A stretch of DNA of 64,000 nt, from assembly GCA_963828195.1 (NCBI GenBank), contig CAWHDT010000005.1, positions 96,001 through 160,000 on the forward strand, given 5' to 3'. A program made the position numbers and the translations under genes. Positions 1 to 64,000 of the stretch are shown piece after piece. Positions within the stretch are counted from its first letter, which is position 1; each line of letters starts with the position of its first letter. The notes beneath the pieces are model-generated. The model saw only the letters and a list, made by a program, of their open reading frames with translations. It ran no database searches and was not told the DNA's origin. Source of the DNA: Candidatus Bathyarchaeota archaeon. Lineage in GTDB: Archaea > Thermoproteota > Bathyarchaeia > Bathyarchaeales > Bathycorpusculaceae.

Positions 1-63
1 CGAGGGGCTTTTACTGCAGAAATGCGTGGTTGGGCTTCACTTGACCCATTTTTAGATTCTTGA
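1..63 (+). CDS. 3' end of an unidentified gene running in from the left edge
   Basis: Frame 1 is open from base 1 (RGAFTAEMRGWASLDPFLDS) to TGA at 61-63; too short to identify. Confidence 0.35.
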   Translation, partial: RGAFTAEMRGWASLDPFLDS

Positions 64-185
64 GCAACAAAAAACGGGTTAGTTGCCAATTTTGGTAAGT
101 TGAAGAGACAGTTAATTAATCAGGCTGGTTTTTTTTAAAAATAAAAAAGTATGATTATATAAGGTTCGTTGTACTTCGAGAAAAT

Positions 186-914
186 TCAGCGTGTGCTTTC
201 AGTACGAACCCTTTTTGCCGCTCCTTTAGAACGCATTCTTGCTTTTTTCTTAACCACCGCTCTCTCAGAAGGCTTATTCTCCAAGACATCAGGCTCAGCT
301 TCTCCTAGCGGCAGGTCATCAACAGCATCTGGAAAATCATCGTTTGTAGCTTGTTCACCTCCAGCTTTAAGCATCGCTGCCATTGCCCGGTCAACATCGC
401 CCGGCTCCAAGTTGATTCCCAAGGTTGCATCCGCCAGCACAACCGTCACGTAGCCAAGTTTACGGGCGTCAAGAACCGTGTTCAAAACGCAGTAATCTGT
501 TGCTAAACCTCCGATGAAAAGACGTTTGGTCTCGCACATTTTTAGTTCATGAGCGAAGCTTGTTCCGTCGAAAACCGAGTAGCTTTCATGCTCTGGATTT
601 GTGGCTTTAGAAATCACCGCGACGCCATCAGGCAGCTTAAGGTCGGGGCTGAATTTTGCCCCTTCAGTTCCCTGCACGCAGTGGGGCGGCCAAGGACCAC
701 CCTGTGTTTTGAAGGATACGTGATTGATTGGGTGCCAGTCTCTTGAGGCAAAAATATGTGCTTTGGCATCTTCAAAGCGCCGCTCATAAGCGTTTAAAAC
801 AGGAATTATTTCGTCGCCGCCTTCAACGGGAAGGGCGCCGCCGGGCATGAAGTCTTTTTGGATGTCAGTTATCAAAAGGGCATCGGAACTTGTTATAACA
901 TAGTTTTTTTTCAA
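186..914 (-). CDS. pncA: Nicotinamidase/pyrazinamidase (isochorismatase family)
   Basis: DIQKDF-GGAL, SRDWHP, WPPHCVQGT, SYSVF and GLATDYCV motifs; start placed at TTG 914 behind AGGTG (ORF track uses GTG 923). Confidence 0.9.
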   Translation of the reverse strand: MKKNYVITSSDALLITDIQKDFMPGGALPVEGGDEIIPVLNAYERRFEDAKAHIFASRDWHPINHVSFKTQGGPWPPHCVQGTEGAKFSPDLKLPDGVAVISKATNPEHESYSVFDGTSFAHELKMCETKRLFIGGLATDYCVLNTVLDARKLGYVTVVLADATLGINLEPGDVDRAMAAMLKAGGEQATNDDFPDAVDDLPLGEAEPDVLENKPSERAVVKKKARMRSKGAAKRVRTESTR

Positions 915-1227
915 ACAAAACACCTATCATTTTTTCGTTCAGAATACATTCAGAAGCTTAACATAAAATAAGTGGGTACTATCGAATAAACTTTTTTGAA
1001 GCCGCTCGTCAATGGAGAGGTAATTAAGGTTTTGCGAGCGTAGTGAAATGGTGAGACCATGTCAGTTTTAGCCTATGTTTTATTCAAGGTTTCTTCGGGA
1101 ACGAAGCAGGATTTCGTTTCGGAAAGTTAGAACAATGCCTGACATTCTTGTTCACTTCCACCATGATAATTTCGAAAGAGTACATCGGAAAATGTTACCG
1201 ACCTCAAAACAAGTGAGGCTTTTAGTT

Positions 1228-1251
1228 TGTTTTGGTGATGCTTTCGTATAC
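1228..1251 (+). repeat. 24-bp direct repeat, copy 1 (copy 2 at 3399-3422)
   Basis: TGTTTTGGTGATGCTTTCGTATAC vs TGTTTTGGTGATGCTTTTGTATAC, one mismatch. Confidence 0.7.
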
Positions 1252-1306
1252 CGCTTAGGATAGGCTTATCTCTTAACAGGGCACAATAATTTATTCAGGC
1301 ATCAAC

Positions 1307-2848
1307 ATGCAGGCTGAAAAACAAAACTCAACCATTTCAAGCCGCGAAATGCGAGCCCTTGAAACCAACGCAGAGTACTTTGGCATAAGTCTCCTTCAAC
1401 TGATGGAAAACGCAGGGCGCAACATAGCCCGCGAAACCATTTCAAGGTTCCCAAAAGAAAACAAAATTGCTGTTTTCTGCGGTTTAGGCGGAAACGGCGG
1501 CGACGGCTTCGTAGCTGCCAGGCACCTTTCAGCGGCAGGTTACGGTGTAGTCGTCATTCTCGTGGGCAGAAGCCGCGATATTAACCATGAAGCTGCCTTG
1601 AAAAATTGGGAGATTCTCCAGTGGACCCAAGATAAAACTCCTATAGTTGAGGTAACAGACAGCTCTGTTATACCCAAAGTTTCTGCGGACGTAGTCATCG
1701 ACGCCTTGTTGGGAACGGGCATTAAAGGAAAACTTAAGCCGCCGATTTCCCAAGTAGTTGACTACATTAATTCTTTGAATGCGTTCAAAATAGCGGTCGA
1801 TGTCCCCACAGGTATAGATTCAGACACAGGTGAAGTTTTAGGCACCGCTGTAAAAGCCGATTTGACAGTGACATTCCACAAGTCAAAGCTGGGGTTAAGC
1901 AAAGCGAAAAAATACGTTGGTGAACTCGTTGTAAAATATATAGGGGTGCCTCGGGAAATGGAGCAGTTTGCAGGTCCAGGCGACGTTTTCTTGGTTACGA
2001 AACCGCGTAATCCGATGGCTCATAAGGGAGATTTTGGGCGTCTTCTGGTTATTGGCGGAAACGAAGTTTACTCAGGAGCCCCAACTTTGGTTTCTCTTGG
2101 TGCTCTTCGGACAGGCATAGATCTTGTTTATCTTGCTGCCCCAGCAAAGGTGGCTTACGCGATTTCCTCAATGTCTCCTGACTTGATAACGATAAAACTT
2201 GACGGAGACCACCTGAACCCGGGCAACGTAGAAACGTTAAAACCGTACTTGAAACTTGTTGACGCGGTAGCGATGGGGCCAGGCATGGGGTTAAAACCTG
2301 AAACCCAAGAATTCGTCAAATTATGCATTGAAGAAGTTGAGAAGGCTGGGAAACCCCTGCTTCTAGATGCGGACGGGCTAAAAGCGTTCGCCAAATTCAA
2401 AAGACCCTTAAAAGTTCCCCTTGTCCTTACGCCCCACGCAGGCGAATACGCAATTCTGACAGGCGAAACTTTACCTGAAAACCAAGAAGAACGCGTCTTG
2501 GCAGTGCAGGAAACCGCTGAGGAACTTGACGCTGTTGTTCTTGTAAAGGGCAAAGTTGACATAATTTGTGATGCCGAAAGGGTAAAGTTGAATTTCACGG
2601 GTAACCCAGGCATGACTGTTGGGGGAACAGGCGACGTTCTCAGCGGCATTGTGGGAGGTTTAATGGCTCAACACGTCGATCCGTTTGAAGCCGCAGTTGC
2701 AGGCGCCTTTGTCAATGGTGCCGCAGGCGATTTTGTTGCAGATGAAATTGGTTTTCACATGGTTGCATCTGACATTATTGATTGGATTCCTCAGGTTTTG
2801 GATGATCCCATGAGTCATTTGAAGGTGCGCAAGTCAAATGGAAACTAA
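1307..2848 (+). CDS. nnr: Bifunctional NAD(P)H-hydrate epimerase/dehydratase (YjeF)
   Basis: LMENAG, GxGGNGGDG, DALLGTG, AVDVPTG, HKGDFG, DADGL, LTPHAGE, GGTGDVLSG. Confidence 0.95.
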   Translation: MQAEKQNSTISSREMRALETNAEYFGISLLQLMENAGRNIARETISRFPKENKIAVFCGLGGNGGDGFVAARHLSAAGYGVVVILVGRSRDINHEAALKNWEILQWTQDKTPIVEVTDSSVIPKVSADVVIDALLGTGIKGKLKPPISQVVDYINSLNAFKIAVDVPTGIDSDTGEVLGTAVKADLTVTFHKSKLGLSKAKKYVGELVVKYIGVPREMEQFAGPGDVFLVTKPRNPMAHKGDFGRLLVIGGNEVYSGAPTLVSLGALRTGIDLVYLAAPAKVAYAISSMSPDLITIKLDGDHLNPGNVETLKPYLKLVDAVAMGPGMGLKPETQEFVKLCIEEVEKAGKPLLLDADGLKAFAKFKRPLKVPLVLTPHAGEYAILTGETLPENQEERVLAVQETAEELDAVVLVKGKVDIICDAERVKLNFTGNPGMTVGGTGDVLSGIVGGLMAQHVDPFEAAVAGAFVNGAAGDFVADEIGFHMVASDIIDWIPQVLDDPMSHLKVRKSNGN

Positions 2849-3395
2849 ACCTGAAGCGCAAAAACCAATTTTATCCGTCAGGATCAGCATTTATCATGCG
2901 GCTCAAGATGACCCAAAAAAGAACACTGCATTAAGGCTTAAACGTCGGGGATTCGCCAGAATAGTCACTAGAGCGAAGTTTTTGCCAAAGCGAGCCATCG
3001 TATTGAATCCTTTTGGTGAAATCGCGTTTTCTCCAGCCGACAGGGGAAGGCTTGAACAATTCGGGTTGGCTGCGCTGGATTGCAGTTGGGAACATGCCCA
3101 GAAAGTAATGGGTAAACAGGTTAGAGGGACGAGCCGCTGCTTACCCATCTTGATTGCGGGGAACCCCGTTAATTTTGGCAAATGGACAAAGTTAACTACG
3201 GCTGAAGCGATCGCGGCTGCATTGTATATTGCGGATTTCAAGAAGGACGCTGAAGAGCTTTTGTCGATTTTTACATGGGGACACACGTTTTTGGAGTTAA
3301 ACAGCGTGTTGCTTGAGAATTACTCGTTGGCGAAAGATAGCGGTGAAATCGTGGAGATGCAGACGAGGCTTCTGAAGGGGAAAAGATGCGATTAA
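2838..3395 (+). CDS. tsr3: 16S rRNA aminocarboxypropyltransferase Tsr3 (DUF367)
   Basis: DDPKKNTA, LDCSW, RCLPILIAGNPVNFG, KLTTAEA, FTWGHTFLELN. Confidence 0.93.
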   Translation: METKPEAQKPILSVRISIYHAAQDDPKKNTALRLKRRGFARIVTRAKFLPKRAIVLNPFGEIAFSPADRGRLEQFGLAALDCSWEHAQKVMGKQVRGTSRCLPILIAGNPVNFGKWTKLTTAEAIAAALYIADFKKDAEELLSIFTWGHTFLELNSVLLENYSLAKDSGEIVEMQTRLLKGKRCD

Positions 3396-3398
3396 CTG

Positions 3399-3422
3399 TG
3401 TTTTGGTGATGCTTTTGTATAC
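3399..3422 (+). repeat. 24-bp direct repeat, copy 2
   Basis: Matches 1228-1251 at 23/24 positions. Confidence 0.7.
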
Positions 3423-3489
3423 GGCTACCCAGAAAATAGGCTAATTAGCCGCGAATACTTAAGCAAGATAAACGTTTGTTCCAATTAAT

Positions 3490-4107
3490 ATGGGAAAAGT
3501 GACCATGGAAACAAAGCAGCAAAACCCTGATGTTGAACACTTCAACCGCAGAGCAGCAACTTACGAGACCGAAAGTAGCCAAGGATATTTTTTTGATAGA
3601 GTACAGAGAAGAGTTTTAAAGTTAGCTAAGGATCAAAGCAGCCCAGAAGTCATTATGGATGTGGGTTGCGGAACGGGGCGGCTGCTTAGAAAAGCCAAGC
3701 TGCAATGGCCCAAAGCCCGTTTGGTTGGTGTTGATGCAGCTGAAAAAATGATACAGCAGGCAACCCTGCTTTTTTCAGAAGCAGAATTCCATGTTGCGAT
3801 GGCTGGAGCTTTGCCTCTGCCTAACGCCTCGGTTGACCTTGCCTTTAGCACTCTTTCATTTCACCATTGGGCAAATCAGGCTAAGGGCATCAGCGAAATC
3901 GCACGCGTTTTACGACCTCAAGGAAGGTTTATTCTGGCTGATATCGTTATTCCAAGTTGGTTATCGCTTTTTGTCCAGCATTTTAGATTTAACAGCCCCG
4001 CAAAAATACGCGAAATGTTTACGCAAGCAGAGTTAACTGTTGAGTTGCAGCAACAGCAATGGCGGTGGTCAAGGGTTCTTTTAATTACCGAGGGAAGGAA
4101 GCATTAA
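3490..4107 (+). CDS. Class I SAM-dependent methyltransferase
   Basis: MDVGCGTG motif I, SFHHW, RVLRPQGRFILAD. Confidence 0.9.
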   Translation: MGKVTMETKQQNPDVEHFNRRAATYETESSQGYFFDRVQRRVLKLAKDQSSPEVIMDVGCGTGRLLRKAKLQWPKARLVGVDAAEKMIQQATLLFSEAEFHVAMAGALPLPNASVDLAFSTLSFHHWANQAKGISEIARVLRPQGRFILADIVIPSWLSLFVQHFRFNSPAKIREMFTQAELTVELQQQQWRWSRVLLITEGRKH

Positions 4108-4132
4108 CACGGAGGAGCAGTGCTAGGGATCA

Positions 4133-4786
4133 ATGGCGTTTATCACTAACGAATACTTGTTTTTGGCTTCGGTTTTCTTAATTTCGATGTCGGGTGTTTT
4201 AATGCCTGGACCCTTATTCGCCGTGACTATTCAGAAAGCCGCTAAAAGTAAAGCTGCAGGCGCGTTGATCGCTGTTGGCCACGGAATAGTGGAGTTTCCA
4301 TTGATGTTTGTCATCTTTTTCGTTTTGAGCCAATTTACGATTCCAAGTTTTGGTCAGATTACAGTGGAGCTGGTCGGCGGGCTATTGATGGTTTTGATGG
4401 GTGTTCAAACGTTTAGGAAACGACATAAGACTGAAGAGGTACCTGTAAGTTCCAGTCGGGAATCCGTTCTTGCAGGCGTTTATACCACCGCAGTAAACGC
4501 AGGTTTTATCCTTTGGTGGTTAACGATTGGCACAGCTCTGATTCTTAATGCTCAGCTGTTTGGGGTAGTTGGTTTCTCGCTGTTTGCTGGGGTGCATTGG
4601 CTCTGCGATTTGTCATTTTACACAGTTATAGCATTGGCAATTTTTAAGTCACAGCAACTTTGGTCTCAACGTTGGAATCAGAGGGTTAGAATGGGGATGA
4701 CACTTTTTTGTGTGGCAGTTTTCATCGGTTTCGGTGCGTACTTTATGGGTTCAGCCCTGGCGTCAGTCTTTAGCACAGTTATATAG
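4133..4786 (+). CDS. LysE family transporter
   Basis: SGVLMPGPL, GHGIVE, ILWWLTIG, HWLCD; about 6 hydrophobic segments. Confidence 0.85.
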   Translation: MAFITNEYLFLASVFLISMSGVLMPGPLFAVTIQKAAKSKAAGALIAVGHGIVEFPLMFVIFFVLSQFTIPSFGQITVELVGGLLMVLMGVQTFRKRHKTEEVPVSSSRESVLAGVYTTAVNAGFILWWLTIGTALILNAQLFGVVGFSLFAGVHWLCDLSFYTVIALAIFKSQQLWSQRWNQRVRMGMTLFCVAVFIGFGAYFMGSALASVFSTVI

Positions 4787-4802
4787 TAAGCAAGAGTGAA
4801 AT

Positions 4803-5360
4803 ATGCTCATGGAATTTCAAGTTGGAAAAGCCACTGTGCAACTAATCAAGGGAGACCTCACAGAAGTTGAAGCAGACGCGATAGTGAACGCGGCAAATTC
4901 TTCTCTGATGGGCGGCGGCGGAGTGGACGGAGCAATTCACCGCAAAGGCGGACCTAAAATTCTTGAAGAATGCAAACGCATTAGAGCTACAGAGTGGCCT
5001 GATGGTCTGCCAACGGGGAAAGCAGTGATTACGTCAAGCGGCGACTTAAAAGCTAAATTTGTTATTCACACAGTTGGGCCTGTTTGGCTGGGAGGATTCC
5101 ATGTGGAAGCTGAACTTTTGAAGCAAGCGTATAGAAACTCGTTAAAGCTTGCGGCTGCTAAAGGGCTCAAGACAATTGCGTTTCCGTCAATTAGTACTGG
5201 AGCTTACGGTTACCCGATTGAAGATGCCAGCCAAATAGCTGTAAGAACTGTAAAAGATTTTTTGGAAAAAGAAGATAAGCTTGAGAAAGTAGTTTTCGTT
5301 TTATTTTCTGAGAGTGATTTTCAGGTTTATCTGCGAAATGCAAAGGCTATTTTGGCTTAA
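4803..5360 (+). CDS. Macrodomain O-acetyl-ADP-ribose deacetylase (YmdB-like)
   Basis: GDLT, DAIVNAAN, GGGGVDGAIH, VIHTVGP, AFPSISTGAYGYP. Confidence 0.93.
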   Translation: MLMEFQVGKATVQLIKGDLTEVEADAIVNAANSSLMGGGGVDGAIHRKGGPKILEECKRIRATEWPDGLPTGKAVITSSGDLKAKFVIHTVGPVWLGGFHVEAELLKQAYRNSLKLAAAKGLKTIAFPSISTGAYGYPIEDASQIAVRTVKDFLEKEDKLEKVVFVLFSESDFQVYLRNAKAILA

Positions 5361-5679
5361 TGGGAAGCAGTAAACTGTTGAACGTTTTTAGATGTGGTTA
5401 GGTCTGCCAAGCGGAGTGGAGTTGAATTACATTTTGGCGTTTAATTCTTCAATTTCAGACTCGAGCGAGAAATTGTAAAACATTATGGGAGACATTTTTC
5501 GTTGAGCCTGACAGGTGCGGTTTCGTCCAATCTTATTTTTAGGGTTATTTAAATTTCTTTTTTTTGGATATGTTCGATTTTCAGAATATATCGGTTTTTG
5601 AGTGGTCTGTTCATATATTAAATGTTACGATATACATGTAGTTAAGAACAACATATCAACAGAAACATGAGACGAGAAA

Positions 5680-6096
5680 ATGGGTCAACCTCAAATCATC
5701 GTAAGTGCTTCGTGTTCACTCGTATCCCGAAACAAAGAATCTGAAGCTGTTTTTGAAGATGCTTTAGGACAGGCAATAGATAATATTCTCTCAGCATTGG
5801 GAAACGCCAACAAGCAAGCCATTTACCGTCAACTAAAAAATAATTACGGCATTAACGAAAACGAGATTCCTGGTAAAATTGAAGATTTTGCATGCGCGCT
5901 GGAAGATATCTTCGGGTCAGCGGCTAAACTGATTGAAATAAAAATAATCGAGCAGCTACATTCAAAATACAAAGACTTCGCTTATGCCCCGAAAAAAGGA
6001 GAACTAAATTTTGTCGCGTTTGTTTACGGTTTGAAGCGTTATTTTCAACTGAAAACTTTGGAAATCCCCGCTTTTTCGCCGGTGCTGATAAGCTAA
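5680..6096 (+). CDS. Hypothetical protein (small archaeal helical family, DUF3227-like)
   Basis: 138-aa ORF with AID..LS.LG / IP.KIEDF..ALEDIFG..AKLIE pattern; family assignment from memory. Confidence 0.6.
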   Translation: MGQPQIIVSASCSLVSRNKESEAVFEDALGQAIDNILSALGNANKQAIYRQLKNNYGINENEIPGKIEDFACALEDIFGSAAKLIEIKIIEQLHSKYKDFAYAPKKGELNFVAFVYGLKRYFQLKTLEIPAFSPVLIS

Positions 6097-6404
6097 ACTA
6101 ACGTTAAAATCAAAGTTGAGCTGATGCTGCTTAGATTCTTTATTTGCTTAAGGGCGATTTCCCGAATATGATCCAAGGATTCACCGCTTACTTTTACGAC
6201 AAAATCGTAAGCTCCATGGGAAAGATACAATTCGATGACTCCTTCGACTTTTTTCAAATCTTCCAATGCACTTTTACCTGAATCAGGCTTAGCGGTTACA
6301 AAAACAAAAGCGTTTCTTTTAGGCTTCTCTTTCGCCTCTGCAGTGGAGGGCACGAGTATTTGGCTGCTTAAATCTGCAAAAACATTTTCCAAACAATCCA
6401 CCAC
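6093..6404 (-). CDS. Lrp/AsnC ligand-binding-domain protein
   Basis: AFVFV, VEGVIELYLSHGAYDFVVKV, IKNLSSISSTLIL; no HTH. Confidence 0.8.
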   Translation of the reverse strand: MVDCLENVFADLSSQILVPSTAEAKEKPKRNAFVFVTAKPDSGKSALEDLKKVEGVIELYLSHGAYDFVVKVSGESLDHIREIALKQIKNLSSISSTLILTLV

Positions 6405-6664
6405 TTGAATACGTTAACCCTCGAAGCATAGTTATTAAACCTGTGTTGCTGTGTGGCGACGCCAACAAATCAATATAACATCGCCAGCCTCTTGGAAACT
6501 TGCAGCTGAAAGAAGCTGGGGCTTGGCGAGAACCAGCTTTTTTCGTCAGAAGGCACATAGAAAGCAAACCGCGCCCATTCGCAATAATTTTTATCGCCCG
6601 ATAAGAAGAAAAGAATGGAGGCTTACTCTGCGTCTTCTTTGAAGCCAAGCCCGGAATTAAGTTG

Positions 6665-7210
6665 TTACCCGTTTGACGTTTTTAGTTGAATGAGCGAGTA
6701 AACGTCGTATTTGTTGCCCACCATTTTTCGTCCCTCCAGATAACAGAGCTCTATCAGAAAGCCTAAGCCCACCACTTTTCCACCCAGCTTTTCAACCAAT
6801 TCAATATTTGCTTTCACGGTTCCGCCGGTAGCGAGTAAATCGTCAATCAGCAAAATGTTTTGGCCCTTTTCGATTGCGTCTTCATGAATTTCGATTGTGT
6901 CACACTCGTACTCTTTTTTGTAAGTGAGGTCAACACATTTGAAAGGCAGCTTGCCCTTCTTTCTTATAGGAACAAAACCCACGCCTAATTCGTAAGCTAC
7001 AGCGGCTCCGATGATGAAACCTCTGGCTTCATTTGAGACCACTGCATCGATGGGTTTTTCGCGGTAATGGTCTGCTAACTGTTTAATGGATTGCTGGAGG
7101 CAATTTTTGTCTTTTAAAAGTGTGGTGATATCCCAGAAAACCACGCCTTTAAACTCAGGTATTCTTCTAACTTTCGATTTAAGATCCAGCGGTTTTTCTG
7201 GTTTATTCAT
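6665..7210 (-). CDS. apt: Adenine phosphoribosyltransferase
   Basis: FWDITTLL, EARGFI, IRKKGKLP, LIDDLLATGGT PRPP motif; start trimmed to MNKPEK to avoid overlap with mtnP. Confidence 0.93.
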   Translation of the reverse strand: MNKPEKPLDLKSKVRRIPEFKGVVFWDITTLLKDKNCLQQSIKQLADHYREKPIDAVVSNEARGFIIGAAVAYELGVGFVPIRKKGKLPFKCVDLTYKKEYECDTIEIHEDAIEKGQNILLIDDLLATGGTVKANIELVEKLGGKVVGLGFLIELCYLEGRKMVGNKYDVYSLIQLKTSNG

Positions 7211-7224
7211 TTTTGCTTCGCTCC

Positions 7225-8010
7225 TTACACAAAGGCCCCTTTCAAGGCTTCGTTGCATTTGCAGGCGCACTCATTCGGCAGCTGGGCAACTGTGTCAGCA
7301 ATTATCTGTTTGACGTTTTCAATGTTAGACTTCATTATCTTAACTACGTCGTCAACGCAGACTGGATGGTCTTTCCAAACATCGTAATCTGTTACGGTTG
7401 AAATGGATGCGTAGCATATTTCTGCTTCTCTAGCCAAGACGCATTCGGGAACCAGCGTCATGCCAACCACATCTGCACCCCATTGCCGAAACATTTTGGA
7501 TTCAGCCTTAGTTGAAAAGCGCGGTCCTTCAATGCACACGTAAGTTCCTGTTTCATGCATCTTGACGCCTATTTTTTTGGCCACAGCGATCAGGTTTTGT
7601 CTTAGCTCGGGGCACATTGGTTCGGCAACAGATATGTGGCAAACCTTGTTTTCGGTGTAGAATGATTGTTCGCGTCTTGTGGTTCGATCGATGAATTGGT
7701 CACAGAAAACGATTTCGCCCGGATGATACTCTTCCCGAAGAGAGCCGACGGTTGATGGTGCAAGAATGCGTTTTACGCCAAGCTTCTTTAACGCGGAAAT
7801 ATTAGCTTTAACGTTGATGTTGGTTGGTCTGATGGTGTGTTTTTTTCCGTGTCTGGGCAGAAAAGCCACGCATTTCCCCGCCAACTCTCCAACGGTTATG
7901 GAGTCTGAAGGTTTCCCGTAGGGGGTTTCAACGGTGACTTCTTGAGCGTTCTTGAGAAGTTTAGGGTCGTAGAGGCCTGTTCCGCCGATAACTCCAATTT
8001 CAGCTTGCAT
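7225..8010 (-). CDS. mtnP: S-methyl-5'-thioadenosine phosphorylase
   Basis: IGVIGGTG, TPYGKPS, FLPRHG, EGPRFSTKAES, VGMT..PE, TDYDVW. Confidence 0.93.
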   Translation of the reverse strand: MQAEIGVIGGTGLYDPKLLKNAQEVTVETPYGKPSDSITVGELAGKCVAFLPRHGKKHTIRPTNINVKANISALKKLGVKRILAPSTVGSLREEYHPGEIVFCDQFIDRTTRREQSFYTENKVCHISVAEPMCPELRQNLIAVAKKIGVKMHETGTYVCIEGPRFSTKAESKMFRQWGADVVGMTLVPECVLAREAEICYASISTVTDYDVWKDHPVCVDDVVKIMKSNIENVKQIIADTVAQLPNECACKCNEALKGAFV

Positions 8011-8081
8011 AAACCATTTACTTTAAACGTTGAACTTATAAGAATAGCGATAACCATCGGTTCATTACAATAATTTTCTGA

Positions 8082-8234
8082 AATTTTGAAAGAACAACAA
8101 CACCCAAAAAACAACTGTTGTTCTTCTCGGCAACATTTTTTTTAAAAGAAGAAGAAGCCTAGAAAAACCATTTTTCTTCTTCCACTTTATTTTTTAAAAA
8201 GAACAGCAATAACTCAAAACAACCGCTGTTCTTC
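8082..8234. repeat. Dispersed tandem-hairpin repeat, copy 1 (three degenerate AGAA...TTCT units)
   Basis: 8082-8183 aligns closely with the reverse complement of 47792-47903; internal inverted repeats AAGAACAACA/TGTTGTTCTT, GAAGAAGAA/TTCTTCTTC, AAGAACAGC/GCTGTTCTT. Confidence 0.8.
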
Positions 8235-8313
8235 TACCCATTGAACTTGGAGGATGCCCATGTTTTCCTGTTTTTTTCAAGGTCACTACGTAGCCAAGCT
8301 TCCGCAAGAAATG

Positions 8314-9615
8314 TTATGATAGGTTTCCTATGGTTACTGAAACTGTTTGTGTTTGCCCGTTTCGAACAACAGTGAAGTTAGCCGTTTGTCCTGGGAGCGT
8401 GTTTTCCTCCAGATAGGACAGCAGGTCGTCGGTGTTTGTGATTCTTACTCCGTTGACGGCTATGATTATGTCGCCGCCGATTGTTAGGGTTGAACCTAAA
8501 ATTGAGACTTGAGTAGTGCCGCCTTTAAGCCCGTTCTGAGCCGAAACGCTCTCCACGAGCGATCCGTAGGTAACGCTGGTTCCCATGGCTTGAGCAATCT
8601 GAAGATTCATGTCCGTCAGCGTCGCGTCAATGGACGGATGCTCATTGTATGAGCCAGTTGTCACCAATGAACTGAGTTCACGCATTATGGTGTCTGATGG
8701 AATTGCAAAGCCTAAACCCTGAGAATCACTCACAGCAGCAGTAGTTATGCCTACGACTTCGCCAGCATAATTGAGAAGTGGACCGCCAGAATTGCCAGGG
8801 TTAATAGCAGTGCTCGTCTGAATAACATCCGGGACTGTTGCGCCTGTAGCTCCGCTGTCAGTCGTTTCAGTAATTACTCGTCCCAAAGCGCTGATTACAC
8901 CTGTAGTTAGCGTCCCAGATAACCCGTAAGGTGAACCTACAGCAACAACAGGTTCTCCAACCTGCAAAGTGCTGGAGCTAACAAGCGTCAAAGGCACTAA
9001 ACCGCTGGGCATAGGCGCGATCGAAACCACTGCAAGGTCAGCAAGCTGGTCTGAACCTAACACTTGTCCAGTGTAGCTGACCCCATCCGCAAAAGTTACA
9101 GTTATGTTAATTGCACTCTGCACCACGTGGTCGTTGGTGACAATGACTAACTGATTGTCCACCGAAGCGATAAATCCTGAACCCTGCTGCTCATTATAGC
9201 CCACCGTTCCGAAGAAACTGGTCACGGGTACGAGATCTGTTATCACAACTACAGAAAGCTGAACTTGCTCATACAGGTTTGAAAGCGAAACATTAGTGCC
9301 TAACTCGAATGTTGCGTTAGGATAATATGTGGCGTTTTGAGAATAACCATTAAGCTGAGATTGTATGCTGTTGAGTTTGCCGGTGAAATTTGAATAAGTT
9401 ACTGCATAGCCAATAAAACCGCCCGCGATCAAGCCTACAACAAGAAGAATCACCAAAGCAAAAATTGAGAAACGCCTGTTTTTAGGAGATTTCTGAGGCG
9501 TCGAAACTGAAGCCGGCGAAGTAGTAGGTGGCGGTGAAGTTTGGGGTGCTTCAGGTGGGGATTGAGGTGGGGCTTCGGGCGAAGATTGAGGCGGAGATTC
9601 AGGGGAAGTTTCCAT
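8314..9615 (-). CDS. htrA: HtrA/DegP-like membrane-anchored trypsin serine protease with PDZ domain
   Basis: GSGF, VTNDHVV, DLAVV, INPGNSGGPL catalytic motifs; GDIIIAVNG PDZ; N-terminal Pro-rich tail and TM helix. Confidence 0.9.
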   Translation of the reverse strand: METSPESPPQSSPEAPPQSPPEAPQTSPPPTTSPASVSTPQKSPKNRRFSIFALVILLVVGLIAGGFIGYAVTYSNFTGKLNSIQSQLNGYSQNATYYPNATFELGTNVSLSNLYEQVQLSVVVITDLVPVTSFFGTVGYNEQQGSGFIASVDNQLVIVTNDHVVQSAINITVTFADGVSYTGQVLGSDQLADLAVVSIAPMPSGLVPLTLVSSSTLQVGEPVVAVGSPYGLSGTLTTGVISALGRVITETTDSGATGATVPDVIQTSTAINPGNSGGPLLNYAGEVVGITTAAVSDSQGLGFAIPSDTIMRELSSLVTTGSYNEHPSIDATLTDMNLQIAQAMGTSVTYGSLVESVSAQNGLKGGTTQVSILGSTLTIGGDIIIAVNGVRITNTDDLLSYLEENTLPGQTANFTVVRNGQTQTVSVTIGNLS

Positions 9616-9678
9616 AAATATTCCTTCCTAATTTAAAGGAAAAAAAGAAAAGTTTTTGAATATTTCTCTTTTGACATT

Positions 9679-10551
9679 TTAAGAGAAGAGTTCATCGCTT
9701 GCATAGATCGGTTTTTTGCACGTTGGACATTTCTCGTCGGTGGCTTGAATGCGGCTTCCGCAGTTTGGACATATCTGGTTCTTTTTGTTCGCGTGTAGAC
9801 CCTGCATTTCCTTCATTATTTTTCCGTCTTTGAGGAGAAGCATTCTTTCTGTGTTGCGTGCAGCTTGGCTGTCATGCGTGACCATAATTATTGTTGTGCC
9901 CTGGGTGATGTTGAGGTTGCCCAGCAACTTTATGATTCCCTGTTTATTCTGGCTATCCAAGTTTCCTGTCGGTTCATCAGCAAGAATAATCGCGGGATCA
10001 TTTGCTAAAGCTCTGGCAATGGCGACACGTTGTTGCTCTCCAGCGCTGAGACGCTGAGGCCTATGTTCTTCTCTTCCAGACAAGCCAACCATGGCGAGGA
10101 GTTCTTTTGCTTTTTTTGTTTGTTCAGCCTTTGATTTGCCGCGTCCTTCCATGGGTAACTCAACGTTTTCTCTTGCATTTAGGTATGGCAGCAGATTGAA
10201 AGTTTGAAAAACAAACCCCATTTTGTCTCTTCTAATTTTGTAGAGTTCATTTTCGGGAAGCGCTGAAGCGTCGATACCGTCCAGCAGAACTTTACCTTTA
10301 GTCGGCTTATCAATGCAGCCAATAACGTTAAGCAGTGTAGTTTTGCCCGAGCCTGAAGGACCCATAATGGCGACAAACTCCCCTGCGTTTACTGTAAGAT
10401 TCAGATTTACTAAGGCTGGGACATCGCGTTTGCCAAGCATATACGTTTTGCTAAGGTTTTCTATCTGTAGTACTGGTTTACCTGGTCGTGACACCGGTTG
10501 AGGTGCTGCTTGTGGCAGTGGTTTATCTGACTGTAGTGCTGTTTTACTCAT
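9679..10551 (-). CDS. ABC transporter ATP-binding protein (LolD/MacB type) with C-terminal double CxxC zinc ribbon
   Basis: [38 protein letters not shown]; CPNC...CPTC tail. Confidence 0.92.
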
Positions 10552-12037
10552 ATCTCATTGCCTCTGCTGGTCTGATTTTTGCTGCTCTCCACGCAGGATA
10601 CAGACTTCCTATTGTTCCAAGTAGGATAGCTACACCGAAACCTAAGAGTACAAGCTCAGGAGTCAACGTTGCTACTGCTAATCCTCCGAATCGCGTAGTG
10701 CCTGAGAGCGCCACCGCGCCTGCGGTTCTGCTTGCTCCGCCAGCAACGCTTGGAAGCAAATATTGTGAAATCGTGGGTGCCGCTACCATGCCTATTGCAA
10801 TCCCGACTACGCCTGCAATCATACTTAAGAGAACTCCTTCAAGCATGAATTGCCCCATGACTGTAGAGTTGCTAAAGCCTATTGCTTTAAGCGTGCCAAT
10901 CTCTTTGGTTCGTTCCTTGACCGTGTAGAGCATGACAAACAACACTATCAAGCTTGTTGCTAAAACCACCACAACAATCTCTTCAATAGCGGTTGAATTC
11001 GTTGTGTTATCGGAGGCTTGCGCATTAGCCAGTGCAGTACTATAACCGGTTTCTTCAGTTTGAAGATTGCTTTCGCGATCCTGAGCAGTGCTGACTGTGA
11101 GTTCTGGATGCAATGCACTTATGGCACTTGCTACCGATGAAACATCATCGCTGTTTTGGGCAAAGACAGTGAAGCTGGTTATGTAGCCAGTGTTGTTTGT
11201 TATTGATTGAGCGTCAGCGATGTTCATATACAGAGTTTGTGTGTCCGAAACCGATGATGGGCTGTAGATGCCTACGACTGTAAAGGGTTGGCCTAAAATG
11301 GTAACTGTGTCGCCTACTCCTGCTCCAAAGTACGCTGAGTTGTTTTCGCTGAGAAGTACAGCTCCAGTTTCGCCTGCTTGCAAGTTGCTTCCAGCAGTTA
11401 TGTTTGTCGGCAAAATCGGGTAATTGTTAATCAGGGAAGCATCTACTGGAACCCCTTCAATTGTGTATTCGACTTGCAGAGTCGTAATGGTTCGTGAGTA
11501 CCCGTTAAAATTCAGATTTTGTGTAACATTATTGCCTTCAGAAGCTTGCAGTATTGGTTCAACAGCCGCGACTCCAGAGAGGGTGGTATTAATGTCGCTG
11601 TATAGGGTCTCGTTCATTGGATTAGCTTGGCCACCGTTAAATGCACCGCCACCAAAATAGCCGCCTACAGTACCGCCGCCGAATTGACCGGGCGTAAAGG
11701 TGTGGCCTGATGTGCCGCTATCGCCGGTGCCACCATAGCCACCGTAACCGCTATTGCCGGACGATGTGCTGCCGCTTGGGGGAGTGAAGCCGAACCCTGA
11801 ATAGCTTGACGCAAGACTGCAGTCTATTTGGGTTAATGTTTGGTTGATTTGTGCGCCAGTTTGATTAATTATGTTGCTTAGGTTCGATGAAACCGTGTTT
11901 GCTGTCTTCTCATTAGCTAAAACACCGGCGGGGATTGAAATCATGATTGCTAAAGAGAAACCTAAAGCAATAATGACCAATAACGCACGCATTTTTCTTC
12001 TTGAAATGTTCCTTACTGCTCTACTTACTATACCCAT
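10544..12037 (-). CDS. MacB/FtsX-family ABC permease
   Basis: [41 protein letters not shown]; large Gly/Ser-rich extracellular loop. Confidence 0.9.
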   Translation of the reverse strand: MGIVSRAVRNISRRKMRALLVIIALGFSLAIMISIPAGVLANEKTANTVSSNLSNIINQTGAQINQTLTQIDCSLASSYSGFGFTPPSGSTSSGNSGYGGYGGTGDSGTSGHTFTPGQFGGGTVGGYFGGGAFNGGQANPMNETLYSDINTTLSGVAAVEPILQASEGNNVTQNLNFNGYSRTITTLQVEYTIEGVPVDASLINNYPILPTNITAGSNLQAGETGAVLLSENNSAYFGAGVGDTVTILGQPFTVVGIYSPSSVSDTQTLYMNIADAQSITNNTGYITSFTVFAQNSDDVSSVASAISALHPELTVSTAQDRESNLQTEETGYSTALANAQASDNTTNSTAIEEIVVVVLATSLIVLFVMLYTVKERTKEIGTLKAIGFSNSTVMGQFMLEGVLLSMIAGVVGIAIGMVAAPTISQYLLPSVAGGASRTAGAVALSGTTRFGGLAVATLTPELVLLGFGVAILLGTIGSLYPAWRAAKIRPAEAMRYE

Positions 12038-12509
12038 ATTATACGCCTTTCACATTATTTTTAAAAGGCAACCAAGAGAGAATCGAAGGGGAATTTTATT
12101 GGGCAGTTAATTGGGCTTCTGGCCTAATTTTAATTTCTTTTCTCTACTTGATTGCCTTTTCATGCATACTGTTGAAGTCTTATTAAACAATTTCTCAAAA
12201 TCTCACCCAAATCCAACCATAATTCCAAGAGCAGAAAAACTTGCATATAGAACTGCGTTTATGAAAAAAATCGAATCTAAGATTTACAAAGCCAACCGAG
12301 ATTCCCCCTTGGTCAAAGGTACGTATGCAAGCAAGAAACAACGGATAACAACTTAATTCCGGGCTTGGCTTCAAAGTATAACGTTCTTTCAGTCGAACGG
12401 TAAAGTTTCAAGCAGAACCTGCACAAACGCGATTTTCACAGTTTGAGTTGAAATAAACAAAAAACTTAAACTACACTGAGGAAACTAAAACAGTAAGGAA
12501 GATAACTTT

Positions 12510-12821
12510 ATGGAGCTATTAGAAGAGCTCATTGCAGTTATAGTTATTCTGGCAGGAGTAGGTTTGCTTGTTTATTCGATTCGCACCTTAAGGAAAGAAT
12601 CAAAAACGACGCCAGAACCAAAAATCTATTGTAGTTCATGCGGAACTGCGAATACACCGGAAGCCGTTTTCTGTATTAAATGCGGAGCGAAAATCGCGTG
12701 TTTGCAACAAAATTCAAACGTGGATAAAACTGAAGAAAAAGAGGTAGATGATAAAGAAGCAAACTTGTTTTTTAACGCCGACAAAGACGATGATTTGGTT
12801 TTTCCCGAAGATGGAATTTAA
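12510..12821 (+). CDS. Membrane-anchored zinc-ribbon protein
   Basis: N-terminal TM helix, CSSCG...FCIKCG, acidic tail; AAGGAAG upstream. Confidence 0.75.
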   Translation: MELLEELIAVIVILAGVGLLVYSIRTLRKESKTTPEPKIYCSSCGTANTPEAVFCIKCGAKIACLQQNSNVDKTEEKEVDDKEANLFFNADKDDDLVFPEDGI

Positions 12822-13005
12822 ACGCGAGTTTTGGAAGGAAGACGTTGAGGGCAACTGTGGGCAATTAGTTTTGAAGCTCTTGTTGATTTTTTATACAGTT
12901 CCGCATGGACATTAAAGTTTGATTTTGGGGTAAATAGGGTTCGATTTTGGTAAAGGATTTAATAGTTTTTTGGGCACATCCTCGCATGGAGATGAATCAA
13001 AAAAC

Positions 13006-13650
13006 ATGAGAAAGAGCCTACTAATAATCGCTATCATAGGAGTAATGCTATGCGTAACTGGAGCTATCCTCTTTGCCAACGCTTCTACACCAGCTAGCCC
13101 AGCCGTCAACAGCGCTGCAGCACAGTTAAACGTTCAGCCATCGCTTAGTGTGACAGGCGATTCAATGACGCCATCTAACTGTACGTTCCCAGGCAATTTC
13201 ACTTTTCTAGGTAACATGACCTTCCCAGGGAACTTTGGGTTCCAAGGTAACCGCGGCTTCCAAGGACGAATGATGCAGGGAATGCGGGGGCCGCAAATGA
13301 ATGGTCAGCAATTATCTGAGGGTTTCCTTCAGAACGCTACAGTGGCATCAGTTTCAGGTACAGTTGTCACGGAAACCAGAGGTCTTCTGCTGTTAGACAC
13401 CACTTCAGGTCAGGTCAGCATTCAAATCCCCAATGAATGGAACATAGGCAGCCAAGTCATAGGCGGATATGCCCTATTTAATGGAACATTCGCCAGTTCA
13501 GGACAAACAATAACCATACAAGTACTAGAAAGCAACATCTTCAGCAACACAAACTTCAACCTAAACGAGATGGTCGGTTACCAAGCAACCAACTCAACAG
13601 GCACAATAGCAACCGCAGTACTTCCATTCAATATAACCCCAGCAAGCTAA
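13006..13650 (+). CDS. Secreted hypothetical protein
   Basis: Signal peptide MRKSLLIIAIIGVML after GGAGATGA; TFPGNF-type short repeats; T-rich terminator after the stop. Confidence 0.75.
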   Translation: MRKSLLIIAIIGVMLCVTGAILFANASTPASPAVNSAAAQLNVQPSLSVTGDSMTPSNCTFPGNFTFLGNMTFPGNFGFQGNRGFQGRMMQGMRGPQMNGQQLSEGFLQNATVASVSGTVVTETRGLLLLDTTSGQVSIQIPNEWNIGSQVIGGYALFNGTFASSGQTITIQVLESNIFSNTNFNLNEMVGYQATNSTGTIATAVLPFNITPAS

Positions 13651-13920
13651 ATCATACGATCCCAAAAACTCGCCACCCCTTTTTTCTTTAATACTATTTT
13701 GACTTTTATCTTGATAAAAGTTAACTCAACTTAATTTTCGTCGTTTGATAAACTTTCGGCGATTAATCAATATTAAATTAAACGTTTTTTTTATATTTAG
13801 ACTTAAATTCTTTATAATATGCTGTAAACCTTCGATTTCAATTATTTCTGAAAAGAACACATTTATTACTTCAACCAGATTAAGAGTGACAAAGAATCTC
13901 CTCAACTCGGAGCCCCCTAA

Positions 13921-14223
13921 ATGTCCGTAAACCTCCGCTCGCTAAAATACTTGTTAGGATGGCTTATTGCAGGTACCCGAGGCGGACCAACTCGTGCAAA
14001 AATAATTGAGGAATTAAAAGAAACACCGCAGAATGCAAATCAACTGGCGACTTCGCTGAAGATGGATTATAAAACGATGAGGCATCATCTTGAAGTGCTG
14101 GAGAAAAACAAAATAATCACTTCTGTGGGCGATAGATATGGGGCAACGTATTTTCTGACGCAGGTTATGGAAGAGAACTACGTGATTTTTGAGGAGATTA
14201 TGCAGAAAATCGGGAAAAAGTAG
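13921..14223 (+). CDS. ArsR-family winged-helix transcriptional regulator
   Basis: GTRGGPTRAKII, PQNANQLA, DYKTMRHHLEVL, YGATYFL. Confidence 0.88.
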   Translation: MSVNLRSLKYLLGWLIAGTRGGPTRAKIIEELKETPQNANQLATSLKMDYKTMRHHLEVLEKNKIITSVGDRYGATYFLTQVMEENYVIFEEIMQKIGKK

Positions 14224-14254
14224 AAAAAGGAGCAGGAGCAAGAGGGAGAAACAA

Positions 14255-14692
14255 ATGGATAAACGATTGAAATACGGGTTAATTGTCGGGATTTTAGCAG
14301 CAGCCGCTATTTTTGCGGCTTTTTGGACATTAGTTTTACGTCAGCAGCATATCCCCGGCTTTCAACAAATACGAACCCCCCCGCCCCGTTTTATTCCAGG
14401 AGACTACGAGTATTTTTATGTGGCAAATACGATAATCTCTACAATCAACATTGTGCTCTTGGCGATCTTGTCTTTAATTTACATTAATATCTATGTCAAG
14501 ACGCGTTCTCAATTCACAGGGGGACTTGTAATTTTTGCTTTAGTCTTCCTTGTGCAAAACGTGACGTCAAGTCCATTTATAATATCGCCATTCGGATTTA
14601 GAGCTTATGGACTTGGGCCATTCGAGTTTCTGCCAGGCTTATTCGAGCTTGTCGCCTTATCCGTACTTCTTTACCTAAGCGTCAGGTACTAA
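14255..14692 (+). CDS. Membrane protein co-transcribed with the ArsR gene
   Basis: About 4 TM segments, Y.KTRSQFT.GL..F pattern; GAGGGAG RBS before ATG 14255. Confidence 0.75.
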   Translation: MDKRLKYGLIVGILAAAAIFAAFWTLVLRQQHIPGFQQIRTPPPRFIPGDYEYFYVANTIISTINIVLLAILSLIYINIYVKTRSQFTGGLVIFALVFLVQNVTSSPFIISPFGFRAYGLGPFEFLPGLFELVALSVLLYLSVRY

Positions 14693-14856
14693 ACAAAAGC
14701 CAACCTAAAGATGGCTTACTGTTAAACGGGGAGCAGGCAAGCTAAATCCGCGGGTACATTTTTGAAATCTGCGTCAGCGACAACAATTAGGTTTTCGTAG
14801 GGCAAAAAATAAATCGTTAGTCAAACAAACGCTTTGGCACCTGCTCTTAGCTGAAA

Positions 14857-15831
14857 ATGGAGAAGACAATAATACAGACGCTTACCAAAAACCAGAAACT
14901 CATTTTAGTCATAGCTATAGCCGCGGCGTTGAACGCAATTACCTTTTGCCTCGCGTTTCCCGAAACGTTTAAGCCAGAATCAACCACGTGGGCAAGAGAT
15001 TTTTCAGCGTACTACATTGGAGCTTGGCGATTGTATCATAATCCAAATACGATCTATTGGGGAGCTGTTCAACCGGGAGACTACCGGATTCTGCCTGCGC
15101 CGCAAACCTTCAAGTATGCGCCATCCTTCCTGATTTTGTTTACACCCTTCCTATCTTTAAGTTACCAAAATGCATTCACCATATTTGACATATTACAAGT
15201 CGCTTTGATTCCAGCTTTGGCTTTCTTTGTTTACAAACTCGTGAAGAACAAAAACTTGGTTTTCGGTGCCATAGCAGCCGTCGTTGTTTTGATGGAGCCT
15301 CTTCCAACGCCGCCCATCAACCAAGCCTCACTAAACCTGCTTCAAAGCAGATTCTTCAGCCTGAATCCCCAATCCTTTGCTCCCGGCTACTTCGTGGGTT
15401 ACGCCTTAGGAAATGCGCACATACTTCAAACTGTCCTTTTGGTAGGCGCTTTGTATTTTGGATTCACTAAAAAACCTTGGATATCGGCGTTACTGTTTGC
15501 GTTCGGCGCATTTGATCCGCGTGCAGCACTTCTTGCGCTCCCCCTGCTTTTATGGTACAACCGACAAAGAATAAAGCCGTTTATTGCGGGCGCTGCCTCA
15601 TTTTTCGCCATCACAAACTTGCCTTTCTTCTTCTATCATAATATAGGATTTTCATTCTTGCGCGGTGAAGTAAGCGGCTCCATCATCTCGCAGATGTACC
15701 CCTACGATTGGCTTCCAATATATGCGGTTGTTTCTTTAACCGTGATCGAAATAATCAATGTTGCCCGAACCTCAAAAACAGAAAGCCTTCCAGTAGAGAA
15801 AAAAATTGGAACCGATAGAACGGCGCTGTGA
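14857..15831 (+). CDS. GT-C/GT87-like integral membrane glycosyltransferase
   Basis: RDFSAYY.GAW, F.Y.P.F..LF.PF, GN..ILQ motifs; many TM segments. Confidence 0.65.
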   Translation: MEKTIIQTLTKNQKLILVIAIAAALNAITFCLAFPETFKPESTTWARDFSAYYIGAWRLYHNPNTIYWGAVQPGDYRILPAPQTFKYAPSFLILFTPFLSLSYQNAFTIFDILQVALIPALAFFVYKLVKNKNLVFGAIAAVVVLMEPLPTPPINQASLNLLQSRFFSLNPQSFAPGYFVGYALGNAHILQTVLLVGALYFGFTKKPWISALLFAFGAFDPRAALLALPLLLWYNRQRIKPFIAGAASFFAITNLPFFFYHNIGFSFLRGEVSGSIISQMYPYDWLPIYAVVSLTVIEIINVARTSKTESLPVEKKIGTDRTAL

Positions 15832-15871
15832 AGAATCTTTTTAGGCGACGTATCAAGGTTATTTTTAGCGG

Positions 15872-17062
15872 TCATTCCTTGCGAATTACTTCGAATTTTT
15901 TTGGATCTCCCTTAAAAAGACCAATAAGATGAACAACAAAATTCAACCCCACTGTAAGGTAACTTGCCGCGGTCCCAGCTAACGCGTGTTTCCAGCCCAT
16001 ACATTTTCCAATGGTGTAGGCTCTAATTGCAAGCCATACGCCTAAAGTCATGTATATGAATGGCAAGAGCACAGCGGGGATATTAACGACGCCTAAATAG
16101 TACAGTGGCAGTCCTATTGTTCCGATTGAGAATAGCCACAATCCTGAGAACCCGATAACAGTTAACCTAATCCTGTTTGGCAGAGGCAGCATTTTCTCCC
16201 TTAAAATTGACATTTGCCCCCAAAACCATCTGCGCCTCTGTGTAACTGCATCTGCGAAACTCAATGGCGGCAGTATGAAAATTCTTGCGTCCGAATTAAA
16301 TATGCTGTAACCCATCACTGCTGCTTTGTGGAAATAAAAGGAGTCTTCGTTGAGGATCAATTTGTGCTTAGTGTTATGGGTAAAGGTGCTTATGTCGTAG
16401 GAAACGTTTTTGTCTACTTGACTGCTCATGCAGGTTCCTTCGCCGTGAGCCCAAAGCGGATGCCCCAAATTTGTAAAAAAGTTGCAGAAGATCCCGCATG
16501 CGACGCAGCGTTCATAGTCAAGAATGGTGTTCCATACGCTTTTTACTTGAGGAGTAATGGTTCCAATGATGATGTCAGCTTGGACGGTTAAGCTTTCATT
16601 TATGAATTCAATGCTGGGCACTGCGTCATCATCGCCCTGAAGCAGCAAGTAGTTTGATTCCAGCTTGCCTTCGTCAACTAAGCTTTGCCTTAACCTGCGA
16701 GCGTACTCTAAAGCGCGGCTTTTGTATAAATCTTCACAGACGAAATCTTTGGGAACAACCACAACCTTATCGCATACGTATTCAGCCTTATGTTTATCCC
16801 ATTCTTCAATAATCACCCAGGTCTCCAGAGGCACAGGCAAAGAATAGTTTTTCACTGTCGCAAATATTTTATTTACCGAATTAACGTTGCCTATAGTAGG
16901 TATCTGAAAAATAATTTTGTCAACTTTTTTCTCAACCAGCCCTTTCTGTTTCAACAGCTTCGTCTTTCTTGTCCTGTTAAATAATTCTCCAAACCCTAAC
17001 AGGAATAGGTACAAAAGCGGAGAGAGCCAAATCACCGAAATTAAATAATCAACTACAAGCAT
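15872..17062 (-). CDS. GT2 family membrane glycosyltransferase (egghead-like)
   Basis: FQIPTIG, YKSRALEYA, DDD, NEDSYF, QRRRWFWG; C-terminal TMs and FEVIRK. Confidence 0.8.
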   Translation of the reverse strand: MLVVDYLISVIWLSPLLYLFLLGFGELFNRTRKTKLLKQKGLVEKKVDKIIFQIPTIGNVNSVNKIFATVKNYSLPVPLETWVIIEEWDKHKAEYVCDKVVVVPKDFVCEDLYKSRALEYARRLRQSLVDEGKLESNYLLLQGDDDAVPSIEFINESLTVQADIIIGTITPQVKSVWNTILDYERCVACGIFCNFFTNLGHPLWAHGEGTCMSSQVDKNVSYDISTFTHNTKHKLILNEDSFYFHKAAVMGYSIFNSDARIFILPPLSFADAVTQRRRWFWGQMSILREKMLPLPNRIRLTVIGFSGLWLFSIGTIGLPLYYLGVVNIPAVLLPFIYMTLGVWLAIRAYTIGKCMGWKHALAGTAASYLTVGLNFVVHLIGLFKGDPKKFEVIRKE

Positions 17063-17412
17063 GCTTATGACTTAATCCATCCTTAGAGTACATGCTCTAT
17101 GATTAGAAGCACATTTGAAACTGACATGTTTTTGAGGACTCTTGAGGTCGGAGAAGACGTCACATTCAAAAATGAAAGCTAATTGACTTAACTTCTCAAA
17201 CAGAAACTTCCGTACCCCCTCAATTGCCAGACCCTCATGACGTTAATCACGCTTTTAAGCCCACTCTCTTGACTAGTCAGCGTTTCTTTTGTCAACCAAT
17301 TCTTAAAAGCTTTGCTCCAAATACTCTCCCAATTATTTTTCTACGAAAACGTAAATAAACTTGACCAACATTGAGTCTATGGCGCTCCCAAAAAACATAT
17401 CAGCAAACAAGT

Positions 17413-17489
17413 GCCGAGGTAGCTCAGCCTGGGAGAGCGCTCGGCTGAAGACCGAGTCGTCGCATGTTCAAACCCTGCCCTCGGCACCA
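17413..17489 (+). tRNA. tRNA-Phe (GAA), intronless, CCA encoded
   Basis: Acceptor GCCGAGG/CCTCGGC, D stem GCTC/GAGC, anticodon arm CTCGG-CTGAAGA-CCGAG, T loop TTCAAAC, ACCA end; one T-stem mismatch. Confidence 0.9.
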
Positions 17490-17724
17490 ACCAACATTTC
17501 TAGATATAACCTTCGAAAATTGGGGTTGCTTTTAATAGGTTAGTTGCTTAAAAATATCGAACATCAAGTCAATTTTCAGACTTTATTTTTTGCTAAATAT
17601 TTCCCCGTAGGTTTCAGGAGAAATAATGGGAAATCCTTAAGAAAGGCGCGGCAAGGCACACATGCTATAACCACTAAATTGCATGGTGACCATATAAGAA
17701 TTGCTTAACAGGACCTTGATGTAA

Positions 17725-20298
17725 ATGCCAAGATCATTTTTCGACTCATTAAACCACCTAATCCAAAAGCGTTATCGATGGGTTATCGTCGCATGGGTGA
17801 TTGCGGTGGTGCTTTCGCTTGCTCTTATCCCAAGCTTCTTCTCATCGGTCAACTATAACCTAACTGGCGGGTTCGGAGGGCCGTCGAACGCCATGTCGGC
17901 TAAAGCAGCCAACATAGTGCAGGCTCAGTTTCCAAGCTCTAACGCCAGCGACAATAGCATCCTTGTTGTCATCCAGAACGCTTCTGTGTATTCCGATTCT
18001 CTGCGGCAGAGCGTGCTTGAACTAAACCAAACATTATACAACGACCCCAACGTCGGAAATTACACGGGGGAACAAAGCCTCTATTCGTTAGAAGAGAGCC
18101 TTCTTGACGAGTCTTTGCCAGCTCTGGTTAGTCAGGCGGCAAGCCTTCAATCAAGCTTGATCACAACTAACACTAGCAACGTGCAAGCATGGAATCAAGC
18201 CTGCAGCATTATTTCAACCGCCACCGAAAACACCTTTACCGATTCTCCGCTCTTCACAATAAACACTGCTTCCTTAACCAGCTTACTTTCAAGCCTTTCG
18301 CCTAACGCAACAACCGCCGACATAAACCAAGCGATTGACAACGTGATTAAAACTCAATCAGCTACAAATTACCCGTACGCTGCTTCGACGGCGTTAACAG
18401 GTAACTTCGTTAACTCACAGAACAACACCATGCTTGTAGTTTTCACTTTCTCATCAAACCCAATCGACGGCACCATCTCTCATGTGCAGTCTGATGTGGA
18501 TAACTCGGGGCTGCAAAACTACGGAACAATTTATGTGACAGGGAACTCGGTGTTAACAGAAGACATGGGAAAAGCGTTCTTGCCTGCCCTAGAAATTACC
18601 ATTGGACCTGGAATTGCAATATCGCTTCTGATTGTTGGCTTGCTCTTTTTGGCGCCGTTAGCTGCTTTGATTCCTGTGCTGCTTGGAGGGGTTTCAATTT
18701 CAGTTGCACTTGCATCCATCTACTTTGGCGTTGTAGAGGTTGGCAAAGGAACATTAACTTTCCTCACGCCCACGTTGACTATTCTGCTTATGCTCGGGTT
18801 AGCTGTGGACTACGCGGTGCTGCAGCTTAGACGCACAAGAGAAGAGCGGCAAAAAGGAAAAACAATCGAGGAAAGTGTAGCTGTTTCCATTAAGTGGGCT
18901 GGTCAAGCCGTATTAACCGCAGGCATAACCGTTATTGTCGCATACATCGTCATGGCAGTTGCTAACGTGCCCCTCTTCAGCGACGTGGGAACAGCCATAG
19001 CGCTTGGAGTTGCAATTTTGCTGACGGCTTCTCTTACCTTATTGCCTGCTCTTGAGATTGCGTTAGGTGACAGGATTTTTTGGCCAGGAATAAATAGGCA
19101 AGGCAAAGCGAAGGCTGATCCTAACCAGAACAGGTTAAGGCGCTTCGCACGTAGCACTCTTAAACATAAAGTGCCCGTAGTAATCATAATTAGTTTAGTG
19201 GCTTTAAGCGCCTTCGCCGTAGTCTACATTACCCCTACCGGAGAGGATTTTCTAAAGCTTATCCCCAACTTCCAAAGCAATCAAGGGCTCACTGTTATTT
19301 CAAACAGTTTTGGAAGCGGAACATTGAGTCCAACCTCCATCGTTGTCACAACTTCCACACCGATAACTTACGGAAACAACCAGTTTAACGAGACTTTGTT
19401 GAACCAGATAGAGCAAATTACAGCTTCCGCTGCAGATTCTAAGGGAGTTACCAGCGTTTCTGGACCAACTAGACCCTACGGAGACGTATTCAACTACTCT
19501 AACTTGGAAAATATGGCTCAGCCAATCCAAATACAATACGAAAGTCAGATGCTTTCAACAATTGGAAAAGATAATCAGACTGCAGTAATTACAGTGAACC
19601 TTTCGAATTCATCAGAGAGCCCAGCTGCCATCAACGCATTACATGGGGTCGAAAAGAACATCAACCAACTGTCTCTTGTAAACGGCGTTAAAGTTTACTT
19701 TGGAGGCGAAACGCAGTCAGTAGCTGACAGCGAAGCCTTTATGGGAAGTTTGGTTCCGGAAGTTGTGTTGATTTTGGCAGCCGCGGTTTACGTGATTTTG
19801 TTTCTGCAGCTCCGTTCAGCCTTCACTCCAATACGCTTGATTGTTACGATACTTTGCAGCGTTGTCTTCTCTTTAACACTCATCTCGATCATATTCTACT
19901 ACGCTCTTAACCTGCCTATTCTGGATTTTGCGCCGCTGTTCGTAGTTGTAACAATGCTTGGAGTCGGAATCGACTACGACATATTCTTCATAACGCGCAT
20001 CCGCGAAGAAGTCCTCAGCGGCAAAAGCGACAACGAAGCAATAGTGACCGCCGTCGAGAAAGTTTGGGTCACCATCCTTGGACTCGGACTGGTACTCGCC
20101 ACAGTTTTCGCATCACTAATAATAACTAACATCGCTATCCTCCAAGAAATCGCCCTTGCAGTCGCCGGCGCCATAATGATAGACGTAACCATCGTTATTC
20201 TGCTCTTCGTACCATCGCTTATGGGTCTGGCGCAAAAACTCAACTGGTGGCCCTACAAGCTCTCCAGAAACAAAAAGCCCGAAAACAACAGCAGCTAA
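17725..20298 (+). CDS. MMPL/RND family transporter
   Basis: Two TM repeats with GLAVDYA and GVGIDYDIFFITRIREE; two large extracellular loops. Confidence 0.9.
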   Translation: MPRSFFDSLNHLIQKRYRWVIVAWVIAVVLSLALIPSFFSSVNYNLTGGFGGPSNAMSAKAANIVQAQFPSSNASDNSILVVIQNASVYSDSLRQSVLELNQTLYNDPNVGNYTGEQSLYSLEESLLDESLPALVSQAASLQSSLITTNTSNVQAWNQACSIISTATENTFTDSPLFTINTASLTSLLSSLSPNATTADINQAIDNVIKTQSATNYPYAASTALTGNFVNSQNNTMLVVFTFSSNPIDGTISHVQSDVDNSGLQNYGTIYVTGNSVLTEDMGKAFLPALEITIGPGIAISLLIVGLLFLAPLAALIPVLLGGVSISVALASIYFGVVEVGKGTLTFLTPTLTILLMLGLAVDYAVLQLRRTREERQKGKTIEESVAVSIKWAGQAVLTAGITVIVAYIVMAVANVPLFSDVGTAIALGVAILLTASLTLLPALEIALGDRIFWPGINRQGKAKADPNQNRLRRFARSTLKHKVPVVIIISLVALSAFAVVYITPTGEDFLKLIPNFQSNQGLTVISNSFGSGTLSPTSIVVTTSTPITYGNNQFNETLLNQIEQITASAADSKGVTSVSGPTRPYGDVFNYSNLENMAQPIQIQYESQMLSTIGKDNQTAVITVNLSNSSESPAAINALHGVEKNINQLSLVNGVKVYFGGETQSVADSEAFMGSLVPEVVLILAAAVYVILFLQLRSAFTPIRLIVTILCSVVFSLTLISIIFYYALNLPILDFAPLFVVVTMLGVGIDYDIFFITRIREEVLSGKSDNEAIVTAVEKVWVTILGLGLVLATVFASLIITNIAILQEIALAVAGAIMIDVTIVILLFVPSLMGLAQKLNWWPYKLSRNKKPENNSS

Positions 20299-20322
20299 GC
20301 AAACCTAAGCAGAAAAAGCCGT

Positions 20323-20928
20323 TCAACCTTTGCAGCTGGCCGAGTTTTTATCGCCTTTCGGCATCACTATTCCATCGCCAGGCGCTCCATAAGTCACAGC
20401 TTTTCCCTCCAACAACAGTTTACCAACATATGCACATGTTACCGCATCAAGCTCATGATCACTCATTTGATTATCGAGACCCTTTATGCCTAAATTTTCT
20501 AAGCCAAATTTCAGTTTTTCAAGCCCCCTCTGTTTTCGCGGGATGCCTAGAACATCTTGGGCGCCTCCCGGGTAAGCTTCAATGACAAGGAAGTTTTCTG
20601 CTTCAAGAATATGCCTTAAGTTTATTCCACGCATGGTTAGTTTTCTCATAGGACCCAGAGTTACGGGAAAGAATCTTATCCGCCTTTTCAAAAGTTCCCG
20701 ATCGCACGCTCTTAAATGGACACCTGTTCTCTCCTCAAGCGTCACTCTGCCAGGCGGCAAGCTCAACGGCGCATCAATGGCAACGACGTCAGGCTTACGT
20801 TCTTTGATTTTCAACAGGATTTCTTCGTCCGCATAAACCAAAAAAGTCACTGCATCCATCTCCTCAAGGACACAGAAACCTGTAGGCCTGCTTTCAACGC
20901 CAGCCAAATCTAAACCAATTATCACCAT
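20323..20928 (-). CDS. DUF429 predicted RNase H-fold nuclease
   Basis: IIGLDLAG, VAIDAPLSLP, R.CDREL, IEAYPG, HELDAV.CA. Confidence 0.85.
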   Translation of the reverse strand: MVIIGLDLAGVESRPTGFCVLEEMDAVTFLVYADEEILLKIKERKPDVVAIDAPLSLPPGRVTLEERTGVHLRACDRELLKRRIRFFPVTLGPMRKLTMRGINLRHILEAENFLVIEAYPGGAQDVLGIPRKQRGLEKLKFGLENLGIKGLDNQMSDHELDAVTCAYVGKLLLEGKAVTYGAPGDGIVMPKGDKNSASCKG

Positions 20929-21171
20929 TTGCTTTCACCAAACCCATAGATTAATACTAAATAATTCTTCCACACAAAAGTGTACCTCAAGATTCCGAAG
21001 CGAGTACAAGTTTAAACCCCGAAAATGTGGCTTCATTTAGTTTACCTGCTTAATCATAATCGTATTTTTTGATCAGTTTATGGCTTTAGAAGCCCTTTTT
21101 TGCCCCTTTAACAAGCGAATGATAGAAAACGTTTTATGTACATACATATAACATGACCATCAGGGATAATC

Positions 21172-21336
21172 ATGGCAAAATGCCCAACCTGTGGAAAAGA
21201 AGTAAAAACAGCAAAGAAAACCTGGAAGATGGCAGGCAAACCTGACAAGAAAGGAAAAAGAACCCAACTCACCATTGCACTCTACGAGTGCTGCGATAAG
21301 ACTTTCCGCGAAGTCCTTGACAAGAAAAAAATCTAA
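21172..21336 (+). CDS. Cren7-like chromatin protein with Cys ligands (54 aa, below the ORF-track cutoff)
   Basis: MAKCPTCGKEVKTAKKTWKMAGKPDKKGKRTQLTIALYECCDKTFREVLDKKKI; K.W.M, I.LY and K.FR match Cren7; T-rich terminator follows. Confidence 0.8.
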   Translation: MAKCPTCGKEVKTAKKTWKMAGKPDKKGKRTQLTIALYECCDKTFREVLDKKKI

Positions 21337-21459
21337 ACTGCGCTTCCAACTTTCCTTTTTCTTTTTTTCATTTTTTTACCGGTCAATTGTGACTGACAGT
21401 ACGCTACAACAAATGTTTAATTGCTTGAATAGCAGCCAATCCATTGGATGAAGCAAGCA

Positions 21460-21786
21460 ATGGCTTTTTACAAGAAACGAGACCACACCGAAGTCATCGC
21501 GGAAATACTTGGTTTGAGCAAAAGCCCTCAAACTAAAACCTATATTAGACGCAAAACAAGCATTTCGTGCGCCATGCTTCAAAATTGTTTCACGGAACTA
21601 CTACAAAGACAGTGGTTAACGCTTGTGCAAAATGACGGTGGACAAAAAAAATTCAGAACAACGGAAAAAGGATTTTTGTTTTTAGAAAAATATTGGCAAC
21701 TTCAAACTCTCATGGGAATAAAAAGCAGGCAAATGCCAGTGTTAGTTGTTCCTGAGCTTCGCAAAGTGTTGGCTAAATCGATTTAA
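21460..21786 (+). CDS. Winged-helix DNA-binding protein (archaeal HTH_45-like)
   Basis: KRD..EVIAEIL, KTYI, FRTTEKG..FLEKY. Confidence 0.75.
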   Translation: MAFYKKRDHTEVIAEILGLSKSPQTKTYIRRKTSISCAMLQNCFTELLQRQWLTLVQNDGGQKKFRTTEKGFLFLEKYWQLQTLMGIKSRQMPVLVVPELRKVLAKSI

Positions 21787-21794
21787 AGAAACAT

Positions 21795-22484
21795 TCAACA
21801 TAAGGGCTTATTCTGTTTGCCGATTAAAGTGCAAACTGTTTCTCGCCCAGCTAAAATGGACGCAACCCGCTCAGGATAAAGCCCATTAACAACGTAACAT
21901 TCAATCTGCAACTGTAAAAGTAGTTTAGGCAAAAACTTGTCCACGCTGGTCCGCGTTTCCATCTTAAGAAGGTCTTCAGAGGATATTTTGCTAAGTAATT
22001 TTGCACCAGAAAATTTATTTGGGTCACACGTATAAACACCGTTTACGTCAGTCGCCAAAATAACTTTGTCTGCATGCACCTCACTTGCAATGTAAGCAGC
22101 AATAGAGTCAGAAGTTACATCCCAAGAGTTCTCCAGCGGGTCCCGGCTAAGCAAAAAATTAGACGGCAAAAAAACGGGCAATTTACCCAGATCCAAAATT
22201 TTTTGCGCATCGTCTAGCTCATCTATTGCGCAAGAATGCGGCACCAAATCAGACAGAAGTAAACCGTATTGATCCATTCCTAAAATTGCCATTCTGTGAG
22301 ATACCGCATCTGACAGGCTAAAACGATTATCCAAATTCTTTACCGTATCGGCAAATTCGCCGCCTCCCGGCACCACTATTACCCTATGCGTCTGGGAGGC
22401 TTCACTTAACTTTGCACAGAGGTTTCTTAGTTCTTTCGGGTGCGAGGCTAAGCTGCCTCCGACTTTGACTACTGTCAGGTCCAT
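21795..22484 (-). CDS. mfnE: Amino-acid-kinase-family enzyme, [5-(aminomethyl)furan-3-yl]methyl phosphate kinase
   Basis: VVKVGGSL, VPGGGEFAD, HRMAILGMDQYG, SWDVTSDSIA, TDVNGVY; operon context. Confidence 0.8.
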   Translation of the reverse strand: MDLTVVKVGGSLASHPKELRNLCAKLSEASQTHRVIVVPGGGEFADTVKNLDNRFSLSDAVSHRMAILGMDQYGLLLSDLVPHSCAIDELDDAQKILDLGKLPVFLPSNFLLSRDPLENSWDVTSDSIAAYIASEVHADKVILATDVNGVYTCDPNKFSGAKLLSKISSEDLLKMETRTSVDKFLPKLLLQLQIECYVVNGLYPERVASILAGRETVCTLIGKQNKPLC

Positions 22485-23542
22485 TTCGTGTTTTCTCCGT
22501 CAAGTTTATTGGCTGTCATCAGAGCTACAGCGAAGGCAGGAGTTGCAACCACAACGCCAGTCGGAACAAACGTTCCCAAATCGACTATAGAGTTGGCGCC
22601 GATTTTTTCAGCGGCTTTCCTTGCGATGAAGTCTTTGCCAAGCCCCGTAACCACCACTGGAACCTCGTTTGACGCCAATTTTTTTGTGTAAGAGTAAACT
22701 TTGCTTAAGCCTTCAGCAACCTGCAGGACCTGCTGATCGCAGATGTACTTAGCTATGCTGATGATTTCTTGTTGAGTCAACATTTCCGTGTCAGCGCAAA
22801 CCACCCTTGCTAACCTCGCAAAGGTTTCAGGCAAACTTTTTCCCCGTCCATCAGCCGTTTCACAAGTGTATTGCACCGGATTGATGTTGCCTAAAGCTAA
22901 GTGTACATCGCCAGATAACGCGAACAACTCAGAAGCGACACCCGCAACCCCGTTTTTAACAGGGACAGAATGCACGATTGCCGCCACATTGGTCCTTAAG
23001 CTTCCAGTGTAAACAAGTTCTCCGCAAATGAGCTTATCCAAATCCGTTTTACCCCTCGCCGCAACTTGCCCGTTGACTATGGGAATTATGCTTGCGCTTG
23101 TGCTTCCGACGTCAACGACCACGCAATCTTTAACCCGCTGCGCTACTAACCAGCCAGTTGCAGCCCAATTAGCCGCCGCGACGCCAAGCGGTTCATCTTC
23201 AGCTGCAGCCAGAGGCGCCAGTTTTGCGTCAGTGTTCAAGACGTAAATTGGCACTGAGGGAAAAGCTTTCTTTAGACAGCCTAAAATATGGAGGACCCCT
23301 TCACGTTTGGTTGCGTAAACATCAGACAGTTCAGCGGTCATTGTTACGCCTATACCATCAAGCCTTTCGATGCCTAACCGTTCCTTAAGTGCGAGGAAGA
23401 CGCTGCTGAGTTTTTCTGGTTCTTTCCATACGGGGAAGTACTTCACTGCCACTTGGTGCTGTTGCAGCTTGCCTTTTTGCGTTTGAACAAAGACGGCTTT
23501 AGTGTTTGCCCCGCCAACATCGTAGCCCAACACGTTTACCAA
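22475..23542 (-). CDS. mfnF: Hydantoinase-A-like methanofuran coupling enzyme
   Basis: GYDVGGANTK, VTMTAELSD, AAANW, DVGSTS, ELVYTG.LRT, T.DGR, RLARVVCAD. Confidence 0.85.
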   Translation of the reverse strand: MVNVLGYDVGGANTKAVFVQTQKGKLQQHQVAVKYFPVWKEPEKLSSVFLALKERLGIERLDGIGVTMTAELSDVYATKREGVLHILGCLKKAFPSVPIYVLNTDAKLAPLAAAEDEPLGVAAANWAATGWLVAQRVKDCVVVDVGSTSASIIPIVNGQVAARGKTDLDKLICGELVYTGSLRTNVAAIVHSVPVKNGVAGVASELFALSGDVHLALGNINPVQYTCETADGRGKSLPETFARLARVVCADTEMLTQQEIISIAKYICDQQVLQVAEGLSKVYSYTKKLASNEVPVVVTGLGKDFIARKAAEKIGANSIVDLGTFVPTGVVVATPAFAVALMTANKLDGENTKWT

Positions 23543-23543
23543 G

Positions 23544-24773
23544 CTACATTCCTCCGCTGATAATGGTGAGCAGACGCTTTTTAGCTTCTTCTAACCGTAA
23601 CTGGGCATCTTCCAAAGATTCGCCTTTACCGTAAACGAGCGAGCACGTTTCATCATTATTTCCCATTGGAAAAGGCGGTGAAACCACTTCTTTTGATTGA
23701 GCGGCTTTTTGAAAAGCGTCAAGTGTCGGCTTGGGGGTTTCCACTTTTGAGAAGCAAACAAAACCCTTAGTTTCTTTTCCAGTTGGAAGCTTACCCTTCA
23801 CAACCGCGTTAACCATTTCCTCGGCAACGTTGAAGGCGGCAACTCTGCATAAGCCAACGTAAGAAGTTGTTAACCGCGGATTGACATCAACTACAAACGC
23901 TTTATCTTCCGCCAAAATCAAATCAACACCCACATAACCCCTTAGACCAGCAAAAGACTCAACAACCTTCTCTGCCACACTGAAGGCTTCCTGCTTTAGC
24001 GGATGGTCAAATGGGACAGCGCCGCCTTCATAGCTTGAATCAGCCTCTGGAGCGGCAAACATGATGTTTTGTTTATTCAAGCTAATTGCCGACGCTTTGC
24101 CGCCTGCAGAAAGAACGCTTACGCTTGCAGCTTCGCCGTCAATAAATTCTTGGACTAAAAAATGGTTCCCTGATTTAACCTTTAATTTTGCAATTGCCTT
24201 CTCAACCTGTGCGGTTTCTTTAACGATGCTTAAGCCGCCGCAGCTGACGCCCACCGTGGGCTTGAAAACTATTGGATAACTAAATTTTTTGGTGATTTCA
24301 TTTTTAGTTTCTGCTAACGCCTCGCCGACCTTGAGCACGATGGTTTTGGGAGTGTTTAAACTGTTGTTTTTTAACGTCTCATGCAGAATTCCCTTATCCG
24401 CGACTTTTTTAATGGCATGGGCTTCGCAGTTAAGAGAAACCTTACCTGTGTGCTCCACAAGTTCAACAAGCGACTGCAGGGTTTGCCCCGTTTCAGGAGC
24501 AATGACGTAAACAGCGTCGTTAATTTTGGCGGCGTTAACGAGAAGTCTTTCGGCTTCATGGCGATAGAAAACTGGTACCGTGCAGTCAGCTTCTACTGGG
24601 GGATTCAGTTTTGAAAGCCTGCCATCGAGCAAAACGGTTACCGCGTTGCCTGCGCACTTAAAATCGGAAGCAATTGACCGTAGCATTGCGAAGCCTTCAG
24701 ATAAAACGCTTGGCGGAATAGGTTGCCCTGCGTATCCGCCGCCTGAAACGTGCTCGTAAACTAAAAGCCTCAA
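23544..24773 (-). CDS. mfnD: ATP-grasp tyramine--L-glutamate ligase
   Basis: SEGFAML, IAPET, QEFIDG..ASVS, GYVGVD, VNPRLTTSY; operon context. Confidence 0.85.
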   Translation of the reverse strand: MRLLVYEHVSGGGYAGQPIPPSVLSEGFAMLRSIASDFKCAGNAVTVLLDGRLSKLNPPVEADCTVPVFYRHEAERLLVNAAKINDAVYVIAPETGQTLQSLVELVEHTGKVSLNCEAHAIKKVADKGILHETLKNNSLNTPKTIVLKVGEALAETKNEITKKFSYPIVFKPTVGVSCGGLSIVKETAQVEKAIAKLKVKSGNHFLVQEFIDGEAASVSVLSAGGKASAISLNKQNIMFAAPEADSSYEGGAVPFDHPLKQEAFSVAEKVVESFAGLRGYVGVDLILAEDKAFVVDVNPRLTTSYVGLCRVAAFNVAEEMVNAVVKGKLPTGKETKGFVCFSKVETPKPTLDAFQKAAQSKEVVSPPFPMGNNDETCSLVYGKGESLEDAQLRLEEAKKRLLTIISGGM

Positions 24774-24813
24774 AGCAAACCTCCGTCAGAGTCGATGGAA
24801 ACCCACAGTAGCC

Positions 24814-25953
24814 TTAAAGCTTTTCTATTTCCGCTAGATCTTTCAAAAAAGCTTCTACGTGCTTCTTTTTAACGTGAGGCATCACGATGATTCTGATGCA
24901 GTCGTAGCGTGGCACGTAAGCCACAAACCAGTCGCCTCTCCAAAGCTTCTCAGCTAAACTCCTCGTTCCCTTATCACTTCGAAAAGCTACAATGTTAAGT
25001 GTCGGCTCCACAACAAGTTTGAAACCAGCACCGCTTAGCCCATCAGCAAGCAATCTGGTAGTTTTCATGCAGTCTCCCACCACTTTTTTGAACCCGTCCA
25101 CTCCGAGAACCCTGAAAACTGCCCACGCTGAAGCTGCAGCGGCGCCTGACCGCGTTCCGACAAACGTGAACTGGTACGGGTCGGTTAAGTAAGGCGTTTC
25201 CGTTTTGATAAGATCCAGGGCTTTGCCGTCTCTGAAAATGATTCCGCCAGCGGGGATTGCCGCCATACCCATTTTGTGCGGGTCAACCGTCATAGACTTC
25301 ACCGCGTCTAAAGCGAAATCAAATTTACAGTTTGCGTTTTTGAGAAACGGAATAACTAATCCACCGAAAGCTGCGTCAACATGCAACCAAACATTATGCT
25401 CCAAAGCAATTCTGGATAGCTCCTCGATTGGGTCGACTGCGCCCAACTCCGATGTTCCAGCGGTCCCAACGATGGCGACTGTGTTTTCGCTGACGCATTT
25501 TTCAACCGACGAAGGGTCAACCCTAAATGAGCCGTCTAAACCCGCATAGACTGGCTTGAGATTCAGCAGGTTGCAGATTTTGGTGAAAGAGAAATGGGCG
25601 GATTCTGGCAACACAACCTCAGGCTGGCGGATTTGCGTCATGTTTCTTGCGGCTAAAAGCGCCATCAAATTTGCTTCTGTCCCGCCCGAAACCACGAAGC
25701 CAACGCCGTTTTGCCCATGCAGAAGCGCCGATAGCTGATTTACAACTTCTTTTTCAAGGCGTGCGGTTCCTGGAAAGAGAGCTTTGTCCCCCAGATTGGA
25801 GCTTAAAAATAGTCGATAAGCCTTTTCGGCTATAGGATGGGGTTTTGTGCACATTGAACACAAAATCTTGCCGTCTTCATACCGCGGGTCCTCGGCGCGG
25901 GTTGCTTTAAGTTCAGCCAACACTTTTTTCCCGCTTGACCCGCTGGATTGCAA
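24814..25953 (-). CDS. mfnA: L-tyrosine/L-aspartate decarboxylase (PLP-dependent)
   Basis: ILCSMCT.PH, NLGD..LFPG, SGGTEAN, HVDAAFGG, TVDPHKMG, GTRSG. Confidence 0.93.
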   Translation of the reverse strand: MQSSGSSGKKVLAELKATRAEDPRYEDGKILCSMCTKPHPIAEKAYRLFLSSNLGDKALFPGTARLEKEVVNQLSALLHGQNGVGFVVSGGTEANLMALLAARNMTQIRQPEVVLPESAHFSFTKICNLLNLKPVYAGLDGSFRVDPSSVEKCVSENTVAIVGTAGTSELGAVDPIEELSRIALEHNVWLHVDAAFGGLVIPFLKNANCKFDFALDAVKSMTVDPHKMGMAAIPAGGIIFRDGKALDLIKTETPYLTDPYQFTFVGTRSGAAAASAWAVFRVLGVDGFKKVVGDCMKTTRLLADGLSGAGFKLVVEPTLNIVAFRSDKGTRSLAEKLWRGDWFVAYVPRYDCIRIIVMPHVKKKHVEAFLKDLAEIEKL

Positions 25954-25955
25954 AG

Positions 25956-26696
25956 TTAAATCCTCTTTGTGTTAGCTTGTTTTTCAGCTTGCTTAACGGT
26001 TTCAACAAGTTCCGCCACCAGCTTCTTGGTAATTTTGCCGCCTACTCTGTCGCTGTTTGTGCAGGCTGCTCCACGTAGACCCGCCACATCCGCGCCTAAA
26101 CCGTACACCACGGATAAATCCTGTTTTCTCAGCGAACCAGCCAGCGCCGCTTCCAAGCCAAGTTTATGGGCGGAACCGATGAATTTTTCAAGTTGCTGGG
26201 TGGACAAGAAGTTGAAGAGGTTTTTGCCGTCTTTCACGGCTGTATCAACCATTGCAAGGTCCACCTTAGCCAACGAAGCTATTTCTGGAATAAGCATAGG
26301 GTCTAATGCGCCAACTCTTTCTGCGTCCGCGTAGCCTGCGGCTGCCACTTTGATTTTAGGGTTGATTTCTTTGGCTGCCCTGTTGACGTTCTGCAACAGA
26401 AAAACGGCTTCTTTGGGCGTTTTGAACCCGTAAAGACCCACTTTAATGTAGTCAACACCCAGTGACGCTGCGCCAAACGCAGCCAACGCTATTGACCCTG
26501 GAAGGTTCGGAACATCGCCAAGTGCGCAGCTTACCTGGATGTTTCTCGGAGTGATTTCCCGTATCCGCTTGATAACCCACGGGAAATTTGCTCCTAACGC
26601 GCCCTCCTGAGGGTTCTTGACATCTATTATGTCGGCGCCGCCGGCGATGGCTTCACAGGCTTCTTTCTCGTTCATGGGGCTTATGAGTAGCTTCAA
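25956..26696 (-). CDS. mfnB: (5-formylfuran-3-yl)methyl phosphate synthase
   Basis: LLISP, GADIIDVKNP.EGALGANFPW, DYIKVGL, MVDTAVKDG, ALAGSL, GLRGAAC. Confidence 0.93.
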   Translation of the reverse strand: MKLLISPMNEKEACEAIAGGADIIDVKNPQEGALGANFPWVIKRIREITPRNIQVSCALGDVPNLPGSIALAAFGAASLGVDYIKVGLYGFKTPKEAVFLLQNVNRAAKEINPKIKVAAAGYADAERVGALDPMLIPEIASLAKVDLAMVDTAVKDGKNLFNFLSTQQLEKFIGSAHKLGLEAALAGSLRKQDLSVVYGLGADVAGLRGAACTNSDRVGGKITKKLVAELVETVKQAEKQANTKRI

Positions 26697-26800
26697 GTAG
26701 CATCCTTATTGATGCGCATTGACGCTGCCTTTAAAAGTTTTGCTGAAAAACGGTTAGGTTTTTCTATTCGTTGAGAATCAATTCAAAGGTGGCTGGGAAC

Positions 26801-27532
26801 TTGAAGGTTATACCTGTAATTGACATTTTAAACGGCAAAGCTATCCACGCAGTAAGAGGAAGAAGGCAGGAGTACCAGCCGCTCAAAAGCGTTTTGTGCA
26901 AGTCATTTGAGCCGTTAGAGGTTGCCAGAGCATTCAAAGCCCTCGGATTCAGCGATCTCTATATCGCAGATTTAGATGCAATCCAAGGAGGCACCGTGAA
27001 TCTTCAGGTTTTCAGACGCATCACAGAAGAGACTGGGTTCCGCTTGATGGTTGATGATGGAGTTTCTGACCTTAAAGGAGCACAGAAGCTCCTCGACAGC
27101 GGGGTTTCCAAAGTTGTAATCGGCACGGAAACGCTTCAAAATAAAAATTTTGTCGGGGAAGCGGTCAGGCTTTTTGGAAGCGAACAGGTGGTTGTTAGCT
27201 TGGACTTGAAAGGCGGGGCAGTTCTTGTTAGATCGGGTTTTAACGGCAACGGGGAACCGATGCGTCTCCTCCGTGATTTCGAGGAAATGGGCGTTGCCGA
27301 AGTCATTGTGTTGGATTTGGCGCGCGTAGGCAGCGAAGAAGGCGTTGATACTGACTTTTTGAAGCTGGTGTTTGAGGAGACATCAATGGGGGTTTTTGTG
27401 GGCGGTGGAGTTAGAGACGTAAAAGATTTAATTGAATTGAAAAGGTTAGGCGTTTCTGGAGTTTTGGTGGCGACGGCTCTGCATTCGGGCAAAATTTCAA
27501 TTGAAGAACTAAAAAAGGCTAAATTGCTTTAA
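26801..27532 (+). CDS. HisA/HisF-related TIM-barrel protein (C1-transfer-cluster Orf17 type)
   Basis: IPVIDI..G..IHAVRG.R..YQP, LYIADLDAI, VIGTETL, LDLARVGS, VGGGVR, LVATALH. Confidence 0.8.
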   Translation: MKVIPVIDILNGKAIHAVRGRRQEYQPLKSVLCKSFEPLEVARAFKALGFSDLYIADLDAIQGGTVNLQVFRRITEETGFRLMVDDGVSDLKGAQKLLDSGVSKVVIGTETLQNKNFVGEAVRLFGSEQVVVSLDLKGGAVLVRSGFNGNGEPMRLLRDFEEMGVAEVIVLDLARVGSEEGVDTDFLKLVFEETSMGVFVGGGVRDVKDLIELKRLGVSGVLVATALHSGKISIEELKKAKLL

Positions 27533-27538
27533 GCCGCG

Positions 27539-28258
27539 TTATTCCCGTTTTGCCAAGCAAACGATTCCGCCAAGCTGCGTGACACGTTTCCCGGCTGTTG
27601 ATTCGGCGTTTATTACCCGTGTTTTGACGCCTTTGTTCGCGGCAACCTGCATAAGCCTTTGAACCCTGAATTTTTGGCGGCTCTTCGAAAGATAATCGTC
27701 TGTAAGCATAAGATATTCCGGTTGGGGTTTGCCTTCTGCCTGTGGGTTGAGCACAAGGTTTTCTGCTTCCTGCAGAGAGAAAAGAACCAGATTGTCGGCG
27801 GCGTTTAGCCTTTTTTCGAGGATTTCAAGCAGGTTTTCGGTTTCCTGCGCTGTGGTTTGGCTGATTAATTCTTTGAATGCACCTGTTTTAGTTAAGGCAG
27901 CGACCTGCGGCGGGGTACTTGCTGACCCCGTTATGGTTGAGAAAACGGCTTTGTTTACGCCTTGAAGAAGCCAGTTTTGATGCGCTTTGATGTGGTTTAG
28001 AAATTCCTGTCCGTAACTGGTTTTACTTGGCGAAGCAACTACGACACTTCTTACGCCTTCCTTCAAAATGGGCCTCAACGCGTTCACGATGGATTCGTAA
28101 AAGCTGTAGGCTGCTTTAGCGTCGCTCCTGCTACCGTTCAGCTGAATGGTTTCCTGTTGCTTTGCCACTTGGCTGAAAACTTGCCATATTGCTGCGTGAT
28201 TCTGCTCTATTCCCACGAGAACCGCAACGGGGTAACCGCGTTTGTAAGCTTTCGGCAT
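27539..28258 (-). CDS. Pelota/aeRF1-like protein lacking the N-terminal domain
   Basis: RNase H-like middle region, then C-terminal domain ending VINAESTAGKRVTQLGGIVCL, similar to pelota ISTEHEAG.KL..LGGVAALL; start MPKAYKRG behind AGGA. Confidence 0.7.
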   Translation of the reverse strand: MPKAYKRGYPVAVLVGIEQNHAAIWQVFSQVAKQQETIQLNGSRSDAKAAYSFYESIVNALRPILKEGVRSVVVASPSKTSYGQEFLNHIKAHQNWLLQGVNKAVFSTITGSASTPPQVAALTKTGAFKELISQTTAQETENLLEILEKRLNAADNLVLFSLQEAENLVLNPQAEGKPQPEYLMLTDDYLSKSRQKFRVQRLMQVAANKGVKTRVINAESTAGKRVTQLGGIVCLAKRE

Positions 28259-28375
28259 TGATTTTCCTACTCTGATTTGATGCATGTTGTATTTAGGTTT
28301 GCTTTTGCTGCGTTCTTTCAATTTTAAAACGGCAAGTTTATCAAAGCGCAAAACCGACCTAATTAGAGAGAAGAT

Positions 28376-28708
28376 ATGATTGAAGTTGACAACGAAAAAG
28401 ACCTGAACAGCCAGTTAAAGGCAAACGGAAAAGTCCTCGCGCTATTTTATGCTTCATGGTGCCCACACTGCAAACGCTTTGTTCCAATATTCGACAAGAA
28501 GACCCCCGGATGCGACGTCGGAACCGTAATTCACGTTCTCTTAGACGACTATGACAGCTCGTTGTGGGACGAATACTCCGTGGAGGCAGTCCCGACAATA
28601 ATATATTTTTGTGAAGGAAAAGTTAGCAGGCGCCTAGATGGAAAATTAGGTTCAGGCTTGAGTGAAAAACAACTTAACGAATGGCTTCAAGGGTTCAAAG
28701 TTCAATAA
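28376..28708 (+). CDS. Thioredoxin family protein
   Basis: FYASWCPHC, VEAVPTII. Confidence 0.88.
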   Translation: MIEVDNEKDLNSQLKANGKVLALFYASWCPHCKRFVPIFDKKTPGCDVGTVIHVLLDDYDSSLWDEYSVEAVPTIIYFCEGKVSRRLDGKLGSGLSEKQLNEWLQGFKVQ

Positions 28709-28806
28709 CTTGAATAGCAATAAAGAAGTTCCGCAAAGTTTTTTCGTCAAGCGCTAATGCTACTTAAAATCATTTTAAAGAAAAAGAAAAAAGGAGATTT
28801 ATAATT

Positions 28807-29310
28807 TTAAGTCGGCGCTTGTGGTGGCGGAGCCTGAGAAGCAGGAGGAGGAGTTGATCCGATCGGTGATCTACCCACCTGGACTACTGTTGTGCCCGCA
28901 TATCGATCAGTGAATTTTTGGCGTCTATCATTTCCAGGCGTTACGATAGCTACCAACCAGTCTATCAGCAGAAAAAGCCAATAAATTTTAGTTATATTGC
29001 GAATGAATGATTTATCCATTGTAACTTTGCCGCCGTTGACCAACTGCACTTGCAATCCCATGATACGTTTGCCTATTGTTGTACCGTCCCAATAAACTTC
29101 AAGGATAACAAAGTAGATTACCTCAATTATACCGAAGATAAATGGACCTACCACAAAACCGCCGTATCTGAAAAAATTTGTTTCTACCGCAATTACGAAG
29201 TAGATAATGAAGAATGGGATAAGGCAGATTATGCTGTCTATGATTAAAGCAACTAAGCGTGTTATCCAATGATTCCAGTCAATTTGTCCACTACTGCTCT
29301 TATTTGTCAT
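28807..29310 (-). CDS. RDD family membrane protein
   Basis: RLVALIIDS, GTTIGKRIMGLQV, FIRN, QKFTDRYAGTTVV; GAGGA before ATG 29310. Confidence 0.88.
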   Translation of the reverse strand: MTNKSSSGQIDWNHWITRLVALIIDSIICLIPFFIIYFVIAVETNFFRYGGFVVGPFIFGIIEVIYFVILEVYWDGTTIGKRIMGLQVQLVNGGKVTMDKSFIRNITKIYWLFLLIDWLVAIVTPGNDRRQKFTDRYAGTTVVQVGRSPIGSTPPPASQAPPPQAPT

Positions 29311-29378
29311 TTGATAAAATCCTCTAATTAATTTGTCATTAAAGCTGTTATTATCGTTTTCTGTCAGGCAATTAAGCA

Positions 29379-30029
29379 CTAAAAAGAAGCGATAACATTC
29401 CAGGGTTTGAAACCTACCAGAAGCGCCAGCTCCAGCCATTTCCAGTAGCAATCCACGTCATCAAAACCTATTTGCCTAAGCCACTTAAGCTGCGTTTCAA
29501 CGTCCAAAAGCTTGTTGGAAGGATCTTCAGTTTCAGGAGTTAAGCCAGTCGCATACAGAAACTTTAAGTGGAGATTCTGGGTTGGCGAGGAAACGTGCTC
29601 CAAATTGCAGAAAACGCCCTTTGGATTTAGCAGTCCAAATATTTCGGTGTACAGCTGCTTTTTTCTTGGGTGCGTCATATGGTGGATAGCTAAGCTGGAA
29701 ACAACAACGTCAAAGTAGCCTAACTGCTCAGACGGAAGCGGGAAACTAAAATCATGCTTAAACAAGGTCACGGTTTTGTCTTGTGCAAATCGTTTTCGGG
29801 CTTGTTCCAGCATCGGCTCCGAAAAATCCAGCGCCACGCCTTCAGCCTCCGGATACTTCAGCTTCACCAGCGCCAACAGCCTTCCGTCACCTGTTCCTAA
29901 ATCGAGAATACGTTTGGGAGGAGCTGGGATTTGGTCAAGCAGCACTCTTTCGCCTTCGGTTCTGTGAGGAAGTTTATCTGCCCGCGCCAAATACGCAAAT
30001 GCGTGTTCCACTGTTAGCCATTCACTCAT
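29379..30029 (-). CDS. Class I SAM-dependent methyltransferase
   Basis: [43 protein letters not shown]. Confidence 0.9.
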
Positions 30030-30210
30030 TAGTCTGCCCTTCATTCAGTTTATGTCCTACAGTTAACGAAGCAGAATATTTTAGTTGCGCTTCATTTCCA
30101 AAATATTCACTGCAAACTGCGGATAGCCCGAGTTTTCTTCGCTGCAAAAACAATGCTTATATCGGGTTATGTTCTTAGTTATGAAGAAATATTGTGAAGG
30201 GTTCTGATTC

Positions 30211-30552
30211 ATGGAATTTTGTCCAGAATGCGGTTGCCGGCTTGAACCGAAAAAAATTGACGATGTCGCAGTGCTTGCATGTACAAAATGCAGCTACGTC
30301 AAGCAGGCTACGAACAATAGGGCTCACGCCAGCGTAGTTAAGGTTATTCAGCCAACAACTCAACCCTTTATGACTGTTATAAGCGAAGAAGAACAAAAAA
30401 TCAAGACAATGTCCACAATTCACATGAAATGCGAGAAATGCGACAACACCACGGTGTACGTGTGGCAAGTTCAAACGCGGGGCGGGGACGAGGCATCAAC
30501 ACAATTCATGCGCTGCACAAAATGCGGACACACATTCAGGGAATACTCATAA
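30211..30552 (+). CDS. tfs: Transcription factor S
   Basis: MEFCPECG, CTKC, CEKC...QTRGGDEASTQFMRCTKCGHTFREY with the DE acidic pair. Confidence 0.93.
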   Translation: MEFCPECGCRLEPKKIDDVAVLACTKCSYVKQATNNRAHASVVKVIQPTTQPFMTVISEEEQKIKTMSTIHMKCEKCDNTTVYVWQVQTRGGDEASTQFMRCTKCGHTFREYS

Positions 30553-30619
30553 GGCAACGTCATTCTTTAGAAAGTTATTAAAGCACATATTCGCATAAAG
30601 TAACATCGGAGAATAACAA

Positions 30620-30712
30620 ATGCCGAAAAAAGAAAAACCATTAACTAAAAAAGAACGAGACGCAAAAAGAAAAGCACGAAAAGACAAGGAAAGCAAAACA
30701 CAGAAGTCTTAA
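30620..30712 (+). CDS. 30-aa Lys/Arg-rich small protein (not in ORF track)
   Basis: MPKKEKPLTKKERDAKRKARKDKESKTQKS; GGAGA RBS, TTATTAAA upstream, T-run after the stop. Confidence 0.55.
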   Translation: MPKKEKPLTKKERDAKRKARKDKESKTQKS

Positions 30713-30846
30713 GCTTTTTTGGCCTAAGCCTCTGCTTTACCTTTTTTACAATTTTTATAATCTATTTATTTTTTCCATTTCTATCTTGTATATAAAAATA
30801 AACGACGCTTCACTATTTTTAAGAACTGTTATCCGTTGAAAAATGG

Positions 30847-32796
30847 TTAGGGCGAAGACGGATTTATTATTCTTGTGTCGTAGGTTTGCAGGTAAGCTAT
30901 GTTTGCGGGAGTGTACGGATATGTTTCGTTTGAGGGGTATGGGAAGCTTGTCATTGCTTGGAATGGCAGCGGGTCAACGGTGAATGGCACGTAGGGTAAG
31001 CCTTCGCCTTTGAACCAGCAGCTGGCGACGATAAAGTAGGTTCTTACCCAGCCTTGTGGAACAGGCGGAAGGTTTGATGGAAACTGTATGGAAACCATGT
31101 CGCCTTCGCGCCCAATCACAAACTGGTTGTCAGCTGACTGCAACAACGCTGTTACGTCGCCGTATTTTGTGAATGCGCCGCTGGAGTTTGAGTTTGCAAC
31201 GTACGCTTGCTCCAAAGTGGCGGATGAAGGCTCTATTGTGTGAACGATTATGTTTTGTTGGGGCGTCGTGCTGATGCCGATGTAGTTGAACTGGATGTCT
31301 TGATAGTAGTTGATTCTTAACTCGTAATTGTTAGTTAGAAAGAGACCCGTTAAGTTGACGTCAAATTCGTTGTCGGTTACATGCGGTATCGGAAACTCGC
31401 GATCCTCAGGAACGTTAACCCAGGTTCCATTCGGCGCCAAAACTTGCATGTAAGGAGGCGGAGAAGGTATCACTCCTGGCTCGCTTGCATACGACAAAAA
31501 GTTTTCTCCTCCAGCCGACGTAGTGGGCCAAGTAATTTTAGCCGCCACCACCATGTTGATCTGCGGTGCGCCAGTCAGGTTGCCTAGATTAAGCGTTAAA
31601 TTTTGCCATTGCCACGTGGCTCCAGGCGTGAAGTTGGTTCCATCCGGATTTGAGAGTAATGGCAGAACATTTTGCCCAGCTTGGTTCACCGCGGAGACTG
31701 GCGAAGCTAAGTTATCGCTTACCGTGTACATTGTTCCTTGACCTGTAAGATTGTATATGAATGTGCTCGCTGTTGATAGCACGTTTACGTCTGCTGGATG
31801 GTCTACGGCGACCATTTGGACTGAGTCAAGGTAGAAGATTTCATCGGATGTTTCGGCGATGTGGAAGTTGTAGAACCCGTTGAGCGGCTGCAGTTGTGTT
31901 GAATCCAGTTTTATGTAGTCATAGGGGTAGTTGTAGGAGAAAACCATTGAGCCGTCAGGTTGAAAATACTCCAAATAGCCAAGCCAGCCTGTGCCGTCAT
32001 TAACTTCTGTGACGTAACTGTAGCCTGTTCCATTCCAAACTTCCAACGAGGGACAAGAACCCTGCCTAATGTAGTTTGTAACGGCGTAAGTTTGGCCTTC
32101 CACGTTGAATGTTTGAGTAAGGCTGGTGCTTCCGTCATCCCAGCTTGAAAAGTCGTAGGAGACAAGCCCCCAACCTGCAACTTGAATTTGGCATACAGCG
32201 GGAGCAGTAATTGTGTGAGGTCCAGCGGAGACCAGCGCGCTATATGGTGTTACTTCAGGGGTTCCATCTAAAGTGAACGAGAAACCTGAGGCGCTCGAAA
32301 GATAATTCAGTGTGTATTCGCCTGTTGGAACTATGGTGAATTGATTGCTTTGGCTTCCAGCAGTTATCTGGTATGTTCCGAGGCTGCTCTCATTATATGA
32401 TGCAGATACGGTGCCTGAAGCTCCGGCTGCAAGCTGAACTGGAACGCTTTGAGCAACTTGCCCATCTACGAAGAAAGGTAACAAATACGTGATGTTTGCG
32501 AGACCAATGTTCTGGACATCCATAGTAACGTTGACCAGCTGCCCGGGCCACGCCTCAGTGTTTACCACGTTCAAGTTGGAGTAAATCAGCCCAAGAGGCG
32601 AAGAAGAGGGCAAAGGCACAGGAGTAGGCGAAGGGGAAGGAGAAGGCGAGGGCGAAGAAGTCGGCTGCAACGTCGGCATCAGTTGACTTTGATAAAAATA
32701 ATTTACCGTTACCAACGCGCCAAAAACTATTACGGCGAGAAGGATACCTGCTTGCAACTTACTAACGGCTGAGCGAGAGAGCCTTAATTTATTCAT
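30847..32796 (-). CDS. Secreted/anchored protein with CARDB-like Ig domain and a large C-terminal GSCP-initiated domain
   Basis: N-terminal hydrophobic helix, SP linker, Ig-like NVTMDVQNIG...FFVDGQV, GSCPSLEVWNG, EIFYLD...AVDHP, TKYGDV..LL, VDPLPF. Confidence 0.75.
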   Translation of the reverse strand: MNKLRLSRSAVSKLQAGILLAVIVFGALVTVNYFYQSQLMPTLQPTSSPSPSPSPSPTPVPLPSSSPLGLIYSNLNVVNTEAWPGQLVNVTMDVQNIGLANITYLLPFFVDGQVAQSVPVQLAAGASGTVSASYNESSLGTYQITAGSQSNQFTIVPTGEYTLNYLSSASGFSFTLDGTPEVTPYSALVSAGPHTITAPAVCQIQVAGWGLVSYDFSSWDDGSTSLTQTFNVEGQTYAVTNYIRQGSCPSLEVWNGTGYSYVTEVNDGTGWLGYLEYFQPDGSMVFSYNYPYDYIKLDSTQLQPLNGFYNFHIAETSDEIFYLDSVQMVAVDHPADVNVLSTASTFIYNLTGQGTMYTVSDNLASPVSAVNQAGQNVLPLLSNPDGTNFTPGATWQWQNLTLNLGNLTGAPQINMVVAAKITWPTTSAGGENFLSYASEPGVIPSPPPYMQVLAPNGTWVNVPEDREFPIPHVTDNEFDVNLTGLFLTNNYELRINYYQDIQFNYIGISTTPQQNIIVHTIEPSSATLEQAYVANSNSSGAFTKYGDVTALLQSADNQFVIGREGDMVSIQFPSNLPPVPQGWVRTYFIVASCWFKGEGLPYVPFTVDPLPFQAMTSFPYPSNETYPYTPANIAYLQTYDTRIINPSSP

Positions 32797-33411
32797 TGAT
32801 TTCTATAGTTATGATAATTGTCTCATTTAACAATTTCTTTTTTCGGCAAACTGAGAACCCAGCCAACAGATACATCTGTTTCGCCAACTGACCTTCGCTA
32901 AGCTTCCACGAACACACGCAGATATTTATGTTAGCTGCCGATTTTAACAATACTGCGAAAGTATCAACGGCGCCAATGAAGATAATTGCACGTTTGGATC
33001 GGGTTCAGCAAACTGCTGTTTCCCAAAGATGACTTAAAATTAAAATGCGTTCTGAGGTGCCAAAAACTTTTTCTTAGCCGCGAATGATGCCGCCCACAAA
33101 AAAGTGGCTTTAACGAATTTTGGGTTTTTTGCTTCGTTAACTTATTTGAACAAAATTGATGACGATTTTAGCCGAAATTAATCGTTTGTTTATAAGCAGC
33201 TTAGAAGATATTTTAATGTGGCTTAAGTCGCAATGCAAAGTCAAGGGGAAGGCTAGGTTTGATATCGGATAACAAAATTATGTTTGGAGAAACTTATAAG
33301 TGCAGAATTTGTTCAGCGAAATTTGCTAATCCTGAAGAACTAAGAATCCACCGTATGGTTAGCCACAAAGGCCACATGCTCATCATCAAACGTTAAGGCT
33401 GCACGTATATT

Positions 33412-33732
33412 ATGTCCAAGACTTCTCAAGCTCTAGCATGCTGGTTCATCCGAGACGGCGCGAAATTGGTGCAGTGCAGCAAAGACGATTTTGACAAAGC
33501 CATCGCTGAAGGAAAAAGCGTGAAGTACCGTGGCTACGCGAACAAAAAAAGTGAACACATAGCGGATCAGTTGGAGGAGTCCCGAATGGCATTTCTAAGC
33601 AACCCAGAGTGTCCCCCGAAATTCCGAGAAGTAATAACAAATCCGAGAAATGTCGTTGAAGTCCAGATAATACTGGTTGATGACCCCCAGTTTTGGCAGA
33701 GAGAGTCCAAGCGAACCAAATACCACGAATGA
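33412..33732 (+). CDS. Hypothetical protein
   Basis: 106-aa ATG ORF with globular composition; no motif recognised. Confidence 0.55.
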   Translation: MSKTSQALACWFIRDGAKLVQCSKDDFDKAIAEGKSVKYRGYANKKSEHIADQLEESRMAFLSNPECPPKFREVITNPRNVVEVQIILVDDPQFWQRESKRTKYHE

Positions 33733-33766
33733 AACAAATTTTTTGTTTGGTTCAGCAGTATCCCAA

Positions 33767-33910
33767 AGAGGATTCAGGTTTTGTGAGCCTAAAACCCAGA
33801 GAGAAATCGCTGACTTCCTCTGCACCACCGAGGTTTTAATTAGAAAATCATACAACAGTTGGTTGAACGAGTTTCCACAGTTCTTCACAGATTTAACAAT
33901 AAAAATGTAG
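33767..33910 (+). pseudogene. C-terminal fragment of a TFB/cyclin-fold HTH protein
   Basis: KTQREIADFLCTTEVLIRKSY resembles the TFB C-terminal TQREIA...VTEVTIR..Y; no plausible N-terminal part. Confidence 0.5.
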
Positions 33911-34008
33911 GACAGGTTAGCGAAGAAAAACCTCTTGGGCCTCGGTCGGGGGACCTGAAATTTTTGCGCTGAGAAGCTAAAAACCGATTGCGGGTATGAA
34001 TGGCGGGT

Positions 34009-34338
34009 TCAGTTAATCGTGACGTCGGAGAAAAGGGGGTAAATATTTGTTGCAGGTGGATTGCTGCTTTTCGTTTGGATACTTACCCCTGTAAGATTGC
34101 TCTCAACTGCCATGCAACTTTCAAATATTATGCCTCTTTTAGTTTTGTTAAAATAGGCGATTAACGCAAACTCGACAATTCCGCCGTTCACACTAACAAG
34201 AATGTAGGACCATTCGCCCAAAGCAGGGAAAATAATCACGTAAATAACGATGTTTAACATGAAAACGCTTAAGCCTATAACATTATATTTTATGTAACGC
34301 AAAGCCCATTTTTTAAAGATTAATCTAAACTGGCCCAT
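34009..34338 (-). CDS. GtrA-like small membrane protein
   Basis: RYIKYNVIGLSVFMLN; GAGGGAG RBS. Confidence 0.6.
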   Translation of the reverse strand: MGQFRLIFKKWALRYIKYNVIGLSVFMLNIVIYVIIFPALGEWSYILVSVNGGIVEFALIAYFNKTKRGIIFESCMAVESNLTGVSIQTKSSNPPATNIYPLFSDVTIN

Positions 34339-34612
34339 GCTCCCTCATCTCCACCAATGCAGTAACAGTGCATGACTCCATTAATAATTTTTGGCGTAAC
34401 CGCTCAGACTGCCCAGTCTTTCTAACTTTGCAAAGCCAACCGTGAAATAAAAAATACAGCTTAACCGTACTCCCATGATAAGGGTTTCAGCGCTTCAACA
34501 AAGAAGCCAAGCCAGCGAACCCCTTAAGAATTAAAAATCAAATAAAACATCACCGATATTTGATTTTCACCGCATAACCTAAATAAACCATTTTCCCTTA
34601 TCCACCTTCACC

Positions 34613-35146
34613 TTGAACCCAGAAAAAGTTGTATTCCCCGATTCTGCAGGTTTTCGATGCAAAAACTGCGGTGTCTGCTGCCATATGCAGCCGCCTGAAG
34701 TAGATGCGGTGGAGCGGAAACAGATAGAAGCAAAAGGGGTGAGAGATTTTTGCGATGCGCCTGACGAGACAGGGCTTGTTTGGATACGCAGTAAAAAAGA
34801 CGGCGGATGTTTCTTTCTAACAAAAAACAATAGATGCTCAATCTATGAAGTAAGACCTGCAATATGCAGGCTCGAACCCTTCACCATAGCCGACTACGAT
34901 TACGAGAAAAACAGGATAGAGCTGGAGTTAGATTTTCCGTTTTCAAGCTGCTGCGCAGGCAGCTGCGGTGAAAAAGAAATATTGCGCATCGAAGAAATCG
35001 CCAAAGCGGCTCAAACGGTTGTTCAGAAAATTTCAGCGTTGACCGCCAAAGACATGAATCTCGCGGTGACGGATAAGCGGGTTCAGTCTGAAACGCGGTC
35101 GAGGCTGCTGCGAAGAAGAATAGAACTTGCAGACCTGCAATTTTAG
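34613..35146 (+). CDS. YkgJ/CxxCxxCC family Zn/Fe cluster protein
   Basis: CKNCGVCC, CFFL, CSIYEVRPAICRLEPF. Confidence 0.88.
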   Translation: MNPEKVVFPDSAGFRCKNCGVCCHMQPPEVDAVERKQIEAKGVRDFCDAPDETGLVWIRSKKDGGCFFLTKNNRCSIYEVRPAICRLEPFTIADYDYEKNRIELELDFPFSSCCAGSCGEKEILRIEEIAKAAQTVVQKISALTAKDMNLAVTDKRVQSETRSRLLRRRIELADLQF

Positions 35147-35218
35147 TTAACGGAGCAAGCCGTACCAAGGGATTCAAGCAATCTATTTTAGATATGAAGA
35201 ATACTTCAACTGGATTAA

Positions 35219-35992
35219 ATGAGTAAAGATAAATCGATCTTGAGATTGAATTTGGCGGCGGTTAACCAATCTCTCTGTCATGTAGAGAAAAATTGGAAAA
35301 AGATTGATGACGAATTAGATTTAAAAAAGATCGGGAGAAAGGACACCTTCAACGCCGACGTCAGGATGAAAATGATGAGTGCCTATGGGTTGCTTGACGA
35401 TTTGCTTGACAAAGGGGTTGAGCCATTCTCGATTGAAAGTCTGGAAGACATATGTGAATTAAATAATTTGGTCCATTATGGATTAGATTCTAGGTTAAGG
35501 CTGGAATACAATAAGGCAATTAGGGCTAATGAAGAAAAATACTTCAGAAACATTGATCCCATAATAAAATACTATGAAAACCACATGAAGAAAGAGCCGC
35601 ATCCCTTGAAAGTAGCGTCAGAAGTGTATGTCGCAGTGCTGGGTCACCCGCAACTATTCATCGAAGGCAACCACCGCACAGGCAACCTAATCTCCAGCTG
35701 GATCAACATGTACTACGGATATCCCCCGTTCGTGCTCAGCGAAAAAAACGCGATCCCATACTTCAAACCGTCCGCCGACATCAAAAAGTTTGCAGATAAG
35801 AGCACTTGGAGAGGAAGATCACGCCTTCCAAAATATCGGAAATCATTTAAAGAATTTTGGGAAAAATACATAGATTGGAAATACGTTTTGAAAGATTCTG
35901 AAAGTAAAAATGTGAAAGATCAAGTGGGTGGCGAAGCAGATTCTTTCTTTATGTGGTGGAAAACACATCAAAAAAGCGGTAACTCGGAATGA
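35219..35992 (+). CDS. Fic/Doc-like protein
   Basis: HPQLFIEGNHRTG, ELNNLVHYG, GYPPFVL. Confidence 0.7.
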   Translation: MSKDKSILRLNLAAVNQSLCHVEKNWKKIDDELDLKKIGRKDTFNADVRMKMMSAYGLLDDLLDKGVEPFSIESLEDICELNNLVHYGLDSRLRLEYNKAIRANEEKYFRNIDPIIKYYENHMKKEPHPLKVASEVYVAVLGHPQLFIEGNHRTGNLISSWINMYYGYPPFVLSEKNAIPYFKPSADIKKFADKSTWRGRSRLPKYRKSFKEFWEKYIDWKYVLKDSESKNVKDQVGGEADSFFMWWKTHQKSGNSE

Positions 35993-36252
35993 ATTTGCTT
36001 TTAACGAGTTAGATGGTTCTGATCAGATTTGTAACATCAAAACTTTTTGACTTGGAAAGTTCCAGCAGTTGAGAAAACAGGGATACCGATTGGCAAGGGA
36101 ATAAGCTCATTTTATATCCTGATCTCTTTTACGGGAGTTTGTGACTAAATTTATTATCAGAATGTGTTCGAAACGACAGAAGCAAATGCTGTTTGTCTAA
36201 TTGGAGTATCTTTATTTTTATCGTTAACATATCTGTAGTTTAAGAAACAACG

Positions 36253-36441
36253 ATGGATTACCAACTAGTAGTAAGACTTTCTGGAATTGCTGTTTTAGAC
36301 GTTATTCTACTGTATGCAGCTTTTTTATATTACGATAAAAATCAAACAATTTCGTTTGTTTCATTGCTCATGGCGGTAATTGTTACTTTAGCTTACGTGC
36401 TTTCAACACTATTTTTTAAGAATGCGCAAAAGCAACCCTAA
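36253..36441 (+). CDS. Small two-TM membrane protein
   Basis: 62 aa, two hydrophobic helices, ATG start. Confidence 0.55.
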   Translation: MDYQLVVRLSGIAVLDVILLYAAFLYYDKNQTISFVSLLMAVIVTLAYVLSTLFFKNAQKQP

Positions 36442-36487
36442 TATGAGGGAATGCGCCAAAGCTTTTAAACAATCGGTAGCCATATCA

Positions 36488-36823
36488 ATGTCGAGGGAAA
36501 TTGAAACGTTCTGTCCTTCATGCGGCAAACAAGTCAATGAAAACGATAATTTTTGTCCATATTGCGCCACACCGTTACACGTTCAAAATCAACCGATGCA
36601 ACAAGCTTCGTCGCCAACTCAGCCGTCATCGCCACCTATTTATACGAGCGTTCCGCCAAAAACAGAGAATATTTCTAACGCATGGTTTCTTGTTCCGCTA
36701 ATTTTCAGTATTGTCGGAGGCTTCGTTGCTTACTGGTTGCTGAGGAAACGGGATCCAAATAAAGCAAAGCTGATGATTGGAGTCGGCGCTATAGTTTTCA
36801 TTATTGAGATTCTGCTGATATAA
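36488..36823 (+). CDS. Zinc-ribbon membrane protein
   Basis: FCPSCG...FCPYC, Pro/Gln linker, WFLVPLIFSIVGG two-TM tail. Confidence 0.8.
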   Translation: MSREIETFCPSCGKQVNENDNFCPYCATPLHVQNQPMQQASSPTQPSSPPIYTSVPPKTENISNAWFLVPLIFSIVGGFVAYWLLRKRDPNKAKLMIGVGAIVFIIEILLI

Positions 36824-36969
36824 GCCGCCAATTTTCCAAGCAACGCTCGTTTTGAAACTCCCTGCGTCGAAGACTGGTTTGAAAAATGAAGACAACAGTG
36901 TAGAAAGGATCAAAAAGAGGGAAACTGAAGGTTCACTCGGGCTTTGGGTTGGCCCTGTTTTCGCTCTTC

Positions 36970-37599
36970 TTAACTTGGTTCTTGGAACAGCGAGTCTGGA
37001 AGCGAAGGATTAATTTGGATGTTGGTGAACGTCGCCGTGTCTCCCGCGTTGGGTTGTCCACTTGGGATTGTGTAGGTGAAACTTCCTGAGCCGCCATAGT
37101 ATTCTAGCATGTTAACGTACACTCCTGCCGTTGATTGTACAGTGGACGAGATGTCTGCGTATTCAGTGGAAATGTCTGTCCATTGGCCGTTTTGGTATAT
37201 CCAAGCCTTTTGTTGGCCTCCATTTATAATGTATATAATGGTGCCGCTTGAAGGCGTTGTCGCCACCCAATACAAATCTACACTAGATGTCCCGAGATTT
37301 TTGGTAGCATAATACAACGTGCCCAGTACCGTACCGTTAGCAGCAGTGTCTGTCTCATTAAACTCGTAACTGGTTGCCGTTGCTATTTTGCTAGTTGAGG
37401 TTGAAGTAGGTGAAGATGTAGGTGTTGCCGATGACGAAGGTTTAGGCGTTGTAGAGCTGCTCGGGCTGGTTCCGCTGCTGCGTGTAGCCAAATAGACGCC
37501 GACTCCCACCACGATGACTGCGATGACAATTATGACGACTATAATTATCGCGCTTATTCCACGCAAGCTTTTTTTATTTAATATTTTTCTCTCGACCAT
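36970..37599 (-). CDS. Surface protein with class III (pilin-type) signal peptide
   Basis: KKSLRG/ISAIIIVVIIVIAV, Ser/Thr linker, beta-rich domain ending NPSLPDSLFQ. Confidence 0.75.
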   Translation of the reverse strand: MVERKILNKKSLRGISAIIIVVIIVIAVIVVGVGVYLATRSSGTSPSSSTTPKPSSSATPTSSPTSTSTSKIATATSYEFNETDTAANGTVLGTLYYATKNLGTSSVDLYWVATTPSSGTIIYIINGGQQKAWIYQNGQWTDISTEYADISSTVQSTAGVYVNMLEYYGGSGSFTYTIPSGQPNAGDTATFTNIQINPSLPDSLFQEPS

Positions 37600-37642
37600 T
37601 TTTAATTCCCCATCATAATATTGTTTGCAACCAAGTGCATGT

Positions 37643-37687
37643 TAGCATCAAAGTTTTCAAGTTCCTTGAAAAACACGCTTGATGCTA
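37643..37687 (-). promoter_or_regulatory. Long stem-loop upstream of the pilin-signal gene
   Basis: TAGCATCAA/TTGATGCTA outer arms enclosing TTTTCAAG-TTC-CTTGAAAA. Confidence 0.5.
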
Positions 37688-37969
37688 TCACTATTTGTTA
37701 TGTTGTAATTAGTTAATAGCGTATGTTGCTATCATACCACAGTCACAAGACATCAGATAGGAATTAACGACATTCTTATCAACAAAAGTTGCAGTCCCTG
37801 CTGCCTGCCAACAATAGTTGAACCAGAAGTAGGCTAATTACGATTCAGACAATTAAAAATTTCAACCAGGAACCAATCCGCAATAAATGGGTTATGGCTG
37901 GTGTTGGTCGTAACCAACCTTAGGGCTTTATTTAGGGTCCACGCTCACACTATCTAATCTCTAGGCTTA

Positions 37970-38540
37970 CTATTGCAGGCTGGTAGGAGCTTTCTCTGCA
38001 AAAGGAGTATTGTTTTTAGAGGCAAATATTAGGTCATGCATTAAATTGAAATTTGAGTCTTTAGCAAACCGGTTTTTTATGAATTCTGAAAAATAGTTGC
38101 CGGTTAATTCTTGGACCTTTTTTTCGTCGCTGACGTATTTTAGGTGCAGCAGTTCATGTATCAACGCGGCTCGTGCTCTGTTGCCGACGAATGTAAACAG
38201 GTAGTCTTTTCCGTATTTCTTTCGGAACGCATAGCAGAAGTTGAAGGTTTTGGGGTAAATGCGGATTCGGCCCCTGAAAGTGTCGCATCTGCCGACGATG
38301 TTGAACCCGTTTTTTCTGCGAGCGGGAAAAACAGCGATATCCACGGTGTTAACGGTTTTTTCCCTCAATGTTTTCTACTGAAAGCATAGAGCTTAGAAAT
38401 TCTTGGAAGGAAGATTTTCTTAACGCTTTCAAAGTAAAGCGGGAATAATTTTTGTAAAAACCAGAATGCTTAGAGAAAGATTTGTCATATTCAAGAGCTA
38501 TGTTTATTTTGTCATAGAGCACCAAGTTTTGTTGTAGCAT
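37970..38540 (-). pseudogene. Frameshifted HExxH zinc-metallopeptidase-like gene (38349-38540 plus 37970-38368)
   Basis: Removing one base from GAGGGAAAAAACC joins ...VENIE to KTVNTVD...ALIHELLHLKY into one ORF of ~189 aa. Confidence 0.7.
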
Positions 38541-38553
38541 ACTTATCGAAGGT

Positions 38554-38760
38554 TTACAGTGGATTAGTTTGCACTAGAAAAACGCTGTTCTTGTTCATCT
38601 TGGAGGGAGAACGTGTGAATCCATACGAATTGGCACAAGCATCCAGTCGGTGACTAGCAGAACACCTGATTCCAACAGTCTGCCCATTTTGCGAAATCCA
38701 AACAATTCGCCCCATTCGAGTACACTGAGGGCACTGCGCATAATCGCCGACAGTTACCAT
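38554..38760 (-). CDS. Small zinc-finger protein
   Basis: CPQC...C..SH ligands; GAGG before ATG; directly upstream of the HExxH gene. Confidence 0.7.
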   Translation of the reverse strand: MVTVGDYAQCPQCTRMGRIVWISQNGQTVGIRCSASHRLDACANSYGFTRSPSKMNKNSVFLVQTNPL

Positions 38761-39241
38761 GTTAAAGCCTCGGTTCTTGTCATATTACGCGTACAGCCAC
38801 TATGTGTAGCTGAGTTTGATTCAACAAAATTTTTCCCTAAACTAAATCTTAACATGTACATTTTTTTCCCCTCTATCTTTTGAAAAGTAAGCCAGTAACC
38901 CAAACCCACGCGAGCGCAAAAGAGACTTTTCATCTATAACATAGTCTACTCTGCTTATAAACAAACGTTAAAAAAAATCCTTGTTCTCAACAAAATTCAT
39001 TAAATAAAATGTTCGTTGTCTCTACATTTTCTGGTTCTCCAAAGCGCCCTGCACAAAATATTTCAAAAACAACAATACGTGACGTCTTTTTTCCAGATGT
39101 TTTGAGAAGCATAAGGTGGTGTTATGTTGGTTGTAACCGTAGACTATAAAAAAACATTTGGTTCTCGTTGGCTTGAATCGAGCGCATCCTTATATAAGTC
39201 TTCGAAATTTTAAAGTTACAAGTTAAATTAGAGGTTAAGTT

Positions 39242-39961
39242 ATGGCTGCATTTGCACAACCAGGCGCATATGATTATGCAAACACCGTTTTCTCCCCAGA
39301 TGGACGGCTCTACCAAGTTGAATATGCCCGAGAACTAGTTAATCGCGGCGGCACCATTATAGGCATCAAATGTGCAGAAGGCGTCGTTCTGGCTTCAGAA
39401 GAAAACAGCGAAAACTTCGAAGAAACAGACCACTCATGGAAAATTTTTAAAATCGACGAACACATCGCAACAGCCATAGTAGGCTTAAGTTCCGACGCAA
39501 GAGTGCTAATTGACCACGCACGCCTCAGTGCCCAAAGCAACAAACTAGCCTATGATGAACCCATCGATGCAGATGCCTTAACCCAAAAAATATGCAACAT
39601 CCAACAAACCTACACACAACAAGGCGGGGGACGACCCTTCGGCGTCGCCATGATCATAGGCGGAGTAGACAAAACAGGCGCACACATACTTCGAACTCAC
39701 CCGAGCGGAAACTACACGGGATACAAAGCCACCGCAATAGGCGCAGGAACAGAAACAGTTCTGCCAATGCTGCAAGACGCCTACCGAGAAGACTTAACAC
39801 TTGAAAACTGCATAAAACTCGCAGTAAAATGCCTACTAAAAACCCTAAAAGAACGGGAGCTCCCCCCAAAAATAACGATTGCCACAATACCTACCGCAAC
39901 AAAAAAACTGGATATGCTATCTGACAAAGCGGTAGAAGGCTACATCAAAGAGACTTCTTAA
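39242..39961 (+). CDS. psmA: Proteasome subunit alpha (divergent copy)
   Basis: YD...TVFSPDGRLYQVEYA, KIFKIDEH, GLSSDARVL, YTQQGGGRPFGV, ATAIGAG. Confidence 0.93.
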   Translation: MAAFAQPGAYDYANTVFSPDGRLYQVEYARELVNRGGTIIGIKCAEGVVLASEENSENFEETDHSWKIFKIDEHIATAIVGLSSDARVLIDHARLSAQSNKLAYDEPIDADALTQKICNIQQTYTQQGGGRPFGVAMIIGGVDKTGAHILRTHPSGNYTGYKATAIGAGTETVLPMLQDAYREDLTLENCIKLAVKCLLKTLKERELPPKITIATIPTATKKLDMLSDKAVEGYIKETS

Positions 39962-40124
39962 CTCCAAAAAGCTGTTTCTTTACGTGTTTCTTGTTAAAAA
40001 CAGAGGCGATTAGACCAAAAGGCAGTATGCTTGCTCCACCGAGTTATCGCTTCTAAAAATGGGCTGGTGATACTCAACAGTTATAGTTCACAGGGAAAAA
40101 TTATTAGAACAACCTGTTACACAT

Positions 40125-40382
40125 ATGTTCTTTATGAACAAATCAGAAGCTTTAGTGGTGTTGAGTGAGATTCGTGATGCCTTAAAGAAAGCGGAGGTCT
40201 CAAGCTGTGTTTCCCTCGATAACTCACAGGTATCTCACGTATCAACCGGCGGGTACGAAATAAAAATGAAATGCGAATTTGACAGCGTATCAAGGGATAT
40301 CATAAACGTCATACTGAAAAGAAATGCATTATACATGAAAGAACAAAACGGCTACGTAATTTTACGTTCCCTCAAAGACTAG
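40125..40382 (+). CDS. Hypothetical protein
   Basis: 85-aa ORF with MNKSEA..VL.EI / GYEIKMKC pattern. Confidence 0.6.
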   Translation: MFFMNKSEALVVLSEIRDALKKAEVSSCVSLDNSQVSHVSTGGYEIKMKCEFDSVSRDIINVILKRNALYMKEQNGYVILRSLKD

Positions 40383-40468
40383 TATGAAGTGACGAGCAAA
40401 CTCGCCTTTTTAATCGCATAACATTTCAGCCAAGTCATGTTGGTCCTGCGCATAGAGGCATCTTTTTG

Positions 40469-40558
40469 TGGGCGTGGTGTGTTGGTTGCAACCCGCCTTC
40501 TGTTATCTGTGGCATTCGGCTAATCGGGCTACCCACGCCTTCCGGTAGAAGCTTCATC
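40469..40558 (-). repeat. Duplicated 3' end of the RNase P RNA gene (att-like island boundary)
   Basis: Aligns to 45578-45666 with 6 differences over ~90 nt, same orientation. Confidence 0.9.
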
Positions 40559-40590
40559 AGGCTCTTCTCCATCTTAGTGATTAACCATAA

Positions 40591-40619
40591 AATTTATTTC
40601 TGTGGCAGAGAAATAAATT
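40591..40619 (+). promoter_or_regulatory. Palindromic operator of the TA operon
   Basis: AATTTATTTCT-gtggcag-AGAAATAAATT, perfect 11-bp arms just upstream of the antitoxin ATG. Confidence 0.65.
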
Positions 40620-40633
40620 ATCTGATAATAAAA

Positions 40634-40867
40634 ATGTCTGAAAAAGTAAAAGTTGGAATGCGCGGTCAACTGGTTATTCCAAAAAAGTTTCGCAAGAAAT
40701 ACAACATTGAAAATGGAATAATAGTTGAAATTGACGATACAGACAAAGGCTTACTTTTGAAACCGTTTGACCCAGTGGCTGAATTGAAAGGCATCGGAAA
40801 AGGCCTGTTTGGAGACCCAGTCAAATATCAAAAAAAGCTTCGCGAAGAATGGGACTCCGAGAAATGA
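40634..40867 (+). CDS. vapB: AbrB/MazE/SpoVT-type antitoxin
   Basis: VKVGMRGQLVIPKKFRKKYNI..G, LREEWD tail; ATGA overlap with the toxin. Confidence 0.9.
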   Translation: MSEKVKVGMRGQLVIPKKFRKKYNIENGIIVEIDDTDKGLLLKPFDPVAELKGIGKGLFGDPVKYQKKLREEWDSEK

Positions 40868-41277
40868 AGATTTGCTTAGACACCAACATTCTCATTTATT
40901 TTGTCGAAGGAGCCGAGCCTCAGGCGAGCAAAGTGGGGAAAATCCTTAGAGCATTTATGAAGGCTGAAGCGGAAGGAATCATTTCAACCATAACCGTAGG
41001 CGAAGTCTTAACAGGCGTCTACAAGTCAGAAGACAAAAGCAAACCCACAGTAGTAAAAAAGTTACTGAACGATTTAACTCTTAACAGCCTCAAAATAGTG
41101 CCCGTCACCTTTGAAATTGCAGACTTAGCCGCCGACCTTAGATCAAAAAGAGGCGGAAAACTCCCCGACGCCTTAATTGTCGCCACAGCACTCAACCAAA
41201 AAGCCGAAATAGTTTACTCACAGGATAAAGACCTGCAACGCTTCAACAAAGACGCAAAAATCTGTGAACTGCCATAA
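40864..41277 (+). CDS. vapC: PIN-domain toxin
   Basis: LDTNILIY, STITVGEV, LPDALIVATA, SQDKDL. Confidence 0.92.
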   Translation: MKICLDTNILIYFVEGAEPQASKVGKILRAFMKAEAEGIISTITVGEVLTGVYKSEDKSKPTVVKKLLNDLTLNSLKIVPVTFEIADLAADLRSKRGGKLPDALIVATALNQKAEIVYSQDKDLQRFNKDAKICELP

Positions 41278-41544
41278 AGCGCTCTTACCGCAGGGCAGGG
41301 CAGGCCAGCCGCCGTAGTTTTTAACTATGTCTGGGAAGCGAAGTTTTTGCTAGTGTTTTATAGTGAGCTGGAATATTGCCAGCCACGCATTCGTTATTTG
41401 CAAAATCGTATAAACAAAGTCATAATGCGAAACCGAAAACTGCTTATACAATGCTGCCTCAGGTAAGGGATTAATGGAAACAATGGTTCCATGCCCGATA
41501 AGAAATCAAATTCTTAGAATCATAAAATTATTAGAGGAAAAAAA

Positions 41545-41709
41545 ATGACAACGAAAAAATCCAAAGTAGTTAGCTTAACAAAAACAACAGACTTTAAATA
41601 TAGACTCAAAGAGCGCCAAAAGAAAAATCGAAGCGCCAACAAAACAATTGAGACATTTTTACCCATTTCAAACGAAGAGACACCCAAAAAAACAACTAAC
41701 CATAGTTGA
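41545..41709 (+). CDS. 54-aa basic hypothetical protein
   Basis: GAGGA RBS, MTTKKSKVVSLTKTTDFKYRLKERQKKNRS...; no family recognised. Confidence 0.35.
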   Translation: MTTKKSKVVSLTKTTDFKYRLKERQKKNRSANKTIETFLPISNEETPKKTTNHS

Positions 41710-42237
41710 TGTGTACTTTTCTCTGAATTTGCCTTTAAGAAGCCGCCACCTTGACAGTAAACTCCCAAATAAGGTACAGATTAACGTTTAACCAACAAAC
41801 TTACGGGTTTCCAAATTTAGTTTAAACCCTTGCCGATGAAAAGTAGAATGTCCTACTATAAATTATCTTCGGTGACTTTGCTCAAAGGTTTGTCTTTAGA
41901 AGTCATTGTTTTGGTTTTTCTTATTGAGTTTTCCCAGCGAATCAACTGGGTAACCCCAGAAAAATAAGATAAAAACCCTTTTACACGTGCGCTTTCATTA
42001 TAGCATATCTGAAAAGACGCAGTAACCAAGCTTATTACGTCGGATATTTCCGTTTTTAAGGTTTTTCCGCGCTAATTTGTTCATTAACTATTATTGTTAG
42101 CATGCCTTCTCAAAACTTGCTATTTTCATCTCAATTTGCCTCATAAAGCTTTGCCGACGTAGGCTTTTTTTTTAATTGTAACAGTTATAGATTACTTTAT
42201 AAGCTGCCGCAAGACATAAGATACATAGGTTGTTTTT

Positions 42238-43440
42238 ATGAGCGAAACTCCCAAAACTTCTCGAGAGACTGAAACCCGTACTCGTGCGCGAAAAAAGAAA
42301 AATTTAGCCCTTGAAAGTCTAACCATTTGGGTTTTGCCTTTCAATCGGGCGCTCCTTAATCTTCAGGAACTCCATCGACGAAGTATTAGCAGTACCAAGC
42401 CCGCTCAAATCTCGGTTTTATCGGAAGTTTCGGCCAAACATGCCCAAAAATTATTTCTAGAGGGATTGGGCTCTATGTTAGGTCAACTGGCTGTGATACC
42501 AGATGAGGGAAGGCGAAATTTCCTAAACCACATTTTGTCATTTGCAAACGAGAGCAGTTCGTTTGATGGTTTGCAGTCACTGTTTGTCAGCGCGTTGCAC
42601 TCAGTGGCAGCTCAAGGGAATGCTGAGGAGGTCCACAAGGCCAGTGAAGTTTGGAAGCGTGTTGGCCCCGCCGAACAAATCGATGGTGGAATATATGCTA
42701 ATGCTTTTCTGAATACAAGCTCCGATACGATATGGATGTTGAATCAACCTACCGTTGCCAGCCTAGTGGATTCAATAATAGACGATTCGAATTTTGAGTT
42801 CACAGTGTCCGGGAGCGACGGGAACGGAGACACCATTATAAACAGTGGGGTCAACAGCGTAGGTTTAACGAGTTGGGAAAATATCCACGGAGGAGATCCT
42901 TTCGAGGGAGATGACGATGATGACGATGATGACGATGATGACGATGATGACGATGATGACGATGATCAACCAGCGCCAGGGCCGAGTTGGTCCGCTTGGA
43001 CCTGGGGGAAAGGATTGATTTGCAGTACAGCTATGAAGTTGGCTTGTGGTGGTGCTTCTGAGGTTCCGTTGATAGCGGGTGGTTGTTGGCTAGCCACAAG
43101 TGCTTTATGTTCTTATTGGGCTAGCCATACTGCTGGCGGAGGTCCCGGCGGTGGGGATCCGGAACCAGCTTTTTCAAACGATAATGAAGTGGACGCCGCA
43201 CTTGTGGGTGGTGCCCCATCCGTACAAGTCATGATTCCAGCGGTAGCGGGATCAGATTCTTTAGTTGGCATGTCAATGGCTGGAATTCCGCGCGTTTCTA
43301 ATAATGCGACGACATTATCGGAAGCGGGAGTGCTTTCAGCAACAACTTCAAGAGGAGCAATGCCGGGTGATGACGACGTCCCCGATCCTAATACGGGCCC
43401 TCGCGTAGCTAGAGCGCACGCACGACCCAGACACGAATAG
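42238..43440 (+). CDS. Orphan protein with poly-Asp tract and Cys/Trp-rich core (candidate precursor peptide)
   Basis: 400-aa ORF; TTTATAAG and AGGT upstream; D19 tract followed by Cx7Cx12Cx7C. Confidence 0.75.
   Translation: MSETPKTSRETETRTRARKKKNLALESLTIWVLPFNRALLNLQELHRRSISSTKPAQISVLSEVSAKHAQKLFLEGLGSMLGQLAVIPDEGRRNFLNHILSFANESSSFDGLQSLFVSALHSVAAQGNAEEVHKASEVWKRVGPAEQIDGGIYANAFLNTSSDTIWMLNQPTVASLVDSIIDDSNFEFTVSGSDGNGDTIINSGVNSVGLTSWENIHGGDPFEGDDDDDDDDDDDDDDDDDDDQPAPGPSWSAWTWGKGLICSTAMKLACGGASEVPLIAGGCWLATSALCSYWASHTAGGGPGGGDPEPAFSNDNEVDAALVGGAPSVQVMIPAVAGSDSLVGMSMAGIPRVSNNATTLSEAGVLSATTSRGAMPGDDDVPDPNTGPRVARAHARPRHE
42910..42966 (+). repeat. Coding microsatellite (GATGACGAT)x6+GAT = Asp19
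   Basis: Six perfect 9-nt units read directly from the sequence. Confidence 0.95.
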
Positions 43441-43588
43441 CTGGTGAGCATTCTACTCACATAGCAAGGTATTGCAAGCGAGTAACCGAATACGTGATTG
43501 TTGGATGCGGAGACACAGAGGGCTACCTTATCAACTCTAGCATGTTTTCTTTGCAGAATTGAATCCTGTCACTTGACGAGAGGCGACC

Positions 43589-45334
43589 TTGATAAACAGC
43601 CCTAATAATCGCGAGGTATCGGCGCTATTTAATATTGTACGCAAAGTGATTGCTGCGAGACTCATGGGCCTGGAATTCAAAATTAGTCCAGTGGATGAAT
43701 CAGATCAAAAGACAATCGTTAACATTACAATTCGCATACATGGCAAAGTATGTGGATCGATGAGTGGAAATGACTCAACGCTATCCCAGGCAGTTTCAAT
43801 CGCAGCATGGCGGGCTGCTGGTGACAATAGGTTTGGTCCACCTATATCACACGTTGATTTTCCGGAATCCACTTTGGAATTGTGGATTCAGAAGAGCAGC
43901 GAACCTCTTCCCGTTCGTGAAGTCACAAATATCGACATGGGGTTGGATGGCATAGAGTTGAGGAGGGGCGACAAATTCGCTTACTTTAAACCATCTGTTC
44001 CTCTCACAAGTGAGATAAAAAGTAGCGTCCGCCTTTTACGAAAGCTATCCCGGAAGGCAGGTCTGAGCCCAGAACAATGGCGTCATGAAGGAACAACATT
44101 GAGGCGCACAAGATGGGATCATTATATTGAGACCACAGGGCAGAAATCTGGGGTGTTGCAACTGCACCGATTGCGTCCTATCAATCCACTTGAGCCTACA
44201 AAAAAGAACGTGTCACAATTTCTTAGACTTGCTCAGAACAGGCTCCTAAATGTGCAATCGAATGATGGGTTATACTTGTACAAGTACCAACCCTTCTCAG
44301 AAAAAGCATCAGGAAGTCGAATGCATGTAGTTCGCCAAGCTGGTTGCACGTACGCAATAGCAGCCGCGGCAGCGCAGGAAACAGATAAAGAAAGAGCCGC
44401 AGTACTTGAAGAAAGTGCCGTCCGAGGAGTTAAATTCCTCTTGAGATTTAGCTCTTTCACTCCTAAAGGAGGTCTATATCTCGATGAAGCAGAAACGCAT
44501 GGATCATCAAATCGCCCCAAGCTGGGCTCAGCCGCTCTCCTCCTGTTGGCATTGCAGTTTGGTCAGCTTGCGCATAAATTTGACCGAGAGCGGGCGTCGC
44601 TCGTCACAGCTATACTCAATCTTCAGAACTCTGACGGCTCATTTCGATGTTATTTTAACAGCAGTTCTCATTTAGGCGATGGAGCATCTCAAAACTTCTT
44701 TCCCGGCGAGGCGCTTCTTGCGCTTACTCACGAAGCACGACGTGGTCGAGCCGATTGCAGAGAAGCTGTAGAGCGGGCTTTTCACTGGTACAGGGAATAC
44801 TTTGGGCGAAGCCCAGCGACAGCCTTTGTCCCGTGGCAGGTTGATACTTGGCGGCGGGCTTTTGAGTGGGATTCGAGTTCTAACGAATCAATTCTCCACG
44901 ATTCCGAAGGTTATCCCGAATTCGTGTTCAAGATGATTGATTGGCTGTTGCAGTTCCAGCTGGGCGTGGATACTGAACCTTGGGACTCAGTTGGCGGATT
45001 CTCTTACAGAAATTCCGTGCCGGGATATTCCACTGCAACTTATGCTGAAGCAATTATCCGAGCGTATGGACTTTCGAAACACCTAAGACAAAGCGAAAGG
45101 ATGTTACGATATGCTCAGTCCTCGCTCTTGGCACTGCGTTTTCTGCTCCGGCTTCAGATTAATCCGGATACCGCTCCGCTATTTCCTGATCCCGCTCGCG
45201 CAGTTGGTGGCACGACGTCTAGTCTGAAGAATTTTATGATTCGAAGTGATTTTGATCAGCATACTATTACCGCGTTGATGGCTGCGTTAGAAGCGGCTGG
45301 TCTACTCGAAGTCAATGGAGCTCTTCCAAATTAG
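43589..45334 (+). CDS. AMMECR1 domain fused to an alpha/alpha-toroid (prenyltransferase/LanC-like fold) domain
   Basis: ITIRIHGKVCGSMS, AAGDNRFGPP, GLDGI...YFKPSV, LSRKAG (AMMECR1); VQSNDGLY, RQAG, KLGSAALLLLAL, LQNSDGSF, FPGEALLAL helical repeats; GAGAGG before TTG. Confidence 0.8.
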   Translation: MINSPNNREVSALFNIVRKVIAARLMGLEFKISPVDESDQKTIVNITIRIHGKVCGSMSGNDSTLSQAVSIAAWRAAGDNRFGPPISHVDFPESTLELWIQKSSEPLPVREVTNIDMGLDGIELRRGDKFAYFKPSVPLTSEIKSSVRLLRKLSRKAGLSPEQWRHEGTTLRRTRWDHYIETTGQKSGVLQLHRLRPINPLEPTKKNVSQFLRLAQNRLLNVQSNDGLYLYKYQPFSEKASGSRMHVVRQAGCTYAIAAAAAQETDKERAAVLEESAVRGVKFLLRFSSFTPKGGLYLDEAETHGSSNRPKLGSAALLLLALQFGQLAHKFDRERASLVTAILNLQNSDGSFRCYFNSSSHLGDGASQNFFPGEALLALTHEARRGRADCREAVERAFHWYREYFGRSPATAFVPWQVDTWRRAFEWDSSSNESILHDSEGYPEFVFKMIDWLLQFQLGVDTEPWDSVGGFSYRNSVPGYSTATYAEAIIRAYGLSKHLRQSERMLRYAQSSLLALRFLLRLQINPDTAPLFPDPARAVGGTTSSLKNFMIRSDFDQHTITALMAALEAAGLLEVNGALPN

Positions 45335-45578
45335 GCTTGCGTTTGGAACCATTCACCTTTTCCGTGAGATAATTGGGAGTAGTCGCTCAAAAGTTTGCGC
45401 GCAGTTTCAATCGCAACTAACTAAAAACAGATCGAACTGATGCGGAAAAAAGTTGGTGCGGAGGGTTAGGTTTACATTCACGTTTAAATGAACCCCTTGG
45501 AGCTTCATTCTCGTCTTGTTAAACTTTCGTTTGGCGTATTGGCTTTTTGAAATCTTCTGATGTTTACAACAAAGATTT

Positions 45579-45896
45579 GGGCGTGGTGTGTTGGTTGTAA
45601 CCCGCCTTCTGTTGTTGTGGCATTCGGCTAATCGGGCTACCCGCGCCTTCCGGTAGATTCTTCATCGGCGACTGTTTGCCCTTTCCACTTGCAGGACGGC
45701 CGTTTCACCGTTTCCAGTCTGGCGCACTCTGCGTCACTAACGCGTCATTGCCTATCCAGTTGGACGTTTCGTTTCTGCTCCGTTGCCAACGCTCTCGCGT
45801 TGCCCCAACGACGGGGCTGCAATTCTACATGTGGGCGGAGTTTCCTCAGACCCGCATTTTTTTGGGTCCGACAGCCACACACCAACTCGCCAGCCC
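45579..45896 (-). ncRNA. rnpB: Archaeal RNase P RNA
   Basis: Minus strand reads GAGGAAACTCCGCCCAC (CR-I), GCAGAAACG, GGTGAAACGGCC, AACAGAAGGCGGGTTAC (CR-V); P1 GTTGGT/ACCAAC, P2 GTGGC/GCCAC, P3 GGACCC/GGGTCT. Confidence 0.92.
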
Positions 45897-45953
45897 AAAG
45901 GCATAAGCGTAATCGGAAGCAATAAGAATTTCCCAACCCATCAAGTATAACCC

Positions 45954-46541
45954 ATGACTAAACGTGTCATCCTCATAACAGGCACACCCGCGGTAGGCAA
46001 AACAACCACAGCGAAACAGCTAACCAAAATGCTGCCTGATGCCCTCTACATTAACTTGACCAACTACGCCAAAACCTACAAACTAACACAGGGCGAGGAC
46101 ACAGAGCGAAAAACAACCATAATTAACGAAGACAAAATGCGCACAAAACTCGCAGAAACCATCAACACCGCCGACGAAGCAGACATAATCATTGATGGGC
46201 ACTACGCCGCCGCAGTGACCCCCACGGAGCTGGTTTCCAAAGTGTTTGTTCTGCGCCGAAACCCCAAAGAGCTAAAGCGGTTCATGGAGAGATGCGGTTT
46301 TGAAGATGCAAAGCTTTGGGAGAACCTGTCAGCCGAGATCCTGGATGTCTGCCTAATTGAGGCGTTGCAGATGCAGGCGGGCAAAGTCTGCGAGTTGGAT
46401 GTGACGGGCAAATCAGTTGAGGATGTTGTGAAGGACATTTTGGATGTTTTGGATAGGGACAAAAAATGCTTTAGCGGCGTTGTGGATTGGCTGGGGATGC
46501 TTGAGCGAGAAAGCTTAACCGACCAGTACTTAAAAGCTTAA
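45954..46541 (+). CDS. Adenylate kinase, AK6/Fap7 type
   Basis: LITGTPAVGKTT, IIDGHY, KLWEN.SAEILDVC.IEA, VDWL. Confidence 0.9.
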   Translation: MTKRVILITGTPAVGKTTTAKQLTKMLPDALYINLTNYAKTYKLTQGEDTERKTTIINEDKMRTKLAETINTADEADIIIDGHYAAAVTPTELVSKVFVLRRNPKELKRFMERCGFEDAKLWENLSAEILDVCLIEALQMQAGKVCELDVTGKSVEDVVKDILDVLDRDKKCFSGVVDWLGMLERESLTDQYLKA

Positions 46542-46562
46542 TGATGGAAAGCAAGCGCTATT

Positions 46563-47561
46563 TTAAGCACTTGACCTTAACCATCCTCTTCGTTTGAAAA
46601 GCAGCGTAAGGGTCAAAGCAACAGCAACCATTATTGCAATCATAACGTAGAAGCCGTAGGGATTAGTTGTTCCAGGAATAAATCCTGATTTGAAACTCGT
46701 TCCATAAATTCCAGCAATCAAACTCAGCGGAAGAAAAATAGCTGAAATTATCGTGAGAACCCTAATTATGTTGTTAGTTGTTACTGTTTGAGCGTTGACC
46801 AAGGTGTCTCGGATGTTGCCCATTTCTTCCCTGTGGGCATCGACAACCTCCACCAGCTGAATTGTTCGGTCATAGAGGTCTGCGAAACGGGGAAGGTTCA
46901 CTCCTTGCACAAGCGCAAATTCTCCCCTTGTTATTCTTCCCATGATTTCGCGAAGCGGACTCAAACTCTGCCTAAGAGCCACCAGCCGCTCTCTTAGCTT
47001 AAAAACTTCAGTCCCAAAACTGCCCGATAGCCTTGACCCTTGTCTGAAGAACCCGAAGGCTTCCAGATTAAACGCATTAATCTTGTCGAACACCGCGTCT
47101 GAAACTGGGTAATATTCACTCGTGACTAAATCCAAGAAAATATATAGCATAATATCCGTTGAGGGCACAAGTGAAAGCGAGAAATAGCCGTGCGTGCCTA
47201 TTTTTTTGTAAACAGCACAAGTCAAATCTGAATAGCCCTTATGCAGCGTTATTATCCATCTTGAACAAACAAGCATCGCCAAACGTTCCATTTTCCCATC
47301 AGAAATAAAACTTTCCCGATTCGGAAAATTAAGAAGACAGAACACGCGATCTTCATGCTCATCAATTCTTGAACGAACCCCTTCATCAGTAAGTTCCTGA
47401 ACGTTGTGTTCATCTATGGCAAAATAGTCCTCCAGCTCTTTCATTTCGGAATCAGTCGGGTCTTGGGCATCTACCCATAGAACTTCAGCTTTACCAATTT
47501 CTTCAGGCAAAACCTCTAAATTTCCCGATTGCCATCTGCCTTCTTCGTGTTGCTTGAGCAA
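46563..47561 (-). CDS. corA: CorA-family Mg/Co transporter
   Basis: WVDAQDPT, NNIIRVLTIISAIFLPLSLIAGIYGTSF (GMN replaced by GTS), two C-terminal TMs. Confidence 0.88.
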   Translation of the reverse strand: MLKQHEEGRWQSGNLEVLPEEIGKAEVLWVDAQDPTDSEMKELEDYFAIDEHNVQELTDEGVRSRIDEHEDRVFCLLNFPNRESFISDGKMERLAMLVCSRWIITLHKGYSDLTCAVYKKIGTHGYFSLSLVPSTDIMLYIFLDLVTSEYYPVSDAVFDKINAFNLEAFGFFRQGSRLSGSFGTEVFKLRERLVALRQSLSPLREIMGRITRGEFALVQGVNLPRFADLYDRTIQLVEVVDAHREEMGNIRDTLVNAQTVTTNNIIRVLTIISAIFLPLSLIAGIYGTSFKSGFIPGTTNPYGFYVMIAIMVAVALTLTLLFKRRGWLRSSA

Positions 47562-47791
47562 AGTAATTGTCAGCAGCTGCCATCCACCGAATAAACTTAA
47601 TGAGAATTCTCCTTTGTAAACCTAACCATCTTTTACAGAGACACACGGATAAATGGTACAACCGAAATCGAAACGATTACTTTGATTGATCCGGAACCAA
47701 AAAACCAGCCTAAAACAAGACCTAAACGCAAACTAGCCTACCTATAGACCTGCCTGCTATTTGCACGAAAAATTAGCTACAAAAAGAAACG

Positions 47792-47903
47792 GGAAGAAGA
47801 AGAAGAAAAATTGTTTTCTGAGGCTTCTTCTTCTTCTTTTAAAAATAAATATTGCCGAGAAGAACAACATTCATTTTTTAGGTGTTGTTGTTCTTTCAAA
47901 ATT
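47792..47903. repeat. Dispersed tandem-hairpin repeat, copy 2 (inverted relative to 8082-8183)
   Basis: Reverse complement reads AATTTTGAAAGAACAACAACACCTAAAAAATGAATGTTGTTCTTCTCGGCAATA...AAAAGAAGAAGAAGAAGCCT. Confidence 0.8.
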
Positions 47904-47953
47904 AAAATCGGTAAAAAAATTCAGCTACAAAAAGCGCCATGCAAAAGCGCAGG

Positions 47954-48316
47954 CTATCTGAAGCTGCCGATTTTCTGCTTGGTAAGCAAAGTGATTTTTC
48001 GGCGGTTGCTGTAGGATTTGGCGTGGTCGCTGAATTTGTCGCCGATCATGATGGGGCTGCCTAACCCGACGTCTTCGGACGATGAGTCTAAAGCTATGAT
48101 TACGTTTACGCCTATAGTGCGGTTCCAATCTCTGACCCAAACACCCTGCTCCACGCGTCCCTTCTGCACTGTTAGGTCAAAATGGCGTCTTTCGCCGCTG
48201 TAGCCTTCAAGCACAATATTTTCCCTGTTAACTTTGTAACCTTCTTTTTTGAAGTACTGAATTGCCAGATCCAGCAGGTTGGACCTCGGCTTGATTTGTT
48301 CTTCTCCAATGCTCAT
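47954..48316 (-). CDS. Mrr-like restriction-endonuclease-fold protein
   Basis: YFKKEGYKV, LEGYSG..RHFDL, IGVNVI, FSDHAKSYS...ITLL; canonical ExK not evident. Confidence 0.65.
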   Translation of the reverse strand: MSIGEEQIKPRSNLLDLAIQYFKKEGYKVNRENIVLEGYSGERRHFDLTVQKGRVEQGVWVRDWNRTIGVNVIIALDSSSEDVGLGSPIMIGDKFSDHAKSYSNRRKITLLTKQKIGSFR

Positions 48317-48384
48317 ATGACTGCGTCTTCCTGCTAAACCTTATGAACCTGTGTGGGGAAAAGGCTTTCGGAAGTAAAACGGAA

Positions 48385-48600
48385 ATGGCGACAACGCTAA
48401 TCATAAAGTGCCCGCAATGCGGAGGTTTAATGATGGCTGCAAAAGGGCAAAAGACGAAACTGTGCCCGTACTGCGGCGCACGCGTCGATGTGTTGCGGGC
48501 GCAGAGGGTGGCTTCAGCAAGCAACGCCTTTAAAGCCTCTGTTATGCTTCGAAAACTGAAAAGTGAACTGGGATTTCCCGATAAAGACACTGACTTTTAA
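48385..48600 (+). CDS. DUF1922 zinc-ribbon protein
   Basis: CPQCG...QKTKLCPYCG. Confidence 0.8.
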   Translation: MATTLIIKCPQCGGLMMAAKGQKTKLCPYCGARVDVLRAQRVASASNAFKASVMLRKLKSELGFPDKDTDF

Positions 48601-49535
48601 CGTATCTGCCGCAGCATCTCGCAGGTCTTGCATAAATCAGCTGCCGAAGGCTCGCCGCATTCTGCGCATGTCTTGAAAGCTTCTTTTTTAGCCGTCTCAT
48701 CCAACGCGGGTCTTAAACGCTCCATGGATTTGAGGACCGTGAATTTTGTTCCAGCATGCTTGGCTTCCATCCGATTAAGCATTCCGCGGATATCGTTGCG
48801 CAGCGCTTCCGAAGCGTACGGGCATGGTGTGTCTTGGAACCTGATTTTTTTGACGTATGCGTATAGGGCGCTTTCTTTTTCGGGAATTTCGCAGAAAGGC
48901 TTAATCTTCTGTACAAGCAGCGGATGCACTTCGCTTGTGACGGGTTTCTCTTTGGCTAGTCGAGTGATGTCGCCGCGGAAAATGTTCATAAGGATTGTCT
49001 GCGCCTCGTCGTCTAAAGTGTGGGCAGTAGCAACCTTGTTCGCATGAACCTGTCGTGCACCGATGTTTATAGCTTTTCGCCGAAGAACACCGCAGTAAGC
49101 GCAGGCAGTTAACTCAGTTTGCCCTTTGCTCCGCGCTTTAAAAATTATTTCGTCAAGCGTGAAGCCGTAGAGCTCTTTGAATGAAACAATATGATGAGGA
49201 ATTTCGAGTTTTTCGCAGTTTACAGCCGCGATTTCGAGGGCTTCATTTCTGTAGCCAGCTATGCCCTCATCCACGGTCACCGCAGTCAAGGCGGTTTTTG
49301 GTCGAACACGTTTCTGCTTTGCCAAAATATGCAGTAGGCTTAGGCTGTCTTTGCCGCCTGAAACCGCCACTGCTAAATGGTCATCGAAGTTAAGCATGTG
49401 ATAACGTGTGATGGTTGATCTTACTTTGGCTTCGATGGATTGGGTGAAGCATTTTTTGCACAGCGTTTCACCTGAATACTGCCTATGAAAGAAGGCTTCT
49501 CTAGTTTTGCATGCACTGCAGACCGTTGTAGTCAT
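48597..49535 (-). CDS. tRNA 2-thiolation protein (TIGR00269, NcsA/TtuA)
   Basis: CSAC/CKKC, AVSGGKDS, CAYCGVLRR, HTLDDE, CPY, C-terminal CAEC/CKTC. Confidence 0.92.
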   Translation of the reverse strand: MTTTVCSACKTREAFFHRQYSGETLCKKCFTQSIEAKVRSTITRYHMLNFDDHLAVAVSGGKDSLSLLHILAKQKRVRPKTALTAVTVDEGIAGYRNEALEIAAVNCEKLEIPHHIVSFKELYGFTLDEIIFKARSKGQTELTACAYCGVLRRKAINIGARQVHANKVATAHTLDDEAQTILMNIFRGDITRLAKEKPVTSEVHPLLVQKIKPFCEIPEKESALYAYVKKIRFQDTPCPYASEALRNDIRGMLNRMEAKHAGTKFTVLKSMERLRPALDETAKKEAFKTCAECGEPSAADLCKTCEMLRQIR

Positions 49536-49683
49536 TGGATTTTCACGTTTAACATCTAATCTGGGAAAGCTTACGCATTAACAAAAGCCATACATATCTG
49601 CCGCTCTATTTCCACTTTTTCCTTTTTTAACGCCTGAAGCTTTACTGCAATGCACCGCAGCAAACCTGAAGGACCTGCAGGAG

Positions 49684-50109
49684 CTAAATATCCCAAAGAG
49701 ACAGACCTGTTACAGCATCTTTCTTCCGCTCGATTTTTTCGCCAACCAGCTCAGTTATGTGAACTTCGGCTGCGAAAACTTTTCCTTCAAGCAGATGCCC
49801 CGCTTTCAAATTACCCGCACTATCTGCTAAAACAGCGTGGGCGTGAACAAAGGGTTCGCCGTCCTTTATTGAAAAGTTGCCGATGCAACTTGCTATTTCC
49901 TGCGGAGCCAAAAGCGCAGTCTCCAAATACGCATGTTTTTCTTGATCGTAAAAACCAAGCTTCGCACGTTTTAAAGCACCTATGGCTGTAAAAGACGCGG
50001 TCATAACCGCATTGTCTTTGGCGAATTCAGTCAAAAACGCGTTTATTTCTGAATCGTGCTTAACACTCACAAGAAAAAGTCTCCCAGCAACTAATTTTTT
50101 AAAGCTCAT
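49684..50109 (-). CDS. PPC/DUF296 domain protein
   Basis: AIGAL, EIASCIGN, HAHAVL, AGHL, FAAEV, TGLSLW. Confidence 0.9.
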   Translation of the reverse strand: MSFKKLVAGRLFLVSVKHDSEINAFLTEFAKDNAVMTASFTAIGALKRAKLGFYDQEKHAYLETALLAPQEIASCIGNFSIKDGEPFVHAHAVLADSAGNLKAGHLLEGKVFAAEVHITELVGEKIERKKDAVTGLSLWDI

Positions 50110-50237
50110 TGTCAGGTCTCCTAATTCAGGATAAACTTATCGAACTAAATAATTTTGAAATTAGCTCATCAAAAGAAAGAACTTGGTTGCATTTAAAACT
50201 TAAAAAAAAAGAAAAGGGATTGTTTGGTTGAGTTGTT

Positions 50238-52949
50238 TTATGGCTTTTTTCTGAGTATTAGCAATCCGACTACTGCTACTGCTATGATTATGGCGATTGC
50301 TGCAACGACTATGTATGTCATTAAGTCAGCTGTTGTTGCCAAGTTCGATGCGGGTGCTGCTGTGGGCGCTGGTGTTGCCGCAGGTGCATTAGCGTAGAAG
50401 TGTGCTTCGGCTGTAGATCCATAGTATGATCCTGTTCCAGCAAACGTAGCGGTTACAGTGTAGTTACCTGTGATTGTTGGTGTCCAGTTCAAGCTGTATG
50501 TGCCGCTTGCATCAGAGGTTGTGGTGCCGATGACATAGCAGTTTCCGTTAGCGTCAGTGACGGCGATTGTAACTGGAACTCCAGTTATGTTTGTCGGCAT
50601 TGGTTGCTGCTCATATACTGCTTCCATGAATTGGCTCATGCTTGCGTCAGATACGCATGGTAGTCCGTTGGGGAAGTTTGCTGCGACTGCTGCCTGTTGC
50701 GAACCTGCTGAGTTGTCCATTACTGTGCCTGTTATGGTTACCGGTGTGGCAGTTGTGACGCCGACGCTGGGTGCTGATACGGTCATTTTGCTTGGTCCTT
50801 GGGCGTAAGCGTAGATTTGGTTGTCATAAGCGTTTAGTGATGTCATAACGCCGTATGCTGTGACTGGAAGGCCGTCAACGTCGAAGGCATCTATGCTCCA
50901 TACTAGGTTACCGTTAGTGGCGTTTATTGCAAGTTGCTGTGCTCCGAGGAATAATGGTGGACTGTACTCGTGTCCTTCTTCAAGGAAGATGAGTCCGTCA
51001 GCCATGCCTATTCCGGTTTGTTCCCAAATTGGCCAGGTGCCGTATGGGCTGTTGTTTCCTGCGGGGCCTTGGATTGCGGTTGTGCTTGTTTGCCAGTTGA
51101 TGTCTCCGTTAAGCATGTTAATGGACCATACGTCTCCACCGAACGCGAAGAGGTACAATGTTGTGCCTGCAATTACTCCTGAATCGCCGCCGATTGAGTC
51201 GTAAGGATTGAATGGTGCAAGATTATCTGACCAAAGCAGAGCGCCTGTAGCCATACTGTACCCGTTAACTACCTGTGTTTCTTTAGTAATTGTAGTCCAA
51301 ACGCCGTTGCCAGCAAGCCAAGCACAGTTGAGACTAGTGGCGGTGAGTGGCGTAAGTGTCAGGTTTTCTATCCATTGTTGTTGTCCTGTAGTTGTGCTGT
51401 AAGCTGCAAAAACTCCCCATCCGCCTTGGAAGAAGGATCCGCCGGAGGGAGCTTCTGTGTCCATAACGATTGTGCCGCTGTTGATAGCCCAGATTGCGAG
51501 GTTTGATGGGAATGAGTTGCCTGTGTAGTTAGTTGCGATTGGTGCTACCCATTGTATTCCGTTTTGGAATGAGATGACGCCGTCCTGTGGAGGTCTCCAG
51601 TACCAGCCTGAAGCTTGTGCACTCCAAGCGCCGTTCTGGACACAAAGTGTTGAGTTCCACATAGTTAGCATTGGACCTGTGTTAGTGACTTTGGTGCCGA
51701 CAATGTTGCCTCCGAGGTTACTGTAGAGCGTTTGGCTGCCAGTGGTAGCGTTAACGTAGTAGCCGATCAAGTTTCCACCTTGATCTTCAACAAATGATGG
51801 CGAAGTGCCGTTGACAATGCTTAAGATATAGGTTCCAGTTTCAGCATCAAACAGGTTTAATGTCGTTGATCCAGCTGACACATTGATTCCAACTGGGGTC
51901 CCCGTAGTCCATAAGTACGCTAGACCACCGTATTGGTTGGGCGATACGAAATCAAGTATTTGACCGCATTTTAATGTCGTGCATACGCCTGTTGATATTA
52001 GGGCAGTTTGCACTGAAGAGCCGCCGCCGAAGTTGTCGCCGTTGTCATTCCAAACAGTTTGTCCAGTGTACAAGTCAACGCAGATTAAGCCTGTGGGAGT
52101 AGTTGAGCTGCCTGGAAATACGTTGTAGTAGAGAAAGCCGTTTATGATCACTGGGTTATATTTGCGTTCATATTGCGAGGTTGAGTAGTAGTTGCCGTAG
52201 GTTGTTGTTCCGCCGAATTCTCCTCCGAGAACTCCTCCGAACGCCTCAGGCTTAGTCCATATGATGTGGCTGGTAAGGGGTGCTAAACTGTACGGATTAT
52301 AGTTTGAGCTGTAATTGTATTTGCCTGTGCCGCCGAGGTCAAGGGAAGCGCCTGAAACTGAATACCAATTGTTAACGTTCAATGCGCTTACCGGAGTTTC
52401 CCAGTAGCTTGTTGGAAGAGGAGCTATCGGGAAAGCGGGGATTGCATTCTGCTGGACCGTTAGAGCGAATACGTTGCTGGTTGCGGGTAAATAAGTGTCG
52501 TTGATAAACGCCGCTGTTGTGGAAGAGTAGCCGGTTGGCGGTGGATTGGCGCCTGCTAATACTTGTCCTGGAAAAGTCATTTGGAAGGTGTAGTTGCCAA
52601 GTTCAGTTGGCGTATACTGGAAGTGTGTTCCTCCTGTATCGTCAGATGTATATGGTCCCATTGATACAGTTGTTCCGTCAGGCAGCGTAATTTTTACCAT
52701 CATGCCCATCCATCTGTCTCCATACGGACCTGTTGCTGTTGGCGGGGGTTCTGCGAGCCAGAAGCCGACGTTAACTGATTGGCCTAAACCACAAGGGCTA
52801 GGTGCAACATTAATGAAAGCAATGGTTGGATTATTCTGTGGTGGCGTGTGCGCGCTGGCACTAGGTACTAAAATCATTGATGCGCTCATAGAAATTGTCA
52901 GAAACAAAGCAATCAAAATAGCCATAGTTTTACTTTTTAGATTTTGCAT
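50238..52949 (-). CDS. Membrane-anchored PQQ-like beta-propeller surface protein
   Basis: Signal peptide, repeated D/N..TG...W blades, VSDASMSQFMEAVY, C-terminal TM plus RKKP. Confidence 0.85.
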   Translation of the reverse strand: MQNLKSKTMAILIALFLTISMSASMILVPSASAHTPPQNNPTIAFINVAPSPCGLGQSVNVGFWLAEPPPTATGPYGDRWMGMMVKITLPDGTTVSMGPYTSDDTGGTHFQYTPTELGNYTFQMTFPGQVLAGANPPPTGYSSTTAAFINDTYLPATSNVFALTVQQNAIPAFPIAPLPTSYWETPVSALNVNNWYSVSGASLDLGGTGKYNYSSNYNPYSLAPLTSHIIWTKPEAFGGVLGGEFGGTTTYGNYYSTSQYERKYNPVIINGFLYYNVFPGSSTTPTGLICVDLYTGQTVWNDNGDNFGGGSSVQTALISTGVCTTLKCGQILDFVSPNQYGGLAYLWTTGTPVGINVSAGSTTLNLFDAETGTYILSIVNGTSPSFVEDQGGNLIGYYVNATTGSQTLYSNLGGNIVGTKVTNTGPMLTMWNSTLCVQNGAWSAQASGWYWRPPQDGVISFQNGIQWVAPIATNYTGNSFPSNLAIWAINSGTIVMDTEAPSGGSFFQGGWGVFAAYSTTTGQQQWIENLTLTPLTATSLNCAWLAGNGVWTTITKETQVVNGYSMATGALLWSDNLAPFNPYDSIGGDSGVIAGTTLYLFAFGGDVWSINMLNGDINWQTSTTAIQGPAGNNSPYGTWPIWEQTGIGMADGLIFLEEGHEYSPPLFLGAQQLAINATNGNLVWSIDAFDVDGLPVTAYGVMTSLNAYDNQIYAYAQGPSKMTVSAPSVGVTTATPVTITGTVMDNSAGSQQAAVAANFPNGLPCVSDASMSQFMEAVYEQQPMPTNITGVPVTIAVTDANGNCYVIGTTTSDASGTYSLNWTPTITGNYTVTATFAGTGSYYGSTAEAHFYANAPAATPAPTAAPASNLATTADLMTYIVVAAIAIIIAVAVVGLLILRKKP

Positions 52950-52971
52950 TTTTCTTTTCTCCTAAATTTAT

Positions 52972-53035
52972 TTGACTAAGAAGCCTAAATGCTTCCGAGT
53001 CAATAGCCTAAGCATTGACAGGCATTTCTTTATAA
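52972..53035 (-). promoter_or_regulatory. TATA box plus 5'-leader hairpin of propeller gene 1
   Basis: TTATAAAG at 53028-53035; TTGACT-cg-GAAGC-loop-GCTTC-tt-AGTCAA; AGGAGA RBS. Confidence 0.6.
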
Positions 53036-53428
53036 CACTTTTGGAAATTCAAGAAAACGCAAGAACCATGAAGTTGAATTATTTAACTCTTCCAAAGATT
53101 ATCCCAAGCCAATGTTAATGTTGTTCTCAGTATTCCCACGCTTGAAGCTCAAAAACTAAGACTGAGAAATCAGCCTATTTTTTATAAAAAAGTGGCATGG
53201 ATGCTTTAAATCAAAGTCAGTTGCAGAACGCCACGTCTTTACCGAACAGAGAATTAGATCTTTGGGTTTCGCTTAGCCTTTAAGGCACTCTTTAGAATAA
53301 AAGAACCAAAAATGCTTGTTTTTTGCGAATATTTCTTGAAAATCTAAAAGAGCATTCATAGCTCATAGTTTATTTTGCCTTGAGTTCTAAACAAAAAAAA
53401 GAAAGGGAAAATTTTGGTTGTAGTTTTT

Positions 53429-56404
53429 CTATGGCCGTTTTCTTAGAAGTAGCAGTGCAAGTACTGCGCCGATTATGATTATCACGATTATGACTGCTGC
53501 TATCCCTAATTCTACAGTACTTGTCGATGCTAGCCCTGATACTGGTGTAGTGGTAGGTGCTGTTGTTGCCGCTGGGCTTCCGATTACCATGCCGGTTTGT
53601 GCGTTTGATCCCCAGTAGCTGTTGGTGCTGGCGAATGTTGCTGTTATGAGGTAGCTGCCTGCAATGCTTGGAGGCGTCCAAGTGTAGGTGTACAAGCCGT
53701 TTGAATCGGTTGTTGCTGTGCCGATGTTGACGATGTTGCCGTTCGGGTCAATTGCAGTCAATGCTACCGTGACGCCTGTGAAGTTGGTTGGCTCTGGCTT
53801 CTGCATGTAGACATATTCCATCCATTGACTTTGGCTTGCGTCAGATGCGCACGGGACACCGCTGGGGAAGTCGGCTGCCTGCTCAGTTTGCTTTGTACCA
53901 GGAGAGATATCCATAACTGTGCCCTGTATCACTACTGGCTGTCCTGCTGTGACAACGGTCTGTGGCGCTGTTACTGTGGTGGCGCTGGGTCCTTGGGAGA
54001 AATCATACATTTGGTTGTCATACATGTTGTATGCCACATAGGCGCCATTTGCAACAATAGCTTCTGGATATCCTGGTCCTCCATCGTTATTACATTGGAA
54101 GTATATGCCCCAAATTTCTTGTCCATTTGTAGCATTAAGGCAGTACTGCATTTCGCCTAAGTAGTAAGGTGATTGAGCGCCGTTTCCATGCTGAGTTGTG
54201 TAGACGTATACCATTCCATCTGCAACATCGGTTACCATTGTGGGTAGAAGACCCCAAGGTGAATTAAGTCCGTCGTTGGTGCTGTTGCCTTCTCCGCCAT
54301 TGCCGAATTGCCATAGTAGAGCTCCGTTGCACGCGGCATAGCAATAAACTTCTCCGCCATAGCCCTGAATATACACGTTGCCGTAAGCATCTATACCGAC
54401 TTGTCCACTGCCTAGTCCACTACCGTAGAATTGGTATTGGTCAGTGAAAGCCGTGGTTGTTGGACCCCACTCCAGCGCGCCAGTGAGTAAATTGTAGCCA
54501 TACAACTGGAAAGTTTCTGAGCATTGTACTATGATCATGTTGGTTATTGGGTCTAAGCATAAGATTCTTAATGTGTATGCGCCTATGTCAGAGTTTCCCA
54601 TCGGGTAGAGTGCTGTGTAATTTTGGATGAACAGTGTCGATCCTACTACGCCTGTGGTTGCGTTCAGATTCAGTGCCCACATAGTCCACGGGTTTGGAGT
54701 ATACTGAGCGCCAGGGGATATTGATGCAAGTCCGTTGCTTTGTCCCATGATAACATCGCCGACAATGACTGCATTGATTGTTGGTCCAGTTAGAGAAACT
54801 CCATCAGGGTTTGTCGCATTGAGAGCCCATCCGTCCAAGTCAGCAGTAATCGGTACGACCCAAGTAAATGGATTGTAGTAAACAACTGTAGGCCCTACTG
54901 GGGCGGCGGCGTTATTGGTCAGTGTACCTGTATATGTAGCGGGATTAGAAGCTGTATAAGCTTGGCTTGCGTCGATTGATCTGCCTTCAGGTCTATATGG
55001 ACCTGATGGAGCGTTAAGATTTTGGATGCATGCTGTAGAGTTCCATAGAGATAACGTGCCAGTTTCAGAGGTAATATTATAGTCGAGGATGTACAGTAGC
55101 ATATCGCCCTGCGAATCCATAGCTTGTTTTGTAGTCTGTTCCCATTGCAAGCAGCCGCTTGGACTACCTGTATTGGGGTCTTTACCGTAAATGCTAATCG
55201 CTTGGGGAATATTTGTTAGATTAAAGTCCCAGTTTCCAGTGTCCGCGTCATAAGCTATCCATGTCACGTTGGCCTCTGCTATAGTACTGCCTGTTGCACC
55301 GTTAACGATGGCAGGTGCTAATTGATAGCTCTGCCATAAGTAGCCGCTGGGGATAACGCCGGATTGGTTAGGGTCAACTTCATTGTATAATTGACCCCAC
55401 GTTGGGTTGAAATCGGGGCTAGTATTCTCCCACACGATTTTTCCAGTCGCCAAGTTTATACAGACGAAACCTCCGCCGTAAACAGCACCGTTAACTATAA
55501 TCGGAGTGCCATCACCGCCATAAGGCAATTTGTAATAGAGATATCCATTCATAATTATGTCATTATAGACTCTAGGCTGGTATGAACTTCCGGAATAGTA
55601 GGTTGCGCCATTAACACCAACTGATCCAGCATAAGGTTCGCTGGTTCCTCCAACAACGCCACCGAACTCAACAGGATTTGTCCACATAATGTGAGCCGAC
55701 GTAGGTGCAGTGCCACTAGGTTGGAAAGCGTTCCAACCGGTTTGTTGGTAAGAGCCTAATTGATAAGAAGAGTAGCCAAGCCAATTTGATGCAATAGTGT
55801 ACCAGTTCCAATTCTGAGCGTCTATCGGATTAGTCCAATAGGCAGTCGGAAGCGGAAAACCAAGTGTCGATAATGGTGTTTGCTGTACGGTAAAGTTCGT
55901 GGTTGCGGTTTCACCAGTAAACACGTCGCCTGCATAAGCATTGATTGAAGCTATGGTTGCTCCTGAAAGTGGAACAGTTGAAGATACTGCTGATAGAGTT
56001 GGGTATGTCATTCCTCCAAAAGTGAACGTTACCTGGTATTGGCCTACCTCTGTGGGCGTGTACGAAATGGCTTGCTCGCCTCCTGGGTTGGCAACAGTGT
56101 CTGAAGGAGTCCATAAGGTTGCACTTGTTCCATCAGGCAAATTGACAGTGACCGTGTAGTTTTCTTTTCTGATGTTATTAGTCAAAGCTGAGTTGGGCAG
56201 GGGTTGAGCAGTCCAAAAAGAAATGCTCACTGTTTGACCCATGCCAACTGGGCTGGGTTCAGCAGCGACATATGCGTCGTCCTTAATTGTCCATGCAGGA
56301 GTGTGTGCGCTAGCATTAGGTATTATTGACATTGAAGCTCCTATAGAGATTGTTAGAATCAAAGCGATCAAAATAGCTAAAGTTTTTCCTTTCGAATTTT
56401 GCAT
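53429..56404 (-). CDS. Membrane-anchored PQQ-like beta-propeller surface protein (paralog)
   Basis: Same architecture; MQN.K.KT.AILIAL.LTIS, ASAHTP, LPT.YW, ASDASQSQWMEYVYMQ, TM plus RKRP. Confidence 0.85.
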   Translation of the reverse strand: MQNSKGKTLAILIALILTISIGASMSIIPNASAHTPAWTIKDDAYVAAEPSPVGMGQTVSISFWTAQPLPNSALTNNIRKENYTVTVNLPDGTSATLWTPSDTVANPGGEQAISYTPTEVGQYQVTFTFGGMTYPTLSAVSSTVPLSGATIASINAYAGDVFTGETATTNFTVQQTPLSTLGFPLPTAYWTNPIDAQNWNWYTIASNWLGYSSYQLGSYQQTGWNAFQPSGTAPTSAHIMWTNPVEFGGVVGGTSEPYAGSVGVNGATYYSGSSYQPRVYNDIIMNGYLYYKLPYGGDGTPIIVNGAVYGGGFVCINLATGKIVWENTSPDFNPTWGQLYNEVDPNQSGVIPSGYLWQSYQLAPAIVNGATGSTIAEANVTWIAYDADTGNWDFNLTNIPQAISIYGKDPNTGSPSGCLQWEQTTKQAMDSQGDMLLYILDYNITSETGTLSLWNSTACIQNLNAPSGPYRPEGRSIDASQAYTASNPATYTGTLTNNAAAPVGPTVVYYNPFTWVVPITADLDGWALNATNPDGVSLTGPTINAVIVGDVIMGQSNGLASISPGAQYTPNPWTMWALNLNATTGVVGSTLFIQNYTALYPMGNSDIGAYTLRILCLDPITNMIIVQCSETFQLYGYNLLTGALEWGPTTTAFTDQYQFYGSGLGSGQVGIDAYGNVYIQGYGGEVYCYAACNGALLWQFGNGGEGNSTNDGLNSPWGLLPTMVTDVADGMVYVYTTQHGNGAQSPYYLGEMQYCLNATNGQEIWGIYFQCNNDGGPGYPEAIVANGAYVAYNMYDNQMYDFSQGPSATTVTAPQTVVTAGQPVVIQGTVMDISPGTKQTEQAADFPSGVPCASDASQSQWMEYVYMQKPEPTNFTGVTVALTAIDPNGNIVNIGTATTDSNGLYTYTWTPPSIAGSYLITATFASTNSYWGSNAQTGMVIGSPAATTAPTTTPVSGLASTSTVELGIAAVIIVIIIIGAVLALLLLRKRP

Positions 56405-56432
56405 TTTTATTTTCTCCTAAAATTTTATTTTT

Positions 56433-56490
56433 TGAGCAAGGTGCAAATATGCTCCTGCTCAGTGTATTATGTTCTCTTTGGCGCTTATAA
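56433..56490 (-). promoter_or_regulatory. TATA box plus 5'-leader hairpin of propeller gene 2
   Basis: TTATAAGC at 56483-56490; TGAGCA-GG-a-GCA-loop-TGC-a-CC-t-TGCTCA; AGGAGA RBS. Confidence 0.6.
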
Positions 56491-56624
56491 CTTTTTTTAA
56501 AAAATAACATATTTGGGCAATTGCTCTATCGGAGGTAAAACAGTTTTAGGGTTAATTTTGAAAAACTGTTTTATAGTGCAATGTTGCTTTATTGGGATTT
56601 ATGCTTGGGTGAAGGGCAAAGTTC

Positions 56625-57611
56625 ATGAGAAAAAGTATAGTTTACTTCTTGGTTACTGTGACCGTGTTGTCTTTGGGACTAGCTTTGGTTCCGCGTGGAT
56701 TTAGTCAAACGCAAGACCTCAAGGTTGTAAGTTACAGCTACTATATTGACGGTTTTGGCAATCTAGATGTTGTCGGCGAGGTGCAGAATACAGGTCCAAA
56801 CACCCTAACCCAACTAGCTTTATCAGGCTCGGTTTATTCACCTGGCAACGTGGATCAAGCTGATTCATACACGCAGGTTTGGGCTTCATACTTGAATCCC
56901 CAGCAGGAAGCGCCCTTTTACATGGAGTTCTCTCAACCCAACAGCTCTCCTGATGGAACATGGTATTCAGTGGATATCTCCAGTATTGCGCTAACAGTTA
57001 CTTCGGCGAACGCTACAAGCAGCTATGAATATCCAGACCTGAAAATCACAAGCAGCACACCATCAATTGGCAGCAGTGGCGATTATAACGGTGCCTACGA
57101 AGTCAACGGCGTTATTCAAAACACTGGCAGTCAAACGGCTCAAAACCTCACGGTTGTCGGGGAATTTTTCAACTCCACAGGTTCCGTGATTGCAGTAGGA
57201 TACACAAATTATCTAACTCCAGCGTCTCTTTCACCTTCCGGAACACTTTCATTCCAAATTTATGCACTTGACTTAAACCAGTCGCAGGTTTCTACAAGCC
57301 AAAAAATCACGAGTTATACCCTATTGGTTCAGACTGGGTTGCCTATCATACAAGGCACTGCACCAATAATTACTCCAAGCCCTGCCAGTTCTCAGTCTCC
57401 AAGCCCAACAAGCTCTGCAAGTTCCACAGGTTCTCCGTCAACCACACCGACTGATGCTGTCAATTCGAAGGGTTCCTCTAATTCAGCGGAAATTTACGCT
57501 ATCGTGATTGTGGTAGCCATTATCGCGGTAGTCGGAGCCATACTGATGTTGACTAGACGTAAACCTCATGCGACCGTAAAAGCACAGATAAAATCGAGGA
57601 AACAGAAGTAG
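56625..57611 (+). CDS. FxLYD-domain surface protein (two Ig-like repeats)
   Basis: VVGEVQNTG and VNGVIQNTG repeats, FFNSTGSVIAVG, S/T/P linker, C-terminal TM. Confidence 0.8.
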   Translation: MRKSIVYFLVTVTVLSLGLALVPRGFSQTQDLKVVSYSYYIDGFGNLDVVGEVQNTGPNTLTQLALSGSVYSPGNVDQADSYTQVWASYLNPQQEAPFYMEFSQPNSSPDGTWYSVDISSIALTVTSANATSSYEYPDLKITSSTPSIGSSGDYNGAYEVNGVIQNTGSQTAQNLTVVGEFFNSTGSVIAVGYTNYLTPASLSPSGTLSFQIYALDLNQSQVSTSQKITSYTLLVQTGLPIIQGTAPIITPSPASSQSPSPTSSASSTGSPSTTPTDAVNSKGSSNSAEIYAIVIVVAIIAVVGAILMLTRRKPHATVKAQIKSRKQK

Positions 57612-57728
57612 CTTCAATTTTTACACTTGAAACTCCTTTTTACTGCTTGTAGTTAATCAATTCTTGAAGGGGTATTCTTAAAAACTAAATAAGCCATGCA
57701 GCATTAGCTTTTCAAGTGGCTGAACGAG

Positions 57729-58433
57729 ATGGCTGTTAAGCCGACAAGGCGTGAGAATTACCGGGAAATAACGTACAGTAGTAAACGCTGGGTTTTATTG
57801 ACTGAACTCAGAAGTAAAGCGGAAGAAATTATGGCTGCCTTAGATGCTTTTCATTTGCAGTCGGTTGTTCATGGAAGCATAGCCAGAGGTGACGTGCACG
57901 TGGATAGCGACATCGACGTTTTCATTGCGGAGGTGCAGAATAGTTTCCTCGTTGAAACTGCCTTGGAAAAAGCAGGTATCTCTGTTAATGCGCGTTTAAT
58001 CGTTCAAGCCACCCCAACTTACGCGATGAAAGCGCACGTTGAAGTTGACGAAAAAATCAGTGTTTCATTTCCGCTGATGCAGATGCGTAGAGTCGAGAGG
58101 GAATTTTACAGGTTCGGCGGAGAAACCAATCTTAGTCAGCTTAAAATGGGCGTTCGGGTCCCCGGCGTGGACAAACGGCTGATGCTTATTGAGCCCAATG
58201 AGAAAGGTCATGTTGAGAGCAGCATCATCGGCAGGGAAGAGTCTGTGGCTAAAATTTTGGGTGTATCTGCTGAAACCGTGTTGGACAGGGTTCATGCCCT
58301 TTTGAAACGTGATACGGTGGGGAGAACGGGAGTTTTTGTTAAGAAAGAGTTGGTGCCAGATGAAACTTTTGAGTTGGCGCTCAAAAAACTCTCAGATGTA
58401 AATCCTGCAGTGCGTAGAAGAATGAAAAAATAG
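57729..58433 (+). CDS. Archaeal nucleotidyltransferase-domain protein (COG2413-like)
   Basis: HGSIARGDV...SDIDV, IVQATP, EFYRFGG, RVPGVDKRL, GRTGVF. Confidence 0.88.
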   Translation: MAVKPTRRENYREITYSSKRWVLLTELRSKAEEIMAALDAFHLQSVVHGSIARGDVHVDSDIDVFIAEVQNSFLVETALEKAGISVNARLIVQATPTYAMKAHVEVDEKISVSFPLMQMRRVEREFYRFGGETNLSQLKMGVRVPGVDKRLMLIEPNEKGHVESSIIGREESVAKILGVSAETVLDRVHALLKRDTVGRTGVFVKKELVPDETFELALKKLSDVNPAVRRRMKK

Positions 58434-58441
58434 ATTTGAGA

Positions 58442-59008
58442 CTAAGGGATGGTGTAGTAGATAAGCTCTTTTTCTTCAAGCAGCTTTTGAATCTTGTCAA
58501 CAGCTTCGTAAACCTGCTCTTCTTTTTTAGCTCCGACGCAGACGAGTTTTCCAGCGGAAAAGATCAAAAACACCACTTTCGGTTCATCCATTCGGTAAAC
58601 TGCGCCTGGAAACTGTTCAGGCTCATACATGACTTTGCTGAGTTTGTAAACGAGGCTTTCCAAGTCGATTTCGCCGCCGAGCTCTGCTGACGCCACAATG
58701 TTCTGAATGTTGACGATTGGCTTTTCGGTGATTTGGATTCCTTCACTTCGCAGTTCCTTAACCACTTTCTCCACTGCACTGCGTGACTCTTTTTCTGATT
58801 TAGCACCCGTACAAACCATTTTGCCCGTGCCGAAAATCAAGGTGGCTGTTTTTGGTTTTTTAAGTCTGAAAACTAAGCCTGGGAACACGCTCGGGTTGTA
58901 TTCGGTTTGGGGGAATTTCTCCACGATTTTTTGTAAGTCAATTTTTTGGTTAAGCGAGACAGAAGCAACAATGTTTTGTATGTTAATGATTGGTTTTCTT
59001 TTACTCAT
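58442..59008 (-). CDS. tbp: TATA-box-binding protein
   Basis: Two repeats: IQNIVAS...YNPSVFPGLVFR...LIFGTGKMVCTG and IQNIVAS...YEPEQFPGAVYR...LIFSAGKLVCVG. Confidence 0.97.
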   Translation of the reverse strand: MSKRKPIINIQNIVASVSLNQKIDLQKIVEKFPQTEYNPSVFPGLVFRLKKPKTATLIFGTGKMVCTGAKSEKESRSAVEKVVKELRSEGIQITEKPIVNIQNIVASAELGGEIDLESLVYKLSKVMYEPEQFPGAVYRMDEPKVVFLIFSAGKLVCVGAKKEEQVYEAVDKIQKLLEEKELIYYTIP

Positions 59009-59381
59009 GTAAATTCACCGGGCTTGAGTATTCAAGCAACGAAGGGGTATATAAAGCATCTATTTATAAAGCCCCCTTAAAGGTCTTTTAAAGTTTTTTC
59101 ATCTGGGGGTTCTGTCAAGTCTCCGTTACACCTCCATTTCAACTTTCGTCGGTAAGCTTGCATTCTGAATTAATTGCGGTCGCATTAATTTTTTTTAATC
59201 CATGCAAAGTCTTTTCTCTATCCTTTTTAACTTGTTAATTAAGCCAAAAGACGTGGCGCTGCAATGGCGTTGTCCTATTTGAACGTCAGCCTAAAAATTC
59301 AGGTGCCTACAGCACAGTGGAGCCTAAAACACCTGTTGCTGTGCACATAAACGTGGAGGAGACATCCGATTTCTGCAGGGA

Positions 59382-60473
59382 TTATTCTGGGGGGGTGTCT
59401 CGGTAGATGGGGAACCTCAGCAAAGCAGCTACTCCGCCTAGAGACAGCAGTTTTGCGCCGGCTTCATGTTCAGTGCTGATTACAGTTACGTTTGCACGGT
59501 GCTTCTCTACTTCCCGCATGAGATCCTCAAGTTTTAGCCGCTGAGGCTCACCTGCGTCGCGGAGGGTGGTGTCTGCAAGGATCAGCCGCTCAACTGCTCC
59601 CATGTTAACCGCGTTTTCAACGGCTTCTAACCCGTAGGTTACCGTGCCTTCGCCTTTCCCAAGCCTCTTCATGACTTCCTCAATGGTTTCTGTTTCGTCT
59701 ACGACTCGAAGTTGATGAGCAGCTTTCAACAAAATACCCGCACGCAAAGCCTCATCGATACCTGCGGTGCCGCCGTTATTAACGCTCTTCACATCCATAA
59801 CTGACTTCGACATTTCCTTAGCCTCATCGTTGAGGAACCTAACGAAGTCATTCTTAACAAACCCCGCGCCGATTACAACAATCGGGTTGTGGCTTTGACA
59901 CCACAGTTTCTCCAAACTTTTCACTGCGAGACCAAAATACGCTTTTGTGGCTTCAACCCGCTTGTCCGCCTCTTGCTTTCCAGGCAGCCGCATGCGTTGC
60001 TCAACTCTTGTTTCTACGCCATACTGTTTAGTTTCAGCTATCGCGAAGCCTTCGTCATCGATGGAGATTATCAGCATGGGCTTCTCAGTTTCACTTGCCC
60101 TCGTAAGCCGGTCCACTATGTGTTTGGGCCATTCTTTCTTCACAATCGTCACTGGCTGATTCAAAGCGATACTGAGCGTATGATGTGCGCCTTTAGGAAT
60201 AATGTCTGGAGCATGGCAGATTAACCCGTGAACCCGCAGTTTACCTAGAAACTTGTCCCAGCTGACCGAAATCACCTTTACCCCCATAAAAGCTGAAACG
60301 CGCTCGCCGCTTTTCGGTCGGGAAGCTTCCGTGTCGCTTTTTATGGCTCTTGAACTGAAAGCGTAAACCTCGTCGCCTTGATAGATGACGTTGTATAGGT
60401 GCCAAAGGTCATCTGGCGAGTCTGGAACAACTTTAACGAAGTCTTGCTCCAGATTCTTCTGTATAATCTTCAC
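59382..60473 (-). CDS. pelA: mRNA surveillance protein pelota
   Basis: DDLWHLYNVI..GD, LRVHG, GAHHTL, AGFVKNDF, YG..V..A...GAV, STEHEAG..L..LGGVAALLRF. Confidence 0.95.
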   Translation of the reverse strand: MKIIQKNLEQDFVKVVPDSPDDLWHLYNVIYQGDEVYAFSSRAIKSDTEASRPKSGERVSAFMGVKVISVSWDKFLGKLRVHGLICHAPDIIPKGAHHTLSIALNQPVTIVKKEWPKHIVDRLTRASETEKPMLIISIDDEGFAIAETKQYGVETRVEQRMRLPGKQEADKRVEATKAYFGLAVKSLEKLWCQSHNPIVVIGAGFVKNDFVRFLNDEAKEMSKSVMDVKSVNNGGTAGIDEALRAGILLKAAHQLRVVDETETIEEVMKRLGKGEGTVTYGLEAVENAVNMGAVERLILADTTLRDAGEPQRLKLEDLMREVEKHRANVTVISTEHEAGAKLLSLGGVAALLRFPIYRDTPPE

Positions 60474-60623
60474 AATCTACACTTCGCTTAGCCTATTGTA
60501 CACAAAGAAATAAAAACATACTTTAACGGAACACAGAAAAGTGCAAAAAGCGGAAACGCGGCGTGGCAAAATTTAAATTCTTTTAATACATAGATAATTA
60601 TGAACTGGTTTAGGTGATTTTTT

Positions 60624-60917
60624 ATGAGTCAAATGCTTCAGGATTATATGTGTAAATACGTTCAAGAAAAAATAGAACCCCTCAAAGGATGCCTTTTAGC
60701 AGCTTTAAACAGCAAAGATCAATATCTCAGTCTTTTAGATGAAAGTTTAGGCACACCCACCCCGTCAATAGATCTAAAACTCTGTGAATTGTTAGCCAAC
60801 GCCGGGGTTTTCCGCGAAGAAGTCAAGCTCAACAGAGACGGACGCAACGAATACAAACTATTTTACCTCACTGATGTAGGCAAAGAAATGGCAATGCAAA
60901 TCAAAAAAGAAACATAA
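60624..60917 (+). CDS. Hypothetical winged-helix-like protein
   Basis: AGGTGA RBS; L...G.F.E...FYLTDVGKEMA wing motif. Confidence 0.65.
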   Translation: MSQMLQDYMCKYVQEKIEPLKGCLLAALNSKDQYLSLLDESLGTPTPSIDLKLCELLANAGVFREEVKLNRDGRNEYKLFYLTDVGKEMAMQIKKET

Positions 60918-61058
60918 ACTGGTTGAATGACTAAAAACCCAAATTTCAAATTCCTAACCAAACAAACTATGATGCCAAGTTAAAGTATAAACAGTATTCT
61001 TAATTGAAAAAAATTAAATGAAAAAGTCTTGGGGAAAAAATTCCCCGTTTTTGCTTGC

Positions 61059-63293
61059 CTAAATTAGGTGCAACAGGTTTATGAACAGCGGAATGAAAAC
61101 GATTGACAACGTGCTGAGCAGTTTTATGAGTACGTGAAGGCTTGGTCCCGCGGTGTCTTTGAGTGGGTCGCCGACTGTGTCGCCTACTACTGCCGCTGCA
61201 TGTGCTTGTGAGCCTTTACCGCCGTACTTGCCTGTTTCAATGAATTTCTTCGCGTTGTCCCATGCGCCTCCGCCAGTGTTAAAGAACAATGCCAATGGAA
61301 CGGCCGAGATGGTTGCACCGATTACAAAAGCGCCTACAGCTATAGGCCCTAACAGGACACCGACTATGATTGGAAAAACCACAAGGATCACTCCCGGAAG
61401 CACCATGCCTTTTAAAGCGGCTTTTGTGCTGATGTCTACTGCTTTTCCATATTCGGGTTTGCCTGTTCCCTCCATGATGCCTGGGATTTCTCTGAATTGT
61501 CGTCTGACTTCTTCCACCATCTCTGCTGCCGCTTTTCCGACGGCGCTAATGGCCTGCGAGCTGAAGAAGAATGGCAGCATTGCACCGAGGATGCCTGCAA
61601 TGAGGACTGCTGGGTTTGAAATATCCACCACAAAGGGTTGACCTGTTCGCGCTGAAACCTCGGAAGCATAGGTTTGAAACAGTAGTTGTGCCGCAAGTAA
61701 GGCTGAGCCAAGTGCAAAGCCTTTTGTTAGCGCTTTGGTAGTGTTTCCGACTGCGTCGAGTGCTTCCATGGTAGCTTCAGCACCGCCTTCACCTGACATT
61801 TGTGCGATTCCAGCTGCGTTGTCAGCGATCGGGCCGAAACCGTCAAGTGCTAAGACCATACCCATGACAGCGAGCATACCCATCGTAGCTAAAGTGGTTC
61901 CATATATTCCGCCAAGAATTGGTCCCGAAACCAATACTACACCAGCAGGGCTGAGAATAGCTGGAACGTGCGCCAAGATGGCAAATTGTGTGCCAAAGTA
62001 GAATGAAGCGATAAGTGCGATTACAAGTGAGATTATTGGCAAAGCGGTTGTTTCGAGTCCTACCGCGAATCCTGTAATTATGTTTGTTGCGGCGCCTGTT
62101 TGGCTGGCTTTAGCTATGCGCCCGACTGGACCGCGGTCGCTTCCAGTGTAGTAGTCGGTGATGTAGTCGATTGATACGCTTGCGCCTAAGCCGGCGAGTA
62201 AGCAGAAGTACAGATAGAGATACGCAAGTGAGAAGCTGCCGTTTCCTAATAGAAAGATTGTTGCGAACAGGAATAGAATGCCTGATACTATGGTAGTTAC
62301 CAGGAGGCCTTTTCTCAGGGCTTTCATCGGATGTTTGGCTTCTGCCTCATTAAGCTTTACGAAGGGCATGCCGACCAATGTTGCAAAGATGCCTAAAGCG
62401 CGTGCGATAAGCGGGAAAACTAAGAATATTAGGTTACCAGTGGCTATGCTGATTAAGCCGCCGATAATCATTCCGCCGATGTTTTCCCCCGTGGCTGATT
62501 CGAACAAGTCTGCGCCTCTTCCAGCAGAATCACCAACGTTATCGCCAACGTTATCAGCAATGACTGCGGGGTTGCGTGCGTCATCTTCGGGTATGCCTGC
62601 TTCAACTTTACCTACAAGGTCTGCACCTACATCTGCCGCTTTAGTGTAAATTCCGCCACCGAGCTGAGCAAACAAAGCGATTAATGAGGCACCGAAACCC
62701 ATACCAACTATACCGCTTAATGAGAAGTTTCTGATGTCCGTCGCAGCGATAGCCGGAGCAAGATGGTTAAATAAGATGTTGTAGCCGCCATAAAGCAGGA
62801 ATAAAAAGCTTACACCTAAAAGAGATAAACCGACAACAGCCATACCCATCGTAGCACCACCATAAAAGGCCGTTTTAAGGGCTTTTTCAGCGCCGTCTTT
62901 TGCTGCCGCCACCGTGCGAACGTTCGCTTTAGTGGCGTTGTCCATGGCTATGTAGCCAGCAGCCAACGAAGCGACTGCGCCTACCAAGAAGGCTGCAGCA
63001 GTTTCGATGCCAAATGGACCGCTGGGCAAAGCAACCCACAGCAGAACAAACACAACTACAGTAATTACTCCAATTGTTTTGTACTGACGTTTTAGGAAAG
63101 CGTATGCGCCTTCCCGAATAGCGTTTCCCACTTCAACTGCTTTCGGACCTCCAGGGCTCATTTTGCCAATGTGCCGCATAAGCAAAAGCGAAGCGATTAT
63201 CGCTATTACTCCAGCTATAGGAGCGATCCAAAAAAAGTCTGGGTTAGCTGAATTATTTGTTAATGTTGCAAGTGCTTGTAAGGGTATGAACAT
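61059..63293 (-). CDS. hppA: Membrane pyrophosphatase, K+-independent H+-translocating type
   Basis: GGGIYTKAADVGADLVGKVE, EDDARNP, DNVGDNVGD, GNTTKA (Lys at the K+-dependence site), GDTVGDPLKD; start at 63293 fits TATATAAG ~25 nt upstream (ORF track start 63353). Confidence 0.93.
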   Translation of the reverse strand: MFIPLQALATLTNNSANPDFFWIAPIAGVIAIIASLLLMRHIGKMSPGGPKAVEVGNAIREGAYAFLKRQYKTIGVITVVVFVLLWVALPSGPFGIETAAAFLVGAVASLAAGYIAMDNATKANVRTVAAAKDGAEKALKTAFYGGATMGMAVVGLSLLGVSFLFLLYGGYNILFNHLAPAIAATDIRNFSLSGIVGMGFGASLIALFAQLGGGIYTKAADVGADLVGKVEAGIPEDDARNPAVIADNVGDNVGDSAGRGADLFESATGENIGGMIIGGLISIATGNLIFLVFPLIARALGIFATLVGMPFVKLNEAEAKHPMKALRKGLLVTTIVSGILFLFATIFLLGNGSFSLAYLYLYFCLLAGLGASVSIDYITDYYTGSDRGPVGRIAKASQTGAATNIITGFAVGLETTALPIISLVIALIASFYFGTQFAILAHVPAILSPAGVVLVSGPILGGIYGTTLATMGMLAVMGMVLALDGFGPIADNAAGIAQMSGEGGAEATMEALDAVGNTTKALTKGFALGSALLAAQLLFQTYASEVSARTGQPFVVDISNPAVLIAGILGAMLPFFFSSQAISAVGKAAAEMVEEVRRQFREIPGIMEGTGKPEYGKAVDISTKAALKGMVLPGVILVVFPIIVGVLLGPIAVGAFVIGATISAVPLALFFNTGGGAWDNAKKFIETGKYGGKGSQAHAAAVVGDTVGDPLKDTAGPSLHVLIKLLSTLSIVFIPLFINLLHLI

Positions 63294-63466
63294 GTTCAAT
63301 AAGCCATGCCCAATTTCCTTATATATTTTTCTAACAGAATTAGGCAATGACATCTGTAAATCAGGAATTTATATGAAACAAAAAATGTTATCAACCAAAA
63401 TTGGTTGCATTTTTAAGGAAGTTTCGAACATAACTCAATAAGTCTGCGCTTTGAAGTGATTAAGTG

Positions 63467-64000
63467 ATGCTTTCAAGATTAATCGTTGTTAAGGTTGGCA
63501 CAAGCGGCATAACGACCAGCGAAGGGAACCTTGACGAAGAAGAAATGAAGAAATTAACCAGTGAAATAGCGGCAGCAACCGTGCAGGGAGATAAAGTGGT
63601 TCTGGTGACTTCAGGCGCAGTGGCGGCGGGGATAGCTGAATTGGGCATACCTCCGAAACCTAATGATGTGGTTTTTCAACAGGCTGCGGCTGCAACGGGG
63701 CAAAGTGTCCTTATGGCTAAATACCGTGAACTCTTCAAGGCTCATAACCAAAAAGTTGCGCAAATCTTGCTTACCGCAGAAGACCTTTCCAATCGGGCAT
63801 CGTACTTACACACCTGTAACGTGCTAAGAATGCTGCTGAAAACAGGTGTCATTCCAATAATTAACGAAAACAACGTAACCTCGGTGGATGAGCTTAGACA
63901 AAAGGAAGGCTACAAAGTGAACTTCAGCGACAATGACATTCTTTCGGTTCTTGTCGCTAGCGCAATCGGCGCAGACCTAATTGTGATTTTGTCAGATGTT
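63467..64000 (+). CDS. proB: Glutamate 5-kinase (partial, runs off the right edge)
   Basis: IVVKVGTS, VLVTSGAVAAG, QQAAAATGQ, AQILLT, IPIINEN, FSDNDILS, ILSDV. Confidence 0.93.
   Translation, partial: MLSRLIVVKVGTSGITTSEGNLDEEEMKKLTSEIAAATVQGDKVVLVTSGAVAAGIAELGIPPKPNDVVFQQAAAATGQSVLMAKYRELFKAHNQKVAQILLTAEDLSNRASYLHTCNVLRMLLKTGVIPIINENNVTSVDELRQKEGYKVNFSDNDILSVLVASAIGADLIVILSDV

Follow-up and report, generated by a model that had tools for sequence, protein, structure and literature searches.

[quoted passage not shown]

Results

The RNase P RNA gene and its two 3′ end copies

The DNA analysed, referred to below as the window, comprises 64,000 nt of a Candidatus Bathyarchaeota archaeon (GCA_963828195.1, contig CAWHDT010000005.1, positions 96,001–160,000). 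A search with Rfam returned one full-length RNaseP_arch gene, rnpB, matched over model positions 1–288 with 190.3 bits (E 5.1e-55; gathering score 84). A further copy of its 3′ end was found downstream of the gene. The features at the locus, in window coordinates, are as follows.

37896–37921, minus strand: probable short copy of the 3′ terminus of rnpB, on the outer side (profile nhmmer)
40125–40382, plus strand: orf85, just beyond the 90-nt fragment, shared with the relative L057
40469–40558, minus strand: displaced rnpB 3′ fragment, attR-like, 90 nt
40634–40867, plus strand: AbrB/MazE-type antitoxin, 77 aa (Pfam PF04014, E 3.1e-08; NCBIfam AbrB-family domain)
40849–41277, plus strand: PIN-domain (VapC-like) toxin, 142 aa (Pfam PF01850, E 4.9e-22)
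41278–42237, no strand: AT-rich stretch, GC 0.34–0.39, without a long ORF, containing the 54-aa small ORF
41545–41709, plus strand: small basic ORF, 54 aa, conserved in the relative L088 (blastn)
42238–43440, plus strand: cargo gene encoding 400 aa, including a poly-Asp run
43589–45334, plus strand: cargo gene, 581 aa, fusion of an N-terminal AMMECR1 domain (Pfam PF01871) and a C-terminal alpha/alpha-toroid domain
45578–45666, minus strand: proximal copy of the repeat, attL-like; final 81 nt of rnpB with 8 trailing nt
45586–45890, minus strand: full-length rnpB for archaeal RNase P RNA (Rfam RF00373)
45954–46541, plus strand: upstream rnpB neighbour in the host flank, putative kinase with P-loop (Pfam AAA_18)

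Repeat finding gave two adjoining direct blocks, 40469–40504 with 45578–45613 (36 nt, 97%) and 40508–40558 with 45616–45666 (51 nt, 94%), at a spacing of 5108–5109 nt. In pairwise alignment the copies formed a single block of 90 versus 89 nt, outside which similarity fell sharply at either side; 84/90 aligned columns were identical, and one of the six differences was a 1-nt indel. This matches the initial annotation, in which the last ~90 nt of rnpB were said to recur in direct orientation 5.1 kb downstream with six differences. A 27/28-nt pattern taken from the repeat had two matches in the window and none in any of 100 dinucleotide shuffles. The sole tRNA of the window lies at 17413–17489, the target of the island being the RNaseP_arch gene instead.

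The proximal copy is part of the working rnpB gene. Scored alone against RNaseP_arch, the distal copy reached 19.5 bits (E 0.02) and is therefore a fragment, not a second rnpB gene. The repeat extends 8 nt beyond the Rfam model, and since these 8 nt pair with the 5′ leader and lengthen helix P1, the end of the repeat was taken as the true rnpB 3′ end; by way of this extended helix the real ends of the gene are probably ~45578 and 45899. Leader/trailer pairing was predicted in 45/45 genes among those listed (the window and 44 loci).

Four of the six differences are at positions polymorphic in a set of 92 functional relatives, the state of the fragment being present in 21, 13, 24 and 19 of the 92, which would fit two alleles, one of the host and one of an element. 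Another strikes a base invariant in 92/92 full-length relatives and would agree with loss of function in the fragment. The divergence of the copies had been taken at the outset to indicate an old event; the four differences at polymorphic sites may be allelic rather than decay, so this part of the proposal holds only in part. In every relative the 3′ end resembled the intact copy more closely than it did the fragment; identity alone therefore does not demonstrate a chimeric origin of rnpB.

Contents of the island and its flanks

The end of the antitoxin gene and the start of the PIN toxin gene overlap by 19 nt, and the toxin gene follows the small DNA-binding antitoxin gene in one operon, as in VapBC-like type II toxin–antitoxin systems; NCBIfam VapC models matched the toxin with scores below their cut-offs. 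Judged by gene layout, the overlap of an AbrB-fold antitoxin gene with a PIN toxin gene appears to resemble VapBC-like type II modules on integrated elements. Antitoxin and toxin were 76% and 79% identical (aa), respectively, to those of L057.

The small ORF at 41545–41709 had no family match in Pfam or NCBIfam. With blastn, window positions 41691–41477 aligned with positions 413–628 of L088 (87.6% over 218 nt), in which the matching DNA starts ~72 nt from the rnpB 3′ end. The 400-aa cargo protein had no match in Pfam, NCBIfam, PADLOC or Atlas, and its N-terminal ~150 aa are common to 67 distant relatives. For the 581-aa cargo protein, 40 relatives apart from the window's own protein were found, at ≤57% identity; its AlphaFold2 model (pLDDT 93.2) matched AMMECR1-like proteins first, followed by squalene-hopene cyclase and sugar-epimerase toroids. 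These cargo genes are atypical for mobile elements, and the GC content of the island (0.34–0.52 vs 0.40–0.50 in the flanks) is not clearly foreign. Pfam thus bore out the toxin–antitoxin pair and the orphan genes of the initial annotation, the latter as genes without clear function.

Beyond the fragment, orf85 is shared with L057 at 78% aa identity (87% nt identity over window positions 40098–40439), and in L057 it sits within a segment bounded by a short repeat. On the other side of rnpB, the putative kinase matched NCBIfam PRK03839 ('putative kinase') below the cut-off.

An element without an integrase had been proposed, and in keeping with this the Pfam scan of the 64 kb gave no match to Phage_integrase (PF00589) among 59 window ORFs. 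By tblastn with 19 rnpB-linked integrases of relatives, no integrase remnant was found in the window, the best match outside rnpB having an E-value of 0.013.

rnpB in related genomes

At least 121 Bathyarchaeia-type rnpB loci of other genomes were collected by pattern scan, 120/121 of which matched the rnpB of the window, and were examined with 2-kb flanks. Among the loci listed, 65 had a downstream flank of ≥900 nt, and in 19/65 this flank held a PF00589 ORF (≥300 aa in 13/19). The initial annotation had suggested searching related Bathyarchaeia for versions with an integrase, and these loci supply them. In 17/19 cases the near end of the integrase gene fell in the interval from 119 nt within the rnpB 3′ end to 208 nt past it. 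L027 and L043 have split integrase genes, with the Pfam-positive ORF 687–1239 nt past the rnpB 3′ end, which points to integrase decay in progress. Some of the integrase genes are on the opposite strand, with the stop codon 32–39 nt from rnpB, and others on the same strand. By pairwise BLASTP the rnpB-linked integrases form three groups, and they scored 70–91 bits against the archaeal XerA model (cut-off 220); they are thus not one housekeeping gene. The translated rnpB 3′ end was present as an N-terminal run-on in 27 of the best 120 cluster representatives, within one integrase group.

Displaced rnpB 3′ fragments away from contig or locus edges were found in at least seven loci. In L006, L064 and L046 the fragment lies ~0.7 kb downstream on the same strand; in L099/L120 it is 4.1 kb off, in the layout of the window; fragments were seen in L047, L086 and L098 as well. 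The repeats at the rnpB end are of two classes, long (55–128 nt) and short (~27 nt).

The upstream side of rnpB is syntenic, with the kinase beside rnpB in at least 46 loci (tblastn). The downstream side is hypervariable: among the loci listed, 152 ORFs were sorted into 117 clusters, of which 103 had a single member; the biggest were those of integrases, with 15 and 8 members, and of antitoxins, with 4.

Toxin–antitoxin pairs similar to that of the window adjoin rnpB in L057, L064 and L046, the AbrB homologue of L064 being located outside that locus's own fragment. In L057, the closest relative among the loci listed, the order is orf85-AbrB-PIN-rnpB; a gap of 45 nt separates the PIN gene and rnpB, orf85 and AbrB have no fragment between them, and the 4.3-kb cargo is absent. 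Its nucleotide identity to the window is 77% over the toxin–antitoxin pair and 87% over orf85. The two loci would be linked either by two deletions in L057 (~115 nt and 4.3 kb) or by a second element that brought the toxin–antitoxin pair, and the difference between the identities hints at the latter.

A search for empty sites among relatives had also been suggested. No clean one (rnpB followed directly by orf85 or psmA) was present among the loci listed, where psmA occurred in 0/121 and orf85 in L057 only; some of the insert is absent from L057 and from L088.

Short repeats of the rnpB terminus

Secondary profile matches to the last ~30 nt of rnpB were downstream and on the rnpB strand in 11/11 cases, for which random placement over two sides and two strands would give a chance of (1/4)^11; several of the 11 have an arm motif in common. 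Short (~27 nt) 3′ end copies occur in the window and in at least nine other loci. The copy at 37896–37921 is weak by itself (nhmmer E 1.9). From its position and orientation it probably marks where an older element ended, so that 37922–45577 would be a tandem array. Simple tandem accretion leads one to expect a further fragment at each inner junction (near 41.3 kb and near 41.8 kb), and the profile search found none at either, which counts against it.

Discussion

Origin of the island

A full gene, a direct copy of its 3′ part and a repeat ending at the gene's 3′ end together form the layout left by integrase-mediated insertion. We therefore consider it likely that 40559–45577 is the integrase-less remnant of at least one integrative element, inserted by a tyrosine recombinase within the last ~89 nt of rnpB. 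Site-specific integration into rnpB, as first proposed for this locus, draws support from the layout and, above all, from relatives, with their integrases (19/65 loci listed) and displaced fragments. The short 3′ end copies, the rnpB-derived run-ons of integrase proteins, the contrast between the two flanks and the lack of cargo in L057 and L088 speak for it too. Against it stand the missing integrase of the window, the lack of a clean empty site among the loci listed, the gene order of L057, the absence of a fragment at the inner junctions, the atypical cargo and GC content, the closeness of all relatives to the intact copy and the weakness of the outer short repeat.

From these data we infer a recombination event, its direction (which copy was the element's), the number of events and a role for the toxin–antitoxin pair, along the following lines. 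On a circular element, the attachment site would have been a copy of the rnpB 3′ end. Recombination of this site with the chromosomal rnpB would have kept the gene whole, its 3′ part being supplied by the element from then on (attL, 45578–45666), and would have displaced the original 3′ end by 5.1 kb as a dead fragment (attR, 40469–40558). The integrase would have been lost from the element later. The toxin–antitoxin pair, by its predicted activity, may stabilise the island and so probably helps to retain the remnant. The rnpB end would act as a hot spot, used by three integrase groups and two repeat classes, at which remnants stack in tandem.

The 5.1 kb may derive from more than one element, given that L057 has the pair beside rnpB with neither the fragment nor the 4.3-kb cargo. 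They could be a composite of two or more rnpB integrations, combined with deletions or with module exchange between related elements, with the fragment bordering one event only; we regard this as a genuine possibility, at rather less than even likelihood. It is suggested by the AbrB-PIN pair directly beside rnpB without a fragment in L057, by the small-ORF region directly beside rnpB in L088, by the AbrB homologue outside the fragment of L064, by the lower identity to L057 over the pair than over orf85 and by the short outer repeat at 37896–37921. Against it, the search for a further fragment between the modules was negative, and the order of events is not reconstructible from the 2-kb flanks of the relatives. 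It amounts to a refinement of the main explanation, integrase-mediated insertion at rnpB being required by both.

A local segmental duplication or rearrangement without a site-specific recombinase, the position at the gene end being coincidental, would account for the missing integrase in the window and for the lack of an empty site among the loci listed. We consider it very unlikely, since the repeat end coincides exactly with the rnpB 3′ end, at least seven other loci have duplications of this gene end, of several repeat lengths, and integrases adjoin it in 19/65 loci listed; recurrence at one gene end across genomes would not be expected of random duplication. Still harder to credit is an assembly or binning artefact. 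The source is indeed an assembly from an uncultured organism, but mis-joins usually yield identical copies and those of the window differ at 6/90 columns; a protein of the window was located on a 954-kb contig, and the same architecture lies inside single contigs of other assemblies (L006, L064, L046 and L099/L120).

Comparison with known systems

Integration into rnpB, as preferred here, places the locus close to Islander-type islands, in which the direct repeat is the 3′ part of a structured-RNA gene that element-borne sequence keeps whole, tyrosine integrase genes adjoin the gene end (here in the relatives) and remnants stack in tandem at one site. A bracketing fragment, a repeat that reaches the gene 3′ end and use of the same site by integrase-bearing elements elsewhere were all found. 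[quoted passage not shown] The long rnpB repeats (55–128 nt) exceed typical tRNA cores, and there is a short class of ~27 nt too.

Archaeal integrative elements are of the SSV type, in which the int gene is split, or of the pNOB8 type, in which it is intact. Splitting of int by its own integration, which places the N- and C-terminal halves at opposite ends of the element and the attachment site within the reading frame, was considered for the window and for the relatives. It was rejected for the window, where no int halves were found by tblastn, and for the relatives, where the N-termini that run on from rnpB are in differing frames and the common protein length is 281–282 aa, starting after rnpB. 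The three same-strand integrase genes of L035, L026 and L041, which are N-terminally short, could still be of the SSV type. The intact integrase genes beside rnpB in relatives resemble the non-split type of archaeal elements. As far as the available text of a review goes, archaeal integrative elements likewise have tyrosine recombinases aimed at RNA gene 3′ ends, and neither RNase P nor rnpB is mentioned there (PMC8371274).

Site-specific integration into a structured-RNA gene other than a tRNA gene is also known from prophage phiEf11, whose attachment site in Enterococcus faecalis is ffs (4.5S/SRP RNA), a site that the consulted part of a 2025 paper calls novel (PMC12540744); to judge from that wording, such targets are still rarely described. 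In that account phiEf11, a phage of bacteria, has a core of 27 nt and its integrase is present (PMC12540744), whereas the present case is a decayed remnant at another RNA gene in an archaeon.

Implications

A literature search turned up no paper describing attachment sites in rnpB. As a regular landing site for mobile DNA, rnpB would take a role known until now from tRNA and tmRNA genes, which are the genes examined by target-gene-based island finders. In the portion of the TIGER/Islander note available, islands are classed as tRNA/tmRNA gene, coding sequence or 'intergenic' (PMC12424338), and with such classes islands in rnpB would either be missed or end up under 'intergenic'.

On balance we lean, with some reserve, towards a wider reading in which rnpB is a main chromosomal landing site in these Bathyarchaeia for several unrelated integrase lineages with long and short cores, each integration swapping the last quarter to third of the ribozyme for element-borne sequence; the 3′ end would then be a horizontally exchanged mosaic, and decayed islands and defence genes would accumulate behind it in tandem. 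If so, the mixed 27- and 28-nt spacer forms in close relatives would be the trace of this mosaic. A regular target of this kind in a widespread class of sediment and soil archaea would give a simple handle on their mobile elements and the defence genes of these, and candidate pairs of integrase and attachment site for archaea currently without genetic tools. An essential ribozyme would join the short list of RNA genes exploited by integrases, raising the question of how RNase P function is maintained while the 3′ strands of P1, P2 and P4 are repeatedly replaced by foreign copies.

The rnpB gene and its displaced 3' end

[quoted passage not shown] This was confirmed by Rfam, repeat search and alignment, with 84 of 90 aligned columns identical between the copies and a sharp loss of similarity outside the block on either side. 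A pattern derived from the repeat gave two matches in the window and none in 100 shuffles. When both copies were run against the family model, 45586-45890 was scored as a full gene; the distal copy by itself reached only 19.5 bits and is therefore a fragment. The features were placed as follows.

Features of the window at rnpB and in the island between the repeat copies
45586-45890, minus strand: rnpB, full-length archaeal RNase P RNA; single Rfam match, 190.3 bits (gathering score 84)
45578-45666, minus strand: proximal repeat copy, the last 81 nt of rnpB plus 8 nt past the Rfam model
40469-40558, same strand as the proximal copy: distal repeat copy, 5.1 kb downstream relative to rnpB transcription
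17413-17489: sole tRNA gene of the window, far from rnpB
40634-40867: AbrB/MazE-type antitoxin gene, overlapping the PIN toxin gene
40849-41277: PIN-domain toxin gene, overlapping the antitoxin gene
about 960 nt after the PIN gene: AT-rich DNA, GC 0.34-0.39
41545-41709: 54-aa basic ORF inside the AT-rich DNA
after the AT-rich DNA, towards rnpB: 400-aa protein with a poly-Asp run and no family match
between the 400-aa gene and rnpB: 581-aa protein, predicted to have an N-terminal AMMECR1 domain and a C-terminal alpha/alpha toroid (structure model, pLDDT 93.2)

The 8 extra nucleotides are predicted to pair with the 5' leader and so to lengthen helix P1, which places the end of the repeat at the true 3' end of rnpB. 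Leader/trailer pairing was predicted in all 45 rnpB genes listed (the window's gene and those of 44 loci in other genomes); a single compensatory change was seen, in locus L001.

The six differences between fragment and gene were compared site by site with 92 full-length relatives among the loci listed. Four fell at sites that vary among these relatives, the fragment's state being found in 19-24 of them, or in 13 at the fourth site; one fell at a position that is C in 89 relatives and T in the other 3, and one at a base that is A in 92 of 92. From this per-site pattern the copies look like two alleles, one of them starting to decay. Chimerism was also sought by identity, and this approach was discarded: in each relative the 3' end resembled the intact copy more than it did the fragment (95.6% versus 91.1% for L057, the closest of the relatives listed), so that identity alone cannot tell a foreign copy, and the per-site test is the more informative. 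The J/P2-P4 linker occurred in 27-nt and 28-nt forms, intermixed among the closest relatives (L001-L121 listed); in the window, rnpB has the 27-nt form and the fragment the 28-nt form. Such mixing could be a trace of elements having replaced the 3' end.

Flanks of rnpB in related genomes

A contig scan anchored on the protein of the conserved upstream kinase gene found no relative. The DNA pattern from the repeat gave at least 121 loci in other genomes, nearly all labelled Bathyarchaeota or Bathyarchaeia; among those listed, flank per side was 2 kb in 80 loci and about 300 nt in 41. The window's rnpB was matched by 120 of the 121 loci listed, and an Rfam re-check of 20 gave 17 full-length rnpB genes at 180-214 bits.

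The two flanks of rnpB contrast sharply, the upstream side being kept and the downstream side diverse. The kinase was present in 46 loci (among the at least 121 listed), and the small genes that come after it are those of the window. On the downstream side, 152 ORFs from the 65 listed loci whose flank reached at least 900 nt (L065, which overlaps L064, was left out) fell into 117 clusters, 103 of them singletons, and the only sizeable clusters were integrases (15 and 8 members) and antitoxins (4). In the window a CorA-type magnesium transporter gene (46563-47561) lies between the kinase and a 120-aa ORF; these two are adjacent in relatives including L012, L039 and L055, and CorA was present in 0 of the 121 loci listed. 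It is a second indel beside rnpB, on the otherwise syntenic side.

Integrases and displaced fragments behind rnpB

Integrase-bearing versions, expected in related Bathyarchaeia if the island had integrated at rnpB, were found. Pfam was run on 149 of the 152 downstream ORFs (the other three, from L057, had already been recognised as homologues of window genes), and Phage_integrase was detected in 19 of the same 65 listed loci. In 17 of these 19 the near end of the integrase gene lay between 119 nt inside and 208 nt beyond the rnpB 3' end; in the split genes of L027 and L043, where a group A integrase gene is broken into two ORFs, the Pfam-positive ORF lay 687-1239 nt beyond it. Six integrases were on the opposite strand with the stop codon 32-39 nt from the rnpB end (L028, L012, L029, L078, L024 and L025; in L078 and L024 the rnpB match is truncated by the contig end), and the remainder were on the strand of rnpB. 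Pairwise BLASTP divided the 19 into groups A, B and C, and all scored 70-91 bits against the archaeal XerA model (cut-off 220). ORFs in L052 and L080 clustered with the integrases by BLASTP without a Pfam match. Group C had 1294 homologues in a large protein collection; in 27 of its best 120 cluster representatives an N-terminal run-on was the translated rnpB 3' end, in differing frames, which places those genes directly behind rnpB on their contigs.

Genes adjoining integrases encoded a TIR effector of the CAP12/Pycsar type (L010), SIR2 (L026, SIR2_2), DUF4062 (L072) and DUF4365 (L004), and a type I restriction R-subunit C-terminus, a PLD nuclease and Cas6 were found behind rnpB or its integrases in L062, L043 and L073; the genes of these seven loci are typical of defence islands. 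L027, L028 and L107 are three contigs of one MAG with three full-length rnpB genes in three contexts, one with the split integrase and one, on a 19.7-kb contig, with an intact integrase; these could be strain variants differing in site occupancy, or mixed binning.

Displaced rnpB 3' fragments not due to a contig or locus edge were present in seven of the at least 121 loci listed. L006, L064 and L046 each had a fragment about 0.7 kb downstream of the complete gene and in the same orientation; in L064 and L046 gene and fragment enclose a VapB/PIN pair. The L099 fragment had its full gene 4.1 kb away in L120 on one contig (CAWDXS010000003.1, about 1,447,263-1,451,673), in the layout of the window, and L047, L086 and L098 also had displaced fragments. 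Fragment lengths formed groups of about 55-72, 88-90 and 107-128 nt. On contig CAWDRR010000006.1 the full rnpB of L001 and the 114-nt 3' fragment of L047 were about 174 kb apart on opposite strands, which could reflect a large inversion, one breakpoint of which lies within an rnpB-linked element.

A profile of the last 139 nt of rnpB also detected short stretches, about 21-30 nt, that copy its extreme 3' end: 11 secondary matches, spread over the window and nine loci. Singly, only three had E <0.05, and that of the window (37896-37921) had E 1.9; their weight comes from joint placement, all 11 being downstream of rnpB and on its strand. Several were preceded by a common 7-nt arm motif. In L057 and L002 a homologous gene stood just past the short copy, as expected if host DNA resumes there.

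Gene content and possible history of the island

The proposal that the island lacks its own integrase was borne out: no Phage_integrase-type domain was found in 59 ORFs scanned in the window, and tblastn with 19 integrases from relatives gave no remnant in the 64 kb. A 45-aa ORF on the minus strand (40572-40435), beginning 14 nt inside the island, was considered as an SSV-type split integrase and rejected. It crosses the fragment in the reading frame with which the L036 integrase ORF begins; extensions of homologues are in different frames and the real protein begins after rnpB, and the ORF is thus translated rnpB. A PADLOC defence-system search of the cargo gave nothing beyond a weak PIN match, and a protein Atlas search of the cargo gave no usable match. 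The N-terminal ~150 residues of the 400-aa protein were common to 67 distant relatives, which had no Pfam match. A 9-nt tandem repeat at 42901-42972 (six overlapping 27-nt copies) is the coding DNA of its poly-Asp run. Elsewhere in the window, and unrelated to the island, 21795-26696 holds genes for 4-HFC-P synthase, a PLP-dependent decarboxylase, an ATP-grasp enzyme and an amino-acid-kinase-fold protein, a cluster which we take to resemble methanofuran biosynthesis genes.

Site-specific insertion at rnpB, as first proposed, is supported by the integrases and displaced fragments at rnpB in relatives, and the window island probably arose by integrase-mediated insertion there; that it is one single element is less probable. 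The island is best read as a decayed integrative element that stands at a hot spot, has lost its integrase and is probably held in place by the toxin-antitoxin pair, within a tandem array that probably extends from rnpB to 37896. The site-by-site comparison of fragment and gene agrees with this reading.

No clean empty site was found among the at least 121 loci listed, and the arrangements in relatives bear on how the island was assembled. L057, whose rnpB is the most similar among the loci listed, has the order orf85 (the ORF just outside the fragment in the window), AbrB, PIN, rnpB; no fragment separates orf85 from AbrB, and PIN is just 45 nt from rnpB. Relatives may have lost pieces beside rnpB from a window-like ancestor; the L057 gap of about 115 nt, which removes the fragment and a few bases to either side of it, looks like deletion. 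Alternatively, several related elements whose toxin-antitoxin modules are similar may have entered one after another; identity to L057 of 77% over the toxin-antitoxin pair versus 87% over orf85 favours a separate origin of the pair. In L064 the AbrB homologue lies outside that locus's own fragment, and in L088 the region of the 54-aa ORF lies about 72 nt from rnpB. A profile search found no inner degenerate fragment, either where the PIN gene meets the spacer or around 41.76-41.86 kb; an inverted match of 17 nt (41824-41840) and a weak MAFFT alignment in that second stretch were taken as chance.

Taking the outer short repeat (37896-37921) as the border would put psmA, the proteasome alpha-subunit gene, inside the array, which would be odd. 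The psmA product (gene at 39242-39961) matched archaeal alpha subunits of solved structure strongly (best E 6.1e-62, 212 bits); its neighbours in 37922-40468 are orf85, a 68-aa zinc-ribbon-like ORF and a 132-aa ORF, and in no locus among the at least 121 listed was psmA present within 2 kb of rnpB. Past its rnpB-linked modules, L064 goes on (positions 3414-3938) with DNA resembling window 30566-30702 and 33408-33725 (86% and 78% identity), stretches that lie 7-10 kb farther away in the window; window 33.7-40.4 kb may thus also be variable or rearranged.

rnpB as a proposed integration site, compared with known ones

Full-text literature searches turned up no paper in which an attachment site is placed in rnpB, the gene for RNase P RNA; survey supplements and the 2020 TIGER target lists may include it. 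Among the literature passages retrieved on rnpB or RNase P, none was about integration. RNase P is absent from the retrieved text of a review of archaeal tyrosine recombinases (PMC8371274). In the portions retrieved, a 2025 paper calls ffs integration novel and gives only tRNA/tmRNA and csRNA as RNA-gene targets (PMC12540744), and a TIGER/Islander note divides islands into tRNA/tmRNA gene, coding sequence and intergenic classes (PMC12424338). The novel part is the target, rnpB, and the data support rnpB as a recurrent integration site in this group.
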